From the NCBI GenBank assembly GCA_018333785.1, contig JAGXSU010000108.1, positions 15,301-79,300 of the forward strand: a DNA stretch of 64,000 nt, given 5' to 3'. The notes beneath the pieces are model-generated. The model worked only from the letters and a program-made list of their open reading frames with translations, did no database searches and had not been told where the DNA came from. The stretch comes from Methylomicrobium sp. (lineage in GTDB: Bacteria > Pseudomonadota > Gammaproteobacteria > Methylococcales > Methylomonadaceae). Positions 1 to 64,000 of this stretch are shown one piece after another. Both the position numbers and the translations under genes were made by a program. Positions within the stretch are counted from its first letter, which is position 1, and each line of letters opens with the position of its first letter.

Positions 1-409
1 CAAAGGGATCAAAATCGAACTCGGTTTTATCGACAGCCTGCTTCATGGCTTTTAAAGCCATCGACTCAATCTGTTTTGCAAAACCATTGAACACTTCCGC
101 GCCCTCTGCCTTTTTGATCCTGTCAATGTCGCCGGGTGATGCATAGGTAAGAAATACCCCTTGAACGCCTTGCCTATCATTCTTGCATGCGCCTCCATCC
201 ATCATATTGATAAGCCGCAACTCTTTTCCCTCAACCAGCACACTGGAAGGAGGCATCTCTTCGGATTGAGGAATGCTTTGCGCTTTTTCCTCCGGCACGG
301 GTGCTGCAATTTTTGCCTCCTCGGTCGGAAGCGGTTTAACCGGTTCGGTTGAACAGGCCGATATCACTAGCGCGAAAGTTAATAACGTAAAAAGTCTGAT
401 TAATGTCAT
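1..409 (-). CDS. Partial lipoprotein (N-terminal ~136 aa; the C-terminus lies beyond the window start)
   Basis: Manual reverse translation from the ATG at 409-407 gives MTLIRLFTLLTFALVISACSTEPVKPLPTEE... and stays open to position 1. It has a lipobox-like VISAC. It is absent from the ORF track because there is no in-window stop. Confidence 0.5.
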   Translation of the reverse strand, partial: MTLIRLFTLLTFALVISACSTEPVKPLPTEEAKIAAPVPEEKAQSIPQSEEMPPSSVLVEGKELRLINMMDGGACKNDRQGVQGVFLTYASPGDIDRIKKAEGAEVFNGFAKQIESMALKAMKQAVDKTEFDFDPF

Positions 410-618
410 GAGCGTATCTTTTTTAAGGTAGGTGGTTATAAACAGACGATCAGTATTCCATGTAATCTGAAGTTTCCCAGTTTTTATAGGTTTGTCCAGG
501 CTGGTTAGATAACTTAGCCATCTTAAAGCCCGATTAAGCTTTTTATAAGTTTAATTTTGTAAGATTTAGCCTACGCACATGCTTGACAATTTGTACATAG
601 ATTTGAAATCAATCTTTA

Positions 619-780
619 CCTGAAAATAAAGATCAATCAGTTTATACAAAAATCGTCATCTCGGCAGGGATTGCCGAGATCCAGATGCCATGGATGGCGA
701 GCGCCGAACACATCCTTGTGCTCTGGATTCCGGCAATCCATGCCGGAATGACGTTGTTGCTGAAGCTCTTAATAAACAGG
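619..780. mobile_element. MITE, degenerate copy 1 (same family as 57359-57521)
   Basis: 661-720 is identical to 57401-57460 and the flanking parts are near-identical. The TIRs are degenerate (cctgaaaataaagat / revcomp cctgtttattaagag). The flanks aatcttta and aagtttta match at 6/8, consistent with a decayed 8-bp duplication. Confidence 0.7.
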
Positions 781-1026
781 AAGTTTTAAGTCTGCATGGG
801 AAAAAATTAAAACAGCTGAGATTGAGTTTTACTCATTGTCTTCCTGGACAAGCTCAAAAGTGTGCGTTGATTCAATAAATGGACCCTAACTTTATCAAAT
901 GAAACCGACTTCTGACTTTCTGCAAACCACGTCACATCAAATTCAACCGATTTTATTAAACTCTTTTCCCAGCGGATCGAGAAAAGAAAAAAATCCATTC
1001 ATAAAGATCCGAGTAATTAAAGATTC

Positions 1027-1115
1027 AAAATAGGGCAAAACCATCGAAAGGTGGTGACGCAAAGTTTCCAGTCTAACGGAGTTACTCCTATGATAGTGGG
1101 ATTGCTAAAATGGCG
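1027..1115 (+). promoter_or_regulatory. c-di-GMP-I (GEMM-I) riboswitch-like aptamer in the protease leader
   Basis: GGGCAAAACCAUCGAAAGGUGGUGACGCAAAGUUUCCAGUCUAACGGAGUUACUCCUAUGAUAGUGGGAUUGCUAAAAUGG aligns by eye with the Vibrio Vc2 aptamer core: GGCAAAcC..GAAA tetraloop..GACGCAAAG..second hairpin..GGG.UUxC..AUGG. Downstream, CUCCU (1157-1161) can pair with the SD AGGAG (1177-1181). Confidence 0.7.
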
Positions 1116-1188
1116 AAATTACAATGATTTGGCTATTTTAATTCACATTCATGGAACTCCTTCGGGCAATTAATATAGGAGAAGAGTC

Positions 1189-2976
1189 ATGTACTCATCT
1201 AAAAGCCGAAGCAGTGACAAAAACCAAACCAAACACACTCATGTAATAAAACCAACGTTAACAGCAGCCCTCATGCTGGGTGTCTATGGCGTTTCAGGGC
1301 TTGCAGTTGTCAATGCTGCGCCCGCCTGGAAAGCCGGACAAATTTTAGTTAAACCTAAAGCCGGATTATCGGACGTTGAGTTTGATAGCATTCTGAAAAA
1401 AAACAAAGGTCAATCAAAAGGCGCTATCGGCCGTTTGGGGGTGCATATTATTAATGTCCCTGCTCAAGCGGAAGAAGCGGTGGTTAAAGCGCTATCAAGA
1501 AACCCTCATGTTGAATTTGCCGAACTGGATATGGCAGTTGCGCCCAGTGCAGTTCCTAATGATCCAAGATACAGTACAAGCTGGCATCTGCCAAAAATTC
1601 AAGCGCCCACCGCATGGGATAAAACAAAAGCGGACGGTATTATCATTGCCGTACTGGATACAGGTATTGATAGTGCGCATCCTGAATTTGCAGGAAAACT
1701 ATTGCCAGGGTGGAATGCGGTCGATGGAAGTAATGACACGTCCGATATAAATGGTCATGGTACTGCTGTTGCCGGAACCGCTGCAGCGGCAAGCAACAAT
1801 GCGGTAGGTGTGGCTTCAGTAGCTTGGAATGCACAGATTTTACCGGTTCGTATTTCAAACAGTACTGACAGTTATGCCTATTGGAGCGATATAGCCAAAG
1901 GATTGAATTGGGCTGCCAATCAAGGTGCAGATGTTGCCAATATTAGTTATATGGTTACAAACAGCTCAACGGTAACCACGGCAGCTCAATACATGCGCAG
2001 CAAGGGAGGATTGGTTGTAGTTGCGGCTGGTAATGATGGTGTCGATCCTGGGTTTGCAAACAATACACAGATGATCACTGTTTCAGCAACGACCAGTACC
2101 GATGCAAAAGCATCGTGGTCTAATTTCGGTGCATTAATCGATGTTGCCGCGCCGGGCGCTTCCATCCAAACCACTACGCGAGGAGGGGGGTATGCTAATT
2201 GGAATGGTACTTCTTTTGCCGCGCCGGTAACTGCAGGCGTTGTAGCTTTGATAATGGGAGCTAATCCAATGCTGACAGTTGATGAAGTTGAAAATGTATT
2301 AAAAACATCATCTGACAAAATTGCGGGAGACATACATCCTTACTATGGACACGGTCGGGTTAACGCGGCGACTGCTGTTTCGATGGCTACGAGTATCGTC
2401 AAGTTGGAAACAGATACACAAGCACCCAGTGTCAATATTTTCTCTCCTGTTGGAGGAAGTTCTGTGAGTGGTCTGGTTCTAGCAGAGGTTAATGCGACTG
2501 ATAATGTCGGAGTATCGGAAGTGTCTTTGTATGCTAACGGATTGTTGGTGGGTACTGATGGCACAGCACCTTATCAGTTTTCCTGGGATTCAAAGCAAGT
2601 GGCTGATGGCAATGTAACACTAACTGCAGTGGCTTTTGATGCAATCGGTAATCAAGGTAGTTCGGCTAAAGTCCTGGTTACTGTTAAAAACAATGTGGTT
2701 GTTGATCAGCAAGCCCCTACAGTAACTATCTTAAATCCAGCGAACGGTAGCAAGATAGGTAAGGTCGTAGCGATCAGTGTTGTAGCAAAAGATGATGTCA
2801 GTGTTGCAAATGTAAAGCTTTATGTGGATGGTAAGTTAGTCAGCTCAGTCAATGGCAGCTCGTTGTCCTACAGCTGGAATGCTAATAAAGCCAAGGTTGG
2901 CGCTCATACCATAGACGCAATAGCTACTGATTCTTCAAACAAAACCGCCAAGCAAACAATAACTGTTTATAAATAA
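1189..2976 (+). CDS. Secreted subtilisin-like serine protease (peptidase S8) with an I9-type propeptide and two C-terminal Ig-like repeats
   Basis: Signal peptide present. Catalytic motifs AVLDTGID (Asp), NGHGTAVAG (His) and GTSFAAPVTAG (Ser). Two ~90-aa tandem repeats start QAPSVNIFSP... and QAPTVTILNP... Confidence 0.9.
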   Translation: MYSSKSRSSDKNQTKHTHVIKPTLTAALMLGVYGVSGLAVVNAAPAWKAGQILVKPKAGLSDVEFDSILKKNKGQSKGAIGRLGVHIINVPAQAEEAVVKALSRNPHVEFAELDMAVAPSAVPNDPRYSTSWHLPKIQAPTAWDKTKADGIIIAVLDTGIDSAHPEFAGKLLPGWNAVDGSNDTSDINGHGTAVAGTAAAASNNAVGVASVAWNAQILPVRISNSTDSYAYWSDIAKGLNWAANQGADVANISYMVTNSSTVTTAAQYMRSKGGLVVVAAGNDGVDPGFANNTQMITVSATTSTDAKASWSNFGALIDVAAPGASIQTTTRGGGYANWNGTSFAAPVTAGVVALIMGANPMLTVDEVENVLKTSSDKIAGDIHPYYGHGRVNAATAVSMATSIVKLETDTQAPSVNIFSPVGGSSVSGLVLAEVNATDNVGVSEVSLYANGLLVGTDGTAPYQFSWDSKQVADGNVTLTAVAFDAIGNQGSSAKVLVTVKNNVVVDQQAPTVTILNPANGSKIGKVVAISVVAKDDVSVANVKLYVDGKLVSSVNGSSLSYSWNANKAKVGAHTIDAIATDSSNKTAKQTITVYK

Positions 2977-2990
2977 TAGAAATTTCAAGC

Positions 2991-3022
2991 AAAAAAACGC
3001 CGGCTGATGCCGGCGTTTTTTT
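2991..3022. terminator. Bidirectional intrinsic terminator between convergent genes
   Basis: aaaaaaacgccggctgatgccggcgttttttt: a GC stem (acgccgg/ccggcgt) flanked by an A-run and a T-run. Confidence 0.8.
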
Positions 3023-3039
3023 CTTACAAGTTTAAGAGA

Positions 3040-3684
3040 TTAAGCTTTTTTTCTTTTGCGCAGGTGAGTCAGGCCAAATCCCAATAAGCCAGTGCCTAAT
3101 AAAGCTATCATGCCTGGCTCTGGTACTGAACCGGTACCGGTGCCACCGTTACCTCTGCGATAATACACGCTGATATGGGAAATTTCTTTTGTATTTTGTA
3201 CATTAAATGGGGGGTTTTCGAATGGTGATGAATATGCACCACCAATCGTTTTGGTCATATCAATTAGATAACCTACCAAATTTGTATCTGCGCCATCTTT
3301 AAAGATTAGCATTACATCGCTTAATATTGCGTCAGTAGCTTTTGTAAAAGTACCGCTTTCATCGTCGCCAGTAAAATTAAAGATACCGATACCTAGAAGA
3401 TTAGCGGTATAAGTTCCAGAGTTACTGCCAGTTTCGTACTTACCATCGTATAACCAATTGGTTATGTTAAAAAAGCCTTTGTCATTGACAAACAAGGTGG
3501 GATTTAGTGTGTCATTTTCTTTGCCATTTAAAGGGCTTAAAATTGTACAGTCTATATTAGGTGTTACATTGTCCAATATATTAGCTGTGCAAGTTTCGAA
3601 AGCCGCACTAGCAGAACTGGAAAATACAAGTCCTAGTAGGAGGGTAGATGCAGAAAGTACACCCGTTATCTTTTTTGTAATCAT
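3040..3684 (-). CDS. PEP-CTERM sorting-domain protein (exosortase substrate)
   Basis: N-terminal signal peptide. C-terminal VPEPGMIALLGTGLLGFGLTHLRKRKKA gives the PEP motif, a TM helix and a basic tail. The gene is AT-rich. Confidence 0.9.
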   Translation of the reverse strand: MITKKITGVLSASTLLLGLVFSSSASAAFETCTANILDNVTPNIDCTILSPLNGKENDTLNPTLFVNDKGFFNITNWLYDGKYETGSNSGTYTANLLGIGIFNFTGDDESGTFTKATDAILSDVMLIFKDGADTNLVGYLIDMTKTIGGAYSSPFENPPFNVQNTKEISHISVYYRRGNGGTGTGSVPEPGMIALLGTGLLGFGLTHLRKRKKA

Positions 3685-3762
3685 GACTTAAACTCCATGG
3701 AATAAATGAAAAATTTTTCCGAAACTAAAGCAAAATTTCTAGTACCAGACTACCTATATTCT

Positions 3763-3780
3763 AAGCACTGAATGTGCCTT
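3763..3780 (-). promoter_or_regulatory. Candidate sigma-54 (-24/-12) promoter for the PEP-CTERM gene
   Basis: The minus strand reads aaGGCACattcaGTGCTta, with the correct GG-N10-GC spacing, about 80 nt upstream of the start. It deviates from TGGCAC-N5-TTGCW at two positions. Confidence 0.25.
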
Positions 3781-4377
3781 ATTTTAAAATTTGTTTTAAT
3801 TCAAAGAGATATTTGTATTTTTACAATGGGATTTCGTTTTTCAAGAAGGGTGTTGTAAAAATAGTTGACATTATTCAATGGCAAATTAATCAATTTTTGT
3901 GTGGCAAAAGTAACAGACGGATTGAAAAGCCTTATTTATACGATATTTGCGATGCATAAAGGGGAATCTGTGAAATACTTCGCAGTATTAAAAAAATTGA
4001 CATCAAAATACACACAAATTTAAATTTTGGTCTAAGAGGTGATTTGCATCACCCATTAGAAGAAAGAATTCTTAATAATACTATTTAAAACAATAACTTA
4101 AACTCTTTATTTTAGATGTTGTAATGAATGAAAAATATAATCGAAGTGTAAAATTTTTCGACATTTGGATTGGCTTTATGGAGCAAATTAATTACTAGCG
4201 CCGCTTGTAACAGTGAAATTCGCCATCGAGCCTATTGGCTGCGACCACGCTAACAGATAGAGTCGATTCAACCGCGAGCGTTTCGCTTCAAGTTGTTCCT
4301 CCCAAGCATCCCGCTAAAACTATTCAGTTGACCCTTGCCCCCCATTGAAATTACCATGATAAAAAAGAAACTGGGGC

Positions 4378-5817
4378 ATGCGTATGGGTCAGGAAATTTC
4401 GGTTTCACATTATGACTTAGGCGATTTCGACCTTTTTCATCAAAAGCTGCATGAAGAAACGGCGCTGCTCGCTCACTTAATTGAACAACAGGGGTTTTCG
4501 ACCCGGCATCCGGTCGCCGGTTTTGAAATTGAGGCGTGGCTGGTTGATGATGATATGCGACCTGCGCCGATCAATGATCAGTTTCTGGCCGGATTGAATG
4601 ATCCGCTGGCCTGTGCAGAATTGGCAAAATTCAATATAGAACTCAATAGCACACCGACGCCATTGGCAGGCAATGTCTGCAGCCGCCTGAAAAATCAATT
4701 GCAAGCGACCTGGAATAAAGCGGTTCGGCATGCTGACAGTTTGAACAGCCGGATTATCATGATCGGCACGTTACCCACGCTGGAGAAAGCCGACCTCAAT
4801 TTGGGCAATATGTCCGATCTTAACCGTTACCACGCGCTTAATGAGCAAATCCAGCTGGCTCGCGGACAACCGGTTCATCTGGATATCGCCGGGATTCAGC
4901 ATCTTAAGCTTGATCATCATGATGTCATGCTGGAAGCGGCGACGACTTCTTTTCAGATTCACACGCAAGTGCCTTTGTCCTTTGCGCATCATTTTTACAA
5001 TGCCTCGATCATTGTCTCCGCGCCCATGGTGGCGCTCTGTGCGAATGCCCCGTTTTTGTTTGGCAAAAACCTCTGGCATGAATCCAGAATTCCTGTTTTT
5101 GAACAAGCCATACAAGCCGGTGGTTATGCGGCAGCGGCTCAAGGGCCTGTCAGGCGGGTAGGCTTCGGTACCGGTTTCGCAAGAAAATCCATTCTGGAGT
5201 GTTTTCAGGAAAATCTGGATCATTTTCCGGTTCTGTTGCCTGAAGATTTAGGTAGTGCGACGGAGCGTTTTCAGCATTTAAAACTGCACAACGGCACTAT
5301 CTGGCGATGGAATCGGCCGTTGATCGGTTTTGATGAAGATGGAACGCCGCATGTTCGCATCGAGCACCGCACACCCGCAGCCGGGCCTACCGTCGTCGAT
5401 GCGATTGCCAATGCGGCCTTTTTCTTCGGTCTGAGCAAAAGTTTATGCGATGACCTGGTTGAGAAGGGTTTGCGGGTCAGCTTTAGTCAGGCCAAGGATA
5501 ATTTTTATCAGGCCGCCCGCTTCGGTCTGGATAGCAAGATAGTTTGGTTCGACGGCAACGAACATCCTATTCGTCAGTTGTTTAAAACAGAGTTGCTGCC
5601 TCGGGCCATACTCGGCTTAAAGTCGTTCGGAATTTCCCGGTGCGATATTGAAGATTTTTTGGCTATTATTCAGCAGCGTGTCGCTAACCGTCAGACCGGC
5701 TCGCAGTGGCAGCGTGACTTCATCAAAAACAATACGGACGATTTCACTGCCCTGACCCGGCGCTATCTCGAAAACCAAAACACCGGTAATCCCGTAAGCG
5801 AATGGATGTTAACGTGA
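4378..5817 (+). CDS. Glutamate-cysteine ligase family 2 (GCS2/YbdK-like) carboxylate-amine ligase
   Basis: 479-aa ORF. The overall resemblance to GCS2-family ligases (e.g. GFEIEAWLVD..., KFNIELNS, FQIH) is recognised by eye only. Confidence 0.7.
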   Translation: MRMGQEISVSHYDLGDFDLFHQKLHEETALLAHLIEQQGFSTRHPVAGFEIEAWLVDDDMRPAPINDQFLAGLNDPLACAELAKFNIELNSTPTPLAGNVCSRLKNQLQATWNKAVRHADSLNSRIIMIGTLPTLEKADLNLGNMSDLNRYHALNEQIQLARGQPVHLDIAGIQHLKLDHHDVMLEAATTSFQIHTQVPLSFAHHFYNASIIVSAPMVALCANAPFLFGKNLWHESRIPVFEQAIQAGGYAAAAQGPVRRVGFGTGFARKSILECFQENLDHFPVLLPEDLGSATERFQHLKLHNGTIWRWNRPLIGFDEDGTPHVRIEHRTPAAGPTVVDAIANAAFFFGLSKSLCDDLVEKGLRVSFSQAKDNFYQAARFGLDSKIVWFDGNEHPIRQLFKTELLPRAILGLKSFGISRCDIEDFLAIIQQRVANRQTGSQWQRDFIKNNTDDFTALTRRYLENQNTGNPVSEWMLT

Positions 5818-6845
5818 ATAACCTGGAATTAAAGCAATATGACTTTCTGCCTGAAGGCGTTTTGGATGCGACGCCTGAATTATTGGTCAACCACTTGCCG
5901 CAACCTGCGTTGATTCATTTAAGCGGAAAACAGGCCGCACCTTTATTTGTCTCGGTGCTGTTGCATGGTAATGAACCGACCGGCTTGCTGGCGATACAGG
6001 CCTTATTAAAAAAATATCAAAACCGCAGTTTGCCGCGTTCGATGTCGATTTTTTTCGGCAATGTTCAGGCCGCAGGGGAAGGTTTAAGACGGTTGAACGG
6101 TCAACCGGATTACAATCGTATCTGGCCCGGAACTGAATTACCCGATTCCCCGGAAACCCGAATGGCGCAGGACATTGTCGATGTGATGCGGGCCAGAAAC
6201 GTATTCGCCAGTGTTGATATTCACAACAATACCGGGCTAAATCCCCATTACGCCTGCATCAATAAATTGGACCACCGCTTCTTGCAACTGGCCTCTCTTT
6301 TCGGTCGACTGGTTGTGTATTTTACCCGGCCAAAAGGCGTCCAATCGGCTGCTTTTGCCGAGTTGTGTCCGGCGGTTACGCTGGAGTGCGGAAAACCTGG
6401 CCAATTGCATGGCGTCGAGCATGCGCTGGAATATTTGAACAGTTGCCTTAATTTATCCGGGCTACCCGATCATCCTGTTCACGAACAGGATATCGATGTT
6501 TATCATACTGTGGCCCAGGTCAAGGTTGCCGATTCCGTTAAATTCAGCTTTCAGGAACCTGAATCAGATCTGCTGCTGGACCCCGACATTGAGCGAATGA
6601 ATTTCAATGAAATTTCAGCGGGTACTGTTTTGGGCAAGGTCAACGGTTCTTTATCGATGCCGCTGATTGCATTGGATGAACGGGGCCTGGATATCAGTAC
6701 TCGGTTTTTCGAAATTCAGGGCGGTGAATTGTCGGTGATTCGAAAAACCATGCCGTCAATGCTGACATTGGATGAGCGCGTGATCAGGCAGGATTGTTTG
6801 TGTTATCTGATGGAAAGACTGCAGCAATCAGCGCCAACGCCTTGA
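5802..6845 (+). CDS. Succinylglutamate desuccinylase/aspartoacylase-family (M14-like) zinc hydrolase
   Basis: HGNEPTG zinc motif near the N-terminus and a DIHNNTG second motif. It overlaps the upstream ligase gene by 16 nt. Confidence 0.75.
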   Translation: MDVNVNNLELKQYDFLPEGVLDATPELLVNHLPQPALIHLSGKQAAPLFVSVLLHGNEPTGLLAIQALLKKYQNRSLPRSMSIFFGNVQAAGEGLRRLNGQPDYNRIWPGTELPDSPETRMAQDIVDVMRARNVFASVDIHNNTGLNPHYACINKLDHRFLQLASLFGRLVVYFTRPKGVQSAAFAELCPAVTLECGKPGQLHGVEHALEYLNSCLNLSGLPDHPVHEQDIDVYHTVAQVKVADSVKFSFQEPESDLLLDPDIERMNFNEISAGTVLGKVNGSLSMPLIALDERGLDISTRFFEIQGGELSVIRKTMPSMLTLDERVIRQDCLCYLMERLQQSAPTP

Positions 6846-6849
6846 AATG

Positions 6850-6878
6850 TTGGGTTGGCTATCGCCAACCCAACCTAC
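6850..6878. repeat. REP-type hairpin with a GTAGG head (may also act as a terminator between convergent genes)
   Basis: gttgggttggc-tat-gccaacccaac followed by ctac. On the minus strand this reads gtaggttgggttggc... Confidence 0.6.
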
Positions 6879-6924
6879 GTTTTATTCTTTGCCGATCTTG
6901 CTGATTGTTTTAAATGAGCACTCG

Positions 6925-9072
6925 CTATTTACGGTACGTACGTCTTTCTGCTTTTGCTTTTTTCGGCTGATTATCCAAACCTGTGTATTTGGTTTTAAAG
7001 CGCAGCGTTTTTTCTGTTCGCATTGAATCCAGGCTACCTTTGGGTTGAAACAGAGGTACCAGATGCTGCTTGCCATTACCGATTAAATCCGCTCTTCCCA
7101 TGGCTTTAAGCGCATCTCTGAGCATCGGCCAGTTTTTGGGGTCATGGTAGCGCAGAAACGCTTTGTGCAGTCTGCGTTGTTTGATCGATTTGGGGATAGA
7201 AATATCGGGCGCTTTTCTGCTGACTTTGTGCAGTGTGTCTTTTCCTGAGTGGTACATGGCTGTTGCGATAGCCATCGGAGAGGGGAGAAAGGCCTGGACC
7301 TGATCCGCTCTAAAGCCGTTGCGTTTCAGCCAGACGGCAAGATTCAGCATGTCCTCATCGGTGGTGCCGGGGTGGGCGGCGATAAAATAAGGAATCAAAT
7401 ACTGTTCTTTGCCCGCTTCCTTGGAATATTGATCGAACATTTGCTTGAAGCGATCATAAGAGCCCATGCCCGGTTTCATCATTTTTGAAAGCGGACCTTG
7501 TTCCGTATGTTCAGGGGCGATTTTAAGATAACCGCCGACATGATGCGTCACCAGTTCCTTGACATATTCCGGCGATTCGACCGCCAGGTCATAACGCAGG
7601 CCTGACGCGATAAAAATTTTCTTGATGCCGGGCAACGTCCGTGCCCGGCGGTACAGTTTGATCAACGGCGCATGATCGGTATTCAGATTGGGACAAATGC
7701 CGGGATACACACAGGACGGTCTGCGGCACGCGGTTTCTATTGCTTTATCCTTGCAGGCCAGGCGGTACATATTGGCCGTAGGGCCGCCCAAATCGGAAAT
7801 ATGGCCGGTAAAGTTGGGCGAAGTGTCGCGAATGGCTTCAATTTCACGAATAATCGAATCTTCGGAGCGGCTCTGGATAATGCGGCCTTCGTGCTCGGTA
7901 ATCGAACAAAAGGTGCAGCCGCCGAAACAGCCGCGCATGATGTTGACCGAATGCTGAATCATTTCAAAAGCGGGCACATTCGCTGTGCCGTACAGTTTAT
8001 GCGGCAATCGTGAATAAGGCAGATCGTAGACGCCGTCCATTTCCTTCGTCGTTAGCGGAATGGGTGGGGGATTAACCCACAGTTCACGGTCTCCATGTTT
8101 TTGAATCAAGGCTCGGGCATTGCCTGGATTGGTTTCACCGTGCATGACACGGGAAGCGTGAGCATAGAGAATAGGATCGTCCTTGAGTGTTTCGTAGTCG
8201 GGCAGACGGATCACCGTCTGAGCACGATTATCTCGGGTGATGCGCGGTTCGAAGCGAATCACGGAGCTGTCTTTATCCGGTTTGTCGGCACACGCAGGTT
8301 CTTCCTGATACGGGTTTTGGGCGGGTGTCAGCGGGCCTGGCTTGTCAATTTGTGTGGAATCTTTGGTCACCCAGCCTTCGGGCAGTTGTTTGACAAAATG
8401 GGCGGTACCGCGAATAAACGTCAGATCGGCTATGGTTTCGCCGTTAGCGAGTCTGTGAGCAATCTCGACGATTTGTCTTTCCGCATTACCGTAAACCAGC
8501 AAATCGGCTTTGGAATCCAGCAATACCGATTTGCGCACTTTATCCGACCAGTAATCATAATGTGCGATGCGCCTGAGACTGGCTTCAATTCCGCCGATGA
8601 TAACAGGTACATTTTTGTAGGCTTCTCGGCAGCGGTGCGAATACACATTAACGGCCCGATCAGGACGTTTGCCCGCTTCGCCGTTAGGTGTGTAGGCATC
8701 GTTGGAGCGAATTTTCTTATCCGAGGTGTAACGGTTGACCATGGAGTCCATGTTGCCGCCCGTTACGCCGAAAAACAGGTTGGGCGCTCCTAAACGTCTG
8801 AAATCTTCAACACGGGTCCAGTCCGGCTGAGAAATAATGCCCACTCTAAATCCCTGTGCTTCCAATAAGCGTCCGATCAGCGCCATGCCGAAACTGGGGT
8901 GATCGATGTAGGCGTCTCCGGTGACCAGAATCACATCGCAGGAATCCCAGCCCAGTTGATCCATTTCTTCGCGTGTCATCGGAAATTCGGGTGCTATACC
9001 GTAACGGTGAGCCCAGTATTTGCGATAACCGAACAAATAAGGTGAGGAAGGTGATAAAGCGAGAGACGTCAT
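6925..9072 (-). CDS. ygiQ: YgiQ-family radical SAM protein (UPF0313)
   Basis: 715 aa. The N-terminus ...[49 protein letters not shown] and the CFGGCTFCS radical SAM cluster motif are typical of YgiQ. Confidence 0.9.
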
Positions 9073-9872
9073 GATTTTACTACTCGTGAAAAAAGGCTGG
9101 TGTTATTGCGTTTAAGATCGTGAACAAAAAAAGGAAATTCCAATTCAAAACGTTGTTGCAGAAGGTCCGCGCGTTCTCTTAAGGTTTTCATAGAGATCTT
9201 GGCAATGCCGGGATTGAAGGCAAACCCGATGATATTGCCCCGGCCGCGTACCGGTAAATACAGAACCCGCCAATCAAAAACTTTGCCTAATTGCCAGCAT
9301 ACCTGCTGAAACAAAGGTTTATCGGTGCCCCATAAGTTAATGGCCAGGATGCCGTCTTCGTTAAGCAAGGTCTTGCAATCGTCAAAGAAAGCCTCGCCAC
9401 TGACCGAATTCGCCATGCCTTGATGATCGAAGGCATCGATCATCAGCAGGCCGTACTGACCCCTGTGCGTTAGACTGCGTTGACGGATAAAGTGCCCGCC
9501 ATCGCCAATGATGATTTTTAAGCGGGGATCCAGCGGCAGATCAAAATGGCTGCGAGCAATTTTGACCACGCTGCGGCGGTACTCAATCACTTTGATCTTG
9601 CACTCGTCAAATTGATACAACATATATTTTGCCAGAGAGCCGCCGCCCAGACCTATCATGAGCACCTCGCCGGGGTCGTCTTTAAACAACAGCCAACCCA
9701 TCATCGCTCTGGCATACATAGAATGCAGACAATCGGGATTGTTAATAAGCATGCTGCTTTGTCTGGCCGAGGTGCCGAAATGAAGTGAGCGAACTCCCAT
9801 TGTTTCGATAATTTCAATGATGCCCTCATCGTCATGGCTTTGAAAGACGAGCAGACCTTCGTATTTGTACAT
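9069..9872 (-). CDS. Spermidine synthase-like class I SAM-dependent transferase
   Basis: MIGLGGGS (SAM-binding glycine loop) and LLMIDAFD motifs. The stop overlaps the ygiQ start by 4 nt (ATGA). Confidence 0.75.
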
Positions 9873-9983
9873 ACTGTTAATGGCGGTAAAAACCTAGCTA
9901 TTTTGTCTGAAATTAGCCGGTATGTCTTGAAGAAAATTAAATGAGGTCTATGTTTGGAAACAAATCCGGTAAATAAGCAAGAA

Positions 9984-10868
9984 TTATTCGATAGACAAAG
10001 CCCAAAGATGGGCCGCAATCAGAGCCCGGTAAGGTGAAAAAGGCATCAGCCAGTCTCGGGTTTGTTCTTCGCTTATTTTTTCAGAGTGGCCCAGCAATGC
10101 CTGTAAACCCCGGCGGACAGCCACGTCGCCATGCAGCGATCCGTCCAGCCATCCGAAACCACGCATCAAAGCGTAGCTGAGCGTCCAAGGCCCTATGCCG
10201 CGCAGGCTTAACAAGCGAGCGCTGATTTCGTCAACCGGGAGTGAGGTTTCTATCCATTCGTCTAAAGGCAGCCGGTTTTCCATAATCATCGCACTCAAAG
10301 TGAGTAGGGTCCTGGATTTGGTTTGCGAGTAGCCCGCTTCTCTTAATGCCATTTCATTTAACAGAGCAATCCGGGCTGCATCGGGATAACACAGCAGCCC
10401 GCCTGAATGTCTCACACTTGCCCGTTGAATCAACTTGCGCCGAATAGAGATCGCGGCAGCTACGCTGATTTGCTGGCCGGTAATAGCCCAAGTTAACGCT
10501 TCAAAAGGCGTTGCTGCCAACGGAACTCTTAATCCGGGGTTACGAAGGATCAGCGGACCCAGCTGCGGGTGATCGCGGTAAGTGTGCTCAAATGTATCAA
10601 TAGGCTGAGTCAGGCCCAACATACGCTTGACCATGGCCGATAGTTTATCCTGCCCGGATGACGGATTGGGGCCATCTACTAATAGTTCAGCCTCGGCGGT
10701 TTGATCTCTGAAATGAATCGTTAGGCATGCAGGCTGATGGTTCCAGATCAGTCCTTTTCGGATGAACCGGATTCCAACCTGTTCGGCTACTGATTGAAGA
10801 TCGCGCCGATGGAAGGCAAGGAAATCTTCCGTCCTGAAATCAGCTGGAAGTTCAATCGAATGGATCAA
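9984..10868 (-). CDS. DNA-3-methyladenine glycosylase 2 (AlkA-like, HhH-GPD family)
   Basis: HhH region LLSLRGIGPWTLSYALMRGFG followed by D (GPD-type). Confidence 0.75.
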   Translation of the reverse strand: MIHSIELPADFRTEDFLAFHRRDLQSVAEQVGIRFIRKGLIWNHQPACLTIHFRDQTAEAELLVDGPNPSSGQDKLSAMVKRMLGLTQPIDTFEHTYRDHPQLGPLILRNPGLRVPLAATPFEALTWAITGQQISVAAAISIRRKLIQRASVRHSGGLLCYPDAARIALLNEMALREAGYSQTKSRTLLTLSAMIMENRLPLDEWIETSLPVDEISARLLSLRGIGPWTLSYALMRGFGWLDGSLHGDVAVRRGLQALLGHSEKISEEQTRDWLMPFSPYRALIAAHLWALSIE

Positions 10869-10904
10869 AATAAGGGGCCTATATTAAGCGCACATGCAGG
10901 AAAA

Positions 10905-11040
10905 AATTTATTATTTCAATCAGGAAGCCTCGCATCCATGCAATTTGGACCCCGGCAATCCATGCCGGGGTGACGTTACGAACAAAATTCATCGGAAGCA
11001 ATAACGTTTAGATTTTAGCTGAAGCTTGTTAGTAATCAGA
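10905..11040. mobile_element. Rearranged/degenerate third copy of the MITE family
   Basis: A left-end-like tttattatttcaatcag. Then the right-half module catccatgcaatttggaccccggcaatccatgccggggtgacgtt, a ~40-nt unrelated insert, and the right-end-like gctgaagcttgttagtaatcag. Confidence 0.45.
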
Positions 11041-11091
11041 ATTTCTTTTGTACATGTATTTAAGGTTGATTAAAAATATCTGAAGCCTTGC

Positions 11092-11120
11092 TTGACTCGT
11101 TTTGATTTATCCTGTTTAAT
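11092..11120 (+). promoter_or_regulatory. Sigma-70 promoter for tRNA-Phe
   Basis: TTGACT, a 17-nt spacer, then TTTAAT, followed by the GC-rich discriminator acgcgctc. The tRNA starts ~20 nt downstream. Confidence 0.5.
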
Positions 11121-11139
11121 ACGCGCTCTTTCAAGGCGA

Positions 11140-11215
<76 letters not shown>

Positions 11216-11224
11216 CAAATTATA

Positions 11225-11259
11225 AAGGCTCATGAGTTTTTAACTCTTGGGCCTTTTTT
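11225..11259. terminator. Intrinsic terminator after tRNA-Phe (also faces the convergent cytochrome gene)
   Basis: aaggctcatgag-tttttaa-ctcttgggcctt pairs at 11 of 12 positions and is followed by ttttt. Confidence 0.7.
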
Positions 11260-11292
11260 GTTACCCCGAAATAATCCAGGTTTGGCGTAACA

Positions 11293-12555
11293 TCAGTTAG
11301 CCTTCCATTGGAAACTTTCCATGGTGCTCTTGCACAACCCCGTCTCTTCCCCCTTGATCCAGCCCTTTCCTTCGCTAAAGCCTTCTGGCAAATCGGCCAG
11401 GGTGGGTCCAAATTTCCGGGTTTTACAGCCTTGGGCGTGAGGATTCTCACAGCAACACTTCATCGCGGCCACATGCTTTTTAAATATTGCCGAATCCACA
11501 GGCATGGGAGGCATCCAGCTATTTCGAGAGCTGGTGGTCATCCAGGCACTCAAGGCCGTATTGGGGTGATTTGTCGCGGAATCGATCAGATAGCCGCAGG
11601 TGCCTGAGGTGGTCATGTTATGACACTGTGTGCAGAGCTGATTCATGCCATCTATTGGCTCGGTCGTGACTTGACGGATGTTATGGCTGTAAAAATAATT
11701 TTTAAACGGTTCGCCCACGGCTAAAAAAGGCAGTTTGGCCATCACCCGAATATCGGGCAAGCCGTTTTTCGAATTGATATAGGGGCTGTATTTGACACCA
11801 TGTGGATTGTGGCAGCCCACACATCCGGCAGATGCGGTAAATTCTGGGCTTTTGAATGCCTTATTGGCATCGCGGTACCAGAGTTCCTGGGGAAAATCCT
11901 CCGGCGGCCTTGCCTGTTCAGCAGTGAAGCTATTTAAAAATTGGTCTTTTGATGGCAGTGGCGTATCCAGCGGCGGCAAGAAGCCCAGCACTGCATCGCC
12001 GTATTGCGTGACATAGCAACTCTTGCCGGTAATGGTATTTCGCAGAATGATGCCGATATCGTTAAAGGTATTGTAAAGGTAATAAAGTTCTTTTTTTTCA
12101 GCCGACGGTGCGTTTTCAAAGTGTGTCTTTCTTTGCGCCTGATTCATGCCCAGATTTGTTTTGGTTTGGCGGAACCAGTTTTTTTCAAGCTGATTGCCTT
12201 TTTGTCGGCAGTTGAGAATCATGATATTTTTATCGTCCAGGTTCAAGACCTGGAGATGCGAATATGTCCAGCAGCCCTGATCGCCGCCGAGCCAATGCGG
12301 GTTATCACATTTTTTGCTGTTGGAAAGCAGCCCCCAGTTATCGGCTTTGATTTCCTGTTTATCGACATAGACTGGAACCAGTTTACCATCCAGACAGGAC
12401 AGTATGGGCAAGTCACGGGTGATGCCAAGCTCCGCCTTACATTCTTTGACATACTGATAAACATCATAACCTGATGCCACTTCATCAGTATCCGCTTTAA
12501 AAAATACCAATAATGAAAATAGTCCAATCAGAGTCAGCGCCAGTGCTGTTTTCAT
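11293..12555 (-). CDS. Secreted/membrane-anchored c-type cytochrome-like protein with two CxxCH motifs
   Basis: CVGCHNPHG and CTQCHNM haem-binding motifs, plus a Cys-rich tail KCCCENPHAQGC. I chose the start at MKTALALTLIGLF because AGGAGG lies 7 nt upstream. The ORF track extends it to 12579. Confidence 0.65.
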   Translation of the reverse strand: MKTALALTLIGLFSLLVFFKADTDEVASGYDVYQYVKECKAELGITRDLPILSCLDGKLVPVYVDKQEIKADNWGLLSNSKKCDNPHWLGGDQGCWTYSHLQVLNLDDKNIMILNCRQKGNQLEKNWFRQTKTNLGMNQAQRKTHFENAPSAEKKELYYLYNTFNDIGIILRNTITGKSCYVTQYGDAVLGFLPPLDTPLPSKDQFLNSFTAEQARPPEDFPQELWYRDANKAFKSPEFTASAGCVGCHNPHGVKYSPYINSKNGLPDIRVMAKLPFLAVGEPFKNYFYSHNIRQVTTEPIDGMNQLCTQCHNMTTSGTCGYLIDSATNHPNTALSAWMTTSSRNSWMPPMPVDSAIFKKHVAAMKCCCENPHAQGCKTRKFGPTLADLPEGFSEGKGWIKGEETGLCKSTMESFQWKAN

Positions 12556-12633
12556 GATACTACCTCCTGTTTCAATCAACTCACTGTGGAAAGAGGTTGT
12601 TTTTTAGTTCGCCGCGATAGACGACACTCATAT

Positions 12634-14739
12634 TTATTTCAATAACCTAAACATATTGGAAAAGTCGTCTGTCCAAATAATACTTTCAACCGGAGTCGTA
12701 CCCGTGCTTTTGGCTTGTTGTAATGCCGATACTTGCAGAAAAGGCTGGTTTTTGCTGAGTAATGCCCAGTCGGCACGATACCAGCCCCGATTTTCTGAGG
12801 GCTGAGATTGCACCAGCAAATAGTCATAACCGGCACGTTTGGCCATGCCGCTGACTAAGGGCCGCAAATCCAGATAATGATTGGTAATATGGATTGCCAA
12901 TACGCCATCGGGGCGCAAATGACTCAGATACAATTGCAGAGCCTGCTCGGTGAGCAAGTGCATGGGTATTGCATCGCCATTGAATGCATCAAGAATCAAT
13001 AAATCGAATGCTTGTGGGGGTTCACGCTCTAACGCCAAGCGCGCATCGGACACGACAACGTCATAGCGAGCAGCGGTATTTTTCAGGAAAGTGAAATAAG
13101 TTTTAGCATATTCGACCACTGCCGGGTCAATGTCGTAAATACGAAAATAGTCATCCGGCTTGCCATAGGTCAACACCGTCCCTGTGCCCAGCCCGACCAG
13201 ACCCACTCTCCGTCCTTGCTCTCTCGAAAAATGCGTCAGGGCCAGCCCGACTCCGGAATCATTGCCATAATAAGCAGTAGGCCATTGATTTTTTTCTTCT
13301 GACAAAAACTGGAAACCATGATCGATGGCACCGTGCCTCATTACCCGCTTGGCCAAGTCCGGATTTTCTAAAGACCGTTCTTCCACGCGCAAAACGCCGT
13401 AAAAATTACGGCTGACCTGGATTTTTCCGGAAGCCGCCTGAAAAGCCTGGTTGGCCAAGTTCACTCCCAACCAGATCAACATTGCGCCTGCCAACAACCA
13501 GAGTAGCGGCTTACGGCGCTTCTGGCCTGATAATTGACTGTCCACAGCGACGGCATAAAAGGTCAGCAAGCAGCATACAAACAGACTGATGTGAAACTCG
13601 TAATACATTGTAAACAGCAAGGGCGCCACTACGGCGGCGAAAGTCCCGCCTAATGCCCCACCTGCTGAAATCGCAAGGTAATAAGCCGTCAACTGACTCG
13701 GGTGAGGCCGCAGTCGATAAAGCTCGCCGTGACACGTCATACAGCAGAAAAACAAGCCTGCACTGTAAATACCGACTTGAGCTTCCAGCGTGAAGTCTCC
13801 TCCACCGTAAAGCACAGCGACCAACGCGATAGCCGCAATTACCAGAGCTGGAATGAAAATTCGTCGTTGATACCAATCATGCCGGGCGAAGCAAAAAATA
13901 TACGACATAATAAACAGGCTTAGCGGCGCCACCCATAGAAAGGGGACGCTCGCCACATCCTGACAAAGCTGATTGGTCGTTGCCAGCAGCAACGTCGAGG
14001 TGGCCGCAGGCAATGCCAGCCAAAAAAGCCACAACTGAGAGGGTGACAGTCGATCGGAGATGTGTGTTTCGTCATCAATCGCAACGGGTTTGGCAACAAT
14101 TTTCTCTGCCTTGGCCAGTCGACGAAAATCCAATGCGACTCCGCCGCATAACAACACATAAATGAAAAAGCCTGCGGACCAACCCAACGTCTGTTGTCCC
14201 AATTTAAAATAAGGTTCGAACAGAATCGGATAGCTCAATAATGCCAGCAAAGAACCAAAATTAGACAGCGCGTAAAGCGTATAGGGAGAACGATTGGGAT
14301 TGATTCGAACTATCCATGCCTGCAGCAAAGGACTGGTGGTTGAAAGGATGAAATAAGGCAAACCGATGCTGCTCATCAGTAGCAAAATGATATCCAGTGT
14401 CGGTTGATCGCTGTTTTCGGGTTTGAACGATTGCTCCGGGGTCACCGGCAAGGCTAACAGTGCAACCAATAATAGAGCGGCATGAATCAAACCCTGGTGT
14501 CGGCCGTGAAAACAGTCCAGGTTGAGATGTGCATAGGCATAACCAATCAACAAAAACACCTGAAAAAAAAGCATGCAGGTAATCCATACCGCTGGACTTC
14601 CGCCAAACCACGGCAGGATAAATTTGCCGATGACCGGTTCGAGCTGAAACAGCAAATAAGCGCCCCAGAAACTGGTAAACGCATACACTCCCCAACGAAG
14701 ACCCGCAGCAGATAATGAGCTACGCATAACTATCTCCAA
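12634..14739 (-). CDS. Fused polytopic membrane domain + spermidine synthase-like domain protein
   Basis: The first ~430 aa are a run of hydrophobic helices. The C-terminal domain has VGLVGLGTGT, ILDAFNGD and DGVLAIHITN motifs of the SpeE-like fold. Confidence 0.8.
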   Translation of the reverse strand: MEIVMRSSLSAAGLRWGVYAFTSFWGAYLLFQLEPVIGKFILPWFGGSPAVWITCMLFFQVFLLIGYAYAHLNLDCFHGRHQGLIHAALLLVALLALPVTPEQSFKPENSDQPTLDIILLLMSSIGLPYFILSTTSPLLQAWIVRINPNRSPYTLYALSNFGSLLALLSYPILFEPYFKLGQQTLGWSAGFFIYVLLCGGVALDFRRLAKAEKIVAKPVAIDDETHISDRLSPSQLWLFWLALPAATSTLLLATTNQLCQDVASVPFLWVAPLSLFIMSYIFCFARHDWYQRRIFIPALVIAAIALVAVLYGGGDFTLEAQVGIYSAGLFFCCMTCHGELYRLRPHPSQLTAYYLAISAGGALGGTFAAVVAPLLFTMYYEFHISLFVCCLLTFYAVAVDSQLSGQKRRKPLLWLLAGAMLIWLGVNLANQAFQAASGKIQVSRNFYGVLRVEERSLENPDLAKRVMRHGAIDHGFQFLSEEKNQWPTAYYGNDSGVGLALTHFSREQGRRVGLVGLGTGTVLTYGKPDDYFRIYDIDPAVVEYAKTYFTFLKNTAARYDVVVSDARLALEREPPQAFDLLILDAFNGDAIPMHLLTEQALQLYLSHLRPDGVLAIHITNHYLDLRPLVSGMAKRAGYDYLLVQSQPSENRGWYRADWALLSKNQPFLQVSALQQAKSTGTTPVESIIWTDDFSNMFRLLK

Positions 14740-14850
14740 AAAATCACATTGAGTTCAATACTGATCATGCGTCATAGCAGGGCGCCTAACGGCTCAATTT
14801 AACCAGATTTATAGGAAATTTTAAAGGCACTGTTCGCATTAAAAGTGGCT

Positions 14851-14879
14851 GTCATTCCGGCAATCCCTGCCGGAATGAC
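14851..14879. repeat. Solo copy of the MITE-internal hairpin module
   Basis: gtcattccggca-atccc-tgccggaatgac forms a perfect 12-bp stem. The same module occurs at 733-762, 10949-10971 and 57470-57500. Confidence 0.7.
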
Positions 14880-15027
14880 GACCTTCGGTCATGTGAAACC
14901 TGAAATCTTACAAAGTAGAGTTATCCCGAAAAATGAGTGTTTGTAGTGAACGTTGGATTGCCGTTCTTTGGAGGGTTCAAAAATGCTTGTTTGTCAAAGA
15001 ATTGTTATCCCTTCAACAGGTCAAAAA

Positions 15028-17274
15028 TTAAGAAATGGTCAACTGTTTATAAAGCAATTCCAGCTTTGTTGAGGGTAAGGGGATGGAGAATAAGAAGCCC
15101 TGGCCGACTTGGCAGCCATGCTTGTTGAGAAATTCCAGTTGGCCCTGATTTTCAATGCCTTCGGCAATGATCAGTAAATCCATGTTTTGGGCAATATCAA
15201 TGATCGATTTGATCAGCATTTTATCATCGGGATCGTTTGCCAGATCCTGTATAAACGATTGATCGATTTTTAGAATGTCCAGTGGGAATTTTTTTAAATA
15301 GGCCAGCGACGAGTAGCCTGTACCAAAATCATCCAGACTGAGCAGGACACCCAGTGATTTTAATCGGTGCATGACGCGGATGGCTTCGCCCATATTCTGC
15401 ATCATCATGGATTCGGTAATTTCCAGAATCAATGCTGAGCCTGGAATATGAGTGTCGTGCAGTATTTGCTGTATGTCATCGAACAGGCTAGCATTTAAAA
15501 ACTGCCGGGATGACAGATTTACGCTCATTTTAAGATCATGATTGCCTTGCTGATGCCAGGCCGATAACTGCCGGCAGGCGCGTTCAAGTACCCATAAACC
15601 CATTTTATCAATCAAACCTGTTTCCTCGGCTATTCTGAGGAATGCTTCCGGTAACAACAGGCCTTTGTTGGGATGATGCCAGCGTATCAAGGCTTCAAAG
15701 CCAAATAAACCTTCGTTGGACAGTTCGATAAACGGTTGATAAACCAGATCGAATTGCTGCTGAGGGAGCGCATTGATCAGATCGTGTTCAATCGAGCTGC
15801 GAATAAGCGCATTTTTTCGCATTTCCTCGGTGTAATGCTGATAATTGTTGCGACCTGCTTCTTTGGCGTAATACATGGCGGAATCTGCATTTTTAATCAG
15901 TTCAGCGGCTGACGTGCCATGTGTCGGGAAAAGAGAAATGCCGATACTGCCCGACGTGATGAATTGCGTATTGGCTACCGAATAGGGTTTTGCCAATTCA
16001 TGGGACAGTTTTTCTGCAATTTGTTGACTGGTTTCTACTGCAGTGCTCTGATCCTTGAAATGGGTTAGAAGAATGATGAATTCATCTCCACCAAAACGGC
16101 AGACCGTATCGGTTTCCCTGACACAAGCGGTGAGACGGTTCGCGACATCCTGTAATAAAATGTCGCCGGCCAAATGCCCGTAGGTATCATTGAGTAATTT
16201 AAATCGGTCCAGATCCAGAAAAAGAATGGCCAAATATTCTTTTAACCGGCTTGCGTTCATGATCGCTTGATTAAGGCGATCGCTGAATAACACGCGATTG
16301 GGCAGTTTGGTTAACAAGTCGTAATGCGCTAAAAGCTTTATTTGCTTTTCTTGCTGCTTGCGTTGCGTGATATCTGAAAAGATGGCAATAAAATGTTTTA
16401 TCTTGCCATACATGTCGGTTACAGACGTGATGCTCAGCCAAGTGATATAGGCGTCTCCATTTCGTTTAAGATTCCATATTTCGCCTTGCCAACGGCCGTT
16501 GTTCATCAATTGCGCCCACATCTCCTTGAAGAAATTCGCATCATGATGCCCGGAGCGGAATATTCGTGGGGATTTTCCAATCACCTCGCTGGCATCAAAT
16601 CCGGTAATGGATGTAAACGATCTGTTAATGTTCAGAATTCTGTTCTTTTCATCCGTGATCATGATGCCTTCATCGCTGTTTTCAAAGACTTTTGCGGCCA
16701 GAATCAGCTCGTCTTCCAGGCGTTTACGGTCTCCTATCTCATGGACTGTGACTAATAAATAATCAGAGTTCTTACCTTCCGGAAAGGGGGTTTCAGTGAT
16801 TAAGCGACCGCTCAATTCGATTTGTAATTGGGGTCCGCCGTATTTGAGTAATCTCAGTTCAATCCGTTTATTCTCGGGTTTGCGAAAAAACGCTCTGAAG
16901 CGTGAATTGAAAATATTTAAATCTTCGGGATGGATAAAGTTGGCAAAATAGTGACCTTCAAGTTGTCTGCTACTGAGATTCAGCATTTCCTGAATCGTCT
17001 GATTGGCTTTATGAACCCATCCGGTTTGGTCGAGTTTGAGATAGCCGACGGGGGCTAAATCAAATAATTGGCTGAAGCTGTTTTTTGAGGCGACCAATTG
17101 CTGGTAAGTCTCTTTAAGCGATTGGTTTTGCATTTCCAGTTCAATCTGATAAACGTTAAGCTCATGAAGCAGCGTTTTCAGATCGTCGACGTTGATCGTT
17201 TGTTGGCCTCCTGGAAATGCGGACAGAAATTCCTCTGCTTGCTTTCTTAAATCATTTTTTTCATATATCGCCAT
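15028..17274 (-). CDS. PAS/PAC-GGDEF-EAL c-di-GMP signalling protein
   Basis: GGDEF motif (RFGGDEFIIL) and EAL-domain motifs (EALIRW, DDFGTGYSSL, KIDQSF). Two N-terminal PAS regions follow a coiled coil. Confidence 0.9.
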   Translation of the reverse strand: MAIYEKNDLRKQAEEFLSAFPGGQQTINVDDLKTLLHELNVYQIELEMQNQSLKETYQQLVASKNSFSQLFDLAPVGYLKLDQTGWVHKANQTIQEMLNLSSRQLEGHYFANFIHPEDLNIFNSRFRAFFRKPENKRIELRLLKYGGPQLQIELSGRLITETPFPEGKNSDYLLVTVHEIGDRKRLEDELILAAKVFENSDEGIMITDEKNRILNINRSFTSITGFDASEVIGKSPRIFRSGHHDANFFKEMWAQLMNNGRWQGEIWNLKRNGDAYITWLSITSVTDMYGKIKHFIAIFSDITQRKQQEKQIKLLAHYDLLTKLPNRVLFSDRLNQAIMNASRLKEYLAILFLDLDRFKLLNDTYGHLAGDILLQDVANRLTACVRETDTVCRFGGDEFIILLTHFKDQSTAVETSQQIAEKLSHELAKPYSVANTQFITSGSIGISLFPTHGTSAAELIKNADSAMYYAKEAGRNNYQHYTEEMRKNALIRSSIEHDLINALPQQQFDLVYQPFIELSNEGLFGFEALIRWHHPNKGLLLPEAFLRIAEETGLIDKMGLWVLERACRQLSAWHQQGNHDLKMSVNLSSRQFLNASLFDDIQQILHDTHIPGSALILEITESMMMQNMGEAIRVMHRLKSLGVLLSLDDFGTGYSSLAYLKKFPLDILKIDQSFIQDLANDPDDKMLIKSIIDIAQNMDLLIIAEGIENQGQLEFLNKHGCQVGQGFLFSIPLPSTKLELLYKQLTIS

Positions 17275-17291
17275 GGCTTTGCCTGACTCAA

Positions 17292-20200
17292 TTAACCATC
17301 GATAGGTCTTTCCGTTGTGACGATCAGCATGGTTTCGCCATTTTGATAGCCCAGAACCGATGCGATCACGTTAACAGTGATGATTTCTTTGCTTTTGCTG
17401 AGCCGGTGGGCTTGAGTGACTTGATAAGGTGTTTTTCCTGTCTTGATTTTTTCAAATAAAAGCTGTCCGTCAGGCCTGTCTATTTCGGGTATTATGGCTT
17501 CGAATCTCATCGTGATCGCTTCCTGTTGTGTCCATCCGTACAATTTTTCAGCCCCTTTATTCCAGGCGATAATTTTCCCTTCAAAGTCTAGCAGAACAAT
17601 GGCTTCTGATACGTCCATCCGCAGCATGGAAAGCCGCTGCATGCAGTTTATGCAGCTTTTCTTTTCGATTTCGTGGAAGCTGCGTTGATCTCTTTCCGTA
17701 AGGGCCAATAATTCTCCGGTTTCCTTACTGGGATAAAGCAGGGAGGAGGATACTGAAACTTCAATGATTTCGCCCTGTTTGGTAATGCGTCTGCTTTCAA
17801 ATTGAGGGATAGACTCGCCTCTGCGCAGCATGGCGACTATCTGATGCATTGCCGGACGGTCGATTACGGGCACCAGGTCTTCAAAACGCATCTGCAGTGC
17901 TTCTTTTTCTGTCCACCCATACAACTTCTCAGCGCCCCTGTTCCAGGTAATGATATTGCCCGCCGAATCTTGTAAGGACATGGCGTCCAGCGAGTAGTTA
18001 ACAAAGCTGGCCAGCCTATGCATTTCCTCTCTGGCTTGTGTTTCAAGATCGTCTTGAGTCTGCTTCAACAAGTCAATATTGACGAAGGTTAAAATCACCC
18101 CTGCAAAAATGGTGTCCGATACGGCATAGGGAATGATACGCATAAAAAACCAATTGCCGTGCTGCGTTTGGATTTCCTGTTCGTGAATGGTCTTTTTTTC
18201 TATGACTCGGTAAATCTGTTCTTCAAGATGAATGTCTTTGATTGAATGTGTTAAATGAAAAAAGGGCCGTCCAATATCGTTGTCGACAATATGGAAAAGA
18301 CTTTGCAGTTTATGCGTGAAACGGCGGATATCCAGGTTTTCATCAAGAAATAAAATGCCGATATTGGTGCTGTTGAACAGATTATCCAGATCGTTGTTCA
18401 GAATGGTAAGTTCGGTTATTTTGCTCTGATGTTCGGCATTAACGGTATAAAGCTCTTCATTGACCGATTGCAGTTCTTCATTAGTACTTTGCAGTTCTTC
18501 ATTACTGGCCAGTAATTCCTCATTGGTAGCTTGCAGTTCTTCGTTGGAGGTTTCCAGTTCTTCAACGGTTGCCTGAAGGTTTTCTCGGGTCAGTTGTAAT
18601 TCATGTTCAAGATCATTGATACGTTGAGCTGCATCCTGATTGATGTCAAAGGTATCGGCAGAGGGAAGGTATTCGTAGGGGCTGTGATCTGCTTCCAGTA
18701 TTAATATCGCAATCAGTATTTCCTGGCCTTTTCTGCCGGGTAACAAACGAATCTGGATATTCATAGAGCGGGCCTGCTCTTTTTCCCTGATTTTGATGTT
18801 TGAAAGATTGATGTTTTCGTTGCTTTTTAGCGCTTTACGAATACCCGTGGCAATGGGTATCGACAGATCTTTATTGACCAGTTTGGTGACATCGGTAATC
18901 AATTTGCCGCTGGGATAGGTCAAATATTTTTGGGCATCGCCAAAAATATGGGTGATGTCCAGTGTTTCATTCACTATCATCGTGAAAGGCAAAAAGTCCT
19001 TGGACAGGGCGTTGACAAAGCGTTCCAGGATTTTGTCTTCGTTGAATCGGGTGGCATAGGGTCGATTGCTTTGAGTAGTAACCGGTCTGTAACCGTTTTG
19101 CAAGGTCGGGATGGGGTCGGTAGGGCTTAGACCGACTGAACGGTATTTGCCTTTGGAGCGGTACAATTTGGATTTGGGGCTGACCATGTCAAAGTAGTCA
19201 ACCATGTCGCCGATCGATTCGCTGGTACCCAGCATCAATAAGCCGTCTCTGACTAATGAAAAATTGAACAAGTCCAGAATTTTCTTTTGCAGGACCGGTT
19301 GCAGATAAATCAAAAGATTGCGGCAGCTTAACAGGTGAATATTGGTAAATGGCGGATCTTTGATCAGGTTATGCTGGGCGAATACCACCATTTCTCTGAT
19401 GGATTGGGATATCTGAAAATTATCTTCGCGCCGCAAAAAATACTTTACCAGCAGGTGGGGGGGGATGTCCGCCGCGATGCTCTCCGGATAAAACCCGCTA
19501 CTGGCTTTTTCTACGGCTCTGGCATCGACATCGGTGGCAAATACTTTGATTCTAAAAAAATGGCCGGAATGCTCCCTGTATTCAGCCAGCATAATTGCCA
19601 CCGAGTAAGCCTCTTCACCGGAGGAACAGCCCGCTATCCAGACCCGTAACTCGTTATGGGTAATGGTGTTGATGAGTTTGGGTAACCATTTACTCCTGAC
19701 TTCTTCAAAGACATTTTCGTCTCTGAAAAAATTGGTAACGCCAATCAATAATTCCTGAAACAACAGGGATATTTCCTGGGTATTTTCTTCGAGCAAGTCC
19801 CGGTATTCTTTCAGGTCCTTGCATTGATTTATCGTCACGCGCCGTTCTATGCGCCTGATAATTGTGTTCGGTTTGTAGAATGTAAAGTCGACTTTGTGCT
19901 TATCGCGCAGTAACGCAAAGATCCGGGTTAAATCGCTATCCTCGCTATGAATAGCTGCTTCCTGCACGGCGTAGGGATGTTTGACAAAAGCCAGCAGTTG
20001 CTTGGGCATGTCTTCCGGGGGCAGAATAAAATCAACCAGACCGGTAGCAATGGCATTTCTGGGCATGCCGTTGAATTTGGCGGTTTCTTCGTCCTGAACC
20101 ATCACCATGCCGCCATGTTCTTTTATGGCACGTATTCCTCTTGTGCCGTCACTGCCGGTGCCCGACAAGATGATGCCAACGGCATGCTGATTCATATCTT

Positions 20201-20567
20201 CCGCTAATGAACGCAGAAAGACATCGATAGGAAGATTGAGCTCTTTGGAGTGATCCTGATTGTTCAGCAGCAGATGGCCGTGAAACAAGGTCAGATTTTT
20301 TCGGGGTGGGATCAGGTAGATGTTGTTGGGCTCTACCTTCATGCCTTCCTCGATACGATTGACCGGCATCGCGGTATGCTTGGATAACAGCTCAGCCATC
20401 AAGCTTTTATAATCGGGAGAAAGATGCTGAACAACAATGAATGAAAGACCGGTGTCTGGAGGCATTTTTTTGAAGAAGCTTTCAATGGCTTCCAATCCTC
20501 CGGCCGATGCGCCGACGCCTACAATGTAAGCTTTTTTGGGTGTAAGAGCTGAAGCGTCTTCAATCAT
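17292..20567 (-). CDS. CheB-methylesterase/CheR-methyltransferase fusion protein with coiled coil and PAS domains
   Basis: N-terminal CheB-like [13 protein letters not shown], then a CheR SAM-MTase region ([14 protein letters not shown]). Next is the heptad repeat [35 protein letters not shown], followed by three PAS-like segments. Confidence 0.9.
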
Positions 20568-20590
20568 GGCGGTTTTCGATCAGGAAAGGG

Positions 20591-21148
20591 TTAGCGTAAA
20601 TCACTGATATCAGTGACGGTAAGAATCAGTTGGCTTTTTTCCGTGCCTTCGTCTAATCCGAAATCATTGCCGCTGTTCTGTTTGCCCAGTAATCTGACAT
20701 AAAGTTCGCTGCCGTCCTTCTTTGTCACACTTAAATTGATACTTTTATCTTTAGGAGATTTAAAGAAAGCATTGAATCGGGAGTTAAATTGAGTTTTGTC
20801 GGATTCGGCGATAAAAGTTGAAAAATGTTTGTTGATCAGTTCCCGCTTTCCTATTCCCAGCATGTCCGAAAACGTGTCATTCGCTTTTTCTATGAAACCC
20901 TGGTGATTAACAATGATAATGCCGATGGGAGCTTGATGGAACAGGAAGTGATAACTGTTCCTGGATGCGGTCAGCTCATGATGTGCCGCTTTAAGCTCAT
21001 CATTTTGCATCTGAAGTTCTATTTGATAAATTTGTAAATCGTAAAACAAGCGTTGAATTTCATCGGGGCTGATTTGACTGATTTCCTGGGGAGTAAAGTC
21101 AATAATTTGTTCAGCTTTTTGGCGAAGATTCAATTTCTCTTTGTTCAC
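20591..21148 (-). CDS. Stand-alone coiled-coil + PAS domain protein
   Basis: IYQIELQMQNDELKAAHHELTASRNSYHFLFHQAPIGIIIV is a paralogue of the N-terminus of the 15028-17274 protein. I chose the GTG start at 21148 because GGGAGA lies 6 nt upstream. The ORF track start is 21226. Confidence 0.7.
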   Translation of the reverse strand: MNKEKLNLRQKAEQIIDFTPQEISQISPDEIQRLFYDLQIYQIELQMQNDELKAAHHELTASRNSYHFLFHQAPIGIIIVNHQGFIEKANDTFSDMLGIGKRELINKHFSTFIAESDKTQFNSRFNAFFKSPKDKSINLSVTKKDGSELYVRLLGKQNSGNDFGLDEGTEKSQLILTVTDISDLR

Positions 21149-21397
21149 AACGTTTCTCCCTGTTTTATTAATTTCATGACTATAAATTTTAGCCGAGTTT
21201 ATCATTAATACAGGGGGGTCAAGCATTTTGATTGAATTTTGAAGCTGTCTTGATCCGCATCAATGCGCTAATGTTAATCCAATATCAGCAGGGGTTGGGT
21301 GCTTTGAAAGTGTCGACCGAGGATGCTGTTTTCCTGCAACGGAATCGGCATCCGTCGGTGCCGATGTAAAGTGATGCGGTAAAAAATGCTCAAACAA

Positions 21398-21421
21398 AAA
21401 CGGCACCCGCAGGTGCCGTTT
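21398..21421 (-). terminator. Intrinsic terminator downstream of the porin gene
   Basis: aaacggcacc-cgca-ggtgccgttt forms a perfect 10-bp stem. The minus-strand transcript continues with uuuuguuug. Confidence 0.8.
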
Positions 21422-21445
21422 GAATATCGAGTTTCGCTATGGAAC

Positions 21446-22648
21446 TTAGAAGCGAATGATTGCGTCAGCTGAAATCAATACTTGGTCGTCTTCACTGCCG
21501 TCATCAAAAGCCTTGCCTTGGTCTACCCAGTCGTATCTGACTTCAGGACGAAGCGTCAACCATGATAAGGGAGAATAATTTACGCCCGCGGTCAAGGCGA
21601 AATAATGATTGTCTTGTGCAACAAAGCTGTTGCTTCTGCCTATGCCAAGAACCCTTGCTCCGTCTTCATCTCTGAACCACTCAAATCGAATGCCGGTAGA
21701 TACTTGGTCGTTAACTGCATAAGTCAGGTATTGATTGATACCGTACCAGTTAGCAGCGCCGCCGGTGGGTCCGTTTTCTTGTGTGCCGTAATCGTGTTGC
21801 AGCGTATAGTGCAGGCTGTCGGTGATGTCATGATTGACCACGATGCTGTACATGGAACGGTGATCATCGTTTTGCGCTTGCCAGTCACCCTGGTCACCGC
21901 CAATATAAGCAAGGGCTACCGAGGTTTTTTCGTTATCGGTCGTATAAGAAACCGAACCTAAGAAATTGGCCGGTTCCTGAAAGAATGAATCCCACCCTGA
22001 TACGACACCACCGGTGACACTGATGTTTTTGTTAATAGGATAAGTGAATAACGCGCCGGTATGGGTAAACGGTTCGCCGTACTGCATGGTGTAGGCATGA
22101 GAATAGAAGAAATTATCCGGTACGGTATCCACTTCGTTGCCGATCAGCGTATAGAAATGACCGATTTTGGCCGTAATGCCGTTGCCGATGGGTGCAAATA
22201 CTGTTGCGTAGACTTGTGGAAAAGCAAGGCTGTAGAAGGAGGTGGTATCTGAGTCGACCAGTTTGTTGTCAAAATTATTTTGGGTGATGAATCGAGCATC
22301 TGTTCCGTAAACAACATCTGCTCTGAAACCGAAATCCCAACCGCTGCCCTCGGTATCGACCGCTCTTTCAACATAGCCGTAGAGCTGATTCATATGAACT
22401 TCGTTGGCGCGGTCGTTAAAAGTAACCGGTCCGTTGAAGTTGTCTCTTGGGTCGTCGGGGTTGCCAGCGATACCGCCTGAGACCCAGCCGCCAAATTCTA
22501 TCCCCAAATCGTTCAGGGCGTTAACGTTAACACCTGTCAGACTTTCAATCGCACCTTCACCTTCTGCGAGTGCTAATAATGGGGAGCACAGCAATGCGCT
22601 ACAGATCGTAACCTGTAATCCCGTGTTCATTTTGTTTTTTGCTGACAT
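21446..22648 (-). CDS. Outer-membrane beta-barrel porin-like protein
   Basis: Signal peptide ...LLALAEGEG, alternating aromatic/Gly-rich beta-strand pattern, and a C-terminal ...ADAIIRF with terminal Phe. Confidence 0.7.
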   Translation of the reverse strand: MSAKNKMNTGLQVTICSALLCSPLLALAEGEGAIESLTGVNVNALNDLGIEFGGWVSGGIAGNPDDPRDNFNGPVTFNDRANEVHMNQLYGYVERAVDTEGSGWDFGFRADVVYGTDARFITQNNFDNKLVDSDTTSFYSLAFPQVYATVFAPIGNGITAKIGHFYTLIGNEVDTVPDNFFYSHAYTMQYGEPFTHTGALFTYPINKNISVTGGVVSGWDSFFQEPANFLGSVSYTTDNEKTSVALAYIGGDQGDWQAQNDDHRSMYSIVVNHDITDSLHYTLQHDYGTQENGPTGGAANWYGINQYLTYAVNDQVSTGIRFEWFRDEDGARVLGIGRSNSFVAQDNHYFALTAGVNYSPLSWLTLRPEVRYDWVDQGKAFDDGSEDDQVLISADAIIRF

Positions 22649-23359
22649 AAGTGGTTCCTACTGTGGTTTGAATTAAAAATTATTTAACTAACAAGGCGTT
22701 AGCCTTAACTTTTAAGTAGTCAGGTTAATTAACTTTTTAACTTAATGATAACTTTCATTTCATTATGGTCATTGTTGCTTATATGACAAATTGCAGTATT
22801 TAAACGACATTGTGATTAGACAAGAGCAGTATCTATGCCGATTCTGTGAGTTTATGAAATAATTGAACTTCATGGTTTTCTGCTCGGCTAAAGAAGGTCT
22901 TTACGCACAAAATAGGAGCAAAAAAGAGTTAAAATGCTCTTGTTTGGTGCGGCAAGGGGTGCGGTTCATGTTTTGGTGCAAGCCTGTTGTTTTTGCCTGA
23001 ATCAACGGTACAGATTGAGTTGAACAGCTACACCGCGTTTTGCAGATAGACGGTGATTCCTGTTCAGGACTTAACAGGATTTTGTTGCTTAATCTCAATG
23101 AATTAACTTTAGCTATCGAGTTTCGTTCAATATAATTTCCAAGAGCACGAATGATCGGCAGATATGCTATAAGTGAATTCTTATGGGTTGACCCTGGCAA
23201 TTCCGGTGATCAATTTATAAGACGCTGGCACCTAGTCCTGAATTAGTGCGGGTAGGTTTCCCATAGGAAAAGGGAAGGCAAGAGCCGTTTTGCGGCTTTT
23301 ACACCACAGTTTGCCCACATTGAGATACCCGTTTAAAACTAATTAAGTCGAGACAATCT

Positions 23360-24487
23360 ATGGAAAATTTAATGTTGCTCTGGCAGAGCACTGGGTTCTA
23401 CAGCATACAGCTGGGACAGACTCTGATGATGGCGGTGGGTTTTTTGCTGTTGTTTCTGGCGATAAAAAAAGGCTTCGAGCCTTTGTTGTTGCTGCCAATT
23501 GGTTTCGGTGCGGTTTTGAGTAATATACCGGTTGCGGGAATGTCTGAAGAAGGCGGGTTGCTTTATTACCTTTATTTCGGTATCAAGACGGGCTTATTTC
23601 CGCTCTTGATATTTATGGGCGTCGGTGCCATGACCGATTTCGGACCGATGCTGGGAAATCCAAAAACGCTTTTTTTGGGTGCGGCAGCCCAATTTGGAAT
23701 ATTTGCAACTTTATTAGGTGCGCTGGCCCTTAACTTGGTTCCTGGGATGGAATTTACCATGAAAGATGCGGCTGCAATTGCGATTATCGGCGGGGCGGAC
23801 GGTCCAACAGCCATTTATGTGGCTTCAAAACTCGCGCCCGATATGTTGGGTGCGATTGCGGTAGCGGCTTACTCTTATATGGCATTGGTGCCGTTAATTC
23901 AACCTCCGATTATGCGGGCATTGACAACAGAACAAGAGCGCTTGATTGAAATGGAGCAGCTTCGTATTGTCAGTAAAACCGAAAAAATCGCCTTCCCTTT
24001 AATGCTTCTCTTGTTAACAGCGCTACTTTTGCCTTCAGCAGCGCCACTCGTGGGGATGTTTTGCTTCGGTAATTTAATGAACACCTGTGGTGTAGTGGAA
24101 CGCTTGAGTAAAACTGCGCAAAATGAATTGATCAATATTGTGACCATATTTCTGGGTCTTTCCGTGGGCTCCAAGTTGAGTGCCGATGCTTTTTTGAAAT
24201 ATGAGACGCTGGGGATACTGGCGTTAGGTGCAATTGCTTTTTGTATCGGTACTGCGGCGGGTGTGGTGATGGCCAAAATAATGAACAAATTCAGTAAAAC
24301 GCCTATAAATCCGCTGATTGGCGCGGCGGGGGTATCGGCCGTTCCTATGGCCGCAAGAGTCGCAAATAAGTTGGGTTTGGAAAGCAATCCGCATAACTTT
24401 CTTCTGATGCATGCGATGGGGCCGAATGTGGCCGGCGTCATTGGCTCTGCGGTAGCCGCCGGTATCCTGTTAAGTCTGGTGCATTAA
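23360..24487 (+). CDS. oadB: Sodium-translocating decarboxylase beta subunit (OadB/GcdB/MmdB family)
   Basis: [31 protein letters not shown] (the conserved Asp region) and [14 protein letters not shown] motifs typical of OadB. No alpha or gamma subunit gene is adjacent. Confidence 0.85.
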
Positions 24488-24505
24488 AGAAACGGGCAAT
24501 GGTCA

Positions 24506-24532
24506 GGCACTCACAGAGTTGCTGTGGGTGCC
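24506..24532 (+). other. Stem-loop just after oadB (no T-run)
   Basis: ggcactcacag-agttg-ctgtgggtgcc forms an 11-bp stem with one G-U pair. Confidence 0.4.
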
Positions 24533-24791
24533 GGTGGTAACGATGATTGATTGGCTGTGTGCGGTTTTTACTGCAGAAACGTTAACAAACTGTTCCAGAT
24601 TTAACATGAACATTGTTTAGTTTAAAAGCTTTCTGCGGGCAAGCATTTAAATCAAATTTCCAGCGCCTGTTAATTTAGTAAATACCTGTAAAACGCTTGA
24701 GCACTTCGCTTCAAGGCCCCCTTCATCGATTCCCAAAGGCCAGAGGCTTTCAAGGCAGCGTTGTGGCGGGCAAGATAAAAAGAAATTTATT

Positions 24792-26378
24792 ATGATCATA
24801 CTCAGCGCATTACTTTGGACACCGGCAGTGGGGGTGCTTTTTTTGGTGTTGACACCGGGCAGGCATTCTCAGCTGATCCGTGGGTTGGGTAATCTGTTTG
24901 CCTTTATCGCACTTTTATTGGCCTGTTGGGTGACCTATCGGTATGACGCATCGGATGCCGGTTTGCAATTCAGCGAATATTATCCTCTCAATCCAAAACT
25001 CGGCAGCGCCTATGCCTTGGGTGTCGACGGGCTGTCGATACCGATGTTGGTGCTAGCCTGTCTTCTGACATCAATTGCTCTGCTTGCTTCATCATCGATC
25101 TCCGGCAGCGTCAAAGGCTACTATATCTGCGTTTTGTTACTTGAATTCGGGATGTTGGGCGTCTTTTTGGCTCAGGACTGGGCGTTGTTTTATATTTTTT
25201 GGGAAGTTACGCTGATTCCGCTGTTCTTTTTAATCGATCGCTGGGGCGGCAAGAGACGGCATGCCGCAAGTATGAATTTTGTGCTGTATACGATGGGCGG
25301 ATCGATTTTCATGCTGGTCAGTCTGTTGGCGATCAGTCAATACGTTCTTGAACATGGCGGATCACTGATGACCTCGATGAGTCAGGCCGCGGAGGATATG
25401 CCGCTCTATGAACAGGTCCTCGTGTTTTTGGGCTTTTTAATCGGTTTCGGTGTGAAAATGCCGGTTTTCCCCCTTCATGGCTGGTTACCGCTGGCTCATG
25501 TCGAAGCTCCCAGCCCCATCAGTATTCTGCTGTCCGGTATTTTGCTTAAAATGGGCGCTTATGGACTGATCAGGGTTGCCTTCATGTTGCCGGAAGCCAT
25601 AGAACTTTTACAGCCTTTACTGGTTTTTCTGGCCTTGTTCGGCATGCTTTACGGTGCTTTGCTTGCCTGGCGTCAAAGCGATCTCAAAGCCATGATTGCC
25701 TATTCTTCGGTCAGTCACATGGGTGTTGTGTTATTGGGTATCACCGCGCTGAATCACTCTGGTATGACCGGTGCCGTTTTGCAAATGACGGCTCACGGAC
25801 TGGTTGCAGGTGCTCTGTTTTTATTGATCGGTTTACTCTATGAGCGAACTCATACCCGTAATATTCAGGATTACAGTTCATTAATCAGAGTCACGCCCCG
25901 TTTTGCCATGCTGACTACACTGACATTACTCGCAGCAATGGGTCTGCCGGGTTCGGTCAGTTTTGTTGCCGAATTACACGCTCTGATTGGCGGGTTTCAG
26001 CAATGGCAGGGCTTGATGGTTTTTTTCAGTTTAAGTATTTTGATAGGCGCTGCATATTCGATCCGCACGATCGGGCTTTTGTTTACTGGGCCCGTCAAGC
26101 CGAAAATGCAGCATATTCCGGATTTAAAACCCGTTGAACTGGTTTCAGTCAGTATTCTGGTGAGCGGTATTTTGTTGTTCGGATTATTTCCTGCGCCGCT
26201 GATCAATCTTTCTACAGCCACCATAAACCATATGATTGATTCTATCAGTCACCGTGTTGATCATCTCGAAAGCCGCTCATCGCTAAGCAGCCAGCTTCTT
26301 CCTTTGGAACAACGTGCGAACTTGACCAGGGACGCCGGGCTTTTTCATGATGGCATTGACGCCGTCATCGTCAGGTAA
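24792..26378 (+). CDS. Complex-I subunit-4/NuoM-like antiporter-type membrane protein (PF00361-like), copy 1
   Basis: Polytopic. HGWLPLAHVEAPSPISILLSGILLKMGAYG matches the NuoM/NdhD TM7 signature. Confidence 0.85.
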   Translation: MIILSALLWTPAVGVLFLVLTPGRHSQLIRGLGNLFAFIALLLACWVTYRYDASDAGLQFSEYYPLNPKLGSAYALGVDGLSIPMLVLACLLTSIALLASSSISGSVKGYYICVLLLEFGMLGVFLAQDWALFYIFWEVTLIPLFFLIDRWGGKRRHAASMNFVLYTMGGSIFMLVSLLAISQYVLEHGGSLMTSMSQAAEDMPLYEQVLVFLGFLIGFGVKMPVFPLHGWLPLAHVEAPSPISILLSGILLKMGAYGLIRVAFMLPEAIELLQPLLVFLALFGMLYGALLAWRQSDLKAMIAYSSVSHMGVVLLGITALNHSGMTGAVLQMTAHGLVAGALFLLIGLLYERTHTRNIQDYSSLIRVTPRFAMLTTLTLLAAMGLPGSVSFVAELHALIGGFQQWQGLMVFFSLSILIGAAYSIRTIGLLFTGPVKPKMQHIPDLKPVELVSVSILVSGILLFGLFPAPLINLSTATINHMIDSISHRVDHLESRSSLSSQLLPLEQRANLTRDAGLFHDGIDAVIVR

Positions 26379-26383
26379 CATCC

Positions 26384-29300
26384 ATGCAACAGTCGACTCT
26401 TAATCATTCTGAAGATATTGGCGCTCTGCGCGAACAACTGATGGCTGTTTTGCATCATCTGGATCACGTGCTTCCCGGACAGGCGCCTATTGGTAACTTT
26501 GTTCACCATAACACTTTACACGGTTTCCAGCATTTGCCTTTTGAACAGGCTTTGGCTGAATTCGAAGCCCTGACCGGCATTAGCGGTTATTTGCCGGAAA
26601 TCCAATTTCGAGCCTTTTATCAGCAGGGCCGCATTAACGATAACGACATATTGGCTGCACTGAGTCATGAAACCCGTCTCGATCCGAGACAGGTGATTAT
26701 CAAAGTAGATACCAAAACAATCAGCATCAGTGAGATCGTTAATACGGTTTTGCTGCATGGATTGGAGCCGGTGAGTCCTGAGCGTTTCAACTGGCTGCAA
26801 ACCGAGTGTGCAGCGCTCAATTCGCTGCGCCCCGGTGTGTCTCAACAGGCGCGAGAGCAGTTAGTGGCAGATGAGGATGAAGCTGTTGCGATCAACAAAC
26901 TCTGGAACACTCTCCTGGATAAATTGGGCATCAATGACGTCAGGCTGCATCCGGAAAATCTCTTCGATATATCGGCCGAGCAAGCCGAAGACTGGCTGGC
27001 AAGAAGTAAGATGCAGCCAACGGCAATTCAAAATCTGACTGTTGTTCAACAAATTCAGGAGCAGGCAAGAAATACGTTGGATGCCCTGGTTGAAGAGATC
27101 GGTGACAACATTACCTTACGCGGATTTGTTTTAGCGCTGACCGGTATGGATATTCTGGATGATGTCCGCCCCTTGCTTATAAGAACCTGCGCATCGGCGC
27201 TGGACGAGGGACTTGCGCCATGGCAATTGCCTGATGTCAAGCGGCTGGGTCTCTATGCTGCCTGGCGCTTAACCGCCAGATACGATGCAAATCCTTTTTT
27301 TCAGGAACTTCCTGACTGGCCTATTCTTGAATCGCAGCTGCCGGATGATGCTGTGGATGCGATCGTGTTTCAATTAACCGCCCTGCAAGTTCCTCAGCAA
27401 CATTGGCCTGGCTATTTGCGTCGCTTAGCGCTGGAATTGCCCGGCTGGTCAGGCATCATCAACTGGCGTGAGCATAACCCAAACTACAAGACAGCAAACG
27501 GCGCGCAACCCACGCTAGCCGATTATCTGGCGATACGATTGACTCTGGACCGGCTCTGGCTCAATCGTCTGTGTGAAGGTACCTGGAAAATAGAGGCCAA
27601 ATTAGGCCGGTTGATCTCGTATTTCCAAAAAAATCTTGCCGAGTTTTGGGTGCGCCGCCAACTTTACCGGGGCGTGTTGCCCGAATACCTGAGTCAGTCG
27701 GCTGAATCCCTGATTTTATTGAGCAGGACTGAGCGGCAGGACAGGAAAGACTGGTGGCGCCTAGCAGAAGAGCTTTGGACATGGCAATCGAGTCCTTTAA
27801 CCCATCAGCACAAATCAAAAGAACATACGTTCTATGACAGCGGCTGGCGCTTGTTTTGTCTTTGTCAGCATTCAGGTTTAAACGCCCGGCACGTTCAATC
27901 GCTGAATAAAGCCGATCTGGAGAACCTGCTGATGGTTTTAGACAGTTTTGGTGTGGCTGACCGCAATAAGGTGTGGCTATACGCCTACGAACATAACTTC
28001 CGGGAAAATTTGTTTCAAGGGTTGCAGGCCAATTACGGCAGAGGGCGATGGGCAACGAGGCCCCGACGACCTGACGCGCAGGTGATGTTCTGTATGGATG
28101 AACGAGAGGAAAGTTTTCGTCGCCATCTTGAAGAAATAAATCCCGCAATAGAAACCCTGGGCGCAGCCGGTTTTTTTGGTGTTGCGATGAATTACAGAGG
28201 CCTGGATGATCATGCGATAACGCCGTTATGTCCGGTGGTTGTGACGCCGGTACACCAGGTTAATGAAATACCGGTGCCTGGGGCTGAATCGGCAATGGAC
28301 GCGCATCAAAAAGGTCTCGGCCGCTACAAAAAAGTCATCAATCTGGTGCATCAAAGTCTGCGCAGCCAGCTGTTTGCAGCCTATCCCTTGCTGTATGTCT
28401 TTGCGCCGCTACTGATTGTTAAACTGGTGATTAAATCGTTACTGCCAACGACTAACTACAAGCTGGAAAAATGGCTTTACAGTTCAATTGTAAAAACGGT
28501 TCCAACCGAACTTCAATTTACTTCAATTCCTCAATCCGCTGAGTCTGCGAGCGATGCACCGCAGTTCGGTTTTACCGATCAGGAACAAGCTGACCGTATT
28601 GCGCAATTGTTAAAGACGACCGGTCTGAGTTACGGCATGGCCCGCATTGTGTGTTTGATGGCGCACGGTTCGACAAGCCAGAATAATCCTCATGAGGCGG
28701 CTCATGATTGCGGCGCTTGCGGAGGACGAAGAGGCGGGCCTAATGCCCGTGTGTTTGCGGCGATGGCCAATCGCCCTGAGGTTCGGCGTTTGCTGCCTGA
28801 ACGCGGCATTACTATTCCGGAAGACACCTGGTTTGTGGGCGCCCAACACGATACCTGTAACGATATTATTACCTGGTACGACCTGGAGCGGATGCCGGTC
28901 GCTGTTAAGGCTGATTTCGAAACACTTGATTTACAGTTGATGAAGGCCAAGGAAAGAGCCGTGACAGAACGCTGCCGCCGGTTTTTCAACGCGCAAAATA
29001 AAAGCGGTGCAGCTGCGGTGAGACATGTGGAAGCCCGGTCTTATGATCTCAGTCAGGTTCGGCCCGAGTTCGGTCATGCCACCAATGCCTCAGCCTATAT
29101 CGGCAGACGTTCTGCGACACAAGGTTTGTTTTTGGACCGGCGGATGTTTCTGATTTCCTATGATCCTGCTCAGGATCCGGATGGAACAGTCCTGGAGTCG
29201 ATTTTATTGACTGCAGGCCCCGTCGGTGCGGGAATCAATCTCGAATATTATTTTTCAAGCGTCAATAATGAGCGTTTCGGTTGCGGGACAAAAATTCCCC

Positions 29301-29680
29301 ATAATGTGACCGGTTTGTTCGGTGTCATGGAAGGCGCAGCTAGCGATTTAAGAACAGGGCTGCCTTTGCAGATGGTCGAAATTCATGAAGCGATGCGTTT
29401 GCAGATTGTGACCGAGGCGTCTCCCGGCATTCTCGAGAAAATTTATCATCGCCAGGCCGGTTTGCGGGAGCTGATTGATGGCGGTTGGGTGCATCTGAGT
29501 ACACAAGATCCTGATACCGGGCAGCTTTTTATATTTGAGCGGGGTGCTGGTTTTGTTGCCTGGGAATCCGCGATACAAAAATTACCGCTAAGGGAAAGTT
29601 CGGAAGATTGTTATCGCACGGAAACCGAGGCGGTTCCCCCCATGCTGATTAAACAGCCCTTAATTTCAAACGGAGTGTGA
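26384..29680 (+). CDS. dabA: DabA-like protein (DUF2309/UPF0753, beta-carbonic-anhydrase-like subunit of DAB inorganic-carbon pumps)
   Basis: 1098 aa. N-terminal APIGNFVHHNTLHGFQHLPFEQA. CxD metal-ligand motif MFCMDEREE and H...C motif HEAAHDCGACGGRRGGPNAR. Confidence 0.85.
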   Translation: MQQSTLNHSEDIGALREQLMAVLHHLDHVLPGQAPIGNFVHHNTLHGFQHLPFEQALAEFEALTGISGYLPEIQFRAFYQQGRINDNDILAALSHETRLDPRQVIIKVDTKTISISEIVNTVLLHGLEPVSPERFNWLQTECAALNSLRPGVSQQAREQLVADEDEAVAINKLWNTLLDKLGINDVRLHPENLFDISAEQAEDWLARSKMQPTAIQNLTVVQQIQEQARNTLDALVEEIGDNITLRGFVLALTGMDILDDVRPLLIRTCASALDEGLAPWQLPDVKRLGLYAAWRLTARYDANPFFQELPDWPILESQLPDDAVDAIVFQLTALQVPQQHWPGYLRRLALELPGWSGIINWREHNPNYKTANGAQPTLADYLAIRLTLDRLWLNRLCEGTWKIEAKLGRLISYFQKNLAEFWVRRQLYRGVLPEYLSQSAESLILLSRTERQDRKDWWRLAEELWTWQSSPLTHQHKSKEHTFYDSGWRLFCLCQHSGLNARHVQSLNKADLENLLMVLDSFGVADRNKVWLYAYEHNFRENLFQGLQANYGRGRWATRPRRPDAQVMFCMDEREESFRRHLEEINPAIETLGAAGFFGVAMNYRGLDDHAITPLCPVVVTPVHQVNEIPVPGAESAMDAHQKGLGRYKKVINLVHQSLRSQLFAAYPLLYVFAPLLIVKLVIKSLLPTTNYKLEKWLYSSIVKTVPTELQFTSIPQSAESASDAPQFGFTDQEQADRIAQLLKTTGLSYGMARIVCLMAHGSTSQNNPHEAAHDCGACGGRRGGPNARVFAAMANRPEVRRLLPERGITIPEDTWFVGAQHDTCNDIITWYDLERMPVAVKADFETLDLQLMKAKERAVTERCRRFFNAQNKSGAAAVRHVEARSYDLSQVRPEFGHATNASAYIGRRSATQGLFLDRRMFLISYDPAQDPDGTVLESILLTAGPVGAGINLEYYFSSVNNERFGCGTKIPHNVTGLFGVMEGAASDLRTGLPLQMVEIHEAMRLQIVTEASPGILEKIYHRQAGLRELIDGGWVHLSTQDPDTGQLFIFERGAGFVAWESAIQKLPLRESSEDCYRTETEAVPPMLIKQPLISNGV

Positions 29681-29682
29681 TT

Positions 29683-31245
29683 ATGGCAAATTGGGCTTGT
29701 TTGATTCCGTTGTTTCCTTTGATAGCCGCGGTGATGATAGGACTGGGCTGTTTTTCCGGCTTATTGCCGTCATTGGCTTCAGAGCGCATCACGGCAAAAC
29801 TGGCGGTCTGGAGCTTATCGCTCAGTTGCTTGCTGGCGTTAGGGCTTTTGACGGCATTTTTGCCGGGTTATCAAACCCATGAGCATGCCCAGTTCGTGTG
29901 GCTGCAAAGTGGTGATTTACAATTGCCGCTGCGAGTGACTGTTAATTCATTAAATCTGGTTCTGGCCGGATTGTTTTCTATCATTTTTGTCATCGTTGCC
30001 CGGTTTTCAGTCAATTACATGCATAAGGAGCGAGGCTTTCACCGCTTTTTTTCTATTTTGTGCCTATTTGCGGCAGCGATGTTTTTGCTGGTTCTTTCCG
30101 GTTCAGCATTAAGCGCATTTATGGGTTGGGAAATCGCCGGAATTTGTTCATTCCTGTTGATTGCCTATGCTTACGACCGACCGGTAGCCGCCAATAATGC
30201 GGCAAGAGCGTTTATTACTAACCGGGTAGGGGATGCCGGGTTTTTGATGGGTATTGGTTTGAGCCTGCATTGGATAGGTTCTGCCAACTGGCAGGATATT
30301 AATGAGGGTGCGGCCGATTTGTTAGGAAATGATGCGGTCATTCTCGCACTCTGTTTTTCTGTAGCCGCGTTTGCCAAGTCCGCTCAAATTCCATTTTCAC
30401 CCTGGCTGTCAAGAGCGATGGAAGGTCCAACGCCATCGAGTGCGGTTTTCTATGGCGCTATTATGATCCATGCCGGTGTCATTGTAATTCTTACCTTACA
30501 ACCTTTGTTTGAAGCAGCCCCGTTGGCTATGGGCGTGATTGCCGTGGTTGGGCTGTTAACCGCATTTTATGGCTGGTTTTCCGGATTAACGCAGACGGAT
30601 ATCAAAAGTTCGCTGGTTTTTTCGGTCCAGGCTCAAATCGGTCTGATGTTTTTGGAATGCGGGTTGGGATTCTGGCAGTTGGCCGCCTGGCACTTGGGCG
30701 CGCATACGTTGGTGAGAAGTTATCAGTTTTTGACAGCCCCTTCTATTTTACATAATGCCCACGATAATCCCGTACGCACTGTCCCTTCCTTTTTGGCTGT
30801 CAGGCCGGGGCTATTTGCCGCAGCGCAGCAACGCTTATGGCTGGAGCCAGCCATCGAATGGGTGGTTGTGAAACCGGTCCGCCGGCTTGCAAGAGACCTG
30901 AGTTTTTTTGAAATACGCTTTGTCGACCCCTTGCTGGGTTCTCCTGCGCCAGCCATTCGTGCTATTTCAACACTGACTCAAATCGAGGAAAGAAAAATCG
31001 GCGCTCGTCTGGATAATGATGAGGACCGTTTCGCCACAGGCAGCGGTTTAGCGGGTAAGTTGACCGAATGGTCGGCGGGTCTGGTGAACTGGTTTGAATA
31101 TCATTTTGTATTGAGAGGTGTGGGTAAAGAATCAATCAAATACGGTAGAAAACTCGGTAAATCCGCAAATAAACTTGAGCAGATTTTGCAGATGCCCCGA
31201 TATCTGGTGATTTTTGTGCTCATCAGCCTGCTGATCGCTTCCTGA
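29683..31245 (+). CDS. dabB: NuoL/MrpA-like antiporter-type membrane protein (DabB-like)
   Basis: FSPWLSRAMEGPTPSSAVFYGAIMIHAGV is a NuoL-type signature. The ATG at 29683 has GGAG 7 nt upstream; the ORF track gives GTG at 29677. The C-terminus is an amphipathic stretch plus a final TM segment YLVIFVLISLLIAS. Confidence 0.8.
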   Translation: MANWACLIPLFPLIAAVMIGLGCFSGLLPSLASERITAKLAVWSLSLSCLLALGLLTAFLPGYQTHEHAQFVWLQSGDLQLPLRVTVNSLNLVLAGLFSIIFVIVARFSVNYMHKERGFHRFFSILCLFAAAMFLLVLSGSALSAFMGWEIAGICSFLLIAYAYDRPVAANNAARAFITNRVGDAGFLMGIGLSLHWIGSANWQDINEGAADLLGNDAVILALCFSVAAFAKSAQIPFSPWLSRAMEGPTPSSAVFYGAIMIHAGVIVILTLQPLFEAAPLAMGVIAVVGLLTAFYGWFSGLTQTDIKSSLVFSVQAQIGLMFLECGLGFWQLAAWHLGAHTLVRSYQFLTAPSILHNAHDNPVRTVPSFLAVRPGLFAAAQQRLWLEPAIEWVVVKPVRRLARDLSFFEIRFVDPLLGSPAPAIRAISTLTQIEERKIGARLDNDEDRFATGSGLAGKLTEWSAGLVNWFEYHFVLRGVGKESIKYGRKLGKSANKLEQILQMPRYLVIFVLISLLIAS

Positions 31246-31249
31246 GGGC

Positions 31250-32824
31250 ATGATGGCTATTCAATTATTTTCATGGTCTGAAACTGCGGCATTTCCGGTG
31301 TTGAGTGTCATGACATTTATTCCTTTGGTGGCAGTCATTATCATCAGCGGGTTCAAGTCCGAGACGCTTACGATAAAAGTCAGTTTTACTGCGGCAATTG
31401 TTAACGTGCTGCTCGGTATTTATTTGCTGATCATCTTCGATTCCGAAACAGCGGGAATCCATTTGTCTGAAAGGGTCGAGCTGCTGGGCATGACCTACCG
31501 CGTCGGTGTCGACGGCACGAATATTCTGTTTATACCTTTAACAGCCGTCGTGTCGCTTTTGGCGCTGACGTATACCCGTATCACCCGCCATGCTCACGAT
31601 ACGTTGCTAATTTCCTGTTTGCTGGGATATGAAGGCATTCTGATTGGTGCCTTTTCGGCGTTGAATTCACTGCAATTCTGGTTGTGGAGTGCACTGGAAT
31701 TGTTGCCGGTGACTTTTCTAACGATTTATGCGGGCACAGGCCTTAATCGGCGCATGATTATTTTCAGAATTTTGCAGTTCTGGATTTTCGGTCTTGCTAT
31801 GACCTTGACCGGTTTTTTGCTCTTATCTTTCGGACTGGAAAAAAACGGTATGCCATTGACTTTCGATTGGCTGGCATTGAAGCAGCATAACGTTTCGCTG
31901 GATAACGAAGCGTTGATATTTATGCTGTTGTTTTACGGCTTTTCAGTCAGGATGCCATTATTCCCGTTTCATGGCTGGTTGCCGATGATTGCCGAACAAG
32001 GTACGGTCGCCAGTGCTGCGATTTTTCTGGTTGGGTTAAAGCTGGGTATTTATGCGGTGATCCGCTTCATATTGCCGCTGGTTCCCGGCGCGGCTGAGCA
32101 ATGGGCGGGGTTTGTCGTCAATTTGGGGTTGATCGGTATTTTTTACGGTGCGCTACTGGCGTTGATGCAGATCAATATTCGACGGCTTATGGCTTTTGCC
32201 GTCATCAGTCATACCGGCATGCTGGTTATCGGCATATTTTCGTTCAACGATTACGCCCTGGAAGGCGTGCTTCTTTTATCTGTTGCTTACGGACTTGCGA
32301 CGGCCGGGATGCTGTTCAGTGTCGGGTTGATTTATGAAAGGAGCCGAACCGCATTTTTGCCGAGGCTGGGCGGTTTGTTTGAAACCAATTCAACCATAGC
32401 CATTTTATTTCTGATTTCTTCGCTCAGTACTATGGTCATGCCGGGAACGCCGGGATTCGATGCGGCTCACTTGCTGATTGAAGGTACGATAGAAGAGCAC
32501 GGCTGGTTTGTCGCAGTCGCAATTTTAGTCGGTAACGTGCTTGCCGCCGGTTTTCTTTTACGGGCTTTTCAGCGGATATTTATTGCCAATCCCAAGCGTG
32601 CGCATCAACCTTTCAGTACGTCCCATCACCCCGTCGTGATTGAACGTATTATCACCGTGGTGATTTGTTTGCTGTTGATCGGAACCGGCTTTTATACAAC
32701 GCCCTGGTTAAAGTACATCGACCAGGACGCATCGGCTATTGGTGAGCATTATCCCGAACACGGATCGCATCATGCTAATGAACCGGTCCCCGAATCCATT
32801 GACAACCCAGGAGACCAGCCGTGA
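31250..32824 (+). CDS. NuoM-like antiporter-type membrane protein, copy 2 (divergent signature)
   Basis: HGWLPMIAEQGTVASAAIFLVGLKLGIYA. Polytopic. Starts 4 nt after the upstream stop. Confidence 0.8.
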   Translation: MMAIQLFSWSETAAFPVLSVMTFIPLVAVIIISGFKSETLTIKVSFTAAIVNVLLGIYLLIIFDSETAGIHLSERVELLGMTYRVGVDGTNILFIPLTAVVSLLALTYTRITRHAHDTLLISCLLGYEGILIGAFSALNSLQFWLWSALELLPVTFLTIYAGTGLNRRMIIFRILQFWIFGLAMTLTGFLLLSFGLEKNGMPLTFDWLALKQHNVSLDNEALIFMLLFYGFSVRMPLFPFHGWLPMIAEQGTVASAAIFLVGLKLGIYAVIRFILPLVPGAAEQWAGFVVNLGLIGIFYGALLALMQINIRRLMAFAVISHTGMLVIGIFSFNDYALEGVLLLSVAYGLATAGMLFSVGLIYERSRTAFLPRLGGLFETNSTIAILFLISSLSTMVMPGTPGFDAAHLLIEGTIEEHGWFVAVAILVGNVLAAGFLLRAFQRIFIANPKRAHQPFSTSHHPVVIERIITVVICLLLIGTGFYTTPWLKYIDQDASAIGEHYPEHGSHHANEPVPESIDNPGDQP

Positions 32825-34371
32825 TTGCCGCCGGTTTTCCATTGCTAAGCTGTCTTATTCTTTTGCCTTTGCTGGGTGCTCTTGTTACAGGGTTGTGTAA
32901 AGAGCTGAATTCGGCCAAACGAGTGGCCTTAGGGTTTGCCGTCATTGAGCTGATGATTGCGCTCTTTCTGGTGAGCGCCTTTGATATCAATCAAGGCAGC
33001 CGTTTTCAGTGGGTTGAGCATTACGCATGGATACCCAGTCTCAACATTGATTTTATTGTGGGTGTGGATGGTATTTCTTTACTGTTTTTGCCTTTATCTG
33101 CCTTATTGACGGTATTAACCATACTAGCTTCCTGGAATTCTGTCACGACGCTGACTCGTTTTCATTTTGCGCTGCTGCTTGTTCTGGAAGGCATTACGCT
33201 GGGCGTTTTTAGCGCTTTGGATATGATGTTGTTTTTCCTGTTCTGGGAATTAACCCTGCCGCCGATTTTCTTTTTGATCGGTTTATGGGGCATGGGGCCG
33301 CATCGGCGCGCCGCCGCCCTTAAATACACGCTGTACATGCTTTTCGGTGGTGTCCCATTATTATTCGCCATTATCATGCTGGGTATGAATCATGCTGTTC
33401 AAGCAGGCGGGCACATTCCTGAAGATTTGTCTTTCAGCTTTCCCATTTTGCTGAGCACGCCGCTTCCTGAAAATTTACAGCCAGTCATTCTGCTGCTGCT
33501 TTTATTGGGTTTTGGCGTTAAAGCGCCGTTGATTCCGTTTCATACCTGGCTACCTACGACAGCAATGGAAGCGCCGACGCAAATGACGGCATTATTGACA
33601 GGTTTAAAATTGGGTGTTTTCGGTATTCTCCGGTTTGCCTTGCCTTTGGCGCCTTCTGCGGCTATCGAATACAGCTGGATAATTGGAATACTCGGCGTCA
33701 CCACGCTGATTTACGGCAGTCTGATTGCGATTAAGCAGACCAATTTAAGAAGTATTTTAGCTTATGCGAGTTTGAGTCATGTCGGCTTGGTCATCGTGGG
33801 TATTTCCGCATTTAATATGCAGGGTATACAGGGCGCTATTTTTCAATTATTGAATTTTACGTTGATTGCCAGTTGTCTGATGCTGATGGCCGGTTTTATT
33901 CAGCACCGTATTGGCAGCACGGAAATCATTCATCTTGGTGGTTTGGCCAAAACCATGCCCCGATTGGCAACGCCGTTCTTTTTATTCGCTTTTGCCAGTA
34001 TCGGTGTGCCCGGTACCAGCGGTTTTCCTGCCGAATTATTGTTGTTCATCGGCGTGCTCGATACTTATCCCAGTCTTGCGATTACGGCAATGCTGGGAGC
34101 CATTATCGGTGCAACCTATATCATTAACTTCATGAGGCGAGCCTTTTGGGGGCCTGCTGTCAATGCCGACATAGTTGATGCGGATGATCTGAAAAGTCGT
34201 GAGCTGGCGATACTGTGCATTCCTGCCGTGCTTGTCTTGATCTTCGGGTTATTTCCAAATTTGATATTGAATATCCATTATCAAGCTGCTGAAAAATGGC
34301 TGCTTCAATTGAACAGTCCTGTTAAGGCCAAAATTATTGCACCCGATTCCCCGGTTCGATCGAGTCAATAG
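32821..34371 (+). CDS. NuoM-like antiporter-type membrane protein, copy 3
   Basis: HTWLPTTAMEAPTQMTALLTGLKLGVFG. The GTG start overlaps the upstream stop (GTGA). Confidence 0.8.
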   Translation: MIAAGFPLLSCLILLPLLGALVTGLCKELNSAKRVALGFAVIELMIALFLVSAFDINQGSRFQWVEHYAWIPSLNIDFIVGVDGISLLFLPLSALLTVLTILASWNSVTTLTRFHFALLLVLEGITLGVFSALDMMLFFLFWELTLPPIFFLIGLWGMGPHRRAAALKYTLYMLFGGVPLLFAIIMLGMNHAVQAGGHIPEDLSFSFPILLSTPLPENLQPVILLLLLLGFGVKAPLIPFHTWLPTTAMEAPTQMTALLTGLKLGVFGILRFALPLAPSAAIEYSWIIGILGVTTLIYGSLIAIKQTNLRSILAYASLSHVGLVIVGISAFNMQGIQGAIFQLLNFTLIASCLMLMAGFIQHRIGSTEIIHLGGLAKTMPRLATPFFLFAFASIGVPGTSGFPAELLLFIGVLDTYPSLAITAMLGAIIGATYIINFMRRAFWGPAVNADIVDADDLKSRELAILCIPAVLVLIFGLFPNLILNIHYQAAEKWLLQLNSPVKAKIIAPDSPVRSSQ

Positions 34372-34681
34372 CTTAAAGTTTTAAATTTTGGCCCTTCTGA
34401 TGCAGGAATTTAAGGCCCCGAATTTTTTTATAAAGGGTGTGGGCTTTTTTCTTGCCGGTGAAAGCGGATATAATGCGCTTTGTTGCATTTAAATCAAAAA
34501 TGATGTTTTATTTCCACTAATTCTTTATTAAAATAGTCAGGAATTATCTTCCTGGTTAATGGTCTTATTTTCGTCATTACATCGCTTATGGGCTTTTCTA
34601 TAAGTCGGGCAAAGTTAAACGCAGTTCAGAATAGACGGAAGCACCCCGCAGTCCTTCCGAATCCAGAGATGAGGTTAAAAC

Positions 34682-35263
34682 ATGAAAGACTATTTAATTA
34701 TTTTGGTAAGTACCATCCTGGTTAACAATTTTGTACTGGTCAAATTTTTAGGATTATGTCCCTTTATGGGGGTTTCCAGAAAGCTTGAGACGGCTCTGGG
34801 TATGGGCTTTGCCACTACGTTTGTACTGACCCTGTCTTCAGTATGCAGCTATCTTGCGAATGAATATTTGTTGATTCCTTTGGAATTGCAGTATTTAAGA
34901 ACCATTACCTTCATAGTCGTCATCGCATTTGTCGTTCAATTTACCGAACTGGTTGTCCATAAAACCAGTCCCATGCTCTATCAGGTGTTAGGTATTTATT
35001 TGCCTCTGATTACTACAAATTGCGCAGTACTTGGTGTAGCTCTGCTTAACGTTCAGGCGCAAAATGGATTTCTTCAATCGGCATTGTATGGCTTTGGCGC
35101 TGCGGTAGGTTTTTCAATGGTGTTGACGCTGTTTTCAACGATTCGTGAAAAAATTGAGGTGGCTGATGTGCCGGTTCCGTTTAAAGGAAACGCCATTTCG
35201 CTGATTACGGCCGGATTGATGTCTATGGCGTTTATGGGCTTTTCCGGTCTGGTTAGAGTCTAG
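34682..35263 (+). CDS. rnfA: Rnf electron-transport complex subunit A
   Basis: 193-aa polytopic protein, [32 protein letters not shown], in the canonical rnfABCDGE order. Confidence 0.95.
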
Positions 35264-35370
35264 TTTCCAGGGAAGCAATAAAAAACGGATTGCACCGGTT
35301 TTAACCCGAAGATTTAAAGATGCCAGCGTGGTCTGGGTAGTTTGCAACCGATCATTTAGAACACAATAAA

Positions 35371-35904
35371 ATGATACTTATAATTTGCGCGACATTTGCT
35401 GTATTTGGTGTGGTGCTGGGTTTCTCGGCAGTTTATTTCAAGGTTCAAGGAAATCCTATTGTCGATAAAATTGAGGCGATATTGCCTCAAACACAATGCG
35501 GGCAATGCAGTTATCCAGGATGCAGACCCTATGCCGAAGCCATCGCATCGGGAGAGGCCGATATCAATCAATGCCCGCCCGGTGGTCAGGACGGCATCAA
35601 TGCTCTGGCTGATTTGCTGGGCCTGGAAGCCAAGCCTTTGAACGATGAATTTGGCGCAGTCAAGCCAAAAAGTGTCGCCGTGATTATCGAAGAGGACTGT
35701 ATTGGTTGCACAAAATGTATTCAGGCATGTCCTGTTGACGCCATTTTGGGATCCGCGAAAATGATGCATACGGTTATTGCCAATGAATGTACCGGCTGTG
35801 AGCTTTGTGTGGCGCCTTGCCCGGTAGACTGCATTGTCATGGAGCCGATTGAACAAACTATCAGTACTTGGCAGTGGCCGGAGCCGGAAAGAAAATATGC
35901 TTAA
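35371..35904 (+). CDS. rnfB: Rnf complex subunit B (Fe-S)
   Basis: [16 protein letters not shown]...QCPPGG plus two ferredoxin motifs, [12 protein letters not shown] and [12 protein letters not shown]. Confidence 0.9.
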
Positions 35905-37384
35905 TTTAGCGCGATTTCATGGCGGATTGCACCTGCCCAACAATAAGGAATTATCCAACCAGGCGCCTTTGCGTCAGGCAAGCATTCCTAAAAAACTGGT
36001 TTATCCGCTGATGCAGCGGCCAGGCGTTACTGTAGATCCTAAGGTTCAGGTGGGCGAGCGGGTGTTGCGGGGGCAGGTCATCGCACATTCCGATCATCCC
36101 CTTGCAACACCCGTTCATGCGGCCAGTTCCGGCGTGATAGAGGCTATTGAAGAGCGCTTGATACCCCATCCTTCCGGTATGGCTGACGTTTGTATCGTCA
36201 TCGCCACCGATGGCTTGGATGAAAGTCTGGTAACGCAGGGTGTAGCCGATTTCAGCAGCCAGGATCCTGCGTCAATCCGCACGGCGATTAAAAATGCCGG
36301 TATCGTCGGCTTGGGCGGTGCTGCTTTTCCCACGGCGATAAAGCTCAATCCCGGTCCGCAAAGAAAGCTCGATACCTTGCTTTTGAACGGCGCGGAATGT
36401 GAGCCTTATATTACCTGTGATGATTGCCTGATGCAGAATCAACCGGAGTCGGTGCTTGTCGGCGCCCAGATTTTGCTGCATTCACTTCATATCGAGCGCT
36501 GTATCGTCGCTATCGAAGACCATATGAAGCGCGCTTATGCCCGGCTTACCCAGGCAGTCGCTGCGTTAAATGACCCGCGCATAATCATTGTTCAGGTGCC
36601 GGCTATTTATCCTACCGGTGGAGAAAAACAGCTAATCAAGGTTGTAACCGGTAAGGAAACGCCCTCTGGGGGGATTCCTGCCGACATCGGAGTGTTATGC
36701 GTGAATGTCGGTACAGCATCGGCGGTTTATGATGCCGTTTGTAAAGGAAAACCGCTGACCGAGCGAGTGATAACCGTCACCGGCCGTGGGGTAAAAGAGC
36801 CGCAAAACAGGTATGTCCGCATCGGTACGCCGATCAGCGAACTCATCGAGCAATGTGGCGGCTACACTGAGCATGTCGAACGCTTGATCATGGGCGGGCC
36901 GATGATGGGTTTCGCCTTACCCGATGACGAGATCGCTGTCGTCAAGGCGACCAATTGTATATTAGCCGGAACCGCTGCCGATATTAACATCGGCAAGCAG
37001 GCCATGCCTTGTATACGTTGTGGCGATTGCGCCAAAGCCTGTCCTGTAGATTTGCTCCCGCAGCAATTGTATTGGCATAGCCGTGCTGGGAATCTGGATA
37101 AGTGTAAAGAATTCAGTTTGTTTGATTGTATTGAATGTGGCTGCTGTGAAGTGGTTTGTCCGAGTCATATTCCTCTGGTGCAATATTACCGGTCTGCAAA
37201 AAGTAAAGTGATTGCCAAAGCTAAAGAGGCTGAAAAGGCTGCTGTTGCCAAGCGGCGCCATGACATGCATCTGGAACGCAAAGCCAAAGAGCAGGCTGAA
37301 AAAGCCGAGCGTGCCCGATTGAAAAAAGAAGCATTAGCAAAAGTTAAACAAGCCAATGCAGAGAAAGAGGGAGTGACTCAATGA
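35897..37384 (+). CDS. rnfC: Rnf complex subunit C
   Basis: Starts [14 protein letters not shown], overlapping the rnfB stop by 8 nt. Contains [16 protein letters not shown] and the 4Fe-4S motifs [12 protein letters not shown] and [12 protein letters not shown], with a Lys/Glu-rich tail. Confidence 0.9.
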
Positions 37385-38412
37385 AATTTTCCACGGCGTT
37401 ATCGCCGCATGTGCAACCGGTCAACAGCGTCACCCGCGTCATGTTTGAGGTCATTGTTGCTCTCGTTCCCGGTATTATTGCCCTGGTATGGTTTTTTGGT
37501 CTGGGCGTTCTGATTAATGTGGTTCTGGCTGTTATTACCGCTTTGATGGCCGAGTCGCTGGTTCTGTTGGTGAGAGGGCGGCCGGTGTGGGTCAGTCTTA
37601 AAGACTTGAGTGCAGTTGTAACCGCGGTGCTTTTGGCTATTTCCTTACCGGCTATTGCGCCCTGGTGGGTGACGGTGACCGGAATTGTATTTGCCATTGT
37701 CATTGCCAAGCATTTGTACGGGGGTTTAGGTTATAACCCTTTTAATCCGGCGATGATCGGGTATGTGTTCTTATTGGTTTCTTTTCCTCTGCCGATGACC
37801 TCCTGGCCAGCAGTGGCAGGGCTGGGCACTATGACGCTGAATTTTCAGGATATTGCTCAACTGATATTCTTTGAGCGGATCCCGGAGAATGCCGATTATG
37901 ATGCTTTAACCATGGCGACGCCTTTGGATGCATTAAAAACCCAGTTGAGTTTACAAAAAACGGTATTGGAAGCTCAATCGGGTGCTGTATTCGGCTATCT
38001 GGCGGGAAAAGGTTGGGAGTGGGTGTCCTTGGCTTATCTGCTGGGTGGGCTCTGGTTAATGGTGCGTAAAATCATAAATTGGCATATACCGGTTGGGCTT
38101 ATTTTAGGCATATCGGTAATTTCCGGAATTTGCTATCTGATTGATGCGCAGCTGTATGCGCCTCCGGTGTTTCATTTGTTTGCGGGGGCGACCATGCTGG
38201 GTGCCTTTTTTATCGCGACGGATCCGGTTACTGCCGCGACCACAGTAAAAGGGCGCTTGATTTACGGGATGATGATCGGTGCGCTGGTTTATATCATCAG
38301 GGTCTGGGGCGGGTATCCGGATGCGGTTGCCTTCTCGGTGTTGCTGGCCAATCTTGCCGCGCCAGCGCTGGATTATTTCACTAAACCTCGCGTATTCGGA
38401 CACCGGGCATGA
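37381..38412 (+). CDS. rnfD: Rnf complex subunit D
   Basis: Polytopic, with FFIATDPVTAAT (FMN attachment region). ATGA overlap with rnfC. Confidence 0.9.
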   Translation: MKFSTALSPHVQPVNSVTRVMFEVIVALVPGIIALVWFFGLGVLINVVLAVITALMAESLVLLVRGRPVWVSLKDLSAVVTAVLLAISLPAIAPWWVTVTGIVFAIVIAKHLYGGLGYNPFNPAMIGYVFLLVSFPLPMTSWPAVAGLGTMTLNFQDIAQLIFFERIPENADYDALTMATPLDALKTQLSLQKTVLEAQSGAVFGYLAGKGWEWVSLAYLLGGLWLMVRKIINWHIPVGLILGISVISGICYLIDAQLYAPPVFHLFAGATMLGAFFIATDPVTAATTVKGRLIYGMMIGALVYIIRVWGGYPDAVAFSVLLANLAAPALDYFTKPRVFGHRA

Positions 38413-39047
38413 ATGAAACACTGAATAAAATCGTCATTTCAGCGGTAGCGCTTGGTGCATTCTCAATTCTTGGTTTGGGACTGGTTGCACTGATATCGAG
38501 TGCCACAGAAGATAAAATCGCGTTGAACGAAAGGCAATCGTTGTTGCAGGGTCTTAAGCAACTGGTGCCGGAGAACTTGTATGACAATGATATTGTTGCT
38601 GACCACATACTGATAAGCGATCTTAATTCGCACCTTAAAACGCCTTCTGCCATTTACCGGGCTAGAAAAAATGGCCAGCCGGTTGCTGCTGTTATTACCG
38701 CGATTGCTCCGGATGGCTATAACGGCGATATAAAATTGCTGGTCGGCATTTTAGAGGATGGAACCCTTTCCGGTGTAAGAGTCGTGGGGCATAAAGAAAC
38801 CCCCGGACTGGGTGACAAAATAGAATCATCAAGAAGCGACTGGATTTTGTCATTTAGCGGAAAATCGTTGATCAATCTTACTGACCAGGAATGGGCAGTA
38901 AAAAGAGATGGTGGCGTGTTTGATCAATTTGCAGGGGCCACCATCACGCCCAGGGCGGTAGTCAACAGAGTCAAGCTGACGCTGCAGTATTTTAAACAAA
39001 ATAAAGAAAAGATATTTTCTTTATCCGAAACGGCAGGTAAAGACTAA
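38409..39047 (+). CDS. rnfG: Rnf complex subunit G (FMN-binding)
   Basis: N-terminal TM helix and the HKETPGLGDKI FMN-bind motif. Overlaps the rnfD stop. Confidence 0.9.
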   Translation: MNETLNKIVISAVALGAFSILGLGLVALISSATEDKIALNERQSLLQGLKQLVPENLYDNDIVADHILISDLNSHLKTPSAIYRARKNGQPVAAVITAIAPDGYNGDIKLLVGILEDGTLSGVRVVGHKETPGLGDKIESSRSDWILSFSGKSLINLTDQEWAVKRDGGVFDQFAGATITPRAVVNRVKLTLQYFKQNKEKIFSLSETAGKD

Positions 39048-39736
39048 TGTTTTCCGAATACAGCAAAATAGCTAAAGAAGGGTTGTGGTTTAACAATCAG
39101 GCATTTGTCGCCTTGTTGGGCTTATGCCCCTTGCTAGCCGTAAGCAATACGGTGATCAATGGCTTGGGTCTGGGTCTGGCGACGGCATTAACGCTGATGT
39201 TGACGGGGAGTGCAATATCATTGATACGCAAAATTACGCCTTCGGAAGTTCGATTGCCTATTTTTGTCTTGGTGATTGCGTGCGTGGTTACGATTATCGA
39301 ATTGGCTATGAACGCGTGGTTTTTTGATCTTTATAAAATTCTGGGTATTTTTATTTCATTGATCGTGACCAATTGCTCCGTCATTGGCCGCGCAGAGGCT
39401 TTTGCTTCCAAGCATAGCGTTCCAAAAGCCATGATGGACGGGTTGTTTATAGGTCTTGGTTTCACTTTTGCCCTGACTTTGTTAGGCAGTTTAAGAGAAA
39501 TTATCGGCTCTGGCACTTTTTTAGCCGGTGCCGATTTGATGTTTGGACCTGCTGCAAAAGAGTGGAAAATCATTGTGATTGATGATTATTCCGGTGTTCT
39601 GCTGGCTATATTGCCTCCTGGCGCTTTTATCGGTTTGGGTTTTTTAATTGCTTTGAAGAATGTCATCGACGCTAAATTCAAGCAAAGAAAACCGGCCATT
39701 GAAGCCATTCCGGTTCAGGTGATCGCGGAATCTTGA
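39047..39736 (+). CDS. rnfE: Rnf complex subunit E
   Basis: RnfA paralogue with LLGLCPLLAVS. TAATG overlap with rnfG. Confidence 0.9.
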   Translation: MFSEYSKIAKEGLWFNNQAFVALLGLCPLLAVSNTVINGLGLGLATALTLMLTGSAISLIRKITPSEVRLPIFVLVIACVVTIIELAMNAWFFDLYKILGIFISLIVTNCSVIGRAEAFASKHSVPKAMMDGLFIGLGFTFALTLLGSLREIIGSGTFLAGADLMFGPAAKEWKIIVIDDYSGVLLAILPPGAFIGLGFLIALKNVIDAKFKQRKPAIEAIPVQVIAES

Positions 39737-40368
39737 ACAAGATAAAACGTCAGGCCATTTTCGACAGGTTAGCTGAAGCAATACCCGAACCGACGACAGA
39801 ACTGGTCTATGCGACACCTTTTGAACTGTTGATCGCGGTAGTCTTATCGGCGCAGGCAACCGATAAAAGCGTCAACAAGGCCACATTAAAGTTATTTGCT
39901 GTCGCGAATTCACCTGAAACTATTCTGGCTTTAGGTGAGGAGGGGCTCAAAGATTTTATTAAAACCATTGGTTTGTTCAACAGTAAAGCCCGCAATATCA
40001 TCCAGTTATGTCAGCAGATAATTGATCGGCATAATGGCTCCGTGCCGGAAACGCGTGCCGAATTAGAGGCCTTGCCGGGTGTGGGTAGAAAAACGGCCAA
40101 TGTTGTTCTCAATACCGCTTTTGGTCATAAAACTATCGCCGTAGATACGCATATTTTTCGCGTTTCCAATCGAACGAAAATTGCGCCGGGTAAAACGGTG
40201 CTTGAGGTTGAAAAAGGGCTTGAAAAATGGGTTTCAGATAAGCATAAAAAAGATGCGCATCATCTGTTAATTCTCCATGGGCGCTATACCTGCGTCGCTC
40301 GTAAGCCAAGGTGCCAGAGCTGCGTCATTGCAGATCTGTGTGAATTTGAGGAAAAAACGCCTGATTAA
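39733..40368 (+). CDS. nth: Endonuclease III
   Basis: MNKIKRQAIFDRL...FELLIAVVLSAQATD, HhH LPGVGRKTANVVL, and the 4Fe-4S loop CVARKPRCQSCVIADLC. The TTG start overlaps the rnfE stop, matching the E. coli rsx-nth arrangement. Confidence 0.95.
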   Translation: MNKIKRQAIFDRLAEAIPEPTTELVYATPFELLIAVVLSAQATDKSVNKATLKLFAVANSPETILALGEEGLKDFIKTIGLFNSKARNIIQLCQQIIDRHNGSVPETRAELEALPGVGRKTANVVLNTAFGHKTIAVDTHIFRVSNRTKIAPGKTVLEVEKGLEKWVSDKHKKDAHHLLILHGRYTCVARKPRCQSCVIADLCEFEEKTPD

Positions 40369-40542
40369 TGGTATTGTTACGCGCGAATCTGATGGCTTTT
40401 CAGGAACTCTTAATAGCCAGCAGGGTCACACACATGGATTATCGAAACAGCCGCATGTTCATTGCCGGTTCATGAGGCCACACTAATATCTGATTCAGAG
40501 CCGATTGGCTTATCTACAACAAAACACACTGGGATATACACT

Positions 40543-40932
40543 ATGAAAAAAAATACTAAATCACCTTTAGCTGCTGCGTTAGGTTCCGCTGTAATTTCTA
40601 GTCTGGCTATGACAGCTGTTCATGCAGAAGCCAATCCATTTGGTGCACAAGAACTTTCTTCAGGTTATATGCAAGTTGCAGAAATGGCATGCGGCGAAGG
40701 GATGAAAATGGAAAAACCAAAAACACCCGAAGGCGCTTGTGCCGGTAAGAAAACCGAAAAAGCAGCTGAAACAAAAGCCAAAGAAGCGGCATGCGGCGAA
40801 GGCAAATGTGGCGCGATGATGGATGGCGATAAAATGAAAAAAGGGATGGAAGGAACCTGCGGTGATATGATGAAAGGCAAGGAAGGCAGCTGCGGCGACA
40901 CAGTCAATAAAGATAAAGCGGCTGGACAATAA
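40543..40932 (+). CDS. hvfA: Secreted Cys-repeat precursor, HvfA/'EGKCG'-type RiPP metallophore-like
   Basis: Signal peptide MKKNTKSPLAAALGSAVISSLAMTAVHA. The mature part is Lys/Glu/Gly/Met-rich with six Cys in repeated contexts: ACGEG, EGACAG, ACGEGKCG, EGTCGD, EGSCGD. It sits directly upstream of the DUF692 and DUF2063 genes. Confidence 0.7.
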   Translation: MKKNTKSPLAAALGSAVISSLAMTAVHAEANPFGAQELSSGYMQVAEMACGEGMKMEKPKTPEGACAGKKTEKAAETKAKEAACGEGKCGAMMDGDKMKKGMEGTCGDMMKGKEGSCGDTVNKDKAAGQ

Positions 40933-40956
40933 TTAGCTATCCAGTGCTTTAACGTT

Positions 40957-40980
40957 AAGGAGAGTTGCCAAGCTCTCCTT
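40957..40980 (+). other. Intercistronic stem-loop between the precursor and maturase genes
   Basis: aaggagag-ttgccaag-ctctcctt forms an 8-bp stem. No strong T-run follows. Confidence 0.4.
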
Positions 40981-41008
40981 TCAGATTACTTTCCAAGATT
41001 TAGTGCTT

Positions 41009-41860
41009 ATGATCACCAGACAATTTCCAGTATGGGGTGCCGGTCTAGGTCTGAGAAGAGCATTTCTGGCTGAAATAGCAGAAAGTCCTCCCTCCGAAGT
41101 TGGCTTTTATGAAGTCGCGCCGGAAAACTGGATCACTCTGGGCGGCAAATTAGCCAAACAATTCCGGTCCATGACCGAACGGTTTAAATTTGTTTGTCAT
41201 GGGCTCTCACTCTCACTGGGCAGCACCGATGCCCTGGATGAAGTTTTTGTTCGTGATCTGAAGCAGTTTATGGTCGAACACGGCATCAATTTCTATAGCG
41301 AGCATTTAAGCTATTGCAGCCAAGGTGGCCACTTATACGACTTGATGCCTATTCCGTTTACCGATGAAGCGGTCCACCATGTCGCCTCGCGTATTAAACG
41401 GGTACAGGACATTCTTGAACAGAAAATAGCCGTAGAAAATGTTTCTTATTATGCCGCTCCCGGACAGGAGATGGATGAAATCGATTTCTTTAACAGGGTC
41501 GTTGAAGAAGCCGATTGTGACATTTTGCTGGATTTGAATAATATCTTTGTCAACAGTGTTAATCACGGCTACGATGCTGAAAGTTTTCTGAGAGCCATCC
41601 CTTCGGACCGAATTGCCTATGCGCACATTGCCGGTCATTATGTTGAGGCTCATGACTTTTTGGTGGATACCCATGGTGCGGCCGTAATTGATCCGGTCTG
41701 GCAGTTGTTGGGTAAAGCCTATGAATTGTTTGGCGTGTTTCCCACCTTGCTAGAGCGCGATTTTAATATCCCGCCGATGCCGGAATTATTGAATGAAGTG
41801 GCAACCATCAGGGCAATTCAAACCGCGTGGGCGCAGCAGCATCAACGTCAGACAGCCTGA
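41009..41860 (+). CDS. hvfB: MNIO (multinuclear non-haem iron oxidative enzyme, DUF692/MbnB-like) RiPP maturase
   Basis: GAGLGLRR..., YEVAPENW, HGLSLSLGS, YSEHLSY, NVSYY and TLLERD are typical DUF692 TIM-barrel motifs. The start is ATG 41009 or GTG 41003. Confidence 0.85.
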   Translation: MITRQFPVWGAGLGLRRAFLAEIAESPPSEVGFYEVAPENWITLGGKLAKQFRSMTERFKFVCHGLSLSLGSTDALDEVFVRDLKQFMVEHGINFYSEHLSYCSQGGHLYDLMPIPFTDEAVHHVASRIKRVQDILEQKIAVENVSYYAAPGQEMDEIDFFNRVVEEADCDILLDLNNIFVNSVNHGYDAESFLRAIPSDRIAYAHIAGHYVEAHDFLVDTHGAAVIDPVWQLLGKAYELFGVFPTLLERDFNIPPMPELLNEVATIRAIQTAWAQQHQRQTA

Positions 41861-41861
41861 A

Positions 41862-42602
41862 ATGAGTGTGGATCTTAAAGCCAGACAAAAACAATTCGCT
41901 GATTATATCCGGGATCCTGATAACCATCTTCCGCCGGGTGATGTCAAGATTGAGCGTATGCTCATGTACAGGGAGCTTTTTTTCAATAATATAGAAGGAT
42001 TTCTAGCGAGTAACTTTCCGGTTTTAAAGTCATTACTCAGCGAGTCTGATTGGCTGTCATTAGTGCAGGATTTTTTTGCTAGTCACGGATGCGCCACACC
42101 TCATTTTTCGGAAATCCCCGAAGAGTTTCTTGCTTATCTTCAAAACGAAAGAAAAAATCCTGCCGATTTGCCGTTCATGTTGGAATTGGCCCATTATGAA
42201 TGGGTTGAAATGGCATTGACCATTGCAAAAGAGACTTGTCCGGTTTCCGTGCTGCACCAAGACGACCTGTTAAATTCGCAAGTGTCTTTATCGTGTTTAG
42301 CCTGGCCTTTGGTTTATTTGTATCCTGTTCATCAGATCTCTCCTTCGAACACCCCTGAGTTAATGCCTGCCGATCCCACTTTTTTAGTGGTTTATCGCAA
42401 TAGTGAATTCGAAGTCGGTTTTATCCAAATCACGCCGCTGACCTATCGTTTACTGGAATACATTCAGGAAGAAAAAGGTGGCCTGTTGAAGGATCAGTTA
42501 TCGGTCTTGGCGAAAGAAGCTGCGGCAACGGATGAAGATGCGTTCTTGACTCATGGGGCGGCTGTCTGCCTTGAGTTATTTCAAAAAGGTATTATTTACT
42601 GA
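41862..42602 (+). CDS. hvfC: DUF2063-family RiPP maturation partner (HvfC/BufC/MbnC-like)
   Basis: The ATG lies 2 nt after the hvfB stop. The N-terminus MSVDLKARQKQFADYIRDP...YRELFFNNIEGFLASNFP is typical of DUF2063. Confidence 0.8.
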   Translation: MSVDLKARQKQFADYIRDPDNHLPPGDVKIERMLMYRELFFNNIEGFLASNFPVLKSLLSESDWLSLVQDFFASHGCATPHFSEIPEEFLAYLQNERKNPADLPFMLELAHYEWVEMALTIAKETCPVSVLHQDDLLNSQVSLSCLAWPLVYLYPVHQISPSNTPELMPADPTFLVVYRNSEFEVGFIQITPLTYRLLEYIQEEKGGLLKDQLSVLAKEAAATDEDAFLTHGAAVCLELFQKGIIY

Positions 42603-42697
42603 TCAGCCCTTATTGATTGGCTTGGGCTTAATCAATTATAAAGACTCTGATGCCTTAATATCTATGGCCCGGCATCAGAGTCATCAAGCCGATTAAA

Positions 42698-43156
42698 TTA
42701 ATGTTTACCGAATATCATCGGCGATTTCGGTTGTACTTTTTCCTGTAAACAATGATAAGCCGCGCTTTCGAATTTGATTCTCAGAGATTGAGTGTTTTTA
42801 TGTTCAACCAAAAATAATTCGGACTCCTTCGCAGTCAGATCTTTCATCAGATACGTGGCGATACAGAGACACGGTTTGGTAAATCGTTCCCTATCAATGT
42901 CTTTGTTTTTAGAATTTTTGATTTCGCGCTCTACGCACTGATCAGCGAAATCATGCTCGAATTTATGTTTTTCCAGGTCGCTGACTTCCGATCCGTGCGC
43001 ATGATCAAAAGAATGTTGAGTGTGACCTTGTACTTGTGGTGCGGGCTTGGACGGTGCGGTTTTTTTGTCTTCCGAACAGCCGGTAACAAAAGCGGCAAGG
43101 GTAACCAAAAGCAGGGAGAAGAAACTGACTTTTTTTATAAGAGTAATTGTTTTCAT
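42698..43156 (-). CDS. His/Cys-containing lipoprotein (hypothetical)
   Basis: I chose the start at MKTITLIKKVSFFSLLLVTLAAFVTGC (lipobox). The mature part has the His-rich stretch QGHTQHSFDHAHGSEVSDLEKHKFEHDF and 4 Cys. Confidence 0.55.
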   Translation of the reverse strand: MKTITLIKKVSFFSLLLVTLAAFVTGCSEDKKTAPSKPAPQVQGHTQHSFDHAHGSEVSDLEKHKFEHDFADQCVEREIKNSKNKDIDRERFTKPCLCIATYLMKDLTAKESELFLVEHKNTQSLRIKFESAAYHCLQEKVQPKSPMIFGKH

Positions 43157-43322
43157 AAGGATGCCAAAAACATTCAGGTGCGTTGTAGAAATAACAGCGG
43201 ACTTTATCATTTTATAAGACCTCATTCTACAAAGAGTTGAGGATGATTAAAATGCAACGGCAGGCCGTCTGCGCTTTATTTTCCTCAGCAATTCCCCGTT
43301 TGAACTTTTAATGTGGCTTTGA

Positions 43323-43556
43323 GGATAGGCGTAAGCCTTGCGAGGAAAGCCGAAGACCCATCCGCAATGCCGTTAACTTAAGGCCTCGCAATGAATCGAT
43401 TCGCAGTAGCTAGGAGCGGGCCATGCCCGCGACCGAATGTGGTTCAATCGTGGGCATGGCCCGCTCCTACAAAATACGCTTAACTTAACGGCATTGGACC
43501 CATCCGTGGGGGCTTGACGGCAACATCCCTGAAGCTTACGCCTACCCTTTTTTATC
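43323..43556. repeat. Composite nested palindromic REP/BIME-like element
   Basis: The outer inverted repeat is taggcgtaagc at both ends. The centre is ctaggagcgggccatgcccgcga...tcgtgggcatggcccgctcctac, a pair of inverted GTAGGAGCGGGC-type REPs. ttaacggcattg is also inverted. Confidence 0.7.
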
Positions 43557-43646
43557 ATCAAACTGGGAATAGCTGGCTTTTTCTGGTTGGCTTGCGTTTG
43601 CCAGTGATTTTAATTTACCCTTTCTCTATTTAACTTTAATTTAACT

Positions 43647-44927
43647 ATGACAGATTCAAAAGACCTTTTTGCAGCTGCTAAACAAGTCATTCCCGGCGGT
43701 GTTAATTCTCCAGTGCGTTCATTCAGTGGTGTGGGCGGCGAGCCTGTTTTTATCGATCATGCGAAAGGGCCTTTCATTTTTGATGCAGCAGGTAAGCAAT
43801 ATATCGATTATGTCGGCTCTTGGGGGCCTATGATTTTAGGGCACGCTCATCCCGAAGTGATAGCGGCCGTTAAGCAGGCGGCTGAAAAAGGTCTGAGTTT
43901 TGGTGCGCCTACGGAAATTGAAACAACCATGGCAGCCAGAGTCTGTGAGCTATTGCCTTCCATTGACATGGTCAGAATGGTGAGCTCAGGAACCGAGGCG
44001 ACGATGAGTGCGATTCGTTTGGCCAGAGGTTATACCCAGCGTAACAAGATTGTGAAATTTGAAGGTTGTTATCATGGCCACTCCGATTCGCTGCTGGTGA
44101 AAGCAGGATCCGGCGCGTTGACTTTTGGGGTGCCAAGTTCGCCAGGGGTTCCTGCTTCAGTGGCTGAAGATACCATTACGCTCAGTTATAACGATGCCCA
44201 ATCAGTGCGGGATACGTTTGCAAAAATAGGTGATCAAATAGCCTGTATCATTGTCGAGCCGGTTGCCGGAAATATGAATTGCATTCCGCCGCAGCCGGGC
44301 TTTCTTGAGACGCTTAGGGACATGTGCAATCAATCGGGAGCTGTATTGATTTTCGATGAAGTGATGACCGGTTTCAGAGTCAGTTTGCAGGGTGCTCAAG
44401 GCTATTACCGTGTTACCCCGGATTTAACGACGCTGGGTAAAGTCATAGGTGGGGGAATGCCCGTCGGTGCGTTCGGTGGAAAACGGGAAATCATGGCCTG
44501 TCTTGCGCCTTCCGGGCCTGTTTATCAAGCCGGAACATTGTCCGGAAACCCGGTGGCTATGGCCGCTGGATTAAAAACGCTGGAGTTGATCTCGGTTCCG
44601 GGCTTTTTTGAAGCATTAACACAAAAAACAGAAAAGCTTACCCAGGGAATGAAGGCGCGAGCAGCAAGTGCGGGGATAGCGTTGACGACGAATAGCGTCG
44701 GAGGCATGTTCGGATTGTTCTTTACCAGTCAACCGGAGGTGTCAACTTTTGCGCAAGTGATGCAGTGCGACCAGGGACTTTTTAAAAAGTTTTTTCATGC
44801 AATGCTGGATCAAGGCGTATATCTGGCGCCTTCAGCTTTCGAAGCGGGCTTTGTCTCAGCGGCTCACACGGATGACGTGATAAACAGGACGCTGGATATT
44901 GCCGAAGAAGTTATGCGCAAGCTATAA
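43647..44927 (+). CDS. hemL: Glutamate-1-semialdehyde 2,1-aminomutase
   Basis: [22 protein letters not shown] and the PLP-Lys region [20 protein letters not shown]. Confidence 0.95.
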
Positions 44928-45214
44928 GGAAATTAGCTTCAGGACTTTTACCAAAAGGTCAAAGTGCTTTATATGCTCAAATGAGTAGTGGATCATTCCT
45001 GTTTATTAAAGACAACAGGTTCGAACCACTACTTACTTCTCACAAATGCTCAGACATTTTTATCGCTAAGGCGTTGTAGTCCAAGTTGCGCGCTTACTTG
45101 GTTTTAAAGTAAACGCGCGCCATTCGCACAATAAAAAACATTTGCCGTGTGTGTCTGGCGCATTTTGTAATGTTTTTGCTCCAATGGCTATGGCTGAGCA
45201 TTTTATTCTCAAGG

Positions 45215-45790
45215 CTAGACTTGACCTGCCGCTGTCGCTTCAGGTACTTCGATTAATTTGCCGCTTTTAACGTCATAGACATATCCGTAAATGGGTATGT
45301 CTTTGGGAACCAGCGGGCTGTTTTTTATTCTCAAGACATCTTCGGTAACGCTTTGCGCCTGTTCTTTGATGGTTAACCAGTTGATGTATTTACCATCGGT
45401 GCAACCAGGGCCCTCGCAGCAGTCATGCCAGCCATTTTCATCAATGGATGCGGTTTTTAAGCTGCTGGACAAAAGGTCGCCCATGATGTCGTTGGTAAAA
45501 AGTTCCATGCCGCAATCGGTGTGATGGATAACAAACCATTCGCGTGTTCCCAGCAGTTTGTAAGAAATGACCAGCGAACGGATTGCGTCATCACTGGCAC
45601 GTCCACCAGCGTTTCGAATAACGTGGGCATCGCCTTCGGTAAGTCCTGCGTATTTGGCAGGATCAAGTCTCGCATCCATACAGGTCAGAATTGCAAATCG
45701 GCGTCCTGGGGGTAATGGTAAATCGCCTTTGTCAAAATTATTGGCATAGTTTCTGTTAGCAAGTAAAACTTCATTGAGTACGCTAGTCAT
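45215..45790 (-). CDS. Beta-class carbonic anhydrase
   Basis: CMDARLDP (Cys-x-Asp-x-Arg) and HHTDCGM zinc-ligand motifs. 191 aa. Confidence 0.85.
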
Positions 45791-46301
45791 TTAAATCTCC
45801 TCTTTTTTATTATTTTTAGTATATTCATCAGCAAATTGGTTATTGCCATCAATATTTTATTGTCAATCAGCTCGTTAGATTGAATGGGATAAAGCATTCA
45901 ATAACTGCCTTAAAATTTGCCGCCATCTTAAGACGAGCCGAAAATAAGCTATTTCATTTCGTTTATCAAGCGCACGGCATAATAACATCTGCAATAGAAC
46001 AAGTGGATTGCAGAGTAATAATTATGCTCGGCGTTTATATCACTCAGTGAGGACGTTTTAATCCCATCGGGACTTCAGTAGAATTCAACTTCACCCGCGA
46101 GCTCTACAAAAAGCGTGATGGATGCGAATGACTCTCTAAATGCCTTGTTGTCACGGGTTATCCTGGACGCTCTTATCCAGCATTTTATATGCCATGATTC
46201 TTTAATAAAATAGCTATAAAAAACATAAGCTTGGTTTTTTATGTTGCTAGTTGTGTGAAACTTTGTTTCAATTATTGAAATTCTTTTTCAAAAAATAGTT
46301 T

Positions 46302-47849
46302 ATGAACGATTTTCCCTTTTCGGATTTGACGCCGGTTTTTTTTCTGCAGCGCTTTGTGCTCGAATTTATGCATGCCAGCGAGCAGCAAGGTAAAGGCCAC
46401 AGTGAAGAGCTCATTGAATACATTGCGAGGACAGCGGGACAATTTTTTGAAGAGACCTACAGAAGTGAGCATGGGCTGACTGAGCTTTTGGATGAAGATC
46501 AATATGCCCGGCTGATTATCGGTTTAAAAAATAAAATTGGCGGCGACTTTTCTTTGTTATCAAAAGAAAAGGATTGTGTTCGTGTTGTCAATAATTGTTG
46601 TCCATTTGGAGAGGGAGTTTCCAGTTCGCCTGAATTATGCAGGATGACATCAAGTGTTTTTGGCGGCATCGCGGCTCGAAATTTTGGTTATGCAAAAGTC
46701 GAGATTTCCAAAAGTATTGCGCGCAAGGATGAGGGGTGTGAGGTCTCGGTTTATTTAAATCCTGAAAAAGGGCTTCATCGTCCGGGGCTGGAATATAGCC
46801 GGCAGAAAAACACGGAGGAAAAAGGCGCGGCTGATGTGCTGCATTCTCAAATTGAAGAAAGCATGCAAAAAATTTGGCGGCTAAAGCACAAAAAACAGGC
46901 AAAAAAACAGCCGCCTGTTATTGTTGCAAAATCTTCAGTTATGCAGGATGTGCTCAGGGCTATTGAAAAAATAGCGCCGACAATGGCGGCTGTATTGATC
47001 AATGGTGAAACAGGGGTGGGTAAGGAACTTGTCGCGAAGGCCATTCATGCCATGAGTGACCGCAATGATCATGCCTTTATGGCGATAAATTGTGGCGCAA
47101 TTCCAGAAACATTGATTGAAAGTGCATTATTCGGCCATGAAAAGGGCGCGTTTACGGGTGCGATTGATATTCACCAGGGTTTTTTTGAGCGAGCCGATGG
47201 CGGCACTTTGTTTTTAGATGAGGTTGATACCTTGTCCCCGGCGGCTCAGGTTAGGTTGCTCAGAGTGATACAGGAAGGTGAACTGGAGCGTGTTGGTGGT
47301 AAGCGGACGCTCGAAATTGATGTCCGCATTATTTCAGCAACCAATCGTGATTTAAACAAGCTTGTTGAGGAAGGGGTGTTCCGTAAGGATTTGTACTATC
47401 GAATCAATGTCGTCAATTTACTGATTCCGCCATTATTCCAGAGACCGGAAGACTTTCCTTATTTGGTTCAATCCATACTTCAGCGTTTAAATAAAAAATA
47501 CAATAAACAAATTGAAACAGTTAGCCGGGAAGTCATGCAGCAAATAAGGAGCTACCGCTGGCCGGGTAATGTCAGGGAATTGGAGAATGTGCTGGAGCGG
47601 GCGGTTTTATTTACTGCAGATACAGAAATTACGGTGCTGGAGTTGCCCGATTCGGCGCCATTAGCTCAGGATTGGGGTGATATCAGGGAATCGGTTTTAT
47701 TTTCAGCGGAGCGTGCGTTCTTGCTGGGTTCCTTGCAGGGTTATCAGGGCGATGTCAAGAAAATTGCAGAAAGCATGGGACTAACCTCAAGAGCTGTTTA
47801 CGGCAAGTTAAAAAAACACCGACTGGATCCGCGTCAATATAGGCATTAG
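46302..47849 (+). CDS. Sigma-54-dependent transcriptional activator (bEBP) with a Cys-containing N-terminal sensor domain
   Basis: Walker A GETGVGKE, the GAFTGA loop, Walker B LFLDEVD, and a C-terminal Fis-type HTH. The N-terminal ~190 aa include NNCCPFGEG...[11 protein letters not shown]. Confidence 0.9.
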
Positions 47850-47861
47850 CCTGCACAGGCT

Positions 47862-48872
47862 TTAATAATTCCTTTGTACGGAGAACTTTGCAAGGGAAAT
47901 CAGCGCTTCTTTAAATGTCGATTCAGGCAGGACATGCAGCGCATCAATGGCTTTTTGAGCTTCCTGTTCTGCGCGCTGCTCGGTATAGGCTATGGCTTTT
48001 GTAGCCAAGACCACGGCGTAGACTTCATTAAATGCGTTCCGGTCGCCGTTTTTGACGGCATTGATAATGACTTGAGCATCTTGCGGGTTGCCGTGTTGAA
48101 TGGCGTAAATCAAAGGCAAAGTAGGTTTTCCTTCGGCGAGATCATCTCCAAGGTTTTTGCCTAATTCTTCTTTTGTTGCTTTGTAATCAAGGGCGTCATC
48201 AATCAGTTGAAAAGCGATACCCAGGTGCTGTCCGTACAAGGCAAGATTGTCTTCGGTAGTTTGATCGGATCCGGACAGAACAGCACTCAGGCGCGTTGCC
48301 GCACTAAACAATATAGCGGTTTTGCGAGCGATGACTTCCAGGTATTTTTCTTCTGTGGTTTCAGGGTTGTTGCAGTTGAGCAGTTGCAGTACTTCACCCT
48401 CGGCAATCGCAGTCGTCGTTTTGGACAGGATTTCCATGACGCGAATACTGTTGGTGCGAACCATCATCTCAAACGCACTTGAATACAGATAGTCCCCTAC
48501 AAGGACGCTCGCGGCATTTCCCCAGACTGCGTTTGCTGATTCCTGGCCGCGACGTAGGTCGGATTCGTCAACGACATCGTCATGCAGAAGTGTGGCGGTG
48601 TGGATAAATTCGATCACAGCTGCCAGTATCAAATGATTCTGTGAGACTTCACCCAGCGCTTTGGCTGCCAATAATAAAAGCATCGGGCGTAAGCGTTTGC
48701 CGCCGTTTCCCACGATGTAATGGCCCATCTGGTTGATCAGAATGACATCGGAGCTAAGCTCGTTGATGATAAGGGTGTCAACCGCTTTAGCTTCATCCGC
48801 CGTCAGGCGTTTTATTGAATTAAAATCTATGGGTGCTTCAGGGGTCGAACTTGGGATTGATTGTGATGCCAT
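47862..48872 (-). CDS. ispB: Octaprenyl-diphosphate synthase
   Basis: DDxxD motifs LLHDDVVDESD and IDDALDY. The length and flanking sequence are typical of IspB next to rplU. Confidence 0.9.
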   Translation of the reverse strand: MASQSIPSSTPEAPIDFNSIKRLTADEAKAVDTLIINELSSDVILINQMGHYIVGNGGKRLRPMLLLLAAKALGEVSQNHLILAAVIEFIHTATLLHDDVVDESDLRRGQESANAVWGNAASVLVGDYLYSSAFEMMVRTNSIRVMEILSKTTTAIAEGEVLQLLNCNNPETTEEKYLEVIARKTAILFSAATRLSAVLSGSDQTTEDNLALYGQHLGIAFQLIDDALDYKATKEELGKNLGDDLAEGKPTLPLIYAIQHGNPQDAQVIINAVKNGDRNAFNEVYAVVLATKAIAYTEQRAEQEAQKAIDALHVLPESTFKEALISLAKFSVQRNY

Positions 48873-49048
48873 TAGTCAATTAATTTCATAAATGAATAAT
48901 TTTTCAGCGTTTAAGCCATGAAAAAGTATTGCCAGCTTAGACGAGTCAAAAATAGTCAGACATGCTATTGAATAAAGTAGTCTGGTGTCAATAGCTGAGT
49001 TGTGTTATTTTAAGCGGTATAAGTGTGCCAGCAAGTAATTTTAATACA

Positions 49049-49077
49049 TTGACTGGTTTTGTTTTTAAAAATATAAT
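49049..49077 (+). promoter_or_regulatory. Sigma-70 promoter of rplU-rpmA
   Basis: TTGACT, a 17-nt spacer, then TATAAT (consensus -10). Confidence 0.6.
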
Positions 49078-49122
49078 CTGCGGTTAACTTTTAACAGATT
49101 ATGCTTGATGGAGCTGACGCCG

Positions 49123-49434
49123 ATGTATGCGGTAATTCAAACAGGTGGGAAACAGTACCGGGTTGAGGAAGGTACTACCTTAAAAATAGAAAAGCTCGAA
49201 CTGGGTGCGGGTGATAGCATTGAGTTTGACAAAGTATTGATGGTTCAATCTGACGACGCTGTAAAAGTGGGTCAGCCTTATCTTGAGGGCGGCAAAGTTA
49301 CGGCAACCGTTTTATCGCAAGGCCGGCACAAAAAAGTCAAGATAATCAAATTCAGAAGACGTAAGCACCACATGAAACAAATGGGGCATCGTCAGTATTA
49401 CACTGAAGTCCAGATCACTGGTATTTCGGCTTAA
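49123..49434 (+). CDS. rplU: 50S ribosomal protein L21
   Basis: [14 protein letters not shown]... I chose the start at the conserved Met; the ORF track extends it to 49105. Confidence 0.95.
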
Positions 49435-49452
49435 AAGATAGAGGATAGACTA

Positions 49453-49710
49453 ATGGCTCATAAGAAAGCGGGGGGCAGTACCCGGAACGGACGCGACTCA
49501 CAGGCAAAAAGACTGGGTGTAAAAATATTTGGTGGTCAGCAAGTGGCGGCGGGCAACATTATTGTGCGTCAGCGTGGTACCAAATTTCATCCTGGAGATA
49601 ATGTGGGTTGTGGTAAAGATCACACGTTATTTGCAACAGCCGAAGGCAAAGTTGTGTTTGCGGTCAAAGGCCCTAACAAACGTAAGTTTGTGAGCGTTGT
49701 TGCTGCCTAG
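49453..49710 (+). CDS. rpmA: 50S ribosomal protein L27
   Basis: [24 protein letters not shown]... Confidence 0.97.
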
Positions 49711-49756
49711 TTAATACGATTACCTGCTTTTTGCGGGGTGTCGGAAATGATGAAAG

Positions 49757-49783
49757 GCCTCGCCCAACGGGTGGGGCTTTTTT
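49757..49783 (+). terminator. Intrinsic terminator/attenuator after rpmA
   Basis: gcctcgccc-aac-gggtggggc followed by tttttt. Confidence 0.6.
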
Positions 49784-49816
49784 GTTTATGACAGTTTGGA
49801 ATTTTTAGATGTGTAG

Positions 49817-51962
<2,146 letters not shown>

Positions 51963-52007
51963 TTGTTTGCGGCTTCTAAAATTGAAGCCAGCGGCTGAGA
52001 ATAAGCG

Positions 52008-52049
52008 AATACAAAAGCCGATCTGTTAACTATTTTCGGCTTTTGTATT
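52008..52049. terminator. Bidirectional terminator between proB and rpsT
   Basis: aatacaaaagccga...tcggcttttgtatt forms a 14-bp stem. Confidence 0.7.
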
Positions 52050-52057
52050 AAAGTCGA

Positions 52058-52321
52058 TTAGACCAGGCTGCGAATTTTTGCATTGAGTCTGCTTTTGCTG
52101 CGTGAGGCTTTGTTCTTGTGAATCAAGCCTTTGTTGACAGCTGAATCAATTACAGGAACTGCTGTTTTGAAAGCTTCTTGTGCTTGATCTTTGTTGCCGG
52201 CATTTACCGCGGCCAAGACTTTTTTGATAAAAGTACGTAGGTTGCTTCTTTGTCCTGCATTGCGGGTGCGGTTTTTTTCTGCTTGTTTTGCACGCTTTTT
52301 CGCTTGAGCTGTATTAGCCAT
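52058..52321 (-). CDS. rpsT: 30S ribosomal protein S20
   Basis: [21 protein letters not shown]... Confidence 0.96.
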
Positions 52322-52365
52322 AGTGTATCGATTCTTTAAAAAGTAGGTTAGTAAAAAGACTGAAT

Positions 52366-52394
52366 AGTATCTGGTAGAATATCGGTTTTGTCAA
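52366..52394 (-). promoter_or_regulatory. Sigma-70 promoter of rpsT
   Basis: The minus strand reads TTGACA, a 17-nt spacer, then GATACT. Confidence 0.5.
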
Positions 52395-52407
52395 ATTTCA
52401 AAATACT

Positions 52408-53958
52408 TTGGGAACTTTGTTGAGTAAGGAAATTCTAAAATCTACTTTCACCGTCAGTGGCATGACTTTTTTTTCCCGGGTTTTGGGGTTTATCAGAGAC
52501 ATGCTCATTGCCCGCTATTTTGGTGTTGATTCGGCAACTGATGCTTTTTTTGTCGCATTCAAGATACCTAATTTTTTGCGCCGGTTATTTGTCGAAGGGG
52601 CCTTTGCTCATGCCTTTGTGCCTGCGATTACCGGATATGATCAAGAGGAAAATCAAGCGCGTCTCAAGCTTTTTCTAAACAACGCGGCCGGTTCCTTAGC
52701 GGTATTGATGATGGTGGGTACAGTTGCCGGCATGTTCGCAGCGCCTGTTCTGGTTTTATTGTTCGCGCCCGGATTTATCTGGGAGCCGCGGCAATATGAA
52801 TTATCCGTGCAAATGCTGCAGATCACGATGCCTTATTTGTTTTTCATATCATCGGTGGCTTTTGCCGGGGGTATTCTCAATACATTCGGTAAATTTGGCA
52901 TTCCGGCATTGACTCCGGCTATTTTGAATGTGGCCATGATAGCTGCAGCCATCGTTTTGGCCCCGCTACTGAGCGAACCGATAGTGGCTTTAGCCTGGGG
53001 TGTGTTTTTGGGTGGTGCGCTGCAGTTGCTGATTCAGTTTCCCGAATTGGCCCGCCTGGGCTTGCTGCCACGCTTGCAATTTGATCCAAAAGACCCAGAG
53101 GTCAGACGGGTTATAAAAATGATGGGGCCTGCCCTATTTGGCGTATCGGTTACTCAAATTAATCTGTTGCTGGATACCTTTGTGGCCTCATTTTTGGTGA
53201 CCGGCAGTGTTTCCTGGCTTTATTACTCGGATAGACTCGTAGAATTTCCACTGGGTATTCTTGGTGTTGCATTGGCAACCGTCATTTTGCCCAAGCTGGC
53301 AAGAAACCATGCGGCCAATGAACATCAGGCATTTTCCAAAACCCTGGATTGGGGCTTGCGATGCTTATTAATAGTGGGGCTGCCCAGTATGATAGGTTTG
53401 ATAATACTTGCAGAGCCTATTCTTTATACCTTATTCCAGTATGATGAATTCAATGCCAATGATGTGCGTCAGGCTAGTTCCAGTCTGCAGGGGTATTCGT
53501 CCGGCTTGCTGGGCTTCATGTTAATCAAACTATTGGTACCCGCTTTCACTTCGCGCAAGGACGTGATGACGCCTATGCGCTATGGATTGTATGCGTTGGC
53601 GGCAAATTTTATTCTTAACTGGATTCTGGTTGTGCCGTTTGCTCATGGGGGGCTAGCCTATGCCACGTCAATCGCGGCCTATCTTAATGCAGGTTTACTG
53701 CTCGCCACCTTGATCAGGGGGGGATTTTATAAACCGGAAAAGCAATGGGTGCCGTTTTTTATTCGCCTGATTGTGGCCAATGGTCTTATGGTTCTTGCTT
53801 TGATCGTCGTTATGAATCCGCTGGTATGGCTGGAATGGGGAGTTACGGCGAGAAGCCTGGGATTATTGGGCAGTATTGTGGTTGCGGTAGTATTTTATTT
53901 GCTGGCTTTATATCTGATGGGATTTAGGTTGAAGCAGGTGTTAAAGCCCTTCAAATGA
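52408..53958 (+). CDS. murJ: Lipid II flippase MurJ
   Basis: ...SGMTFFSRVLGFIRDMLIARYFG... is collinear with E. coli MurJ. 14-TM-like hydrophobic profile. The start is TTG and uncertain by a few codons. Confidence 0.93.
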   Translation: MGTLLSKEILKSTFTVSGMTFFSRVLGFIRDMLIARYFGVDSATDAFFVAFKIPNFLRRLFVEGAFAHAFVPAITGYDQEENQARLKLFLNNAAGSLAVLMMVGTVAGMFAAPVLVLLFAPGFIWEPRQYELSVQMLQITMPYLFFISSVAFAGGILNTFGKFGIPALTPAILNVAMIAAAIVLAPLLSEPIVALAWGVFLGGALQLLIQFPELARLGLLPRLQFDPKDPEVRRVIKMMGPALFGVSVTQINLLLDTFVASFLVTGSVSWLYYSDRLVEFPLGILGVALATVILPKLARNHAANEHQAFSKTLDWGLRCLLIVGLPSMIGLIILAEPILYTLFQYDEFNANDVRQASSSLQGYSSGLLGFMLIKLLVPAFTSRKDVMTPMRYGLYALAANFILNWILVVPFAHGGLAYATSIAAYLNAGLLLATLIRGGFYKPEKQWVPFFIRLIVANGLMVLALIVVMNPLVWLEWGVTARSLGLLGSIVVAVVFYLLALYLMGFRLKQVLKPFK

Positions 53959-54195
53959 TGAATTTGCTTCTGTGATTCAGAAGTCGGATTGCCGCTCCTT
54001 GATTATATCTTTCGCACTTCAAATTTCGGCAGTGCCTAAGGAGGCAACGGGTTGTTCGGCAAAGGCTTTGCCAGCATGGATGCTGGCATAGAGCCTATAG
54101 GGATGTATTTGCGGCGTCCTTTGACGGGCCCCCGGTGCTGAATTTCGATCTACGATGGGGATATGAAAGAGCGGCTTTAACCATTGAGTGCCGGA

Positions 54196-55026
54196 TCAGG
54201 CGGCCAAACTTTCCATGCCGGATTCGAGCATGAGAAGTTCAGGGAGATTTTCTGTCATGAACGTTTCTGATAAGCCGATTTTTGCTGCAACTTCTGAAGG
54301 GAAGGTTCTGAAAACGTCATCCATGCTCAAGCCGCTTTGTTGGCAATAACTTAAGTAACGGGCAATATGAACAACGCAAGCCTGCTGGGAGATGTTTTCT
54401 GTTTTTAACGGTTCTCCACAATAGGCAACAGCATCAACCAGCTCGGGTGAAAAATGCCAGCGGCGGCATAGCTCGGCGCAAACATCCTCGCTGGTAAAAC
54501 CCAGTCTGCGCATCTCTATAGACGAACGGGTATTTCCAGCTTTGACATGCTGATCGATTTCATTGGCTTCCCTAGGGGCGCCCATGTGAATCAGAATGTC
54601 GCCTAAATCGCTGATTAATCCGGCCGTAAACGCCAGGTCAGCATCGATTTTGAGTTCTTTGGCCAGTCCTTTGGCATAGGTTGCGGTGCGGAAGCTATTT
54701 TCCCAAAAATTAGCAAGGTTAAAATTCTCAATTTTGGGAATGGAGTTGACGATGCCGGATGCGATAACCAGTGTGCGGAGCTGGTTCATGCCTAACATCA
54801 CGATGGCATCCTGAATGGTGCCGACTTTTTTTGACAAGCCAAAATGAGCCGAATTAACCAGTCTCAAAACCTTCAACGATATCATTTGCTCCTTCTCGAT
54901 GTTCTTGGCAATGGCGTTGAAATCTACTTTCGGGTCATTAAACTGAACGATGAGCGTTCTGACTACTTCGGGAACTTGGGGGATTTTATGGATTTGATCA
55001 AACAATTGGTTCATCGGCATTAGCAT
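54196..55026 (-). CDS. HDOD domain signalling protein
   Basis: IPQVPEVVRTLIVQFNDP...ISLKVLRLVNSAHFGL is a typical HDOD N-terminus. Confidence 0.8.
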   Translation of the reverse strand: MLMPMNQLFDQIHKIPQVPEVVRTLIVQFNDPKVDFNAIAKNIEKEQMISLKVLRLVNSAHFGLSKKVGTIQDAIVMLGMNQLRTLVIASGIVNSIPKIENFNLANFWENSFRTATYAKGLAKELKIDADLAFTAGLISDLGDILIHMGAPREANEIDQHVKAGNTRSSIEMRRLGFTSEDVCAELCRRWHFSPELVDAVAYCGEPLKTENISQQACVVHIARYLSYCQQSGLSMDDVFRTFPSEVAAKIGLSETFMTENLPELLMLESGMESLAA

Positions 55027-55450
55027 AATAGGATCTCTCTTTTTTTATGCGGAATTAAGTTGTGTTCAGTTTAGTAGAAGCCGGAAAAAATAAAGTTAAG
55101 GCTAAAAATATTTTTTAGTCGGCGCTTAAGGATTGAAAGTCAGGCCGCAAAAGCCTGTTTTTCAAAAGCAAAAAAGGGATCTGAAAATATCGACACTTTG
55201 CGGGGATAAAATCATTGAGCATCACCAATAAATGACCTTTTATCAGCACGTTACAAATAAAATTATGCTGAATTGAGGTTATGATAAAATCTCAGCCCTT
55301 CGCGATAGCCGGAAGATTGTGGTACGGCGCGATAATGAGCGAAAGTCCTGAAACGATTCGGGGCTTTTGGAACGGGACGAAACTGATTCGTGTTGCTGTT
55401 TTGCCGGGCAGGATTCGTTTTAACCTTTAACCTCACAGCACAGATTTCTC

Positions 55451-56680
55451 ATGAACAAACCAAAAAAAGTCGCCATTCTTACTGCGGGTGGATTAGCCCC
55501 CTGCTTAAACTCAGCCATTGGCAGCCTCATCGAACGTTACACTGAAATCGACCCCTCCATTGAAATCATTTGTTACCGCAGCGGCTACAAAGGCTTGCTG
55601 TTGGGTGATTTTTATACCGTGACACCGGAAATCCGTGAAAAAGCGGGTTTATTGCATCGTTTCGGCGGATCCCTGATCGGTAACAGCCGCGTCAAGCTGA
55701 CCAATGTTAAAGATTGTGTCAAACGTGGACTGGTAAAAGAAGGCGAAAATCCTCAAAAAGTGGCTGCCGACCAACTGGTCAAAGACGGTGTGGATGTACT
55801 TCACACTATCGGTGGCGACGATACCAATACGGCTGCAGCAGATTTGGCGGCATTTCTTGCCAGCAACAATTATGGCCTGACCGTCATTGGTCTACCAAAA
55901 ACCATCGATAACGATGTTTTTCCCATTAAACAATCCTTAGGCGCATGGACCGCAGCTGAGCAGGGTGCTCACTATTTCTGGAACGTAGTGGCCGAAAATA
56001 ATGCTAACCCGCGCATGTTGATTGTGCATGAAGTGATGGGACGCAGTTGCGGCTGGTTAACGGCGGCAACCGCAGTGGAATACCGCAAATTATTGGATGG
56101 GGCCGAATGGTTGCCCGAATTGGGCCTGGATCGTAATGCTTTTGAAGTGCACGCTATTTTCATCCCGGAAATGGCTATCGATATTGCCGCCGAAGCCAAG
56201 CGCTTGAGTGCGGTCATGGATAAAACGGATTGCGTTAACATCTTTGTATCGGAAGGTGCCGGCGTTGAGTCCATTGTTGCCGAAATGCAGGCGAAAGGTC
56301 AGGAAGTGCCGCGCGACGCGTTTGGTCACGTAAAATTGGATGCGGTCAATCCGGGCAAATGGTTTGGCGAACAATTCGCCCAAATGCTCGGCGCTGAAAA
56401 AACGCTGGTGCAAAAATCAGGTTATTTTGCTCGCGCCGCCGCATCGAATGTCGAAGATATTCGTTTGATCAAATCGTGTGCAGATTTGGCGGTAGAGTGC
56501 GCATTACGCCGCGAATCGGGCGTTATCGGTCATGATGAAGATAAGGGCAATGTGTTGCGTGCCATTGAATTCCCTCGTATCAAAGGCGGCAAGCCGTTCG
56601 ATATCGAGGCTCCCTGGTTTACGCAAATACTGGCTGAGATCGGACAAACCAAGGGAACTAAAGTCAACACGGCTCATTAA
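55451..56680 (+). CDS. pfp: Pyrophosphate-dependent 6-phosphofructokinase
   Basis: ILTAGGLAPCLN, TIGGDDTNT (Asp where ATP-PFKs have Gly) and PKTIDND. Confidence 0.88.
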   Translation: MNKPKKVAILTAGGLAPCLNSAIGSLIERYTEIDPSIEIICYRSGYKGLLLGDFYTVTPEIREKAGLLHRFGGSLIGNSRVKLTNVKDCVKRGLVKEGENPQKVAADQLVKDGVDVLHTIGGDDTNTAAADLAAFLASNNYGLTVIGLPKTIDNDVFPIKQSLGAWTAAEQGAHYFWNVVAENNANPRMLIVHEVMGRSCGWLTAATAVEYRKLLDGAEWLPELGLDRNAFEVHAIFIPEMAIDIAAEAKRLSAVMDKTDCVNIFVSEGAGVESIVAEMQAKGQEVPRDAFGHVKLDAVNPGKWFGEQFAQMLGAEKTLVQKSGYFARAAASNVEDIRLIKSCADLAVECALRRESGVIGHDEDKGNVLRAIEFPRIKGGKPFDIEAPWFTQILAEIGQTKGTKVNTAH

Positions 56681-56696
56681 GCGTTAAGGCTTTTAT

Positions 56697-56716
56697 AAAT
56701 CCAGGGATGGATTTTT
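56697..56716 (+). terminator. Weak intrinsic terminator after pfp
   Basis: aaatcca-ggga-tggattt followed by tt. The stem is AT-rich. Confidence 0.35.
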
Positions 56717-56866
56717 GAGTCAATCTCAAAGTTTGTAGTGTTCAGCAACTGGCGTAGACGCTATCACTTGGTAAGTTAACGCCGAGAATATGTGAATGGC
56801 AACTGGATCGGCTGCTTTATGGCCGTTATTGTTGATGAGCAATGATTTAAAACAATGAGTAATTTT

Positions 56867-57250
56867 ATGAAAAAAATAGGTTTCTTAATTCTGACCCTGA
56901 CGTCATTGGCTGCATATGCGGATGATCCAAAAAATGACTGGCATAACACGACGTTAACTGAAGAAACGATCAAAAAGATTCAGGAAGCAAAATACCAATA
57001 CAACAAATGCGTTGTAGATGAGCTGAAAAGTCCCGCTTATGTCAAGCAGGAGGTTCGCGGAGCCACGGAAGTCATCATAAAAAAATGTGAGCCATCATTG
57101 GCCTTGATGCGTCAGGTCTATACCGAACAAAAAGTGCCCGAAGTGATTGCCGACCGGCATTTGAAGCAAATGCGCATAGAGACAACGCGCAATGTACTCA
57201 AACAAATGATGTTCGCTGATGCCATCAGGCAGTCTGGACAAAATCCTTAA
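56867..57250 (+). CDS. Small secreted hypothetical protein
   Basis: MKKIGFLILTLTSLAAYADD signal peptide, with 2 Cys in the mature part. The ORF track start is 56855. Confidence 0.5.
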   Translation: MKKIGFLILTLTSLAAYADDPKNDWHNTTLTEETIKKIQEAKYQYNKCVVDELKSPAYVKQEVRGATEVIIKKCEPSLALMRQVYTEQKVPEVIADRHLKQMRIETTRNVLKQMMFADAIRQSGQNP

Positions 57251-57358
57251 ATACTGCATGGCAGTTTTTGCTTTAATACAATGATTGCCGGGATCTTAGG
57301 CTCCATCAAACAAGTTTCCTGCAATTCGGAAGCGGAATGTACCGGTGTTATTGAATTA

Positions 57359-57521
57359 CCTGATTATAAAGATCAATCAGCTCAGTCAAAAATCGTCATC
57401 TCGGCAGGGATTGCCGAGATCCAGATGCCATGGATGGCGAGCGCCGAACACATCCTTGTGGTCTGGATTCCGGCGATCCCTGCCGGAAAGACGTTGTTGC
57501 TGAAGCATCTTTATAATCAGG
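57359..57521. mobile_element. Intact MITE (163 bp) with perfect 15-bp terminal inverted repeats and an 8-bp target-site duplication
   Basis: The left TIR is cctgattataaagat (57359-57373). The right end atctttataatcagg (57507-57521) is its exact reverse complement. Flanking direct repeats ttgaatta lie at 57351-57358 and 57522-57529. Internal hairpins are tctcggca-ggga-ttgccgaga and attccggcg-atccc-tgccggaa. Confidence 0.85.
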
Positions 57522-57791
57522 TTGAATTATTACTTTTTGGTCCTATATCGTTTGAAATGAACGGCGTATTTGGCGGCAGTGCGATAATAGTTGGTACTGC
57601 CTTCTATGGATTTCAGCGGAATGAGGCTGGATAATACATGACTCTCTGTGCCCTTTTTTGAACAAAGCGTATGCTAGACGGATACAGGTGAAAATTTAGA
57701 TCGTTTAGAGGATTACTAAAGAGATTATCCGTCGTGCTCCAGCAAACCGGTGGGATGACGTTACTTTTAATTGACTTACCCAAGAGAAATT

Positions 57792-58460
57792 ATGAATTAC
57801 TCCATTGACCTGACCCTTAAGCCTACAACTTTTGATTTGTGGCATGTTTGTTTGGCCGGCACCGTTGTTTTGTTGGGGTTGATACTGATTGTTGTTCTAT
57901 TGGCAGGACTTGTCAGTGTTGCCCGAGGTAAAAAGAAGCTGATAGTGGAAACACTAAAGCAGTCTGCTTTACTGGTGCCGCCTAAAGCACCGGAACCTGA
58001 AGTTAAAATCGTTGAGAAAATTGTTGAAGTTGAAAAAATTGTTCAAGCGCCGGCCCCAGAACCGATCGTTCTCAAAGAAGCGACACCCGATGCGGCACTG
58101 CAGCTGTTAAATCTGTTGCAAAAAGAAGCGCGTTTTATTGATTTTGTTATGGAAAACATAACCGCTTACAGCGATGCCGATATTGGGGTTGCAGCCCGTG
58201 TGGTCCATGAAGGGTGTACCAAAGTGATGGACGAGCATTTCAAGCTGGCCGTCATTCATGAAGGGCAGGAAGGGGCAACCGTTACGTTACCGAAAGGTTT
58301 CGATGCGTCGTCGATACGCCTGACCGGCAATATAGTCGGAGAAGCGCCTTTTACCGGCGTCCTGGTTCATAAAGGCTGGCAGGTCACAGACATGAATTTG
58401 CCAAAATTAACGTCGGGTCATAACGTAAAAATACTGGCACCGGCTGAGGTTGAATTATGA
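57792..58460 (+). CDS. Membrane-anchored DUF2760-like protein
   Basis: One N-terminal TM helix (LWHVCLAGTVVLLGLILIVVLLAGLVSVA) and a Pro/Glu/Val-rich linker. The C-terminal domain LLQKEARFIDFVMENITAYSDADIGVAARVVHEGC...GNIVGEAPFTGVLVHKGW resembles DUF2760. I prefer the ATG at 57792; the ORF track gives TTG at 57771. Confidence 0.7.
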   Translation: MNYSIDLTLKPTTFDLWHVCLAGTVVLLGLILIVVLLAGLVSVARGKKKLIVETLKQSALLVPPKAPEPEVKIVEKIVEVEKIVQAPAPEPIVLKEATPDAALQLLNLLQKEARFIDFVMENITAYSDADIGVAARVVHEGCTKVMDEHFKLAVIHEGQEGATVTLPKGFDASSIRLTGNIVGEAPFTGVLVHKGWQVTDMNLPKLTSGHNVKILAPAEVEL

Positions 58461-60445
58461 GTAATTTGTTTGGTCATTCCGGCTCGAATAATGGCGAGGA
58501 AGGGCACGGACAGAATACATCAGAGCCTGAGATTTCAGGCAATGCAACGGATAACACGCCTCATACCGAAACCGGAAGCAGTGATCAGCCCCTGACGGGC
58601 AATACGTCTGGCCCCCGATATTCAGTGGGAATTGATCTGGGTACCACGCATTGCGTGCTTTCCTATGTCGATTTAAGTGTATCTGATGAAGACAGTTATC
58701 ATCAGGAAGTGATGGCTATACCGCAGCTAAGCTCGCCAGGAACGGTTGAGGATTTATTGCAGCTGCCTTCGTTTTTATATCAGGCCCACCCTTTAGAATT
58801 GGCTGAAGGGGCAACTTCATTGCCGTGGACGGCAAAACCTTCTTTTTTAGTCGGTGAAATCGCCCGCAATTTAGGCAGCAAATCGCCTATTCGCCTGGTG
58901 TCCAGTGCTAAAAGCTGGCTATGTCATGCTGGTGTCGATTGTAAAGCCGCCATTCTTCCCGCCGAAGCGCCGGAAGAAGTTGAACGTGTCTCGCCTTTTC
59001 AGGCGACTGTTGCCTATCTTCAGCATATTCGCGATGCCTGGGCCAATAAACATCCCGGTGAACCGTTATCAGAACAGGATGTTACGATTACCGTGCCGGC
59101 ATCATTCGATCCGGCCGCGCGCGAATTGACAGTGGAAGCGGCTCGCTCAGTCGGACTTGAGAAAGCCATTTTACTGGAAGAACCGCAATCGGCTCTGTAC
59201 AGCTGGATTGAAAAAAGTCAGGGAGAGTGGCGTAAACAAGTCCAGATCGGCGATATCATTTTAGTGATTGATATCGGCGGCGGCACGACCGACTTGTCTT
59301 TGATTGCCGTGACGCAACAAGACGGTAATTTGGAGTTGACCCGTGTTGCGGTGGGCGATCACATCCTTTTGGGTGGTGACAACATGGATTTGGCTTTGGC
59401 TTATACCGTAAAAGCCAAGCTGGAGCAGGATGGACGGCGTTTGGAAGCGTGGCAAGTTCAAGCTTTGATGCATGGGTGCCGGGAAGCCAAGGAAAAAATC
59501 TTCAGCCAGATAGATTTGCAAACCATTCCTTTGGTCGTACCTAATCGCGGCTCTTCATTGATAGGCGGTGCGTTGCGAACTGAGTTAACCCGTGAAGAAG
59601 TCGAGAGCGTCTTGGTCGAGGGCTTTTTACCTCGTGTCTCCTCAGCAGACAGGCCCGTTGTTCGTCCCCGCAGTGGTCTTAGAACCGCCGGATTGCCTTA
59701 CGCACAAGATGCCGCGATCACACGCCACTTGGCTGCATTTTTAGCGAAACAGCTTAGCGCAACAGACGAACTCAGCGATGTGACGTTGCCGGAACATGCC
59801 ACATTTATCCATCCTTCGGCTGTTCTATTTAACGGGGGGGTATTGAAAGCCGATGCGCTGGCGGGCCGGTTGATGGAGGTTTTAAATAGCTGGCTTACTG
59901 CAGAACAAGCGCCGGAATCGCGCCTGTTGGAAGGTGCCGATCTGGATCTCGCAGTAGCACGCGGCGCCGCCTATTATGGCTTTGTCCGAAAAGGCAAGGG
60001 CGTAAGAATCAAAGGCGGTACCGCAGCTTCTTATTATGTCGGTATCGAAAGCGCGATGCCTGCCGTTCCAGGAATGCCGCCCGAAATCGAAGCCTTATGC
60101 ATTGCCCCGTTCGGCATGGAAGAAGGAACGGAAGCAGTTTTACCTGATGATGAGTTTGGTCTGGTCATTGGCGAGCCGGTTCGCTTCCGGTTTTTCAGTT
60201 CGAATAACCGTCGAGAGGATAAGGCGGGCGATCGGTTGGAGTATTGGACCGGCGACGAGCTGGATGAGTTGGACGAGATAGAAATCACCTTGCCCGAAGA
60301 AGGCCGAAAAGCCGGAGAAGTGGTGCCTGTGCATCTGACTTCAGCGGTGACCGAAGTAGGCACTTTGGAGCTTCATGCCGTTTCAAGACAGGACGGCAAA
60401 CGCTGGAAAGTCGAGTTTGAGGTCAGGGCCGGAGAAGAAAGTTAA
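58457..60445 (+). CDS. Non-canonical Hsp70-family (actin-fold) ATPase, short form
   Basis: GIDLGTTHCV (phosphate-1), ITVPASFDPAARELTVEAARSVGL..LLEEPQSA, DIGGGTTDLS (phosphate-2), GDHILLGGDNMD and LFNGGV (adenosine). A disordered ~55-aa N-terminus. ATGA overlap with the DUF2760 gene. Confidence 0.85.
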   Translation: MSNLFGHSGSNNGEEGHGQNTSEPEISGNATDNTPHTETGSSDQPLTGNTSGPRYSVGIDLGTTHCVLSYVDLSVSDEDSYHQEVMAIPQLSSPGTVEDLLQLPSFLYQAHPLELAEGATSLPWTAKPSFLVGEIARNLGSKSPIRLVSSAKSWLCHAGVDCKAAILPAEAPEEVERVSPFQATVAYLQHIRDAWANKHPGEPLSEQDVTITVPASFDPAARELTVEAARSVGLEKAILLEEPQSALYSWIEKSQGEWRKQVQIGDIILVIDIGGGTTDLSLIAVTQQDGNLELTRVAVGDHILLGGDNMDLALAYTVKAKLEQDGRRLEAWQVQALMHGCREAKEKIFSQIDLQTIPLVVPNRGSSLIGGALRTELTREEVESVLVEGFLPRVSSADRPVVRPRSGLRTAGLPYAQDAAITRHLAAFLAKQLSATDELSDVTLPEHATFIHPSAVLFNGGVLKADALAGRLMEVLNSWLTAEQAPESRLLEGADLDLAVARGAAYYGFVRKGKGVRIKGGTAASYYVGIESAMPAVPGMPPEIEALCIAPFGMEEGTEAVLPDDEFGLVIGEPVRFRFFSSNNRREDKAGDRLEYWTGDELDELDEIEITLPEEGRKAGEVVPVHLTSAVTEVGTLELHAVSRQDGKRWKVEFEVRAGEES

Positions 60446-60545
60446 TTAAAAAAAGCTTACCAATGCAAGGATGCATGCCAAAATTTCGCTAATCCGGTCG
60501 TCTGCACCGTTTTATAACTTCCTTGCCCTGATTATATAGTTCATC

Positions 60546-63299
60546 GTGCAAACACTCAATCCCCGTTATCTTGTTGGCATAGACCTTGGCACTACGCATA
60601 CTGTCGTTGCTTATACTCCTGCTGATCAGTCCGGCGCTGAGATAAAAATATTCCTCATCGAGCAGTTGGTGGCGCCCGGTGAAGTCGCTGCGCGTCCTTT
60701 GCTGCCTTCAGTTCGGTATCATCCGGCGGAAGGCGAGCTTTCCGATGCGGATCTCGCGTTTTTGCCGACTCAAGACAAATCTGTCATGGGCGAAGCGGCC
60801 CGGGTTTTGGGCGCTAAAACGCAAGGTCGGTTCGTTACCAGTGCTAAAAGCTGGTTGTCCCACCCATCTGTGGATCATACGGCCGATATTCTGCCTTGGG
60901 GTAGCAGTGAAGACGTGGTCAAAGTGTCACCCTTGGCCGCCAGTGCAGGATATCTGGATCATATTCGAATGGTCTGGCGACATCAATTTCCGAACGCTCC
61001 GCTTGAAGAACAGGACATTGTGATTACGGTTCCGGCGTCATTTGATGAAGGCGCCAGGTCATTAACCGTGGAAGCGGCTAAAATCGCCGGGCTTGACCGC
61101 GTAAAATTGCTGGAAGAACCGCAAGCAGTGTGTTACGACTGGTTGCAACGTCATGCCGGCAGTATCAATCAGCAATTGGCCGATGTGCACTTATTGCTGG
61201 TTTGCGATGTGGGCGGCGGAACCACCGATTTAACACTGATTAAAGTTGAGCCGGGAGAACCGGAGCCCAAATTGACGCGTATCGGCGTCGGCGATCATTT
61301 GATGCTGGGCGGGGATAATATTGATTTGGCCTTAGCGCATCTGGCTGAACAACGCCTTGTTTCAGATGCCAAGCGCTTGTCAGCGGCTGATCTGTCTCAG
61401 TTGATCGAACAATGCCGCATTGTTAAAGAAAAATTATTGGCGCAAGATGCGCCCGAACAGCTTTCCGTTACCTTGCTGGGTGGGGGTTCACGCTTGATTG
61501 GCAGTGCCCGGTCGGTAGTGCTGACCCGAGATGAGGTCAGGTCGATCGCGTTGGACGGCTTTTTCCCGTTATCGCAATTAAACGAGTTGCCTGATCGCAA
61601 ACGCAGCGGCGTGGTTGAATTCGGATTGCCTTATGCGGCGGAACCGGCAATCAGTAAACATATTGCCGCGTTTTTGAAGTTGCACAGTCAGGCTGCGCTT
61701 GATGCCATGCAAGGCGAGGGCAAAGTTCCCGATGCATTGCTGCTTAATGGCGGAGTGTTCAGAAGTGAGCCAATTACGCGCCGTGTGCAGGACTTGATAA
61801 CCGCCTGGCGAGGCAAGGCGCCCAAATTGCTGGATAACCGTCATCCGGAACTGGCCGTGGCGATAGGGGCCGTCAGCTATGCTTTGGCCCGGCGTAACAA
61901 ACAGGTACGCATCGGTGGTGGGGCCGCGCGCAGTTATTTCCTGGCGGTGGATACCGATGGTGATTGTCAGCAAGGCGTTTGCATTCTTCCGCGCGGCTGC
62001 GAGGAAGGGCATGAAATTGTATTGCAAGACCGGCAGTTTGCCTTGCGTTTGGGGCAGCCCGTGCGATTTCATCTGGTTTCTACAACCGGAGACGCTGAGT
62101 TCAAACCGGGTGAAATTGCCACGATAACCGATGACCGGTTTCAAACTTTACCCCCTTTGGCCGTGGCTTTGGCAGCTACTGAGCACTCCTCTTCAGCGCA
62201 GGAGATTGTAAAGTTAGCCGTCACGCTGACAGAAATCGGTACATTGAAAATTCAGTGCGTATCGGTTAAAGATCCCCATCAACGCTGGGATGTCGAATAC
62301 CAAATCAGGCGAAAAAACAACCTGAGTACGGCAGATCAAGCCATTTTGCCGCCACAGTTCAATAAAGCCATTGAATTGGTCCAGACTGTTTTCGGTTCAC
62401 GGTCCAAAGATGTCAATCCAAAAGCGGTCAAAAGTCTGCGCGCGGATCTTGAAAAATTACTGGGTTCTGCACGCAGCGAATGGGAAACTCCCTTGCTGAG
62501 AGGCTTGTTTGCTGCGTTGCTTGACGGCATGAAATACCGCAAACGATCGGAAAACCACGAGCGGGTCTGGTTGAGCCTGACCGGTTATTGTCTTCGTCCG
62601 GGCTTGGGGTATCCTCTGGATGACTGGCGTGTTGAGCAGTTATGGAAAATTTATGATCAAGGTATTCAATTTGTCAATGAAACGCAGAACTGGAGCGAAT
62701 GGTGGACGTTGTGGCGGCGGGTTGCCGGTGGTTTGAATGTTGCTGCACAGGAAAGGATCAGTGACGATATCGGCAAATTTTTAAATCCGGCTTCGGCCCG
62801 GCAGCCGGCAGTTGCCAGGCAAATGAAAACACGGAGTTATGACGATATGGTCAGACTGGCTGCCGTGCTGGAAAAGTTGCCGGTGCCCAAGAAAATTCAG
62901 TTAGGCGAGTGGTTGTTAAATCGCTTGAGTAAACCCGGAGAGTCGGAGCAAAGCTGGTGGGCGTTAGGCCGTATCGGTGCCCGCATGCCTTTTTACGGCA
63001 GCAGTCATGCCATCATTGCTCCTAAACTGGCCTCAGAATGGCTGCAGCAAGTGATGCAGGCTGATTGGAAGAAAATACCTCAGGCCGGATTTGCGGCAAC
63101 GTTAATTGCGCGTATGAGCGGCGATCGCACCCGCGATATCGACGAAAAGCTCAGGATAGACATTATCGAGCAATTAAAACAAGCCAAAGCACCTGCGTCC
63201 TGGATAGAGATGGTCGAAACGCACAAGCAACTGGATGAAAAAGAAGAAAAGCAAATCTTCGGCGAAGCCTTGCCGCCCGGTTTAAAACTGATTCAGTAG
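60546..63299 (+). CDS. Non-canonical Hsp70-family ATPase, long form with a ~330-aa extra helical C-terminal domain
   Basis: A paralogue of the preceding gene, sharing GIDLGTTHTV, SAKSWLSH, ITVPASFDEGARSLTVEAAKIAGL, DVGGGTTDLT, GDHLMLGGDNID and LLNGGV. It adds a Trp-rich C-terminal region (WSEWWTLWRR...). GTG start. Confidence 0.85.
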   Translation: MQTLNPRYLVGIDLGTTHTVVAYTPADQSGAEIKIFLIEQLVAPGEVAARPLLPSVRYHPAEGELSDADLAFLPTQDKSVMGEAARVLGAKTQGRFVTSAKSWLSHPSVDHTADILPWGSSEDVVKVSPLAASAGYLDHIRMVWRHQFPNAPLEEQDIVITVPASFDEGARSLTVEAAKIAGLDRVKLLEEPQAVCYDWLQRHAGSINQQLADVHLLLVCDVGGGTTDLTLIKVEPGEPEPKLTRIGVGDHLMLGGDNIDLALAHLAEQRLVSDAKRLSAADLSQLIEQCRIVKEKLLAQDAPEQLSVTLLGGGSRLIGSARSVVLTRDEVRSIALDGFFPLSQLNELPDRKRSGVVEFGLPYAAEPAISKHIAAFLKLHSQAALDAMQGEGKVPDALLLNGGVFRSEPITRRVQDLITAWRGKAPKLLDNRHPELAVAIGAVSYALARRNKQVRIGGGAARSYFLAVDTDGDCQQGVCILPRGCEEGHEIVLQDRQFALRLGQPVRFHLVSTTGDAEFKPGEIATITDDRFQTLPPLAVALAATEHSSSAQEIVKLAVTLTEIGTLKIQCVSVKDPHQRWDVEYQIRRKNNLSTADQAILPPQFNKAIELVQTVFGSRSKDVNPKAVKSLRADLEKLLGSARSEWETPLLRGLFAALLDGMKYRKRSENHERVWLSLTGYCLRPGLGYPLDDWRVEQLWKIYDQGIQFVNETQNWSEWWTLWRRVAGGLNVAAQERISDDIGKFLNPASARQPAVARQMKTRSYDDMVRLAAVLEKLPVPKKIQLGEWLLNRLSKPGESEQSWWALGRIGARMPFYGSSHAIIAPKLASEWLQQVMQADWKKIPQAGFAATLIARMSGDRTRDIDEKLRIDIIEQLKQAKAPASWIEMVETHKQLDEKEEKQIFGEALPPGLKLIQ

Positions 63300-63320
63300 T
63301 CATTGCCCTGAAAGCGAGAG

Positions 63321-63425
63321 GTAGGGTGGTTTCGCATAACGAAGTGAAGCAAACCGCCATGAGGGAGGGCAATCCCCAAATCAAGCCGTCATGGTGTATT
63401 GCCTATCGGCGAATACACCTTACCT
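63321..63425. repeat. Two REP-type hairpins with GTAGG/GTAAGG heads
   Basis: gtagggtggtttcgc...gcaaaccgcc, and ggtgtattgcc-tatc-ggcgaatacacc followed by ttacc. Confidence 0.55.
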
Positions 63426-63433
63426 TCTGCGCC

Positions 63434-63664
63434 TTATGCTTTTGTTATGCTTTTACCGTTTAATTGATTTGAAATTTCAATATCTTTTTTAAGCAGTGTA
63501 TTGATCACTTGATTGAGCGAAAAACCGTGTCCCTTGGCTTTGAGCCTGTCCATAAAAAACTCTTTGACCTCTTTATCAAGGTAAATTGGTATATCAAGTT
63601 CCTCGATTGGCCTATAGAATTTACCTTGTTCCGCACCACTAAAATCATATTCATCTTTCATCAT
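63434..63664 (-). CDS. Small ribbon-helix-helix (CopG/BrnA-like) antitoxin-like protein
   Basis: MMKDEYDFSGAEQGKFYRP...IPIYLDKEVKEFFMDRLKAKG..SLNQVINTLLKKDIE fits a beta-strand + two-helix RHH pattern. GAAGG lies 8 nt upstream of the ATG. No partner toxin ORF is adjacent. Confidence 0.45.
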   Translation of the reverse strand: MMKDEYDFSGAEQGKFYRPIEELDIPIYLDKEVKEFFMDRLKAKGHGFSLNQVINTLLKKDIEISNQLNGKSITKA

Positions 63665-63692
63665 GGATGCCTTCTTTGATATTCCTTGTCCG

Positions 63693-63762
63693 GTAGGATG
63701 CGGTGAGGAACGAACAGTATCAATCGCGAACGATGCGGTTCACGATGTTTACCGCATCCTAC
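63693..63762. repeat. Inverted pair of GTAGGATGCGGT REP heads
   Basis: gtaggatgcggt at 63693-63704 and its exact reverse complement accgcatcctac at 63751-63762. Confidence 0.7.
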
Positions 63763-63914
63763 GGGCTGGTACATAGAGCCGCATAATTTTGAACAGGACA
63801 AGATTAACATTGCCTCGGAGTAGGTTTGGTAGCTTTTGCAAAAAGAAAGACTTGACCCCTCTGCCCTTTTATTGGTCGTTCGAGAGACATATTTTTTGTA
63901 AAATATAGGTTGAG

Positions 63915-64000
63915 TTATGATTTGACTTTTAAACTGTCTAACTTTTTTTTAAGCTTTTCCTCTGTAATCTTTTCATCATATCGAAACTCAATTAGCTTAT
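63915..64000 (-). CDS. 3' end of an unidentified ORF running in from beyond the window end
   Basis: The minus-strand frame is open from 64000 and reads ...KLIEFRYDEKITEEKLKKKLDSLKVKS*. It is too short to identify. Confidence 0.25.
   Translation of the reverse strand, partial: KLIEFRYDEKITEEKLKKKLDSLKVKS

Follow-up and report, generated by a model that had tools for sequence, protein, structure and literature searches.

A widespread five-gene DabA operon with four complex-I-type membrane subunits, a probable enlarged version of the bacterial DAB inorganic-carbon pump

Introduction

In complex I, the TM5 glutamate couples neighbouring modules, and the cyanobacterial NDH-1MS and NDH-1MS' complexes carry CupA or CupB on NdhF3/NdhD3 or NdhF4/NdhD4. 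In the bacterial DAB inorganic-carbon (Ci) pumps, TM12-15 of the approximately 15-TM DabB pack around the finger of DabA. The ligands C351, D353, H524 and C539 of DabA2 have been validated by mutation, and its strictly conserved Leu658 lies at the transition-state position (PMC13144422). A third subunit exists in DAB1 of Thermocrinis albus, a DabA-DabB-DabC heterotrimer with DabC at the NuoM position (bioRxiv 10.64898/2026.05.01.722082), and thus an earlier note on the DNA studied here was mistaken in describing the characterised DAB/Mps pumps as DabA plus a single PF00361 subunit.

Larger gene sets have also been noticed. Using COGNAT, researchers described a 'Clade C' of ybcC genes (COG3002) that lie upstream of a nuoL homologue together with extra COG1008 (NuoM) genes and often COG0659 (SulP) (Klimchuk et al. 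2017; PMC5700660). The passages on this clade already linked DUF2309 to extra NuoM genes and suggested that more membrane subunits mean more ions; they predate the known function of DabA, and an exergonic reaction pumping ions outward was proposed in them. These operons appear to represent the same gene neighbourhood as the cluster described here, but those passages contain no analysis of subunit types, residues, DabB truncation or fusions. Apart from this mention in passing, we found no functional or structural study of the five-gene DabA variant in the literature.

Results

Organization of the operon and its surroundings

The window analysed is a 64,000-nucleotide stretch of Methylomicrobium sp. 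DNA (GCA_018333785.1 JAGXSU010000108.1:15301-79300), and the cluster occupies positions 24792-34371 of its + strand. It consists of the NuoM-like g1 (24792..26378; 528 aa), dabA for a beta-carbonic-anhydrase-like cytoplasmic subunit (26384..29680; 1098 aa), g3 for a truncated DabB-type (NuoL-like) subunit (29677..31245), the diverged NuoM-like g4 (31250..32824; 524 aa) and the NuoM-like g5 (32821..34371; 516 aa), an order already given in the earlier note and confirmed by the open reading frames and domain searches. g3 measures 522 aa from a GTG or 520 aa from ATG 29683, which is the start in public gene calls; these calls begin g1 at 24828 and g4 at 31253. Public records annotate g1, g4 and g5 as NuoM. 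The genes are separated by 5 nt (g1-dabA), 2 nt or a 4-nt overlap (dabA-g3, from the ATG and the GTG, respectively), 4 nt (g3-g4) and a 4-nt overlap (g4-g5), so that the tight same-strand packing reported before (5, 2, 4 and -4 nt) agrees with the coordinates if g3 starts at ATG 29683. The upstream intergenic region (24488..24791, + strand; 304 nt, read directly), which is presumed to bear the promoter, scored no better than shuffles in a promoter scan and had no Rfam match.

Profile searches identified PF10070 in DabA (4e-244, spanning residues 24-1036; no NCBIfam match) and PF00361 in all four membrane subunits, with values of 3.9e-67 for g1, 3e-35 for g4 and 4.8e-63 for g5, while g3 matched PF00662 as well as PF00361. 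In NCBIfam, g1, g4 and g5 scored 477, 272 and 457 bits, respectively, against TIGR01972 (NDH_I_M), all above its subfamily cutoff, and the top models for g3 were those of NuoL, all under cutoff. The cluster proteins remained under the cutoffs of all NuoL and NuoM equivalog models, and g1, g4 and g5 are 26-35% identical to E. coli NuoM. The MrpA and MrpD models gave 120-175 bits against cutoffs of 540-1100, and g3 reached 165 bits against TIGR01960 (ndhF3_CO2), whose cutoff is 589.

Within the window, the cluster lies between an orphan oadB upstream and rnfABCDGE downstream, a neighbourhood that is not kept in other lineages among the related loci compared. The recurrent neighbours of related loci are Ci-related, comprising SulP, beta-CA, CsoSCA-like proteins and SbtA with PII. 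As the earlier note had stated, genes for NuoA/H/J/K/N, for the hydrophilic NuoB/C/D/E/F/G/I subunits of the redox arm or for MrpB/C/E/F/G are absent around the cluster, both in the window and among 128 flanking ORFs of 47 related loci, and no Cup-like gene occurs at the cluster.

The cluster did not match three other systems: respiratory complex I (NDH-1), given the lack of Nuo partners and equivalog scores under cutoff; the Mrp (CPA3) antiporters, given the absence of a C-terminally extended MrpA and of the small subunits and the low MrpA/MrpD scores; and the NDH-1MS CO2-uptake module, given the lack of a Cup-like gene and the ndhF3_CO2 score. With five co-conserved genes, it also departs from the subunit compositions AB (DAB2, MpsAB) and ABC (DAB1).

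The DabA subunit

The sequence motifs named in the earlier note (MFCMDERE and HDCGACGG of DabA, and WLPLAHVEAP, WLSRAMEGPTP, WLPMIAEQGT and WLPTTAMEAPT of the membrane subunits) were all found in the translations, and the beta-carbonic-anhydrase-type ligands proposed for DabA are retained in 80-81 of 81 family sequences. C570 and D572 (FCMDER, codons at 28091..28099, + strand) align to C351 and D353 of DabA2 and are invariant in all 81; H761 and C776 (HGS...DCGAC, 28664..28711, + strand) align to H524 and C539 and occur in 81/81 and 80/81. The position of Leu658 in DabA2 is taken by His898 (29075..29077, + strand), which is His in every one of the 81 sequences; the same position is Leu in Nitrobacter DabA1, Thiodictyon DabA2-type and Staphylococcus MpsB.

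DabA has a single hydrophobic segment, a hairpin of residues 663-688 including A674-P675 and K684 (28370..28447, + strand; located by hydropathy and flanking alignment), which lies between two stretches that align to DabA2 and corresponds to the 'finger/elbow' that DabA2 and DabA1 insert into the membrane. Position 684 is K/R in 75 of 80 sequences, and the hairpin carries no conserved Glu or other acidic residue. In the AF2 model this region forms helices 635-661 and 667-686, and the active-site loops have pLDDT < 50. The sole solved relative of DabA found by sequence in the PDB was DabA2 (9rd0_A, 4.7e-73). As sampled, the DabA clade is 27-35% identical to DabA1, DabA2-type, MpsB and the two-gene DabA of M. 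lacus, and it stands apart from DabA1, DabA2 and MpsB in 47/50 bootstraps.

The DabB-type subunit g3

Judging from alignment and hydropathy, g3 is a DabB relative that has lost TM12-15. It aligns to NuoL and NdhF over residues 5-365 only, and consists of TM1-11, a region from about residue 350 to 502 free of hydrophobic segments, and one terminal TM helix, which bears out the earlier description of an amphipathic stretch followed by one TM helix. After TM11 there are about four hydrophobic segments in DabB1, DabB2-type, MpsA and the M. lacus two-gene DabB (one sequence each), but none in g3; the loss of four TMs would keep the membrane topology. g3 groups with the M. lacus protein in 37/50 bootstraps and, apart from E. 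coli NuoL/M/N, with all DabBs in 32/50. It keeps E152, K234, H339 and H343, with R347 in place of NuoL K342. The TM5 Glu is present in 50/50 clusters, whereas the position is Phe, Ile and Gly in DabB1, DabB2-type and MpsA (one sequence each), with Ile151 in DabB2 of Halothiobacillus neapolitanus.

The C-terminal region (residues 384-506; 30826..31194, + strand) is helical, partly amphipathic and lateral-helix (HL)-like. When its family profile was compared with the PDB, the two best matches fell where the lateral helix of NdhF begins (6hum_F 564-615, E 0.0026; 7wff_F, E 0.11), and this modest match of 20.6 bits is the sole basis of the HL homology; hhalign of g3 against E. coli NuoL left the tail unaligned, and the AF2 helices here are of low confidence (pLDDT < 50). 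The tail contains the conserved motif LQRFWLD..LV+P..LA+D..FD and ends in PRYL followed by the terminal TM anchor, located by hydropathy (31195..31242, + strand).

The NuoM-like subunits g1, g4 and g5

A tree of the membrane subunits resolved g1, g4 and g5 into three distinct orthologous groups of their own, rather than joining them to a Nuo or Mrp operon set, and placed g3 with the DabBs. The closest solved relatives of g1 are NdhD and NuoM; g1 forms a clade of its own in 30/30 bootstraps, sister to E. coli NuoM, and g5 is monophyletic in 25/30. From alignment, g1 and g5 carry the full NuoM proton-channel residue set. E138, K222, K253 and E394 of g1 correspond to E144, K234, K265 and E407 of E. 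coli NuoM and are conserved in 50/50, and g5 keeps E143, K234, K263 and E405, conserved in 48-50 of 50, with Phe for the TM11 His. Weak similarity to DabC was seen in the C-terminal half of both g5 and g1 (17 bits against g5, a score reached by 0/500 shuffles).

In g4, TM5 Glu is replaced by Ala148, TM7 Lys by Arg234 and TM12 Glu by Ala406, with the central K264 kept, in 50/50 clusters. Lacking the terminal charged residues, g4 may not conduct protons. Since g1 and g5 are the only NuoM-like subunits with a full set, and g4 has lost both terminal glutamates, it would be an overstatement to speak of four pumping modules.

Conservation, selection and gene-order variants

Among 56 evaluable related loci, with DabA identities of 38-93%, the exact order g1-DabA-g3-g4-g5 was found in 49. 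Related loci occur in Methylococcales, Nitrosomonadales, Thiothrix, Chromatiaceae, Magnetococcales, Accumulibacter and others, and the exact order is spread over Gamma- and Betaproteobacteria and Magnetococcales, so that the extra PF00361 genes are co-conserved with dabA across distant lineages. Purifying selection acts on each of the five genes, with dN/dS of 0.05-0.14 against a Methylovulum MAG that is 93-99% identical (0.048 for g1 and 0.047 for g4).

In Competibacteraceae, g3 and g4 are fused in one polypeptide (47 protein clusters, 908-1048 aa) that still lies beside g1 and DabA, with a linker of some 10-15 aa between the terminal TM of g3 and TM1 of g4; both therefore belong to one complex, probably as direct partners. 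This variant (L080, L090 and L091) lacks g5 and has four genes. Its g3 tail is about as long despite one M-like module fewer, indicating that tail length does not simply scale with module number. The Actinomycetota variant has six genes, parts of the five-gene set are missing from L063, L069 and L079, and some loci contain DabA with g3 only or with g1 only.

Discussion

We consider it probable that the five genes encode one vectorial carbonic anhydrase complex driven by the proton-motive force, with a multi-module membrane part resembling the complex I arm. The operon would then be a widespread, conserved and enlarged version of the bacterial DAB pump, with four complex-I-type subunits and not one. 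That DabA forms a single complex with membrane subunits like those of complex I or Mrp had been suggested in the earlier note, and this idea has gained support from the co-conserved genes, the g3-g4 fusion, the NdhF-like tail and the TM5 Glu of g3. Physiologically, it would supply Ci to the carboxylation reactions of methanotrophs and to CO2-fixing nitrifiers and sulfur oxidisers.

For the spatial arrangement of the subunits, the ion flow (number and direction) and its coupling to catalysis, we infer the following possible scheme. CO2 would enter the cell by diffusion, and cytoplasmic DabA would hydrate it to bicarbonate at the Cys-Asp-His-Cys zinc site (C570, D572, H761, C776). g3 would be the seat of DabA and receive its hairpin (663-688, K684); the helices absent from g3, TM12-15, are those that the hairpin displaces in the solved DABs, and in their place the lateral-helix-like tail and the TM anchor of g3 would adjoin TM1 of g4. 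Without its terminal glutamates, g4 would chiefly provide coupling or structural support to its neighbours, as a full-length equivalent of DabC, while g1 and g5 would be intact NuoM-type proton channels. Driven by the proton-motive force, protons would enter through g3 and probably also through g1 and g5, and the signal may be relayed in the manner of the membrane arm of complex I, by TM5 Glu / TM7 Lys / TM12 Glu electrostatics with the tail as a clamp, to gate the buried carbonic anhydrase site so that only hydration takes place. The outcome would be more driving force, or another 'gear', per CO2 than in two-subunit DABs.

By our own estimate, however, one H+ per CO2 is already thermodynamically enough for large accumulation ratios, so that it is not evident why more protons would be needed. 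This leaves some room, though we think it rather unlikely, for a single complex in which the NuoM-like subunits are structural or regulatory scaffolds, like an enlarged DabC, with protons passing through g3 alone and with ordinary DAB stoichiometry and mechanism. DabC is essential yet has neither proton residues nor a water chain, the altered residues of g4 are uniform over its clusters, and g5 is dispensable in Competibacteraceae. On the other hand, retention of the channel residues of g1 and g5 over deep divergence, with the low dN/dS of g1, is not expected of pure scaffolds, and the inter-module TM5 Glu is kept in g3 but lost in the sampled single-module DabBs.

Coupling other than simple proton influx is doubtful. 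If the membrane modules used Na+ or an Mrp-like Na+/H+ exchange, or expelled the hydration proton as proposed for NDH-1MS, Ci capture would be tied to the homeostasis of pH or Na+; Na+ use has been argued for MpsAB, the Arg-for-Lys and hydrophobic-for-Glu changes of g4 could reflect another path for ions, and in the window the operon has an orphan Na+-decarboxylase beta subunit on one side and rnf on the other. But this neighbourhood is not conserved elsewhere, all small Mrp subunits are missing, g1, g4 and g5 fit NuoM far better than MrpD models (e.g. 477 versus about 150 bits), and independence of Na+ has been demonstrated for DAB2.

Very improbable is a chance adjacency of two independent systems, a DabA/g3 pump and a NuoM-like set serving complex I or another antiporter, for although the latter proteins carry NuoM annotations and pass the subfamily cutoff, and DabA occurs at some loci with g3 or g1 only, the order is fixed at most loci with g1 ahead of dabA and with spacings of -4 to +5 nt, a g3-g4 fusion protein exists, the three NuoM-like groups are distinct, distant from E. 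coli NuoM and under every NuoM equivalog cutoff, and other Nuo genes are absent nearby.

Comparison with known systems

Taken as an enlarged, proton-driven DAB pump, the five-gene complex resembles DAB2 of H. neapolitanus (DabA2-DabB2; 9rd0; PMC13144422) in its PF10070 DabA with the same Cys/Asp/His/Cys zinc site, in a hydrophobic finger at the same place in the sequence, and in a NuoL-like partner with TM1-11 and conserved TM7 Lys and TM11 His. It differs in having five genes instead of two and a DabA of 1098 aa instead of 827, in His898 for Leu658, and in the finger, where Glu444 of DabA2 has no conserved equivalent and Lys/Arg is conserved instead; moreover, TM12-15 are missing from g3, its TM5 Glu is retained where DabB2 has Ile151, and it carries a tail of roughly 120 aa plus a TM anchor. 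DAB1 also has a long DabA, and beside its DabB a third subunit in the membrane takes the NuoM position. However, DabC has about 250 aa and no channel residues, whereas three full-length NuoM-like subunits occur here, two of them with the complete set; the gene order is dabB-dabC-dabA in Nitrobacter and M-dabA-dabB'-M-M here; and DabB1 has retained TM12-15 but not the TM5 Glu.

NDH-1MS likewise places a carbonic-anhydrase-like cytoplasmic protein on the L-like end of an antiporter-like chain for vectorial CO2 hydration, but the Cup proteins are unrelated to DabA, and NDH-1MS is driven by the NDH-1 redox module, whereas NuoA/H/J/K/N and hydrophilic subunits are lacking here. With the complex I membrane arm and Mrp, the operon shares several PF00361 modules that bear the TM5 and TM12 glutamates and the TM7 and TM8 lysines, an L-type subunit with an HL-like extension and terminal anchor helix, and modules that are themselves free of redox chemistry. 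It is distinguished from them by the absence of a Q-module, NuoH/A/J/K or MrpB/C/E/F/G, by an L-type subunit without TM12-15 and by a 'head' that is a carbonic anhydrase, and in it proton influx would be expected to drive chemistry, rather than chemistry driving proton export.

Results

The operon at 24792-34371 (+) had been described in an earlier note, from sequence alone, as a five-gene DabA cluster with four antiporter-like subunits, and profile searches bore this out, with PF10070 in DabA and PF00361 in g1, g3, g4 and g5; every motif quoted for these genes was found in the five ORFs. The NuoM-like g1 occupies 24792-26378 (+; PF00361, 3.9e-67; NDH_I_M, 477 bits), dabA 26384-29680 (+; PF10070, 4e-244; no NCBIfam model), the DabB-type, NuoL-like g3 29677 or 29683 to 31245 (+; PF00662 and PF00361, with NuoL-like NCBIfam models all below cutoff), and the NuoM-like g4 and g5 31250-32824 (+; PF00361, 3e-35; NDH_I_M, 272 bits) and 32821-34371 (+; PF00361, 4.8e-63; NDH_I_M, 457 bits). 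The first three gaps are 5 nt, 2 nt (a 4-nt overlap if g3 starts at GTG) and 4 nt, and g4 and g5 overlap by 4 nt. A promoter and terminator scan of the operon did no better than shuffles, and Rfam gave no match at 22600-35000. The operon flanks, with oadB upstream and rnfABCDGE downstream, contain no further Nuo or Mrp genes, as had been claimed.

Directly upstream lies an orphan OAD_beta gene (23360-24487, +; 2.4e-158) for the beta subunit of a Na+-translocating decarboxylase; no alpha or gamma subunit gene was found near it, and no plausible ORF occurs in the 700 nt before it. A complete rnfABCDGE-type operon (34682-40368, +; RsxA and RsxC equivalog matches), encoding a membrane ion-motive ferredoxin:NAD+ oxidoreductase, begins 310 nt 3' of g5 and adjoins the inorganic-carbon (Ci) pump in this genome only. 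We considered oadB and rnf as parts of the system and rejected them, because these flanks are not kept in other lineages. The stretch 40462-42602 (+) resembles a bufferin- or methanobactin-like RiPP cluster, comprising a small secreted Cys-rich protein with a signal peptide and repeated CGEG/KCG/TCG motifs (40462-40932), an MbnB/TglH/ChrH-family enzyme (41003-41860; PF05114, 4e-105) and a DUF2063 protein (41793-42602); the beta-carbonic anhydrase encoded at 45215-45790 (-), some 11 kb downstream from the DAB operon, is small and diverged (Pro_CA, 43 bits). On the other side, a signalling block at 15028-21226 (-), with a PAS protein, a 1091-aa CheB-CheR fusion with PAS domains and a PAS-GGDEF-EAL protein, is followed by an OmpL-like BBP2 porin at 21446-22648.

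Methylobacter, Nitrosospira, Nitrosovibrio and related genera have more than 120 DabA homologues, about 1090-1100 aa long and 55-60% identical. Across species-representative genomes, a scan returned at least 596 matching loci; the best 80 (DabA identity 38-93%) were analysed, each of their ORFs being classified by comparison with the four paralogues of the window. The hosts of the best 80 are Methylococcales, Nitrosomonas, Nitrosospira, Nitrotoga, Thiothrix, Chromatiaceae, Magnetococcales, Accumulibacter, Sulfuricellaceae and Rhodocyclaceae, together with two further MAGs, one from Actinomycetota and the other labelled Bathyarchaeota. A Methylovulum MAG is the closest genome, its DabA being 93% identical, and the window therefore derives from a gammaproteobacterial methanotroph. 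The five-gene order is conserved in relatives: the exact arrangement g1-DabA-g3-g4-g5 occurs at 49 of these 80 loci, 24 more are cut by contig ends and agree as far as visible, and seven deviate. One of the seven is pseudogenised (L040), three are reduced to DabA and g3 (L063), DabA alone (L069) or g1 and DabA (L079), one has a g3-g4 fusion with g1 and g5 not within the 8-kb flanks (L080), and one is an actinobacterial six-gene form (L085). The seventh, from a Thiothrix MAG (L046, 6442-19114), carries a tandem duplication of the DabA-g3 module inside the cluster (g1-DabA-g3-DabA-g3-g4...), and in the diverged second DabA the HGS motif has become HRS and DCGAC has become GCGAC. Flanks are variable, and the recurrent neighbours are Ci-related, namely SulP (9 loci), beta-CA (3) and CsoSCA-like (3) genes, while a Nitrosovibrio locus has SbtA with PII. 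A plasmid search returned only canonical DabA, at no more than 37% identity, and not the five-gene type. Both DAB forms stand side by side in Methylomicrobium lacus (NZ_CP169217), where a two-gene canonical DAB (1298-5817, -), consisting of an 871-aa DabA and a DabB whose TM set is complete, is divergent from the five-gene cluster (6508-16009, +).

The neighbour-joining tree placed g1 (30/30 bootstraps), g4 (30/30) and g5 (25/30) in separate monophyletic groups, with E. coli NuoM as sister of g1. The paralogues are mutually 24-34% identical, versus 52-77% for orthologues across three genomes (window, Methylobacter and Nitrosovibrio), and dN/dS against the Methylovulum MAG is 0.048 for g1, 0.131 for DabA, 0.141 for g3, 0.047 for g4 and 0.079 for g5. 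Because of the conserved order, these dN/dS values, the monophyly and the two levels of identity, the extra membrane genes are ancient co-inherited paralogues, neither recent duplicates nor stray nuo genes, which agrees with their earlier description as diverged paralogues.

The sole solved sequence relative of the window DabA is DabA2 of Halothiobacillus neapolitanus (9rd0_A, E 4.7e-73), whose validated ligands C351, D353, H524 and C539 align with C570, D572, H761 and C776; 80-81 of the 81 family members keep these Zn-ligand residues. Foldseek, run against the PDB (library to 8 April 2026) with a DabA model whose active-site loops are of low confidence gave nothing below E 0.02 and matched neither 9rd0 nor a beta-CA. 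DabA has a single hydrophobic stretch, 663-688 (A674-P675), at the place where a 'finger/elbow' of DabA2 and DabA1 is inserted into DabB. Residue 684 in this stretch is K/R in 75 of 80 sequences, and the same 80 contain no conserved acidic counterpart there of DabA2 finger Glu444, which is essential. His898, present in all 81 five-gene-family DabAs, stands at the position of Leu658, which is strictly conserved among DabA2 homologues and located where ordinary beta-CAs have Gln/His (PMC13144422); Nitrobacter DabA1, Thiodictyon DabA2-type and Staphylococcus MpsB also have Leu here. We rejected His898 as a marker unique to the five-gene form because the neighbouring two-gene DabA of M. lacus also has His. 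The five-gene DabAs form one clade against four reference DabAs (47/50 bootstraps).

Trees place g3 with the DabBs, not with E. coli NuoL, and it aligns to NuoL/NdhF over residues 5-365 only (TM1-11). After TM11, DabB1, DabB2-type, MpsA and M. lacus DabB have about four more hydrophobic segments, and g3 has none before a single terminal TM; the loss of four TMs would leave its membrane topology intact. The pattern of the 160-aa tail is conserved across 49 loci. Searched against 177,635 PDB sequences, the profile of the tail alone, and solely this profile, matched the start of the NdhF lateral helix (HL), which supplied its two best matches (6hum_F 564-615, E 0.0026; 7wff_F, E 0.11); hhalign of the g3 family with E. 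coli NuoL aligned only residues 26-360 and left the tail unaligned. The AF2 model of g3 has a usable TM1-11 core, and pLDDT is below 50 over the whole tail. We rejected a scaling of tail length with the number of NuoM-like modules, because the Competibacteraceae variant without g5 has a tail equally long. NuoL residues E144, R175, D178, K229, H334 and H338 are retained by g3 in 49-50 of 50 clusters, and H254 is replaced by Tyr and K342 by Arg (50 clusters). At the position of the g3 TM5 Glu, which in complex I faces the neighbouring module, DabB1, DabB2-type and MpsA carry Phe, Ile or Gly (Ile151 in H. neapolitanus DabB2).

Discussion

The five-gene complex is best supported as a DAB-family vectorial carbonic anhydrase that is driven by the pmf and whose membrane part has grown into a chain resembling the complex I arm. 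DabA would be docked on g3, its hairpin taking the place of the lost TM12-15; g4 would be the adjacent coupling module, probably non-conducting, g1 and g5 would be functional proton channels, and the g3 tail may act as a clamp. We infer the subunit order as well as the number, direction and coupling of the ions.

The main rival is that the NuoM-like subunits are scaffolds only, and we consider it unlikely. In g4, E144 is hydrophobic (50/50), K234 is Arg (50/50) and E407 is Ala, Val or Ile, with K265 kept; NuoM residues E144, K234, K265, H322, H348 and E407 are retained by g1 in 50 of 50 clusters, and g5 retains the same set except H348, which is Phe. Coupling of the membrane modules to Na+ or to proton export is less likely than a scaffold role, and we regard it as improbable.

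A grouping of the subunits into a single complex is supported in Competibacteraceae, where one 908-1048-aa polypeptide comprises both g3 and g4 (47 distinct clusters at 90%, drawn from many independent assemblies), the g3 terminal TM being linked to g4 TM1 through about 10-15 residues; these fusion loci keep g1 and DabA and lack g5. That two unrelated systems merely lie next to each other is also less likely than the scaffold explanation and, in our view, very improbable. Toxin-antitoxin genes (HigB-type, PIN/MazE) and a LysR regulator separate dabA from the fused g3-g4 gene in Competibacter loci L091/L092 (9285-9988) and L090 (1516-9910), so the operon is interrupted there, though all parts are retained. 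The actinobacterial locus has four NuoM-like genes, one upstream and three downstream of DabA, and a 751-aa g3 that retains TM12-15 and has a tail of about 200 aa. Because of the Competibacteraceae fusions and the actinobacterial locus, the number of NuoM-like modules differs between lineages, and g4 is probably the closest partner of g3. DabC of the Nitrobacter DAB1 operon is weakly similar to the C-terminal halves of g5 (17 bits) and g1 (8 bits), above controls and with 0 of 500 local shuffles reaching either score, which agrees with its published placement at the NuoM position of DAB1 (bioRxiv 10.64898/2026.05.01.722082).

Extending the reading of a pmf-driven vectorial carbonic anhydrase, we speculate, with a confidence that falls short of even, that this is a redox-free natural 'complex I membrane arm', in which a CA head would be gated by antiporter-like modules, coupled electrostatically in series and held by an HL-like clamp. 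Lineages would have tuned how many NuoM-like modules stand beside the DabB-type subunit (none in DAB2, half a module, DabC, in DAB1, two in the Competibacteraceae variant, three in the window operon and four in the Actinomycetota variant) and, with it, the H+/CO2 gear ratio; DabC would be a NuoM-like relic, and His898 and Lys684 would reflect a different gating chemistry.

DAB pumps are the chief CO2-capture devices of non-photosynthetic autotrophs and candidates for engineered carbon-concentrating mechanisms. To our knowledge, structural work on their coupling mechanism appeared only in 2026 and concerns two- and three-subunit forms only. A widespread form that combines an HL-like clamp with two intact channels of the NuoM type would give a small redox-free model for cross-talk among antiporter-like modules, a long-standing complex I question, and would also reveal ways of tuning the energy spent per CO2. 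For ecology, this form suggests that a Ci-acquisition system has been overlooked in several groups of environmental importance, namely methanotrophs (Methylobacter, Methylomonas, Methylovulum), ammonia and nitrite oxidisers (Nitrosomonas, Nitrosospira, Nitrotoga), sulfur oxidisers and the wastewater organisms Accumulibacter and Competibacter.

Researchers noted in the COGNAT paper of 2017 that ybcC upstream of a nuoL homologue is often accompanied by extra NuoM and SulP genes, and speculated, before DabA function was known, that more subunits mean more ions (PMC5700660). The original DAB study, the cryo-EM papers on DAB2 (PMC13144422) and DAB1 and the 2024 Ci-toolkit review deal with two- and three-subunit forms only, and one of these DAB studies left 'divergent operon structures' out of its DabB tree. 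Our literature searches turned up no work on the function or structure of the five-gene form. Compared with the DAB family, the five-gene form has the core family features, but it differs from the solved DABs in the TM count of DabB, at the positions of Leu658 and Glu444, and in subunit composition.

Follow-up and report, generated by a model that had tools for sequence, protein, structure and literature searches.

Hsp70 action is generally understood to depend on J-domain proteins and to be regulated by nucleotide-exchange factors. In organelles, membrane proteins tether the ATPase, as Tim44/Pam18 do for mtHsp70 and Sec63 does for BiP, and yeast Ssz1 is a regulatory Hsp70. The E. coli Hsp70 HscC reportedly works with a membrane-anchored J-domain co-chaperone, DjlC (and DjlB/YbeS), as Kluck and colleagues are said to have described in 2002. 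In Myxococcus xanthus, the Hsp70-like protein StkA controls exopolysaccharide, and the stk operon also encodes StkB and StkC (PMC4319316). Bacterial DnaK derivatives were called unexplored in a 2026 review, and they have been proposed as possible Hsp110-like partners (PMC13580251).

Here we analysed a three-gene module, A-B-C, in a window of 64,000 nt (the whole stretch of a Methylomicrobium sp. contig under study). The module encodes a DUF2760 membrane protein and two paralogous Hsp70-like ATPases, and shows no sign of J-protein or nucleotide-exchange control; both paralogues have a full set of ATPase catalytic residues. No paper mentioning DUF2760 or DUF3731 and no functional study was found in the literature, in agreement with an earlier note on this DNA, made from the sequence alone, which had assigned the locus no function. 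The module is widespread, unstudied and without an adjacent J-protein or GrpE gene, and is therefore a good entry point to the bacterial DnaK derivatives.

Layout, spread and genomic context of the module

The stop codon of gene A overlaps the start of gene B by 4 nt (ATGA), and this overlap and the 100-nt gap before gene C are present in the sequence as first recorded (Table 1). Gene A has an alternative TTG start at 57771, which would give 229 aa. The B-C spacer holds a weak sigma-70-like match at 60511-60540; such matches around A-B-C are not more frequent than expected by chance in the region.

Table 1. Features of the A-B-C module and its surroundings (nucleotide positions refer to the window, residues to the protein named)
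Feature	Position	Strand	Basis or remark
131-aa protein, signal-peptide-like N-terminus	56855..57250	+	lineage-specific neighbour
MITE-like palindromic element	57356..57522	.	nested inverted repeats; between 131-aa gene and gene A
Gene A (DUF2760 membrane protein)	57792..58460	+	ORF, 222 aa from ATG
Protein A TM helix	residues 17-43, nt 57840-57920	+	hydrophobicity
Protein A Pro/Glu/Lys/Val linker	about residues 50-98	+	sequence composition, AF2
Protein A DUF2760 domain	residues 99-221, nt 58086-58454	+	PF10816, AF2
Gene B (Hsp70-like ATPase)	58457..60445	+	ORF, 662 aa
Protein B low-complexity N-terminal extension	residues 1-55	+	
Protein B nucleotide-binding domain	about residues 56-505	+	PF00012
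Protein B Gly-rich linker VRIKGGT	between nucleotide-binding and beta domains	+	
Protein B all-beta C-terminal domain	about residues 520-660, nt 60014-60436	+	
B-C spacer	60446..60545	.	100 nt
Gene C (paralogue of B)	60546..63299	+	ORF, 917 aa
Protein C nucleotide-binding domain	residues 1-452	+	PF00012
Protein C linker VRIGGG	between nucleotide-binding and beta domains	+	
Protein C beta domain	residues 455-590, nt 61908-62315	+	
Protein C DUF3731, all-alpha, Trp-rich	residues 668-915, nt 62547-63290	+	PF12531
Hairpin downstream of module	63690..63765	.	15-nt arms, 93% complementary, 46-nt loop

The MITE noticed upstream of gene A is supported both by its palindromic structure and by a second copy, 93% identical, at 616-766 of the window. 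A 117-aa ORF that spans the element (57281-57634) has no Pfam or NCBIfam match and is probably spurious. On the other side, the suggested REP hairpins are partly supported: a hairpin is present, but its arms have no further occurrence within the window that would mark it as a REP element. The 131-aa protein encoded upstream has no Pfam or NCBIfam family match; in 50 Methylococcales loci a member of its family is encoded immediately before gene A, and loci from outside Methylococcales lack it. It probably does not belong to the core of the module.

Conservation of the triad as a unit was surveyed in two independent sets of 80 loci. In both sets, gene B lies next to gene A wherever the locus sequence is long enough; the 4-nt overlap is present in 63 of 70 loci. 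B-C spacing varies from -349 to +868 nt. In a distant clade, gene C with DUF3731 comes after B in 19 of the 19 loci that are long enough, and it does so in most beta- and gammaproteobacterial lineages sampled; the full triad is also present on a Bradyrhizobium plasmid. The proposed unit holds almost without exception for A-B and in most lineages sampled for C, but not in many Methylomonas and Methylobacter genomes, where C is not next to A-B; the same is seen on one Thiodictyon plasmid and in one distant locus. In these lineages, C is therefore either dispensable or encoded elsewhere. At least 592 GTDB species genomes carry the module. It is found in Proteobacteria, and the annotation of one cluster member gives a Bacteroidota MAG as its source. 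The carriers include Burkholderia cenocepacia, B. multivorans, methanotrophs used in biotechnology and probably Vibrio cholerae, and genetics is therefore feasible.

Only A and B/C are common to the 13 lineage groups compared, with no further shared gene. The flanks are unrelated between lineages, syntenic within orders and mostly housekeeping, with obg, proB, rpsT, murJ and PFK near the module in the window, and ribosomal genes, cox, leuS, lpxI, greA and mutS in relatives. Across 22 loci, 150 flanking proteins matched 230 different Pfam families, each family in at most four members. DnaJ and GrpE domains were not among the 25 most frequent flank families, and the absence of an adjacent J-protein or GrpE gene was confirmed for the neighbours listed in the window and in related loci. 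In the same survey, no translocon genes were linked to the module. A housekeeping DnaJ or GrpE encoded elsewhere may serve B and C.

The membrane protein and its two ATPases

The assignment of protein A to DUF2760 was verified by a Pfam profile search, which gave a strong match to PF10816 (E 3.9e-53, 179 bits, cut-off 25) over model positions 2-124 of 124. Protein A begins with a short N-terminal tail, conserved in Methylococcales and predicted to be periplasmic, followed by a hydrophobic segment with a Kyte-Doolittle 19-residue mean of 3.2 and then RGKKK. The protein is thus a single-pass membrane protein with a Pro/Glu-rich linker, as described before, and is probably bitopic; because of the positive-inside rule, the DUF2760 domain is placed in the cytoplasm. 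The AF2 model has a helix at residues 7-59, a linker with pLDDT 57-79, and pLDDT above 90 over residues 100-215. The confident DUF2760 model has no match to any known fold, known co-chaperone folds included, and has neither sequence nor fold similarity to Tim44 or J-domains. Further, an HPD tripeptide is missing from A, B and C on inspection of their sequences, as had been stated.

The DUF2760 family comprises about 1,800 clusters at 50% identity and has residues that are invariant among its members. The C-terminus of protein A ends in a conserved tail, ...APAEVEL, whose E-V-E-L is kept across the family, as are hydrophobic or amphipathic N-termini. The membrane anchoring proposed for protein A holds for this protein. 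Of the family members that could be tested, about half have a classical TM anchor; the rest have a conserved amphipathic or hydrophobic N-terminal motif.

Proteins B and C are 41% identical over about 610 aa. The motifs listed for them earlier were all found (GIDLGTTH, D(I/V)GGGTTDL, (F/L)NGGV, PVRF(R/H) and E(V/I)GTL); the motif written GD..LGGDN.D is also present, although its spacing has to be corrected to three gap residues (GD...LGGDN.D). In the Pfam search, PF00012 matched the nucleotide-binding domain alone in both B (E 1.2e-17) and C (E 4e-16). The best NCBIfam scores were 72 bits for B and 91 bits for C, against DnaK/HscA cut-offs of 620-1019, and neither protein had an NCBIfam match to the HscC model. 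These scores rule out an ordinary DnaK, HscA or HscC and bear out the description of both proteins as non-canonical Hsp70s. Sub-threshold matches were also obtained to MreB, BeeR and EutJ: the MreB family PF06723 scored 25.1 bits with B and 20.9 bits with C, below the gathering threshold of 27, and the NCBIfam MreB and BeeR scores were far under their cut-offs.

In an alignment of 72 B and 36 C orthologues, the DnaK positions D8, K70, E171, D194, T199 and D201 are invariant. Where DnaK has the linker VLLLD, all 72 B orthologues have I(K/R)GGT and most of the 36 C orthologues have IGGG(S/A). Among the J-contact positions, B has lost R167, and both B and C have E in place of N170 and Q in place of T173. 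Protein B also lacks the helical lid, its chain ending right after the beta domain; in protein C, the lid position is taken by DUF3731 (about 250 aa), which is unrelated to it. B and C have thus lost both the hydrophobic linker between the domains and the canonical lid, and their allostery is therefore expected to be unlike that of DnaK.

The all-beta domain follows the nucleotide-binding domain at the position of the substrate-binding domain in the AF2 model of C (beta domain 464-583, helices 605-915). This domain gave no profile match to PDB chains, the DnaK substrate-binding domain or Pfam. In protein B, the segment YYVGIES lies at the exact spacing of LSLGIET, the first strand of the DnaK substrate-binding domain. 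By position and by this spacing, the beta domain is probably a very divergent remnant of the substrate-binding domain rather than a replacement of it, as had been thought. The best Foldseek matches of the C model were full-length Hsp70s; full-length and lid-less Hsp70s aligned over 600-750 columns at E about 1e-18, a score that the nucleotide-binding domain alone could give.

The Trp-rich helical extension reported for C corresponds to DUF3731, with 13 Trp in the 257 residues of the C-terminal helical region. PF12531 matched it over model positions 1-248 of 248 (E 6.2e-109, 364 bits, cut-off 25), C-terminal to the Hsp70 nucleotide-binding domain. Pfam labels this family 'DNA-K related protein'.

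A proposed membrane-docked remodelling machine and its alternatives

We propose, with a probability of about 0.45, that the module is a dedicated membrane-docked Hsp70-type remodelling machine, in which A is the adaptor and C an Hsp110-like partner of B. The earlier reading of the locus as a membrane-tethered ATPase machine is supported, and holds on the identity of DUF2760, on conservation of the unit and on the distinction from HscA and HscC. The machine would work on the cytoplasmic side of the inner membrane and shows no sign of control of the canonical DnaJ/GrpE type. Protein A, held in the membrane by its N-terminal helix, would be a tether and an adaptor or co-chaperone of B, and translational coupling may produce A and B in fixed proportion. 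Judging from sequence, B and C would be active ATPases with an Hsp70 nucleotide-binding domain and a probably degenerate beta-sandwich substrate-binding domain. Protein C most likely pairs with B through nucleotide-binding-domain contacts and may serve as its nucleotide-exchange or co-remodelling partner, as Hsp110 does for Hsp70, and DUF3731 could provide an extra surface for client or partner binding. The machine would use ATP to remodel, extract or assemble one or a few clients associated with the membrane, and would not serve general folding. If this proposal is true, the module represents a second way to harness the Hsp70 motor and offers a tractable counterpart of Hsp70-Hsp110 cooperation in bacteria, and two DUFs, DUF2760 and DUF3731, gain a function.

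A bolder version, which we consider rather unlikely, holds that DUF2760 is a new-fold Hsp70 co-chaperone that replaces the J-protein, its domain and/or AEVEL tail docking the ATPase to the inner membrane, and that B-C is an independently evolved Hsp70-Hsp110-like heterodimer. Together they would form a J/GrpE-independent motor for membrane-protein remodelling or extraction in hundreds of species.

It is unlikely that the module instead has a regulatory or signalling role, controlling one regulator or envelope process with A as membrane sensor or regulated target, although this role overlaps with membrane-docked remodelling and does not exclude it. The V. cholerae operon VC1373-1375 is the probable orthologue, a link made by annotation names only; there, the quorum-sensing regulator HapR binds the promoter and activates it, both in vivo and in vitro (PMC10328515), and a screen for in-biofilm-repressed genes also picked up the operon (PMC9201469). 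Among the flank families, those of signalling genes (cNMP-binding, GGDEF, protein kinase, MCP) are the commonest, but the counts are low and heterogeneous, with each family in 2-4 of the 150 proteins. The conserved periplasmic tail of A in Methylococcales, with a conserved small secreted protein encoded just upstream, would also suit a sensor. Regulatory Hsp70s have a precedent in StkA (PMC4319316), whose locus differs in architecture, with one Hsp70 accompanied by SCP2-like and PhaE-like proteins.

An anti-phage or conflict system, with the ATPase pair as sensor or remodeller of a phage component and A as effector or anchor, is very unlikely, and defence is the least supported of the roles that the earlier note had left open. 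On the Thiodictyon plasmid pTs485, the A-B pair lies among anti-phage-annotated genes (DUF1156, DUF3780, PLD-like), close to a VapC toxin and a TIR-domain protein; in one distant locus, A-B is followed by a HipA/HipB pair. Weak matches to PDC-M61B (PADLOC-DB v2; E 2.7e-6 for B and 7.4e-5 for C) are confined to about 95 residues of the nucleotide-binding domain that B and C share; A has no PADLOC match. The context is otherwise non-mobile, and the 150 flanking proteins gave few defence-model matches, to generic domains such as kinases, amid the syntenic housekeeping flanks. No relatives were found in 50,697 phage records, IMG/VR or BFVD, and among 72,556 plasmid records the module occurs in 11, most of them megareplicons of Burkholderia and Caballeronia; this absence from phages and rarity on plasmids is evidence against a defence island.

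Hardly any weight can be given to B and/or C as actin-like cytomotive or scaffold ATPases that polymerise or form a membrane scaffold via A, by analogy with FtsA and with PilM, which binds a short conserved peptide of bitopic PilN: the actin/Hsp70 superfamily membership, the sub-threshold MreB, BeeR and EutJ matches and the conserved terminal peptide of A would fit, but Hsp70s, rather than MreB, FtsA or PilM, give all the best matches in sequence and in fold, the Hsp70-specific catalytic K70 and E171 are invariant, and the beta domain occupies the substrate-binding-domain position.

Comparison with known systems

The module resembles HscC-DjlC in that a specialised, non-housekeeping Hsp70 with a shortened lid has a dedicated inner-membrane partner encoded nearby. 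Unlike DjlC, protein A has no J-domain or HPD and its fold has no known match; also, two paralogous ATPases are present here and one there, and B and C have lost the hydrophobic interdomain linker. Like Tim44/Pam18 and Sec63, protein A would be a membrane protein that positions a soluble Hsp70 ATPase for membrane-associated or translocating clients, although DUF2760 is dissimilar to Tim44 and J-domains and no translocon genes are linked to it.

The stk locus likewise combines a non-heat-shock Hsp70 homologue, in an operon with small non-J-domain proteins, and a regulatory role (PMC4319316). An stk-type identity was rejected for the module, as StkB is SCP2-like, StkC is PhaE-like, and stk lacks DUF2760, a second Hsp70 and DUF3731.

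As in the eukaryotic Hsp70-Hsp110 pair Ssa1-Sse1, two paralogous Hsp70-superfamily ATPases occur together, the longer of which has an extended C-terminal region. In Ssa1-Sse1, the longer protein acts on the shorter via the nucleotide-binding domains; for B and C this is proposed by analogy, the resemblance being that of adjacent longer and shorter paralogues. The module differs from Hsp70-Hsp110 in that DUF3731 has no sequence relationship to the C-terminus of Hsp110, and in that it is bacterial, of independent origin and includes its own membrane anchor.

Gene layout and conservation of the module

ORF calls in the window bear out the three-gene arrangement described in the earlier note, in which a membrane-anchored DUF2760 (PF10816) protein (A) is followed by two Hsp70-like paralogues (B and C). 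The most likely start of A is the ATG at 57792, which gives the same length as that of a 98%-identical homologue. The TGA stop of A overlaps the ATG of B, and C begins 100 nt after B. The window belongs to a Methylicorpusculum methanotroph: A shares 99% identity with a Methylicorpusculum sp. MAG locus, and B 98% with an M. oleiharenae protein. The neighbours in the window are housekeeping genes (obg, proB, rpsT, murJ, an HDOD protein and phosphofructokinase). At least two copies of a MITE-like element, at 93% identity, are present in the window. The hairpin downstream of the module had also been read as a REP element, a status that repetition within the window does not support, and no Rfam families were found in 56700-64000.

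Coordinates of the module and associated features in the window and at other loci
Locus	Feature	Position	Strand	Remarks
Window	131-aa protein	56855-57250	+	signal-peptide-like N-terminus; no Pfam/NCBIfam family
Window	Palindromic MITE-like element, ~165 bp	57356-57522; 616-766; partial match 14854-14880		nested inverted repeats
Window	117-aa ORF	57281-57634		spans MITE-like copy upstream of A; no family match; probably spurious
Window	Gene A	57792-58460	+	222 aa
Window	Gene B	58457-60445	+	662 aa
Window	B residues 1-55	58457-58621	+	low-complexity N-terminal extension
Window	Gene C	60546-63299	+	917 aa
Window	76-aa ORF just 3' of module	63434-63664	-	no Pfam or NCBIfam match
L009	C not within 8 kb downstream of A-B	12720-20645
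L019	C not within 8 kb downstream of A-B	12483-20648
L048 (Herbaspirillum sp.)	Hsp20/alpha-crystallin small heat-shock gene	15220-15849		same strand as C
L085 (plasmid pTs485)	A-B pair without C	1-17745
L117 (metagenome)	~960-aa protein after C	8103-10994		same strand as C
L127 (metagenome)	~960-aa protein after C	8296-11172		same strand as C

The DUF2760 family comprises 1,794 clusters at 50% identity and has members in at least 592 GTDB species genomes. A and B are conserved as a unit: in a first sample of 80 genome loci, drawn mostly from Methylococcales and otherwise from a dozen further Beta- and Gammaproteobacterial lineages, A is followed by B wherever the locus has enough sequence. The overlap between the two genes is exactly 4 nt at 63 of 70 loci, a sequence signature of translational coupling. 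A second sample, independent of the first, consists of 80 metagenome loci that represent a distant DUF2760 clade; all of those with 400 nt or more downstream have B, and C is kept with the module in all 19 loci with at least 5.2 kb downstream. Within the first sample, C with its C-terminal DUF3731 domain (PF12531) follows B in Methylococcus, Methylotuvimicrobium, some Methylobacter, Oxalobacteraceae, Comamonas, Thauera, Competibacter, Photobacterium, Psychromonas and others, and in many Methylomonas, Methylobacter and Crenothrix genomes the 8 kb downstream of A-B contain no C (L009 and L019 in the table; also L003-L041). The region after B in these C-less loci is a synteny breakpoint, and the Methylobacter genomes L081 and L035 retain the full triad. 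At three Methylococcales loci (L008, L027 and L033), a 1,300-aa same-strand ORF directly after B takes the place of C, to which tblastn found no similarity.

Only A and B/C are common to different lineages in ORF clustering of the 80 genome loci. No fourth conserved gene emerged from the all-against-all clustering or from Pfam scans of the flanks, and the apparent additional clusters were shadow ORFs within the Hsp70 genes. The flanks are syntenic inside lineages; for example, 50 Methylococcales loci encode the small secreted protein (131 aa in the window) directly 5' of A, a position that it does not take in other lineages. Methylococcales also conserve the short periplasmic N-tail of A, and the two proteins might conceivably touch in the periplasm. 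Across 22 diverse loci, the 150 proteins in the flanks matched 230 Pfam families, each in at most four members. Neither the J-domain nor the GrpE family is among the 25 flank families listed, in agreement with the lack of adjacent J-protein and GrpE genes noted previously. At single loci, the position after C is occupied by a small heat-shock gene (L048) or by a Ser/Thr kinase with WD40 repeats (L072), and at two metagenome loci (L117 and L127) by a protein with cyclic-nucleotide-binding and rhodanese domains.

The membrane protein and the Hsp70-like pair

Residues 99-221 of A match the Pfam DUF2760 model end to end (E 3.9e-53). Residues 17-43 are strongly hydrophobic and are followed by RGKKK, so that by the positive-inside rule the DUF2760 domain is predicted to be cytoplasmic. 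An AF2 model built on a 42-sequence alignment consists of one long N-terminal helix, a Pro/Glu/Lys/Val linker at low confidence and a compact three-helix, four-strand domain (pLDDT > 90). Foldseek of this model against PDB and BFVD gave no match at E < 0.1, and a sequence search against PDB chains gave none; the weak top PDB Foldseek matches, dynein-complex chains at a probability of 0.3-0.44, are not credible. Twelve positions are invariant across 42 diverse homologues (Q110, R114, D117, R136, H139, G179, P186, G189, H193, G195, W196 and P204). The C-terminal end of the family is a near-constant ...AEVEL, with an E-[VIL]-E-[LIVM] tail inside the last six residues in 126 of 149 cluster representatives. 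A classical TM segment was found in 34 of 62 testable representatives, and those without one carry a conserved amphipathic motif instead (FFxRLxLAFxxFFRVLFD...), which makes family-wide membrane association plausible.

B and C are paralogues with 41% identity over ~610 residues. Profile detection is limited to their nucleotide-binding domain, with the PF00012 match ending near model position 300 of 599, and in NCBIfam B and C score at best 72 and 91 bits, respectively, against DnaK/HscA cut-offs of 620-1019. E. coli DnaK served as the reference for an alignment of 72 B and 36 C orthologues. D8, K70, E171, D194, T199, D201 and the glycine loops (DnaK numbering) are invariant in both proteins. 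The interdomain linker, VLLLD in DnaK, reads I(K/R)GGT in B and IGGG(S/A) in C. The J-domain contact R167 is lost in B (I/T/V/L) and is R in 25 of 36 C sequences, N170 is E in both, and T173 is Q in B and in 32 of 36 C sequences. On this pattern, B and C are both probably active ATPases with non-canonical coupling. B also carries a Gly/Ser/Thr/Asn/Glu-rich extension ahead of GIDLGTTH; tblastn alignments outside the closest relatives begin at residue ~48-54, which makes this extension lineage-specific.

After the linker, both proteins contain an all-beta domain of ~135 residues (AF2 strands 464-583 in C). Sequence searches against PDB and other profile comparisons gave no profile-level similarity to anything, and hhalign against the DnaK substrate-binding domain returned a probability of 0.5%. 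The earlier note took this segment as a replacement of the substrate-binding domain. In B, however, the strand that opens this segment, YYVGIES, has exactly the spacing of LSLGIET in DnaK, and alignments by Foldseek to Hsp70s, both lid-less and full-length, extend over 600-750 columns. With moderate confidence, we take the segment to be a degenerate form of the substrate-binding beta domain and not a replacement. B terminates after this domain, and C runs on into DUF3731 (E 6e-109). This Trp-rich, all-alpha domain is modelled at pLDDT ~90, and no relative was found for it in PDB.

Proposed function and competing explanations

The tight coupling of A and B, the two intact but allosterically rewired Hsp70 paralogues, the membrane anchor, the lack of a linked J-protein or nucleotide-exchange factor and the stable, mostly housekeeping context fit a dedicated, membrane-docked Hsp70-type remodelling machine best, a reading in which our confidence is about 0.45. 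A would serve as tether and adaptor for B at the membrane, and C would act as an Hsp110-like partner that brings the DUF3731 surface and a second ATPase. The membrane orientation, the assembly of the three proteins, what C does and what the module acts on are inferred. A mainly regulatory role overlaps with the membrane-docked remodelling reading and is considered unlikely.

A role in defence, which the earlier note had left open, appears improbable. PADLOC gave no match for A and weak matches for B and C in the nucleotide-binding domain only, and its scan of the 150 flanking proteins yielded few defence-model matches, generic in kind. No relatives were found in 50,697 phage records, IMG/VR or BFVD. 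In the plasmid census, 11 of 72,556 records carry the module, mostly Burkholderia and Caballeronia megareplicons; on a Bradyrhizobium conjugative plasmid the full triad comes after a MarR-family regulator gene, and Thiodictyon syntrophicum pTs485 has an A-B pair without C. The pTs485 pair has anti-phage-annotated genes (DUF3780, DUF1156 and PLD-like), a VapC toxin and a Uma2 endonuclease on one flank and a TIR-domain protein on the opposite flank; this is the sole defence-like neighbourhood seen and the one exception among these scans. The absence of phage relatives, the rarity on plasmids and the few defence matches indicate that the module behaves like a chromosomal operon of vertical inheritance, unlike defence-island cargo. 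That B and C form an actin-like scaffold is very unlikely; Hsp70s are their best sequence and fold matches.

Relation to known Hsp70 systems

The domains already have database entries, and the genes carry the annotations "Hsp70 family protein" and "DUF2760 domain-containing protein"; the existence of the proteins is thus not new. Searches by name for DUF2760, DUF3731, PF10816 and PF12531 found no paper mentioning them, 'DnaK-related protein' returned annotation-level mentions only, and 'non-canonical Hsp70 operon' nothing informative. We found no report that recognises or analyses the conserved triad or the canonical Hsp70 control elements that it has lost, or that gives it any function. The Myxococcus stk operon, considered as a possible match, differs in architecture according to its published description.

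In Vibrio cholerae, the operon VC1373-1375 includes two genes annotated "DnaK-related protein" and is likely an orthologous triad, because Photobacterium has the triad; flanking synteny with Photobacterium was uninformative. HapR binds and activates the VC1375 promoter in vivo and in vitro (PMC10328515), and VC1373-1375 was recovered in an in-biofilm-repressed screen (PMC9201469). No placement was found for a peptide reported from a P. angustum 'DnaK-related protein'.

A 2026 review describes the DnaK derivatives of bacteria, with the exception of HscA and, less so, HscC, as unexplored "dark matter" and speculates that some of them are Hsp110-like partners (PMC13580251). Set beside these, the triad would represent an Hsp70 system whose membrane partner is not a J-protein and whose ATPases are a pair of paralogues.
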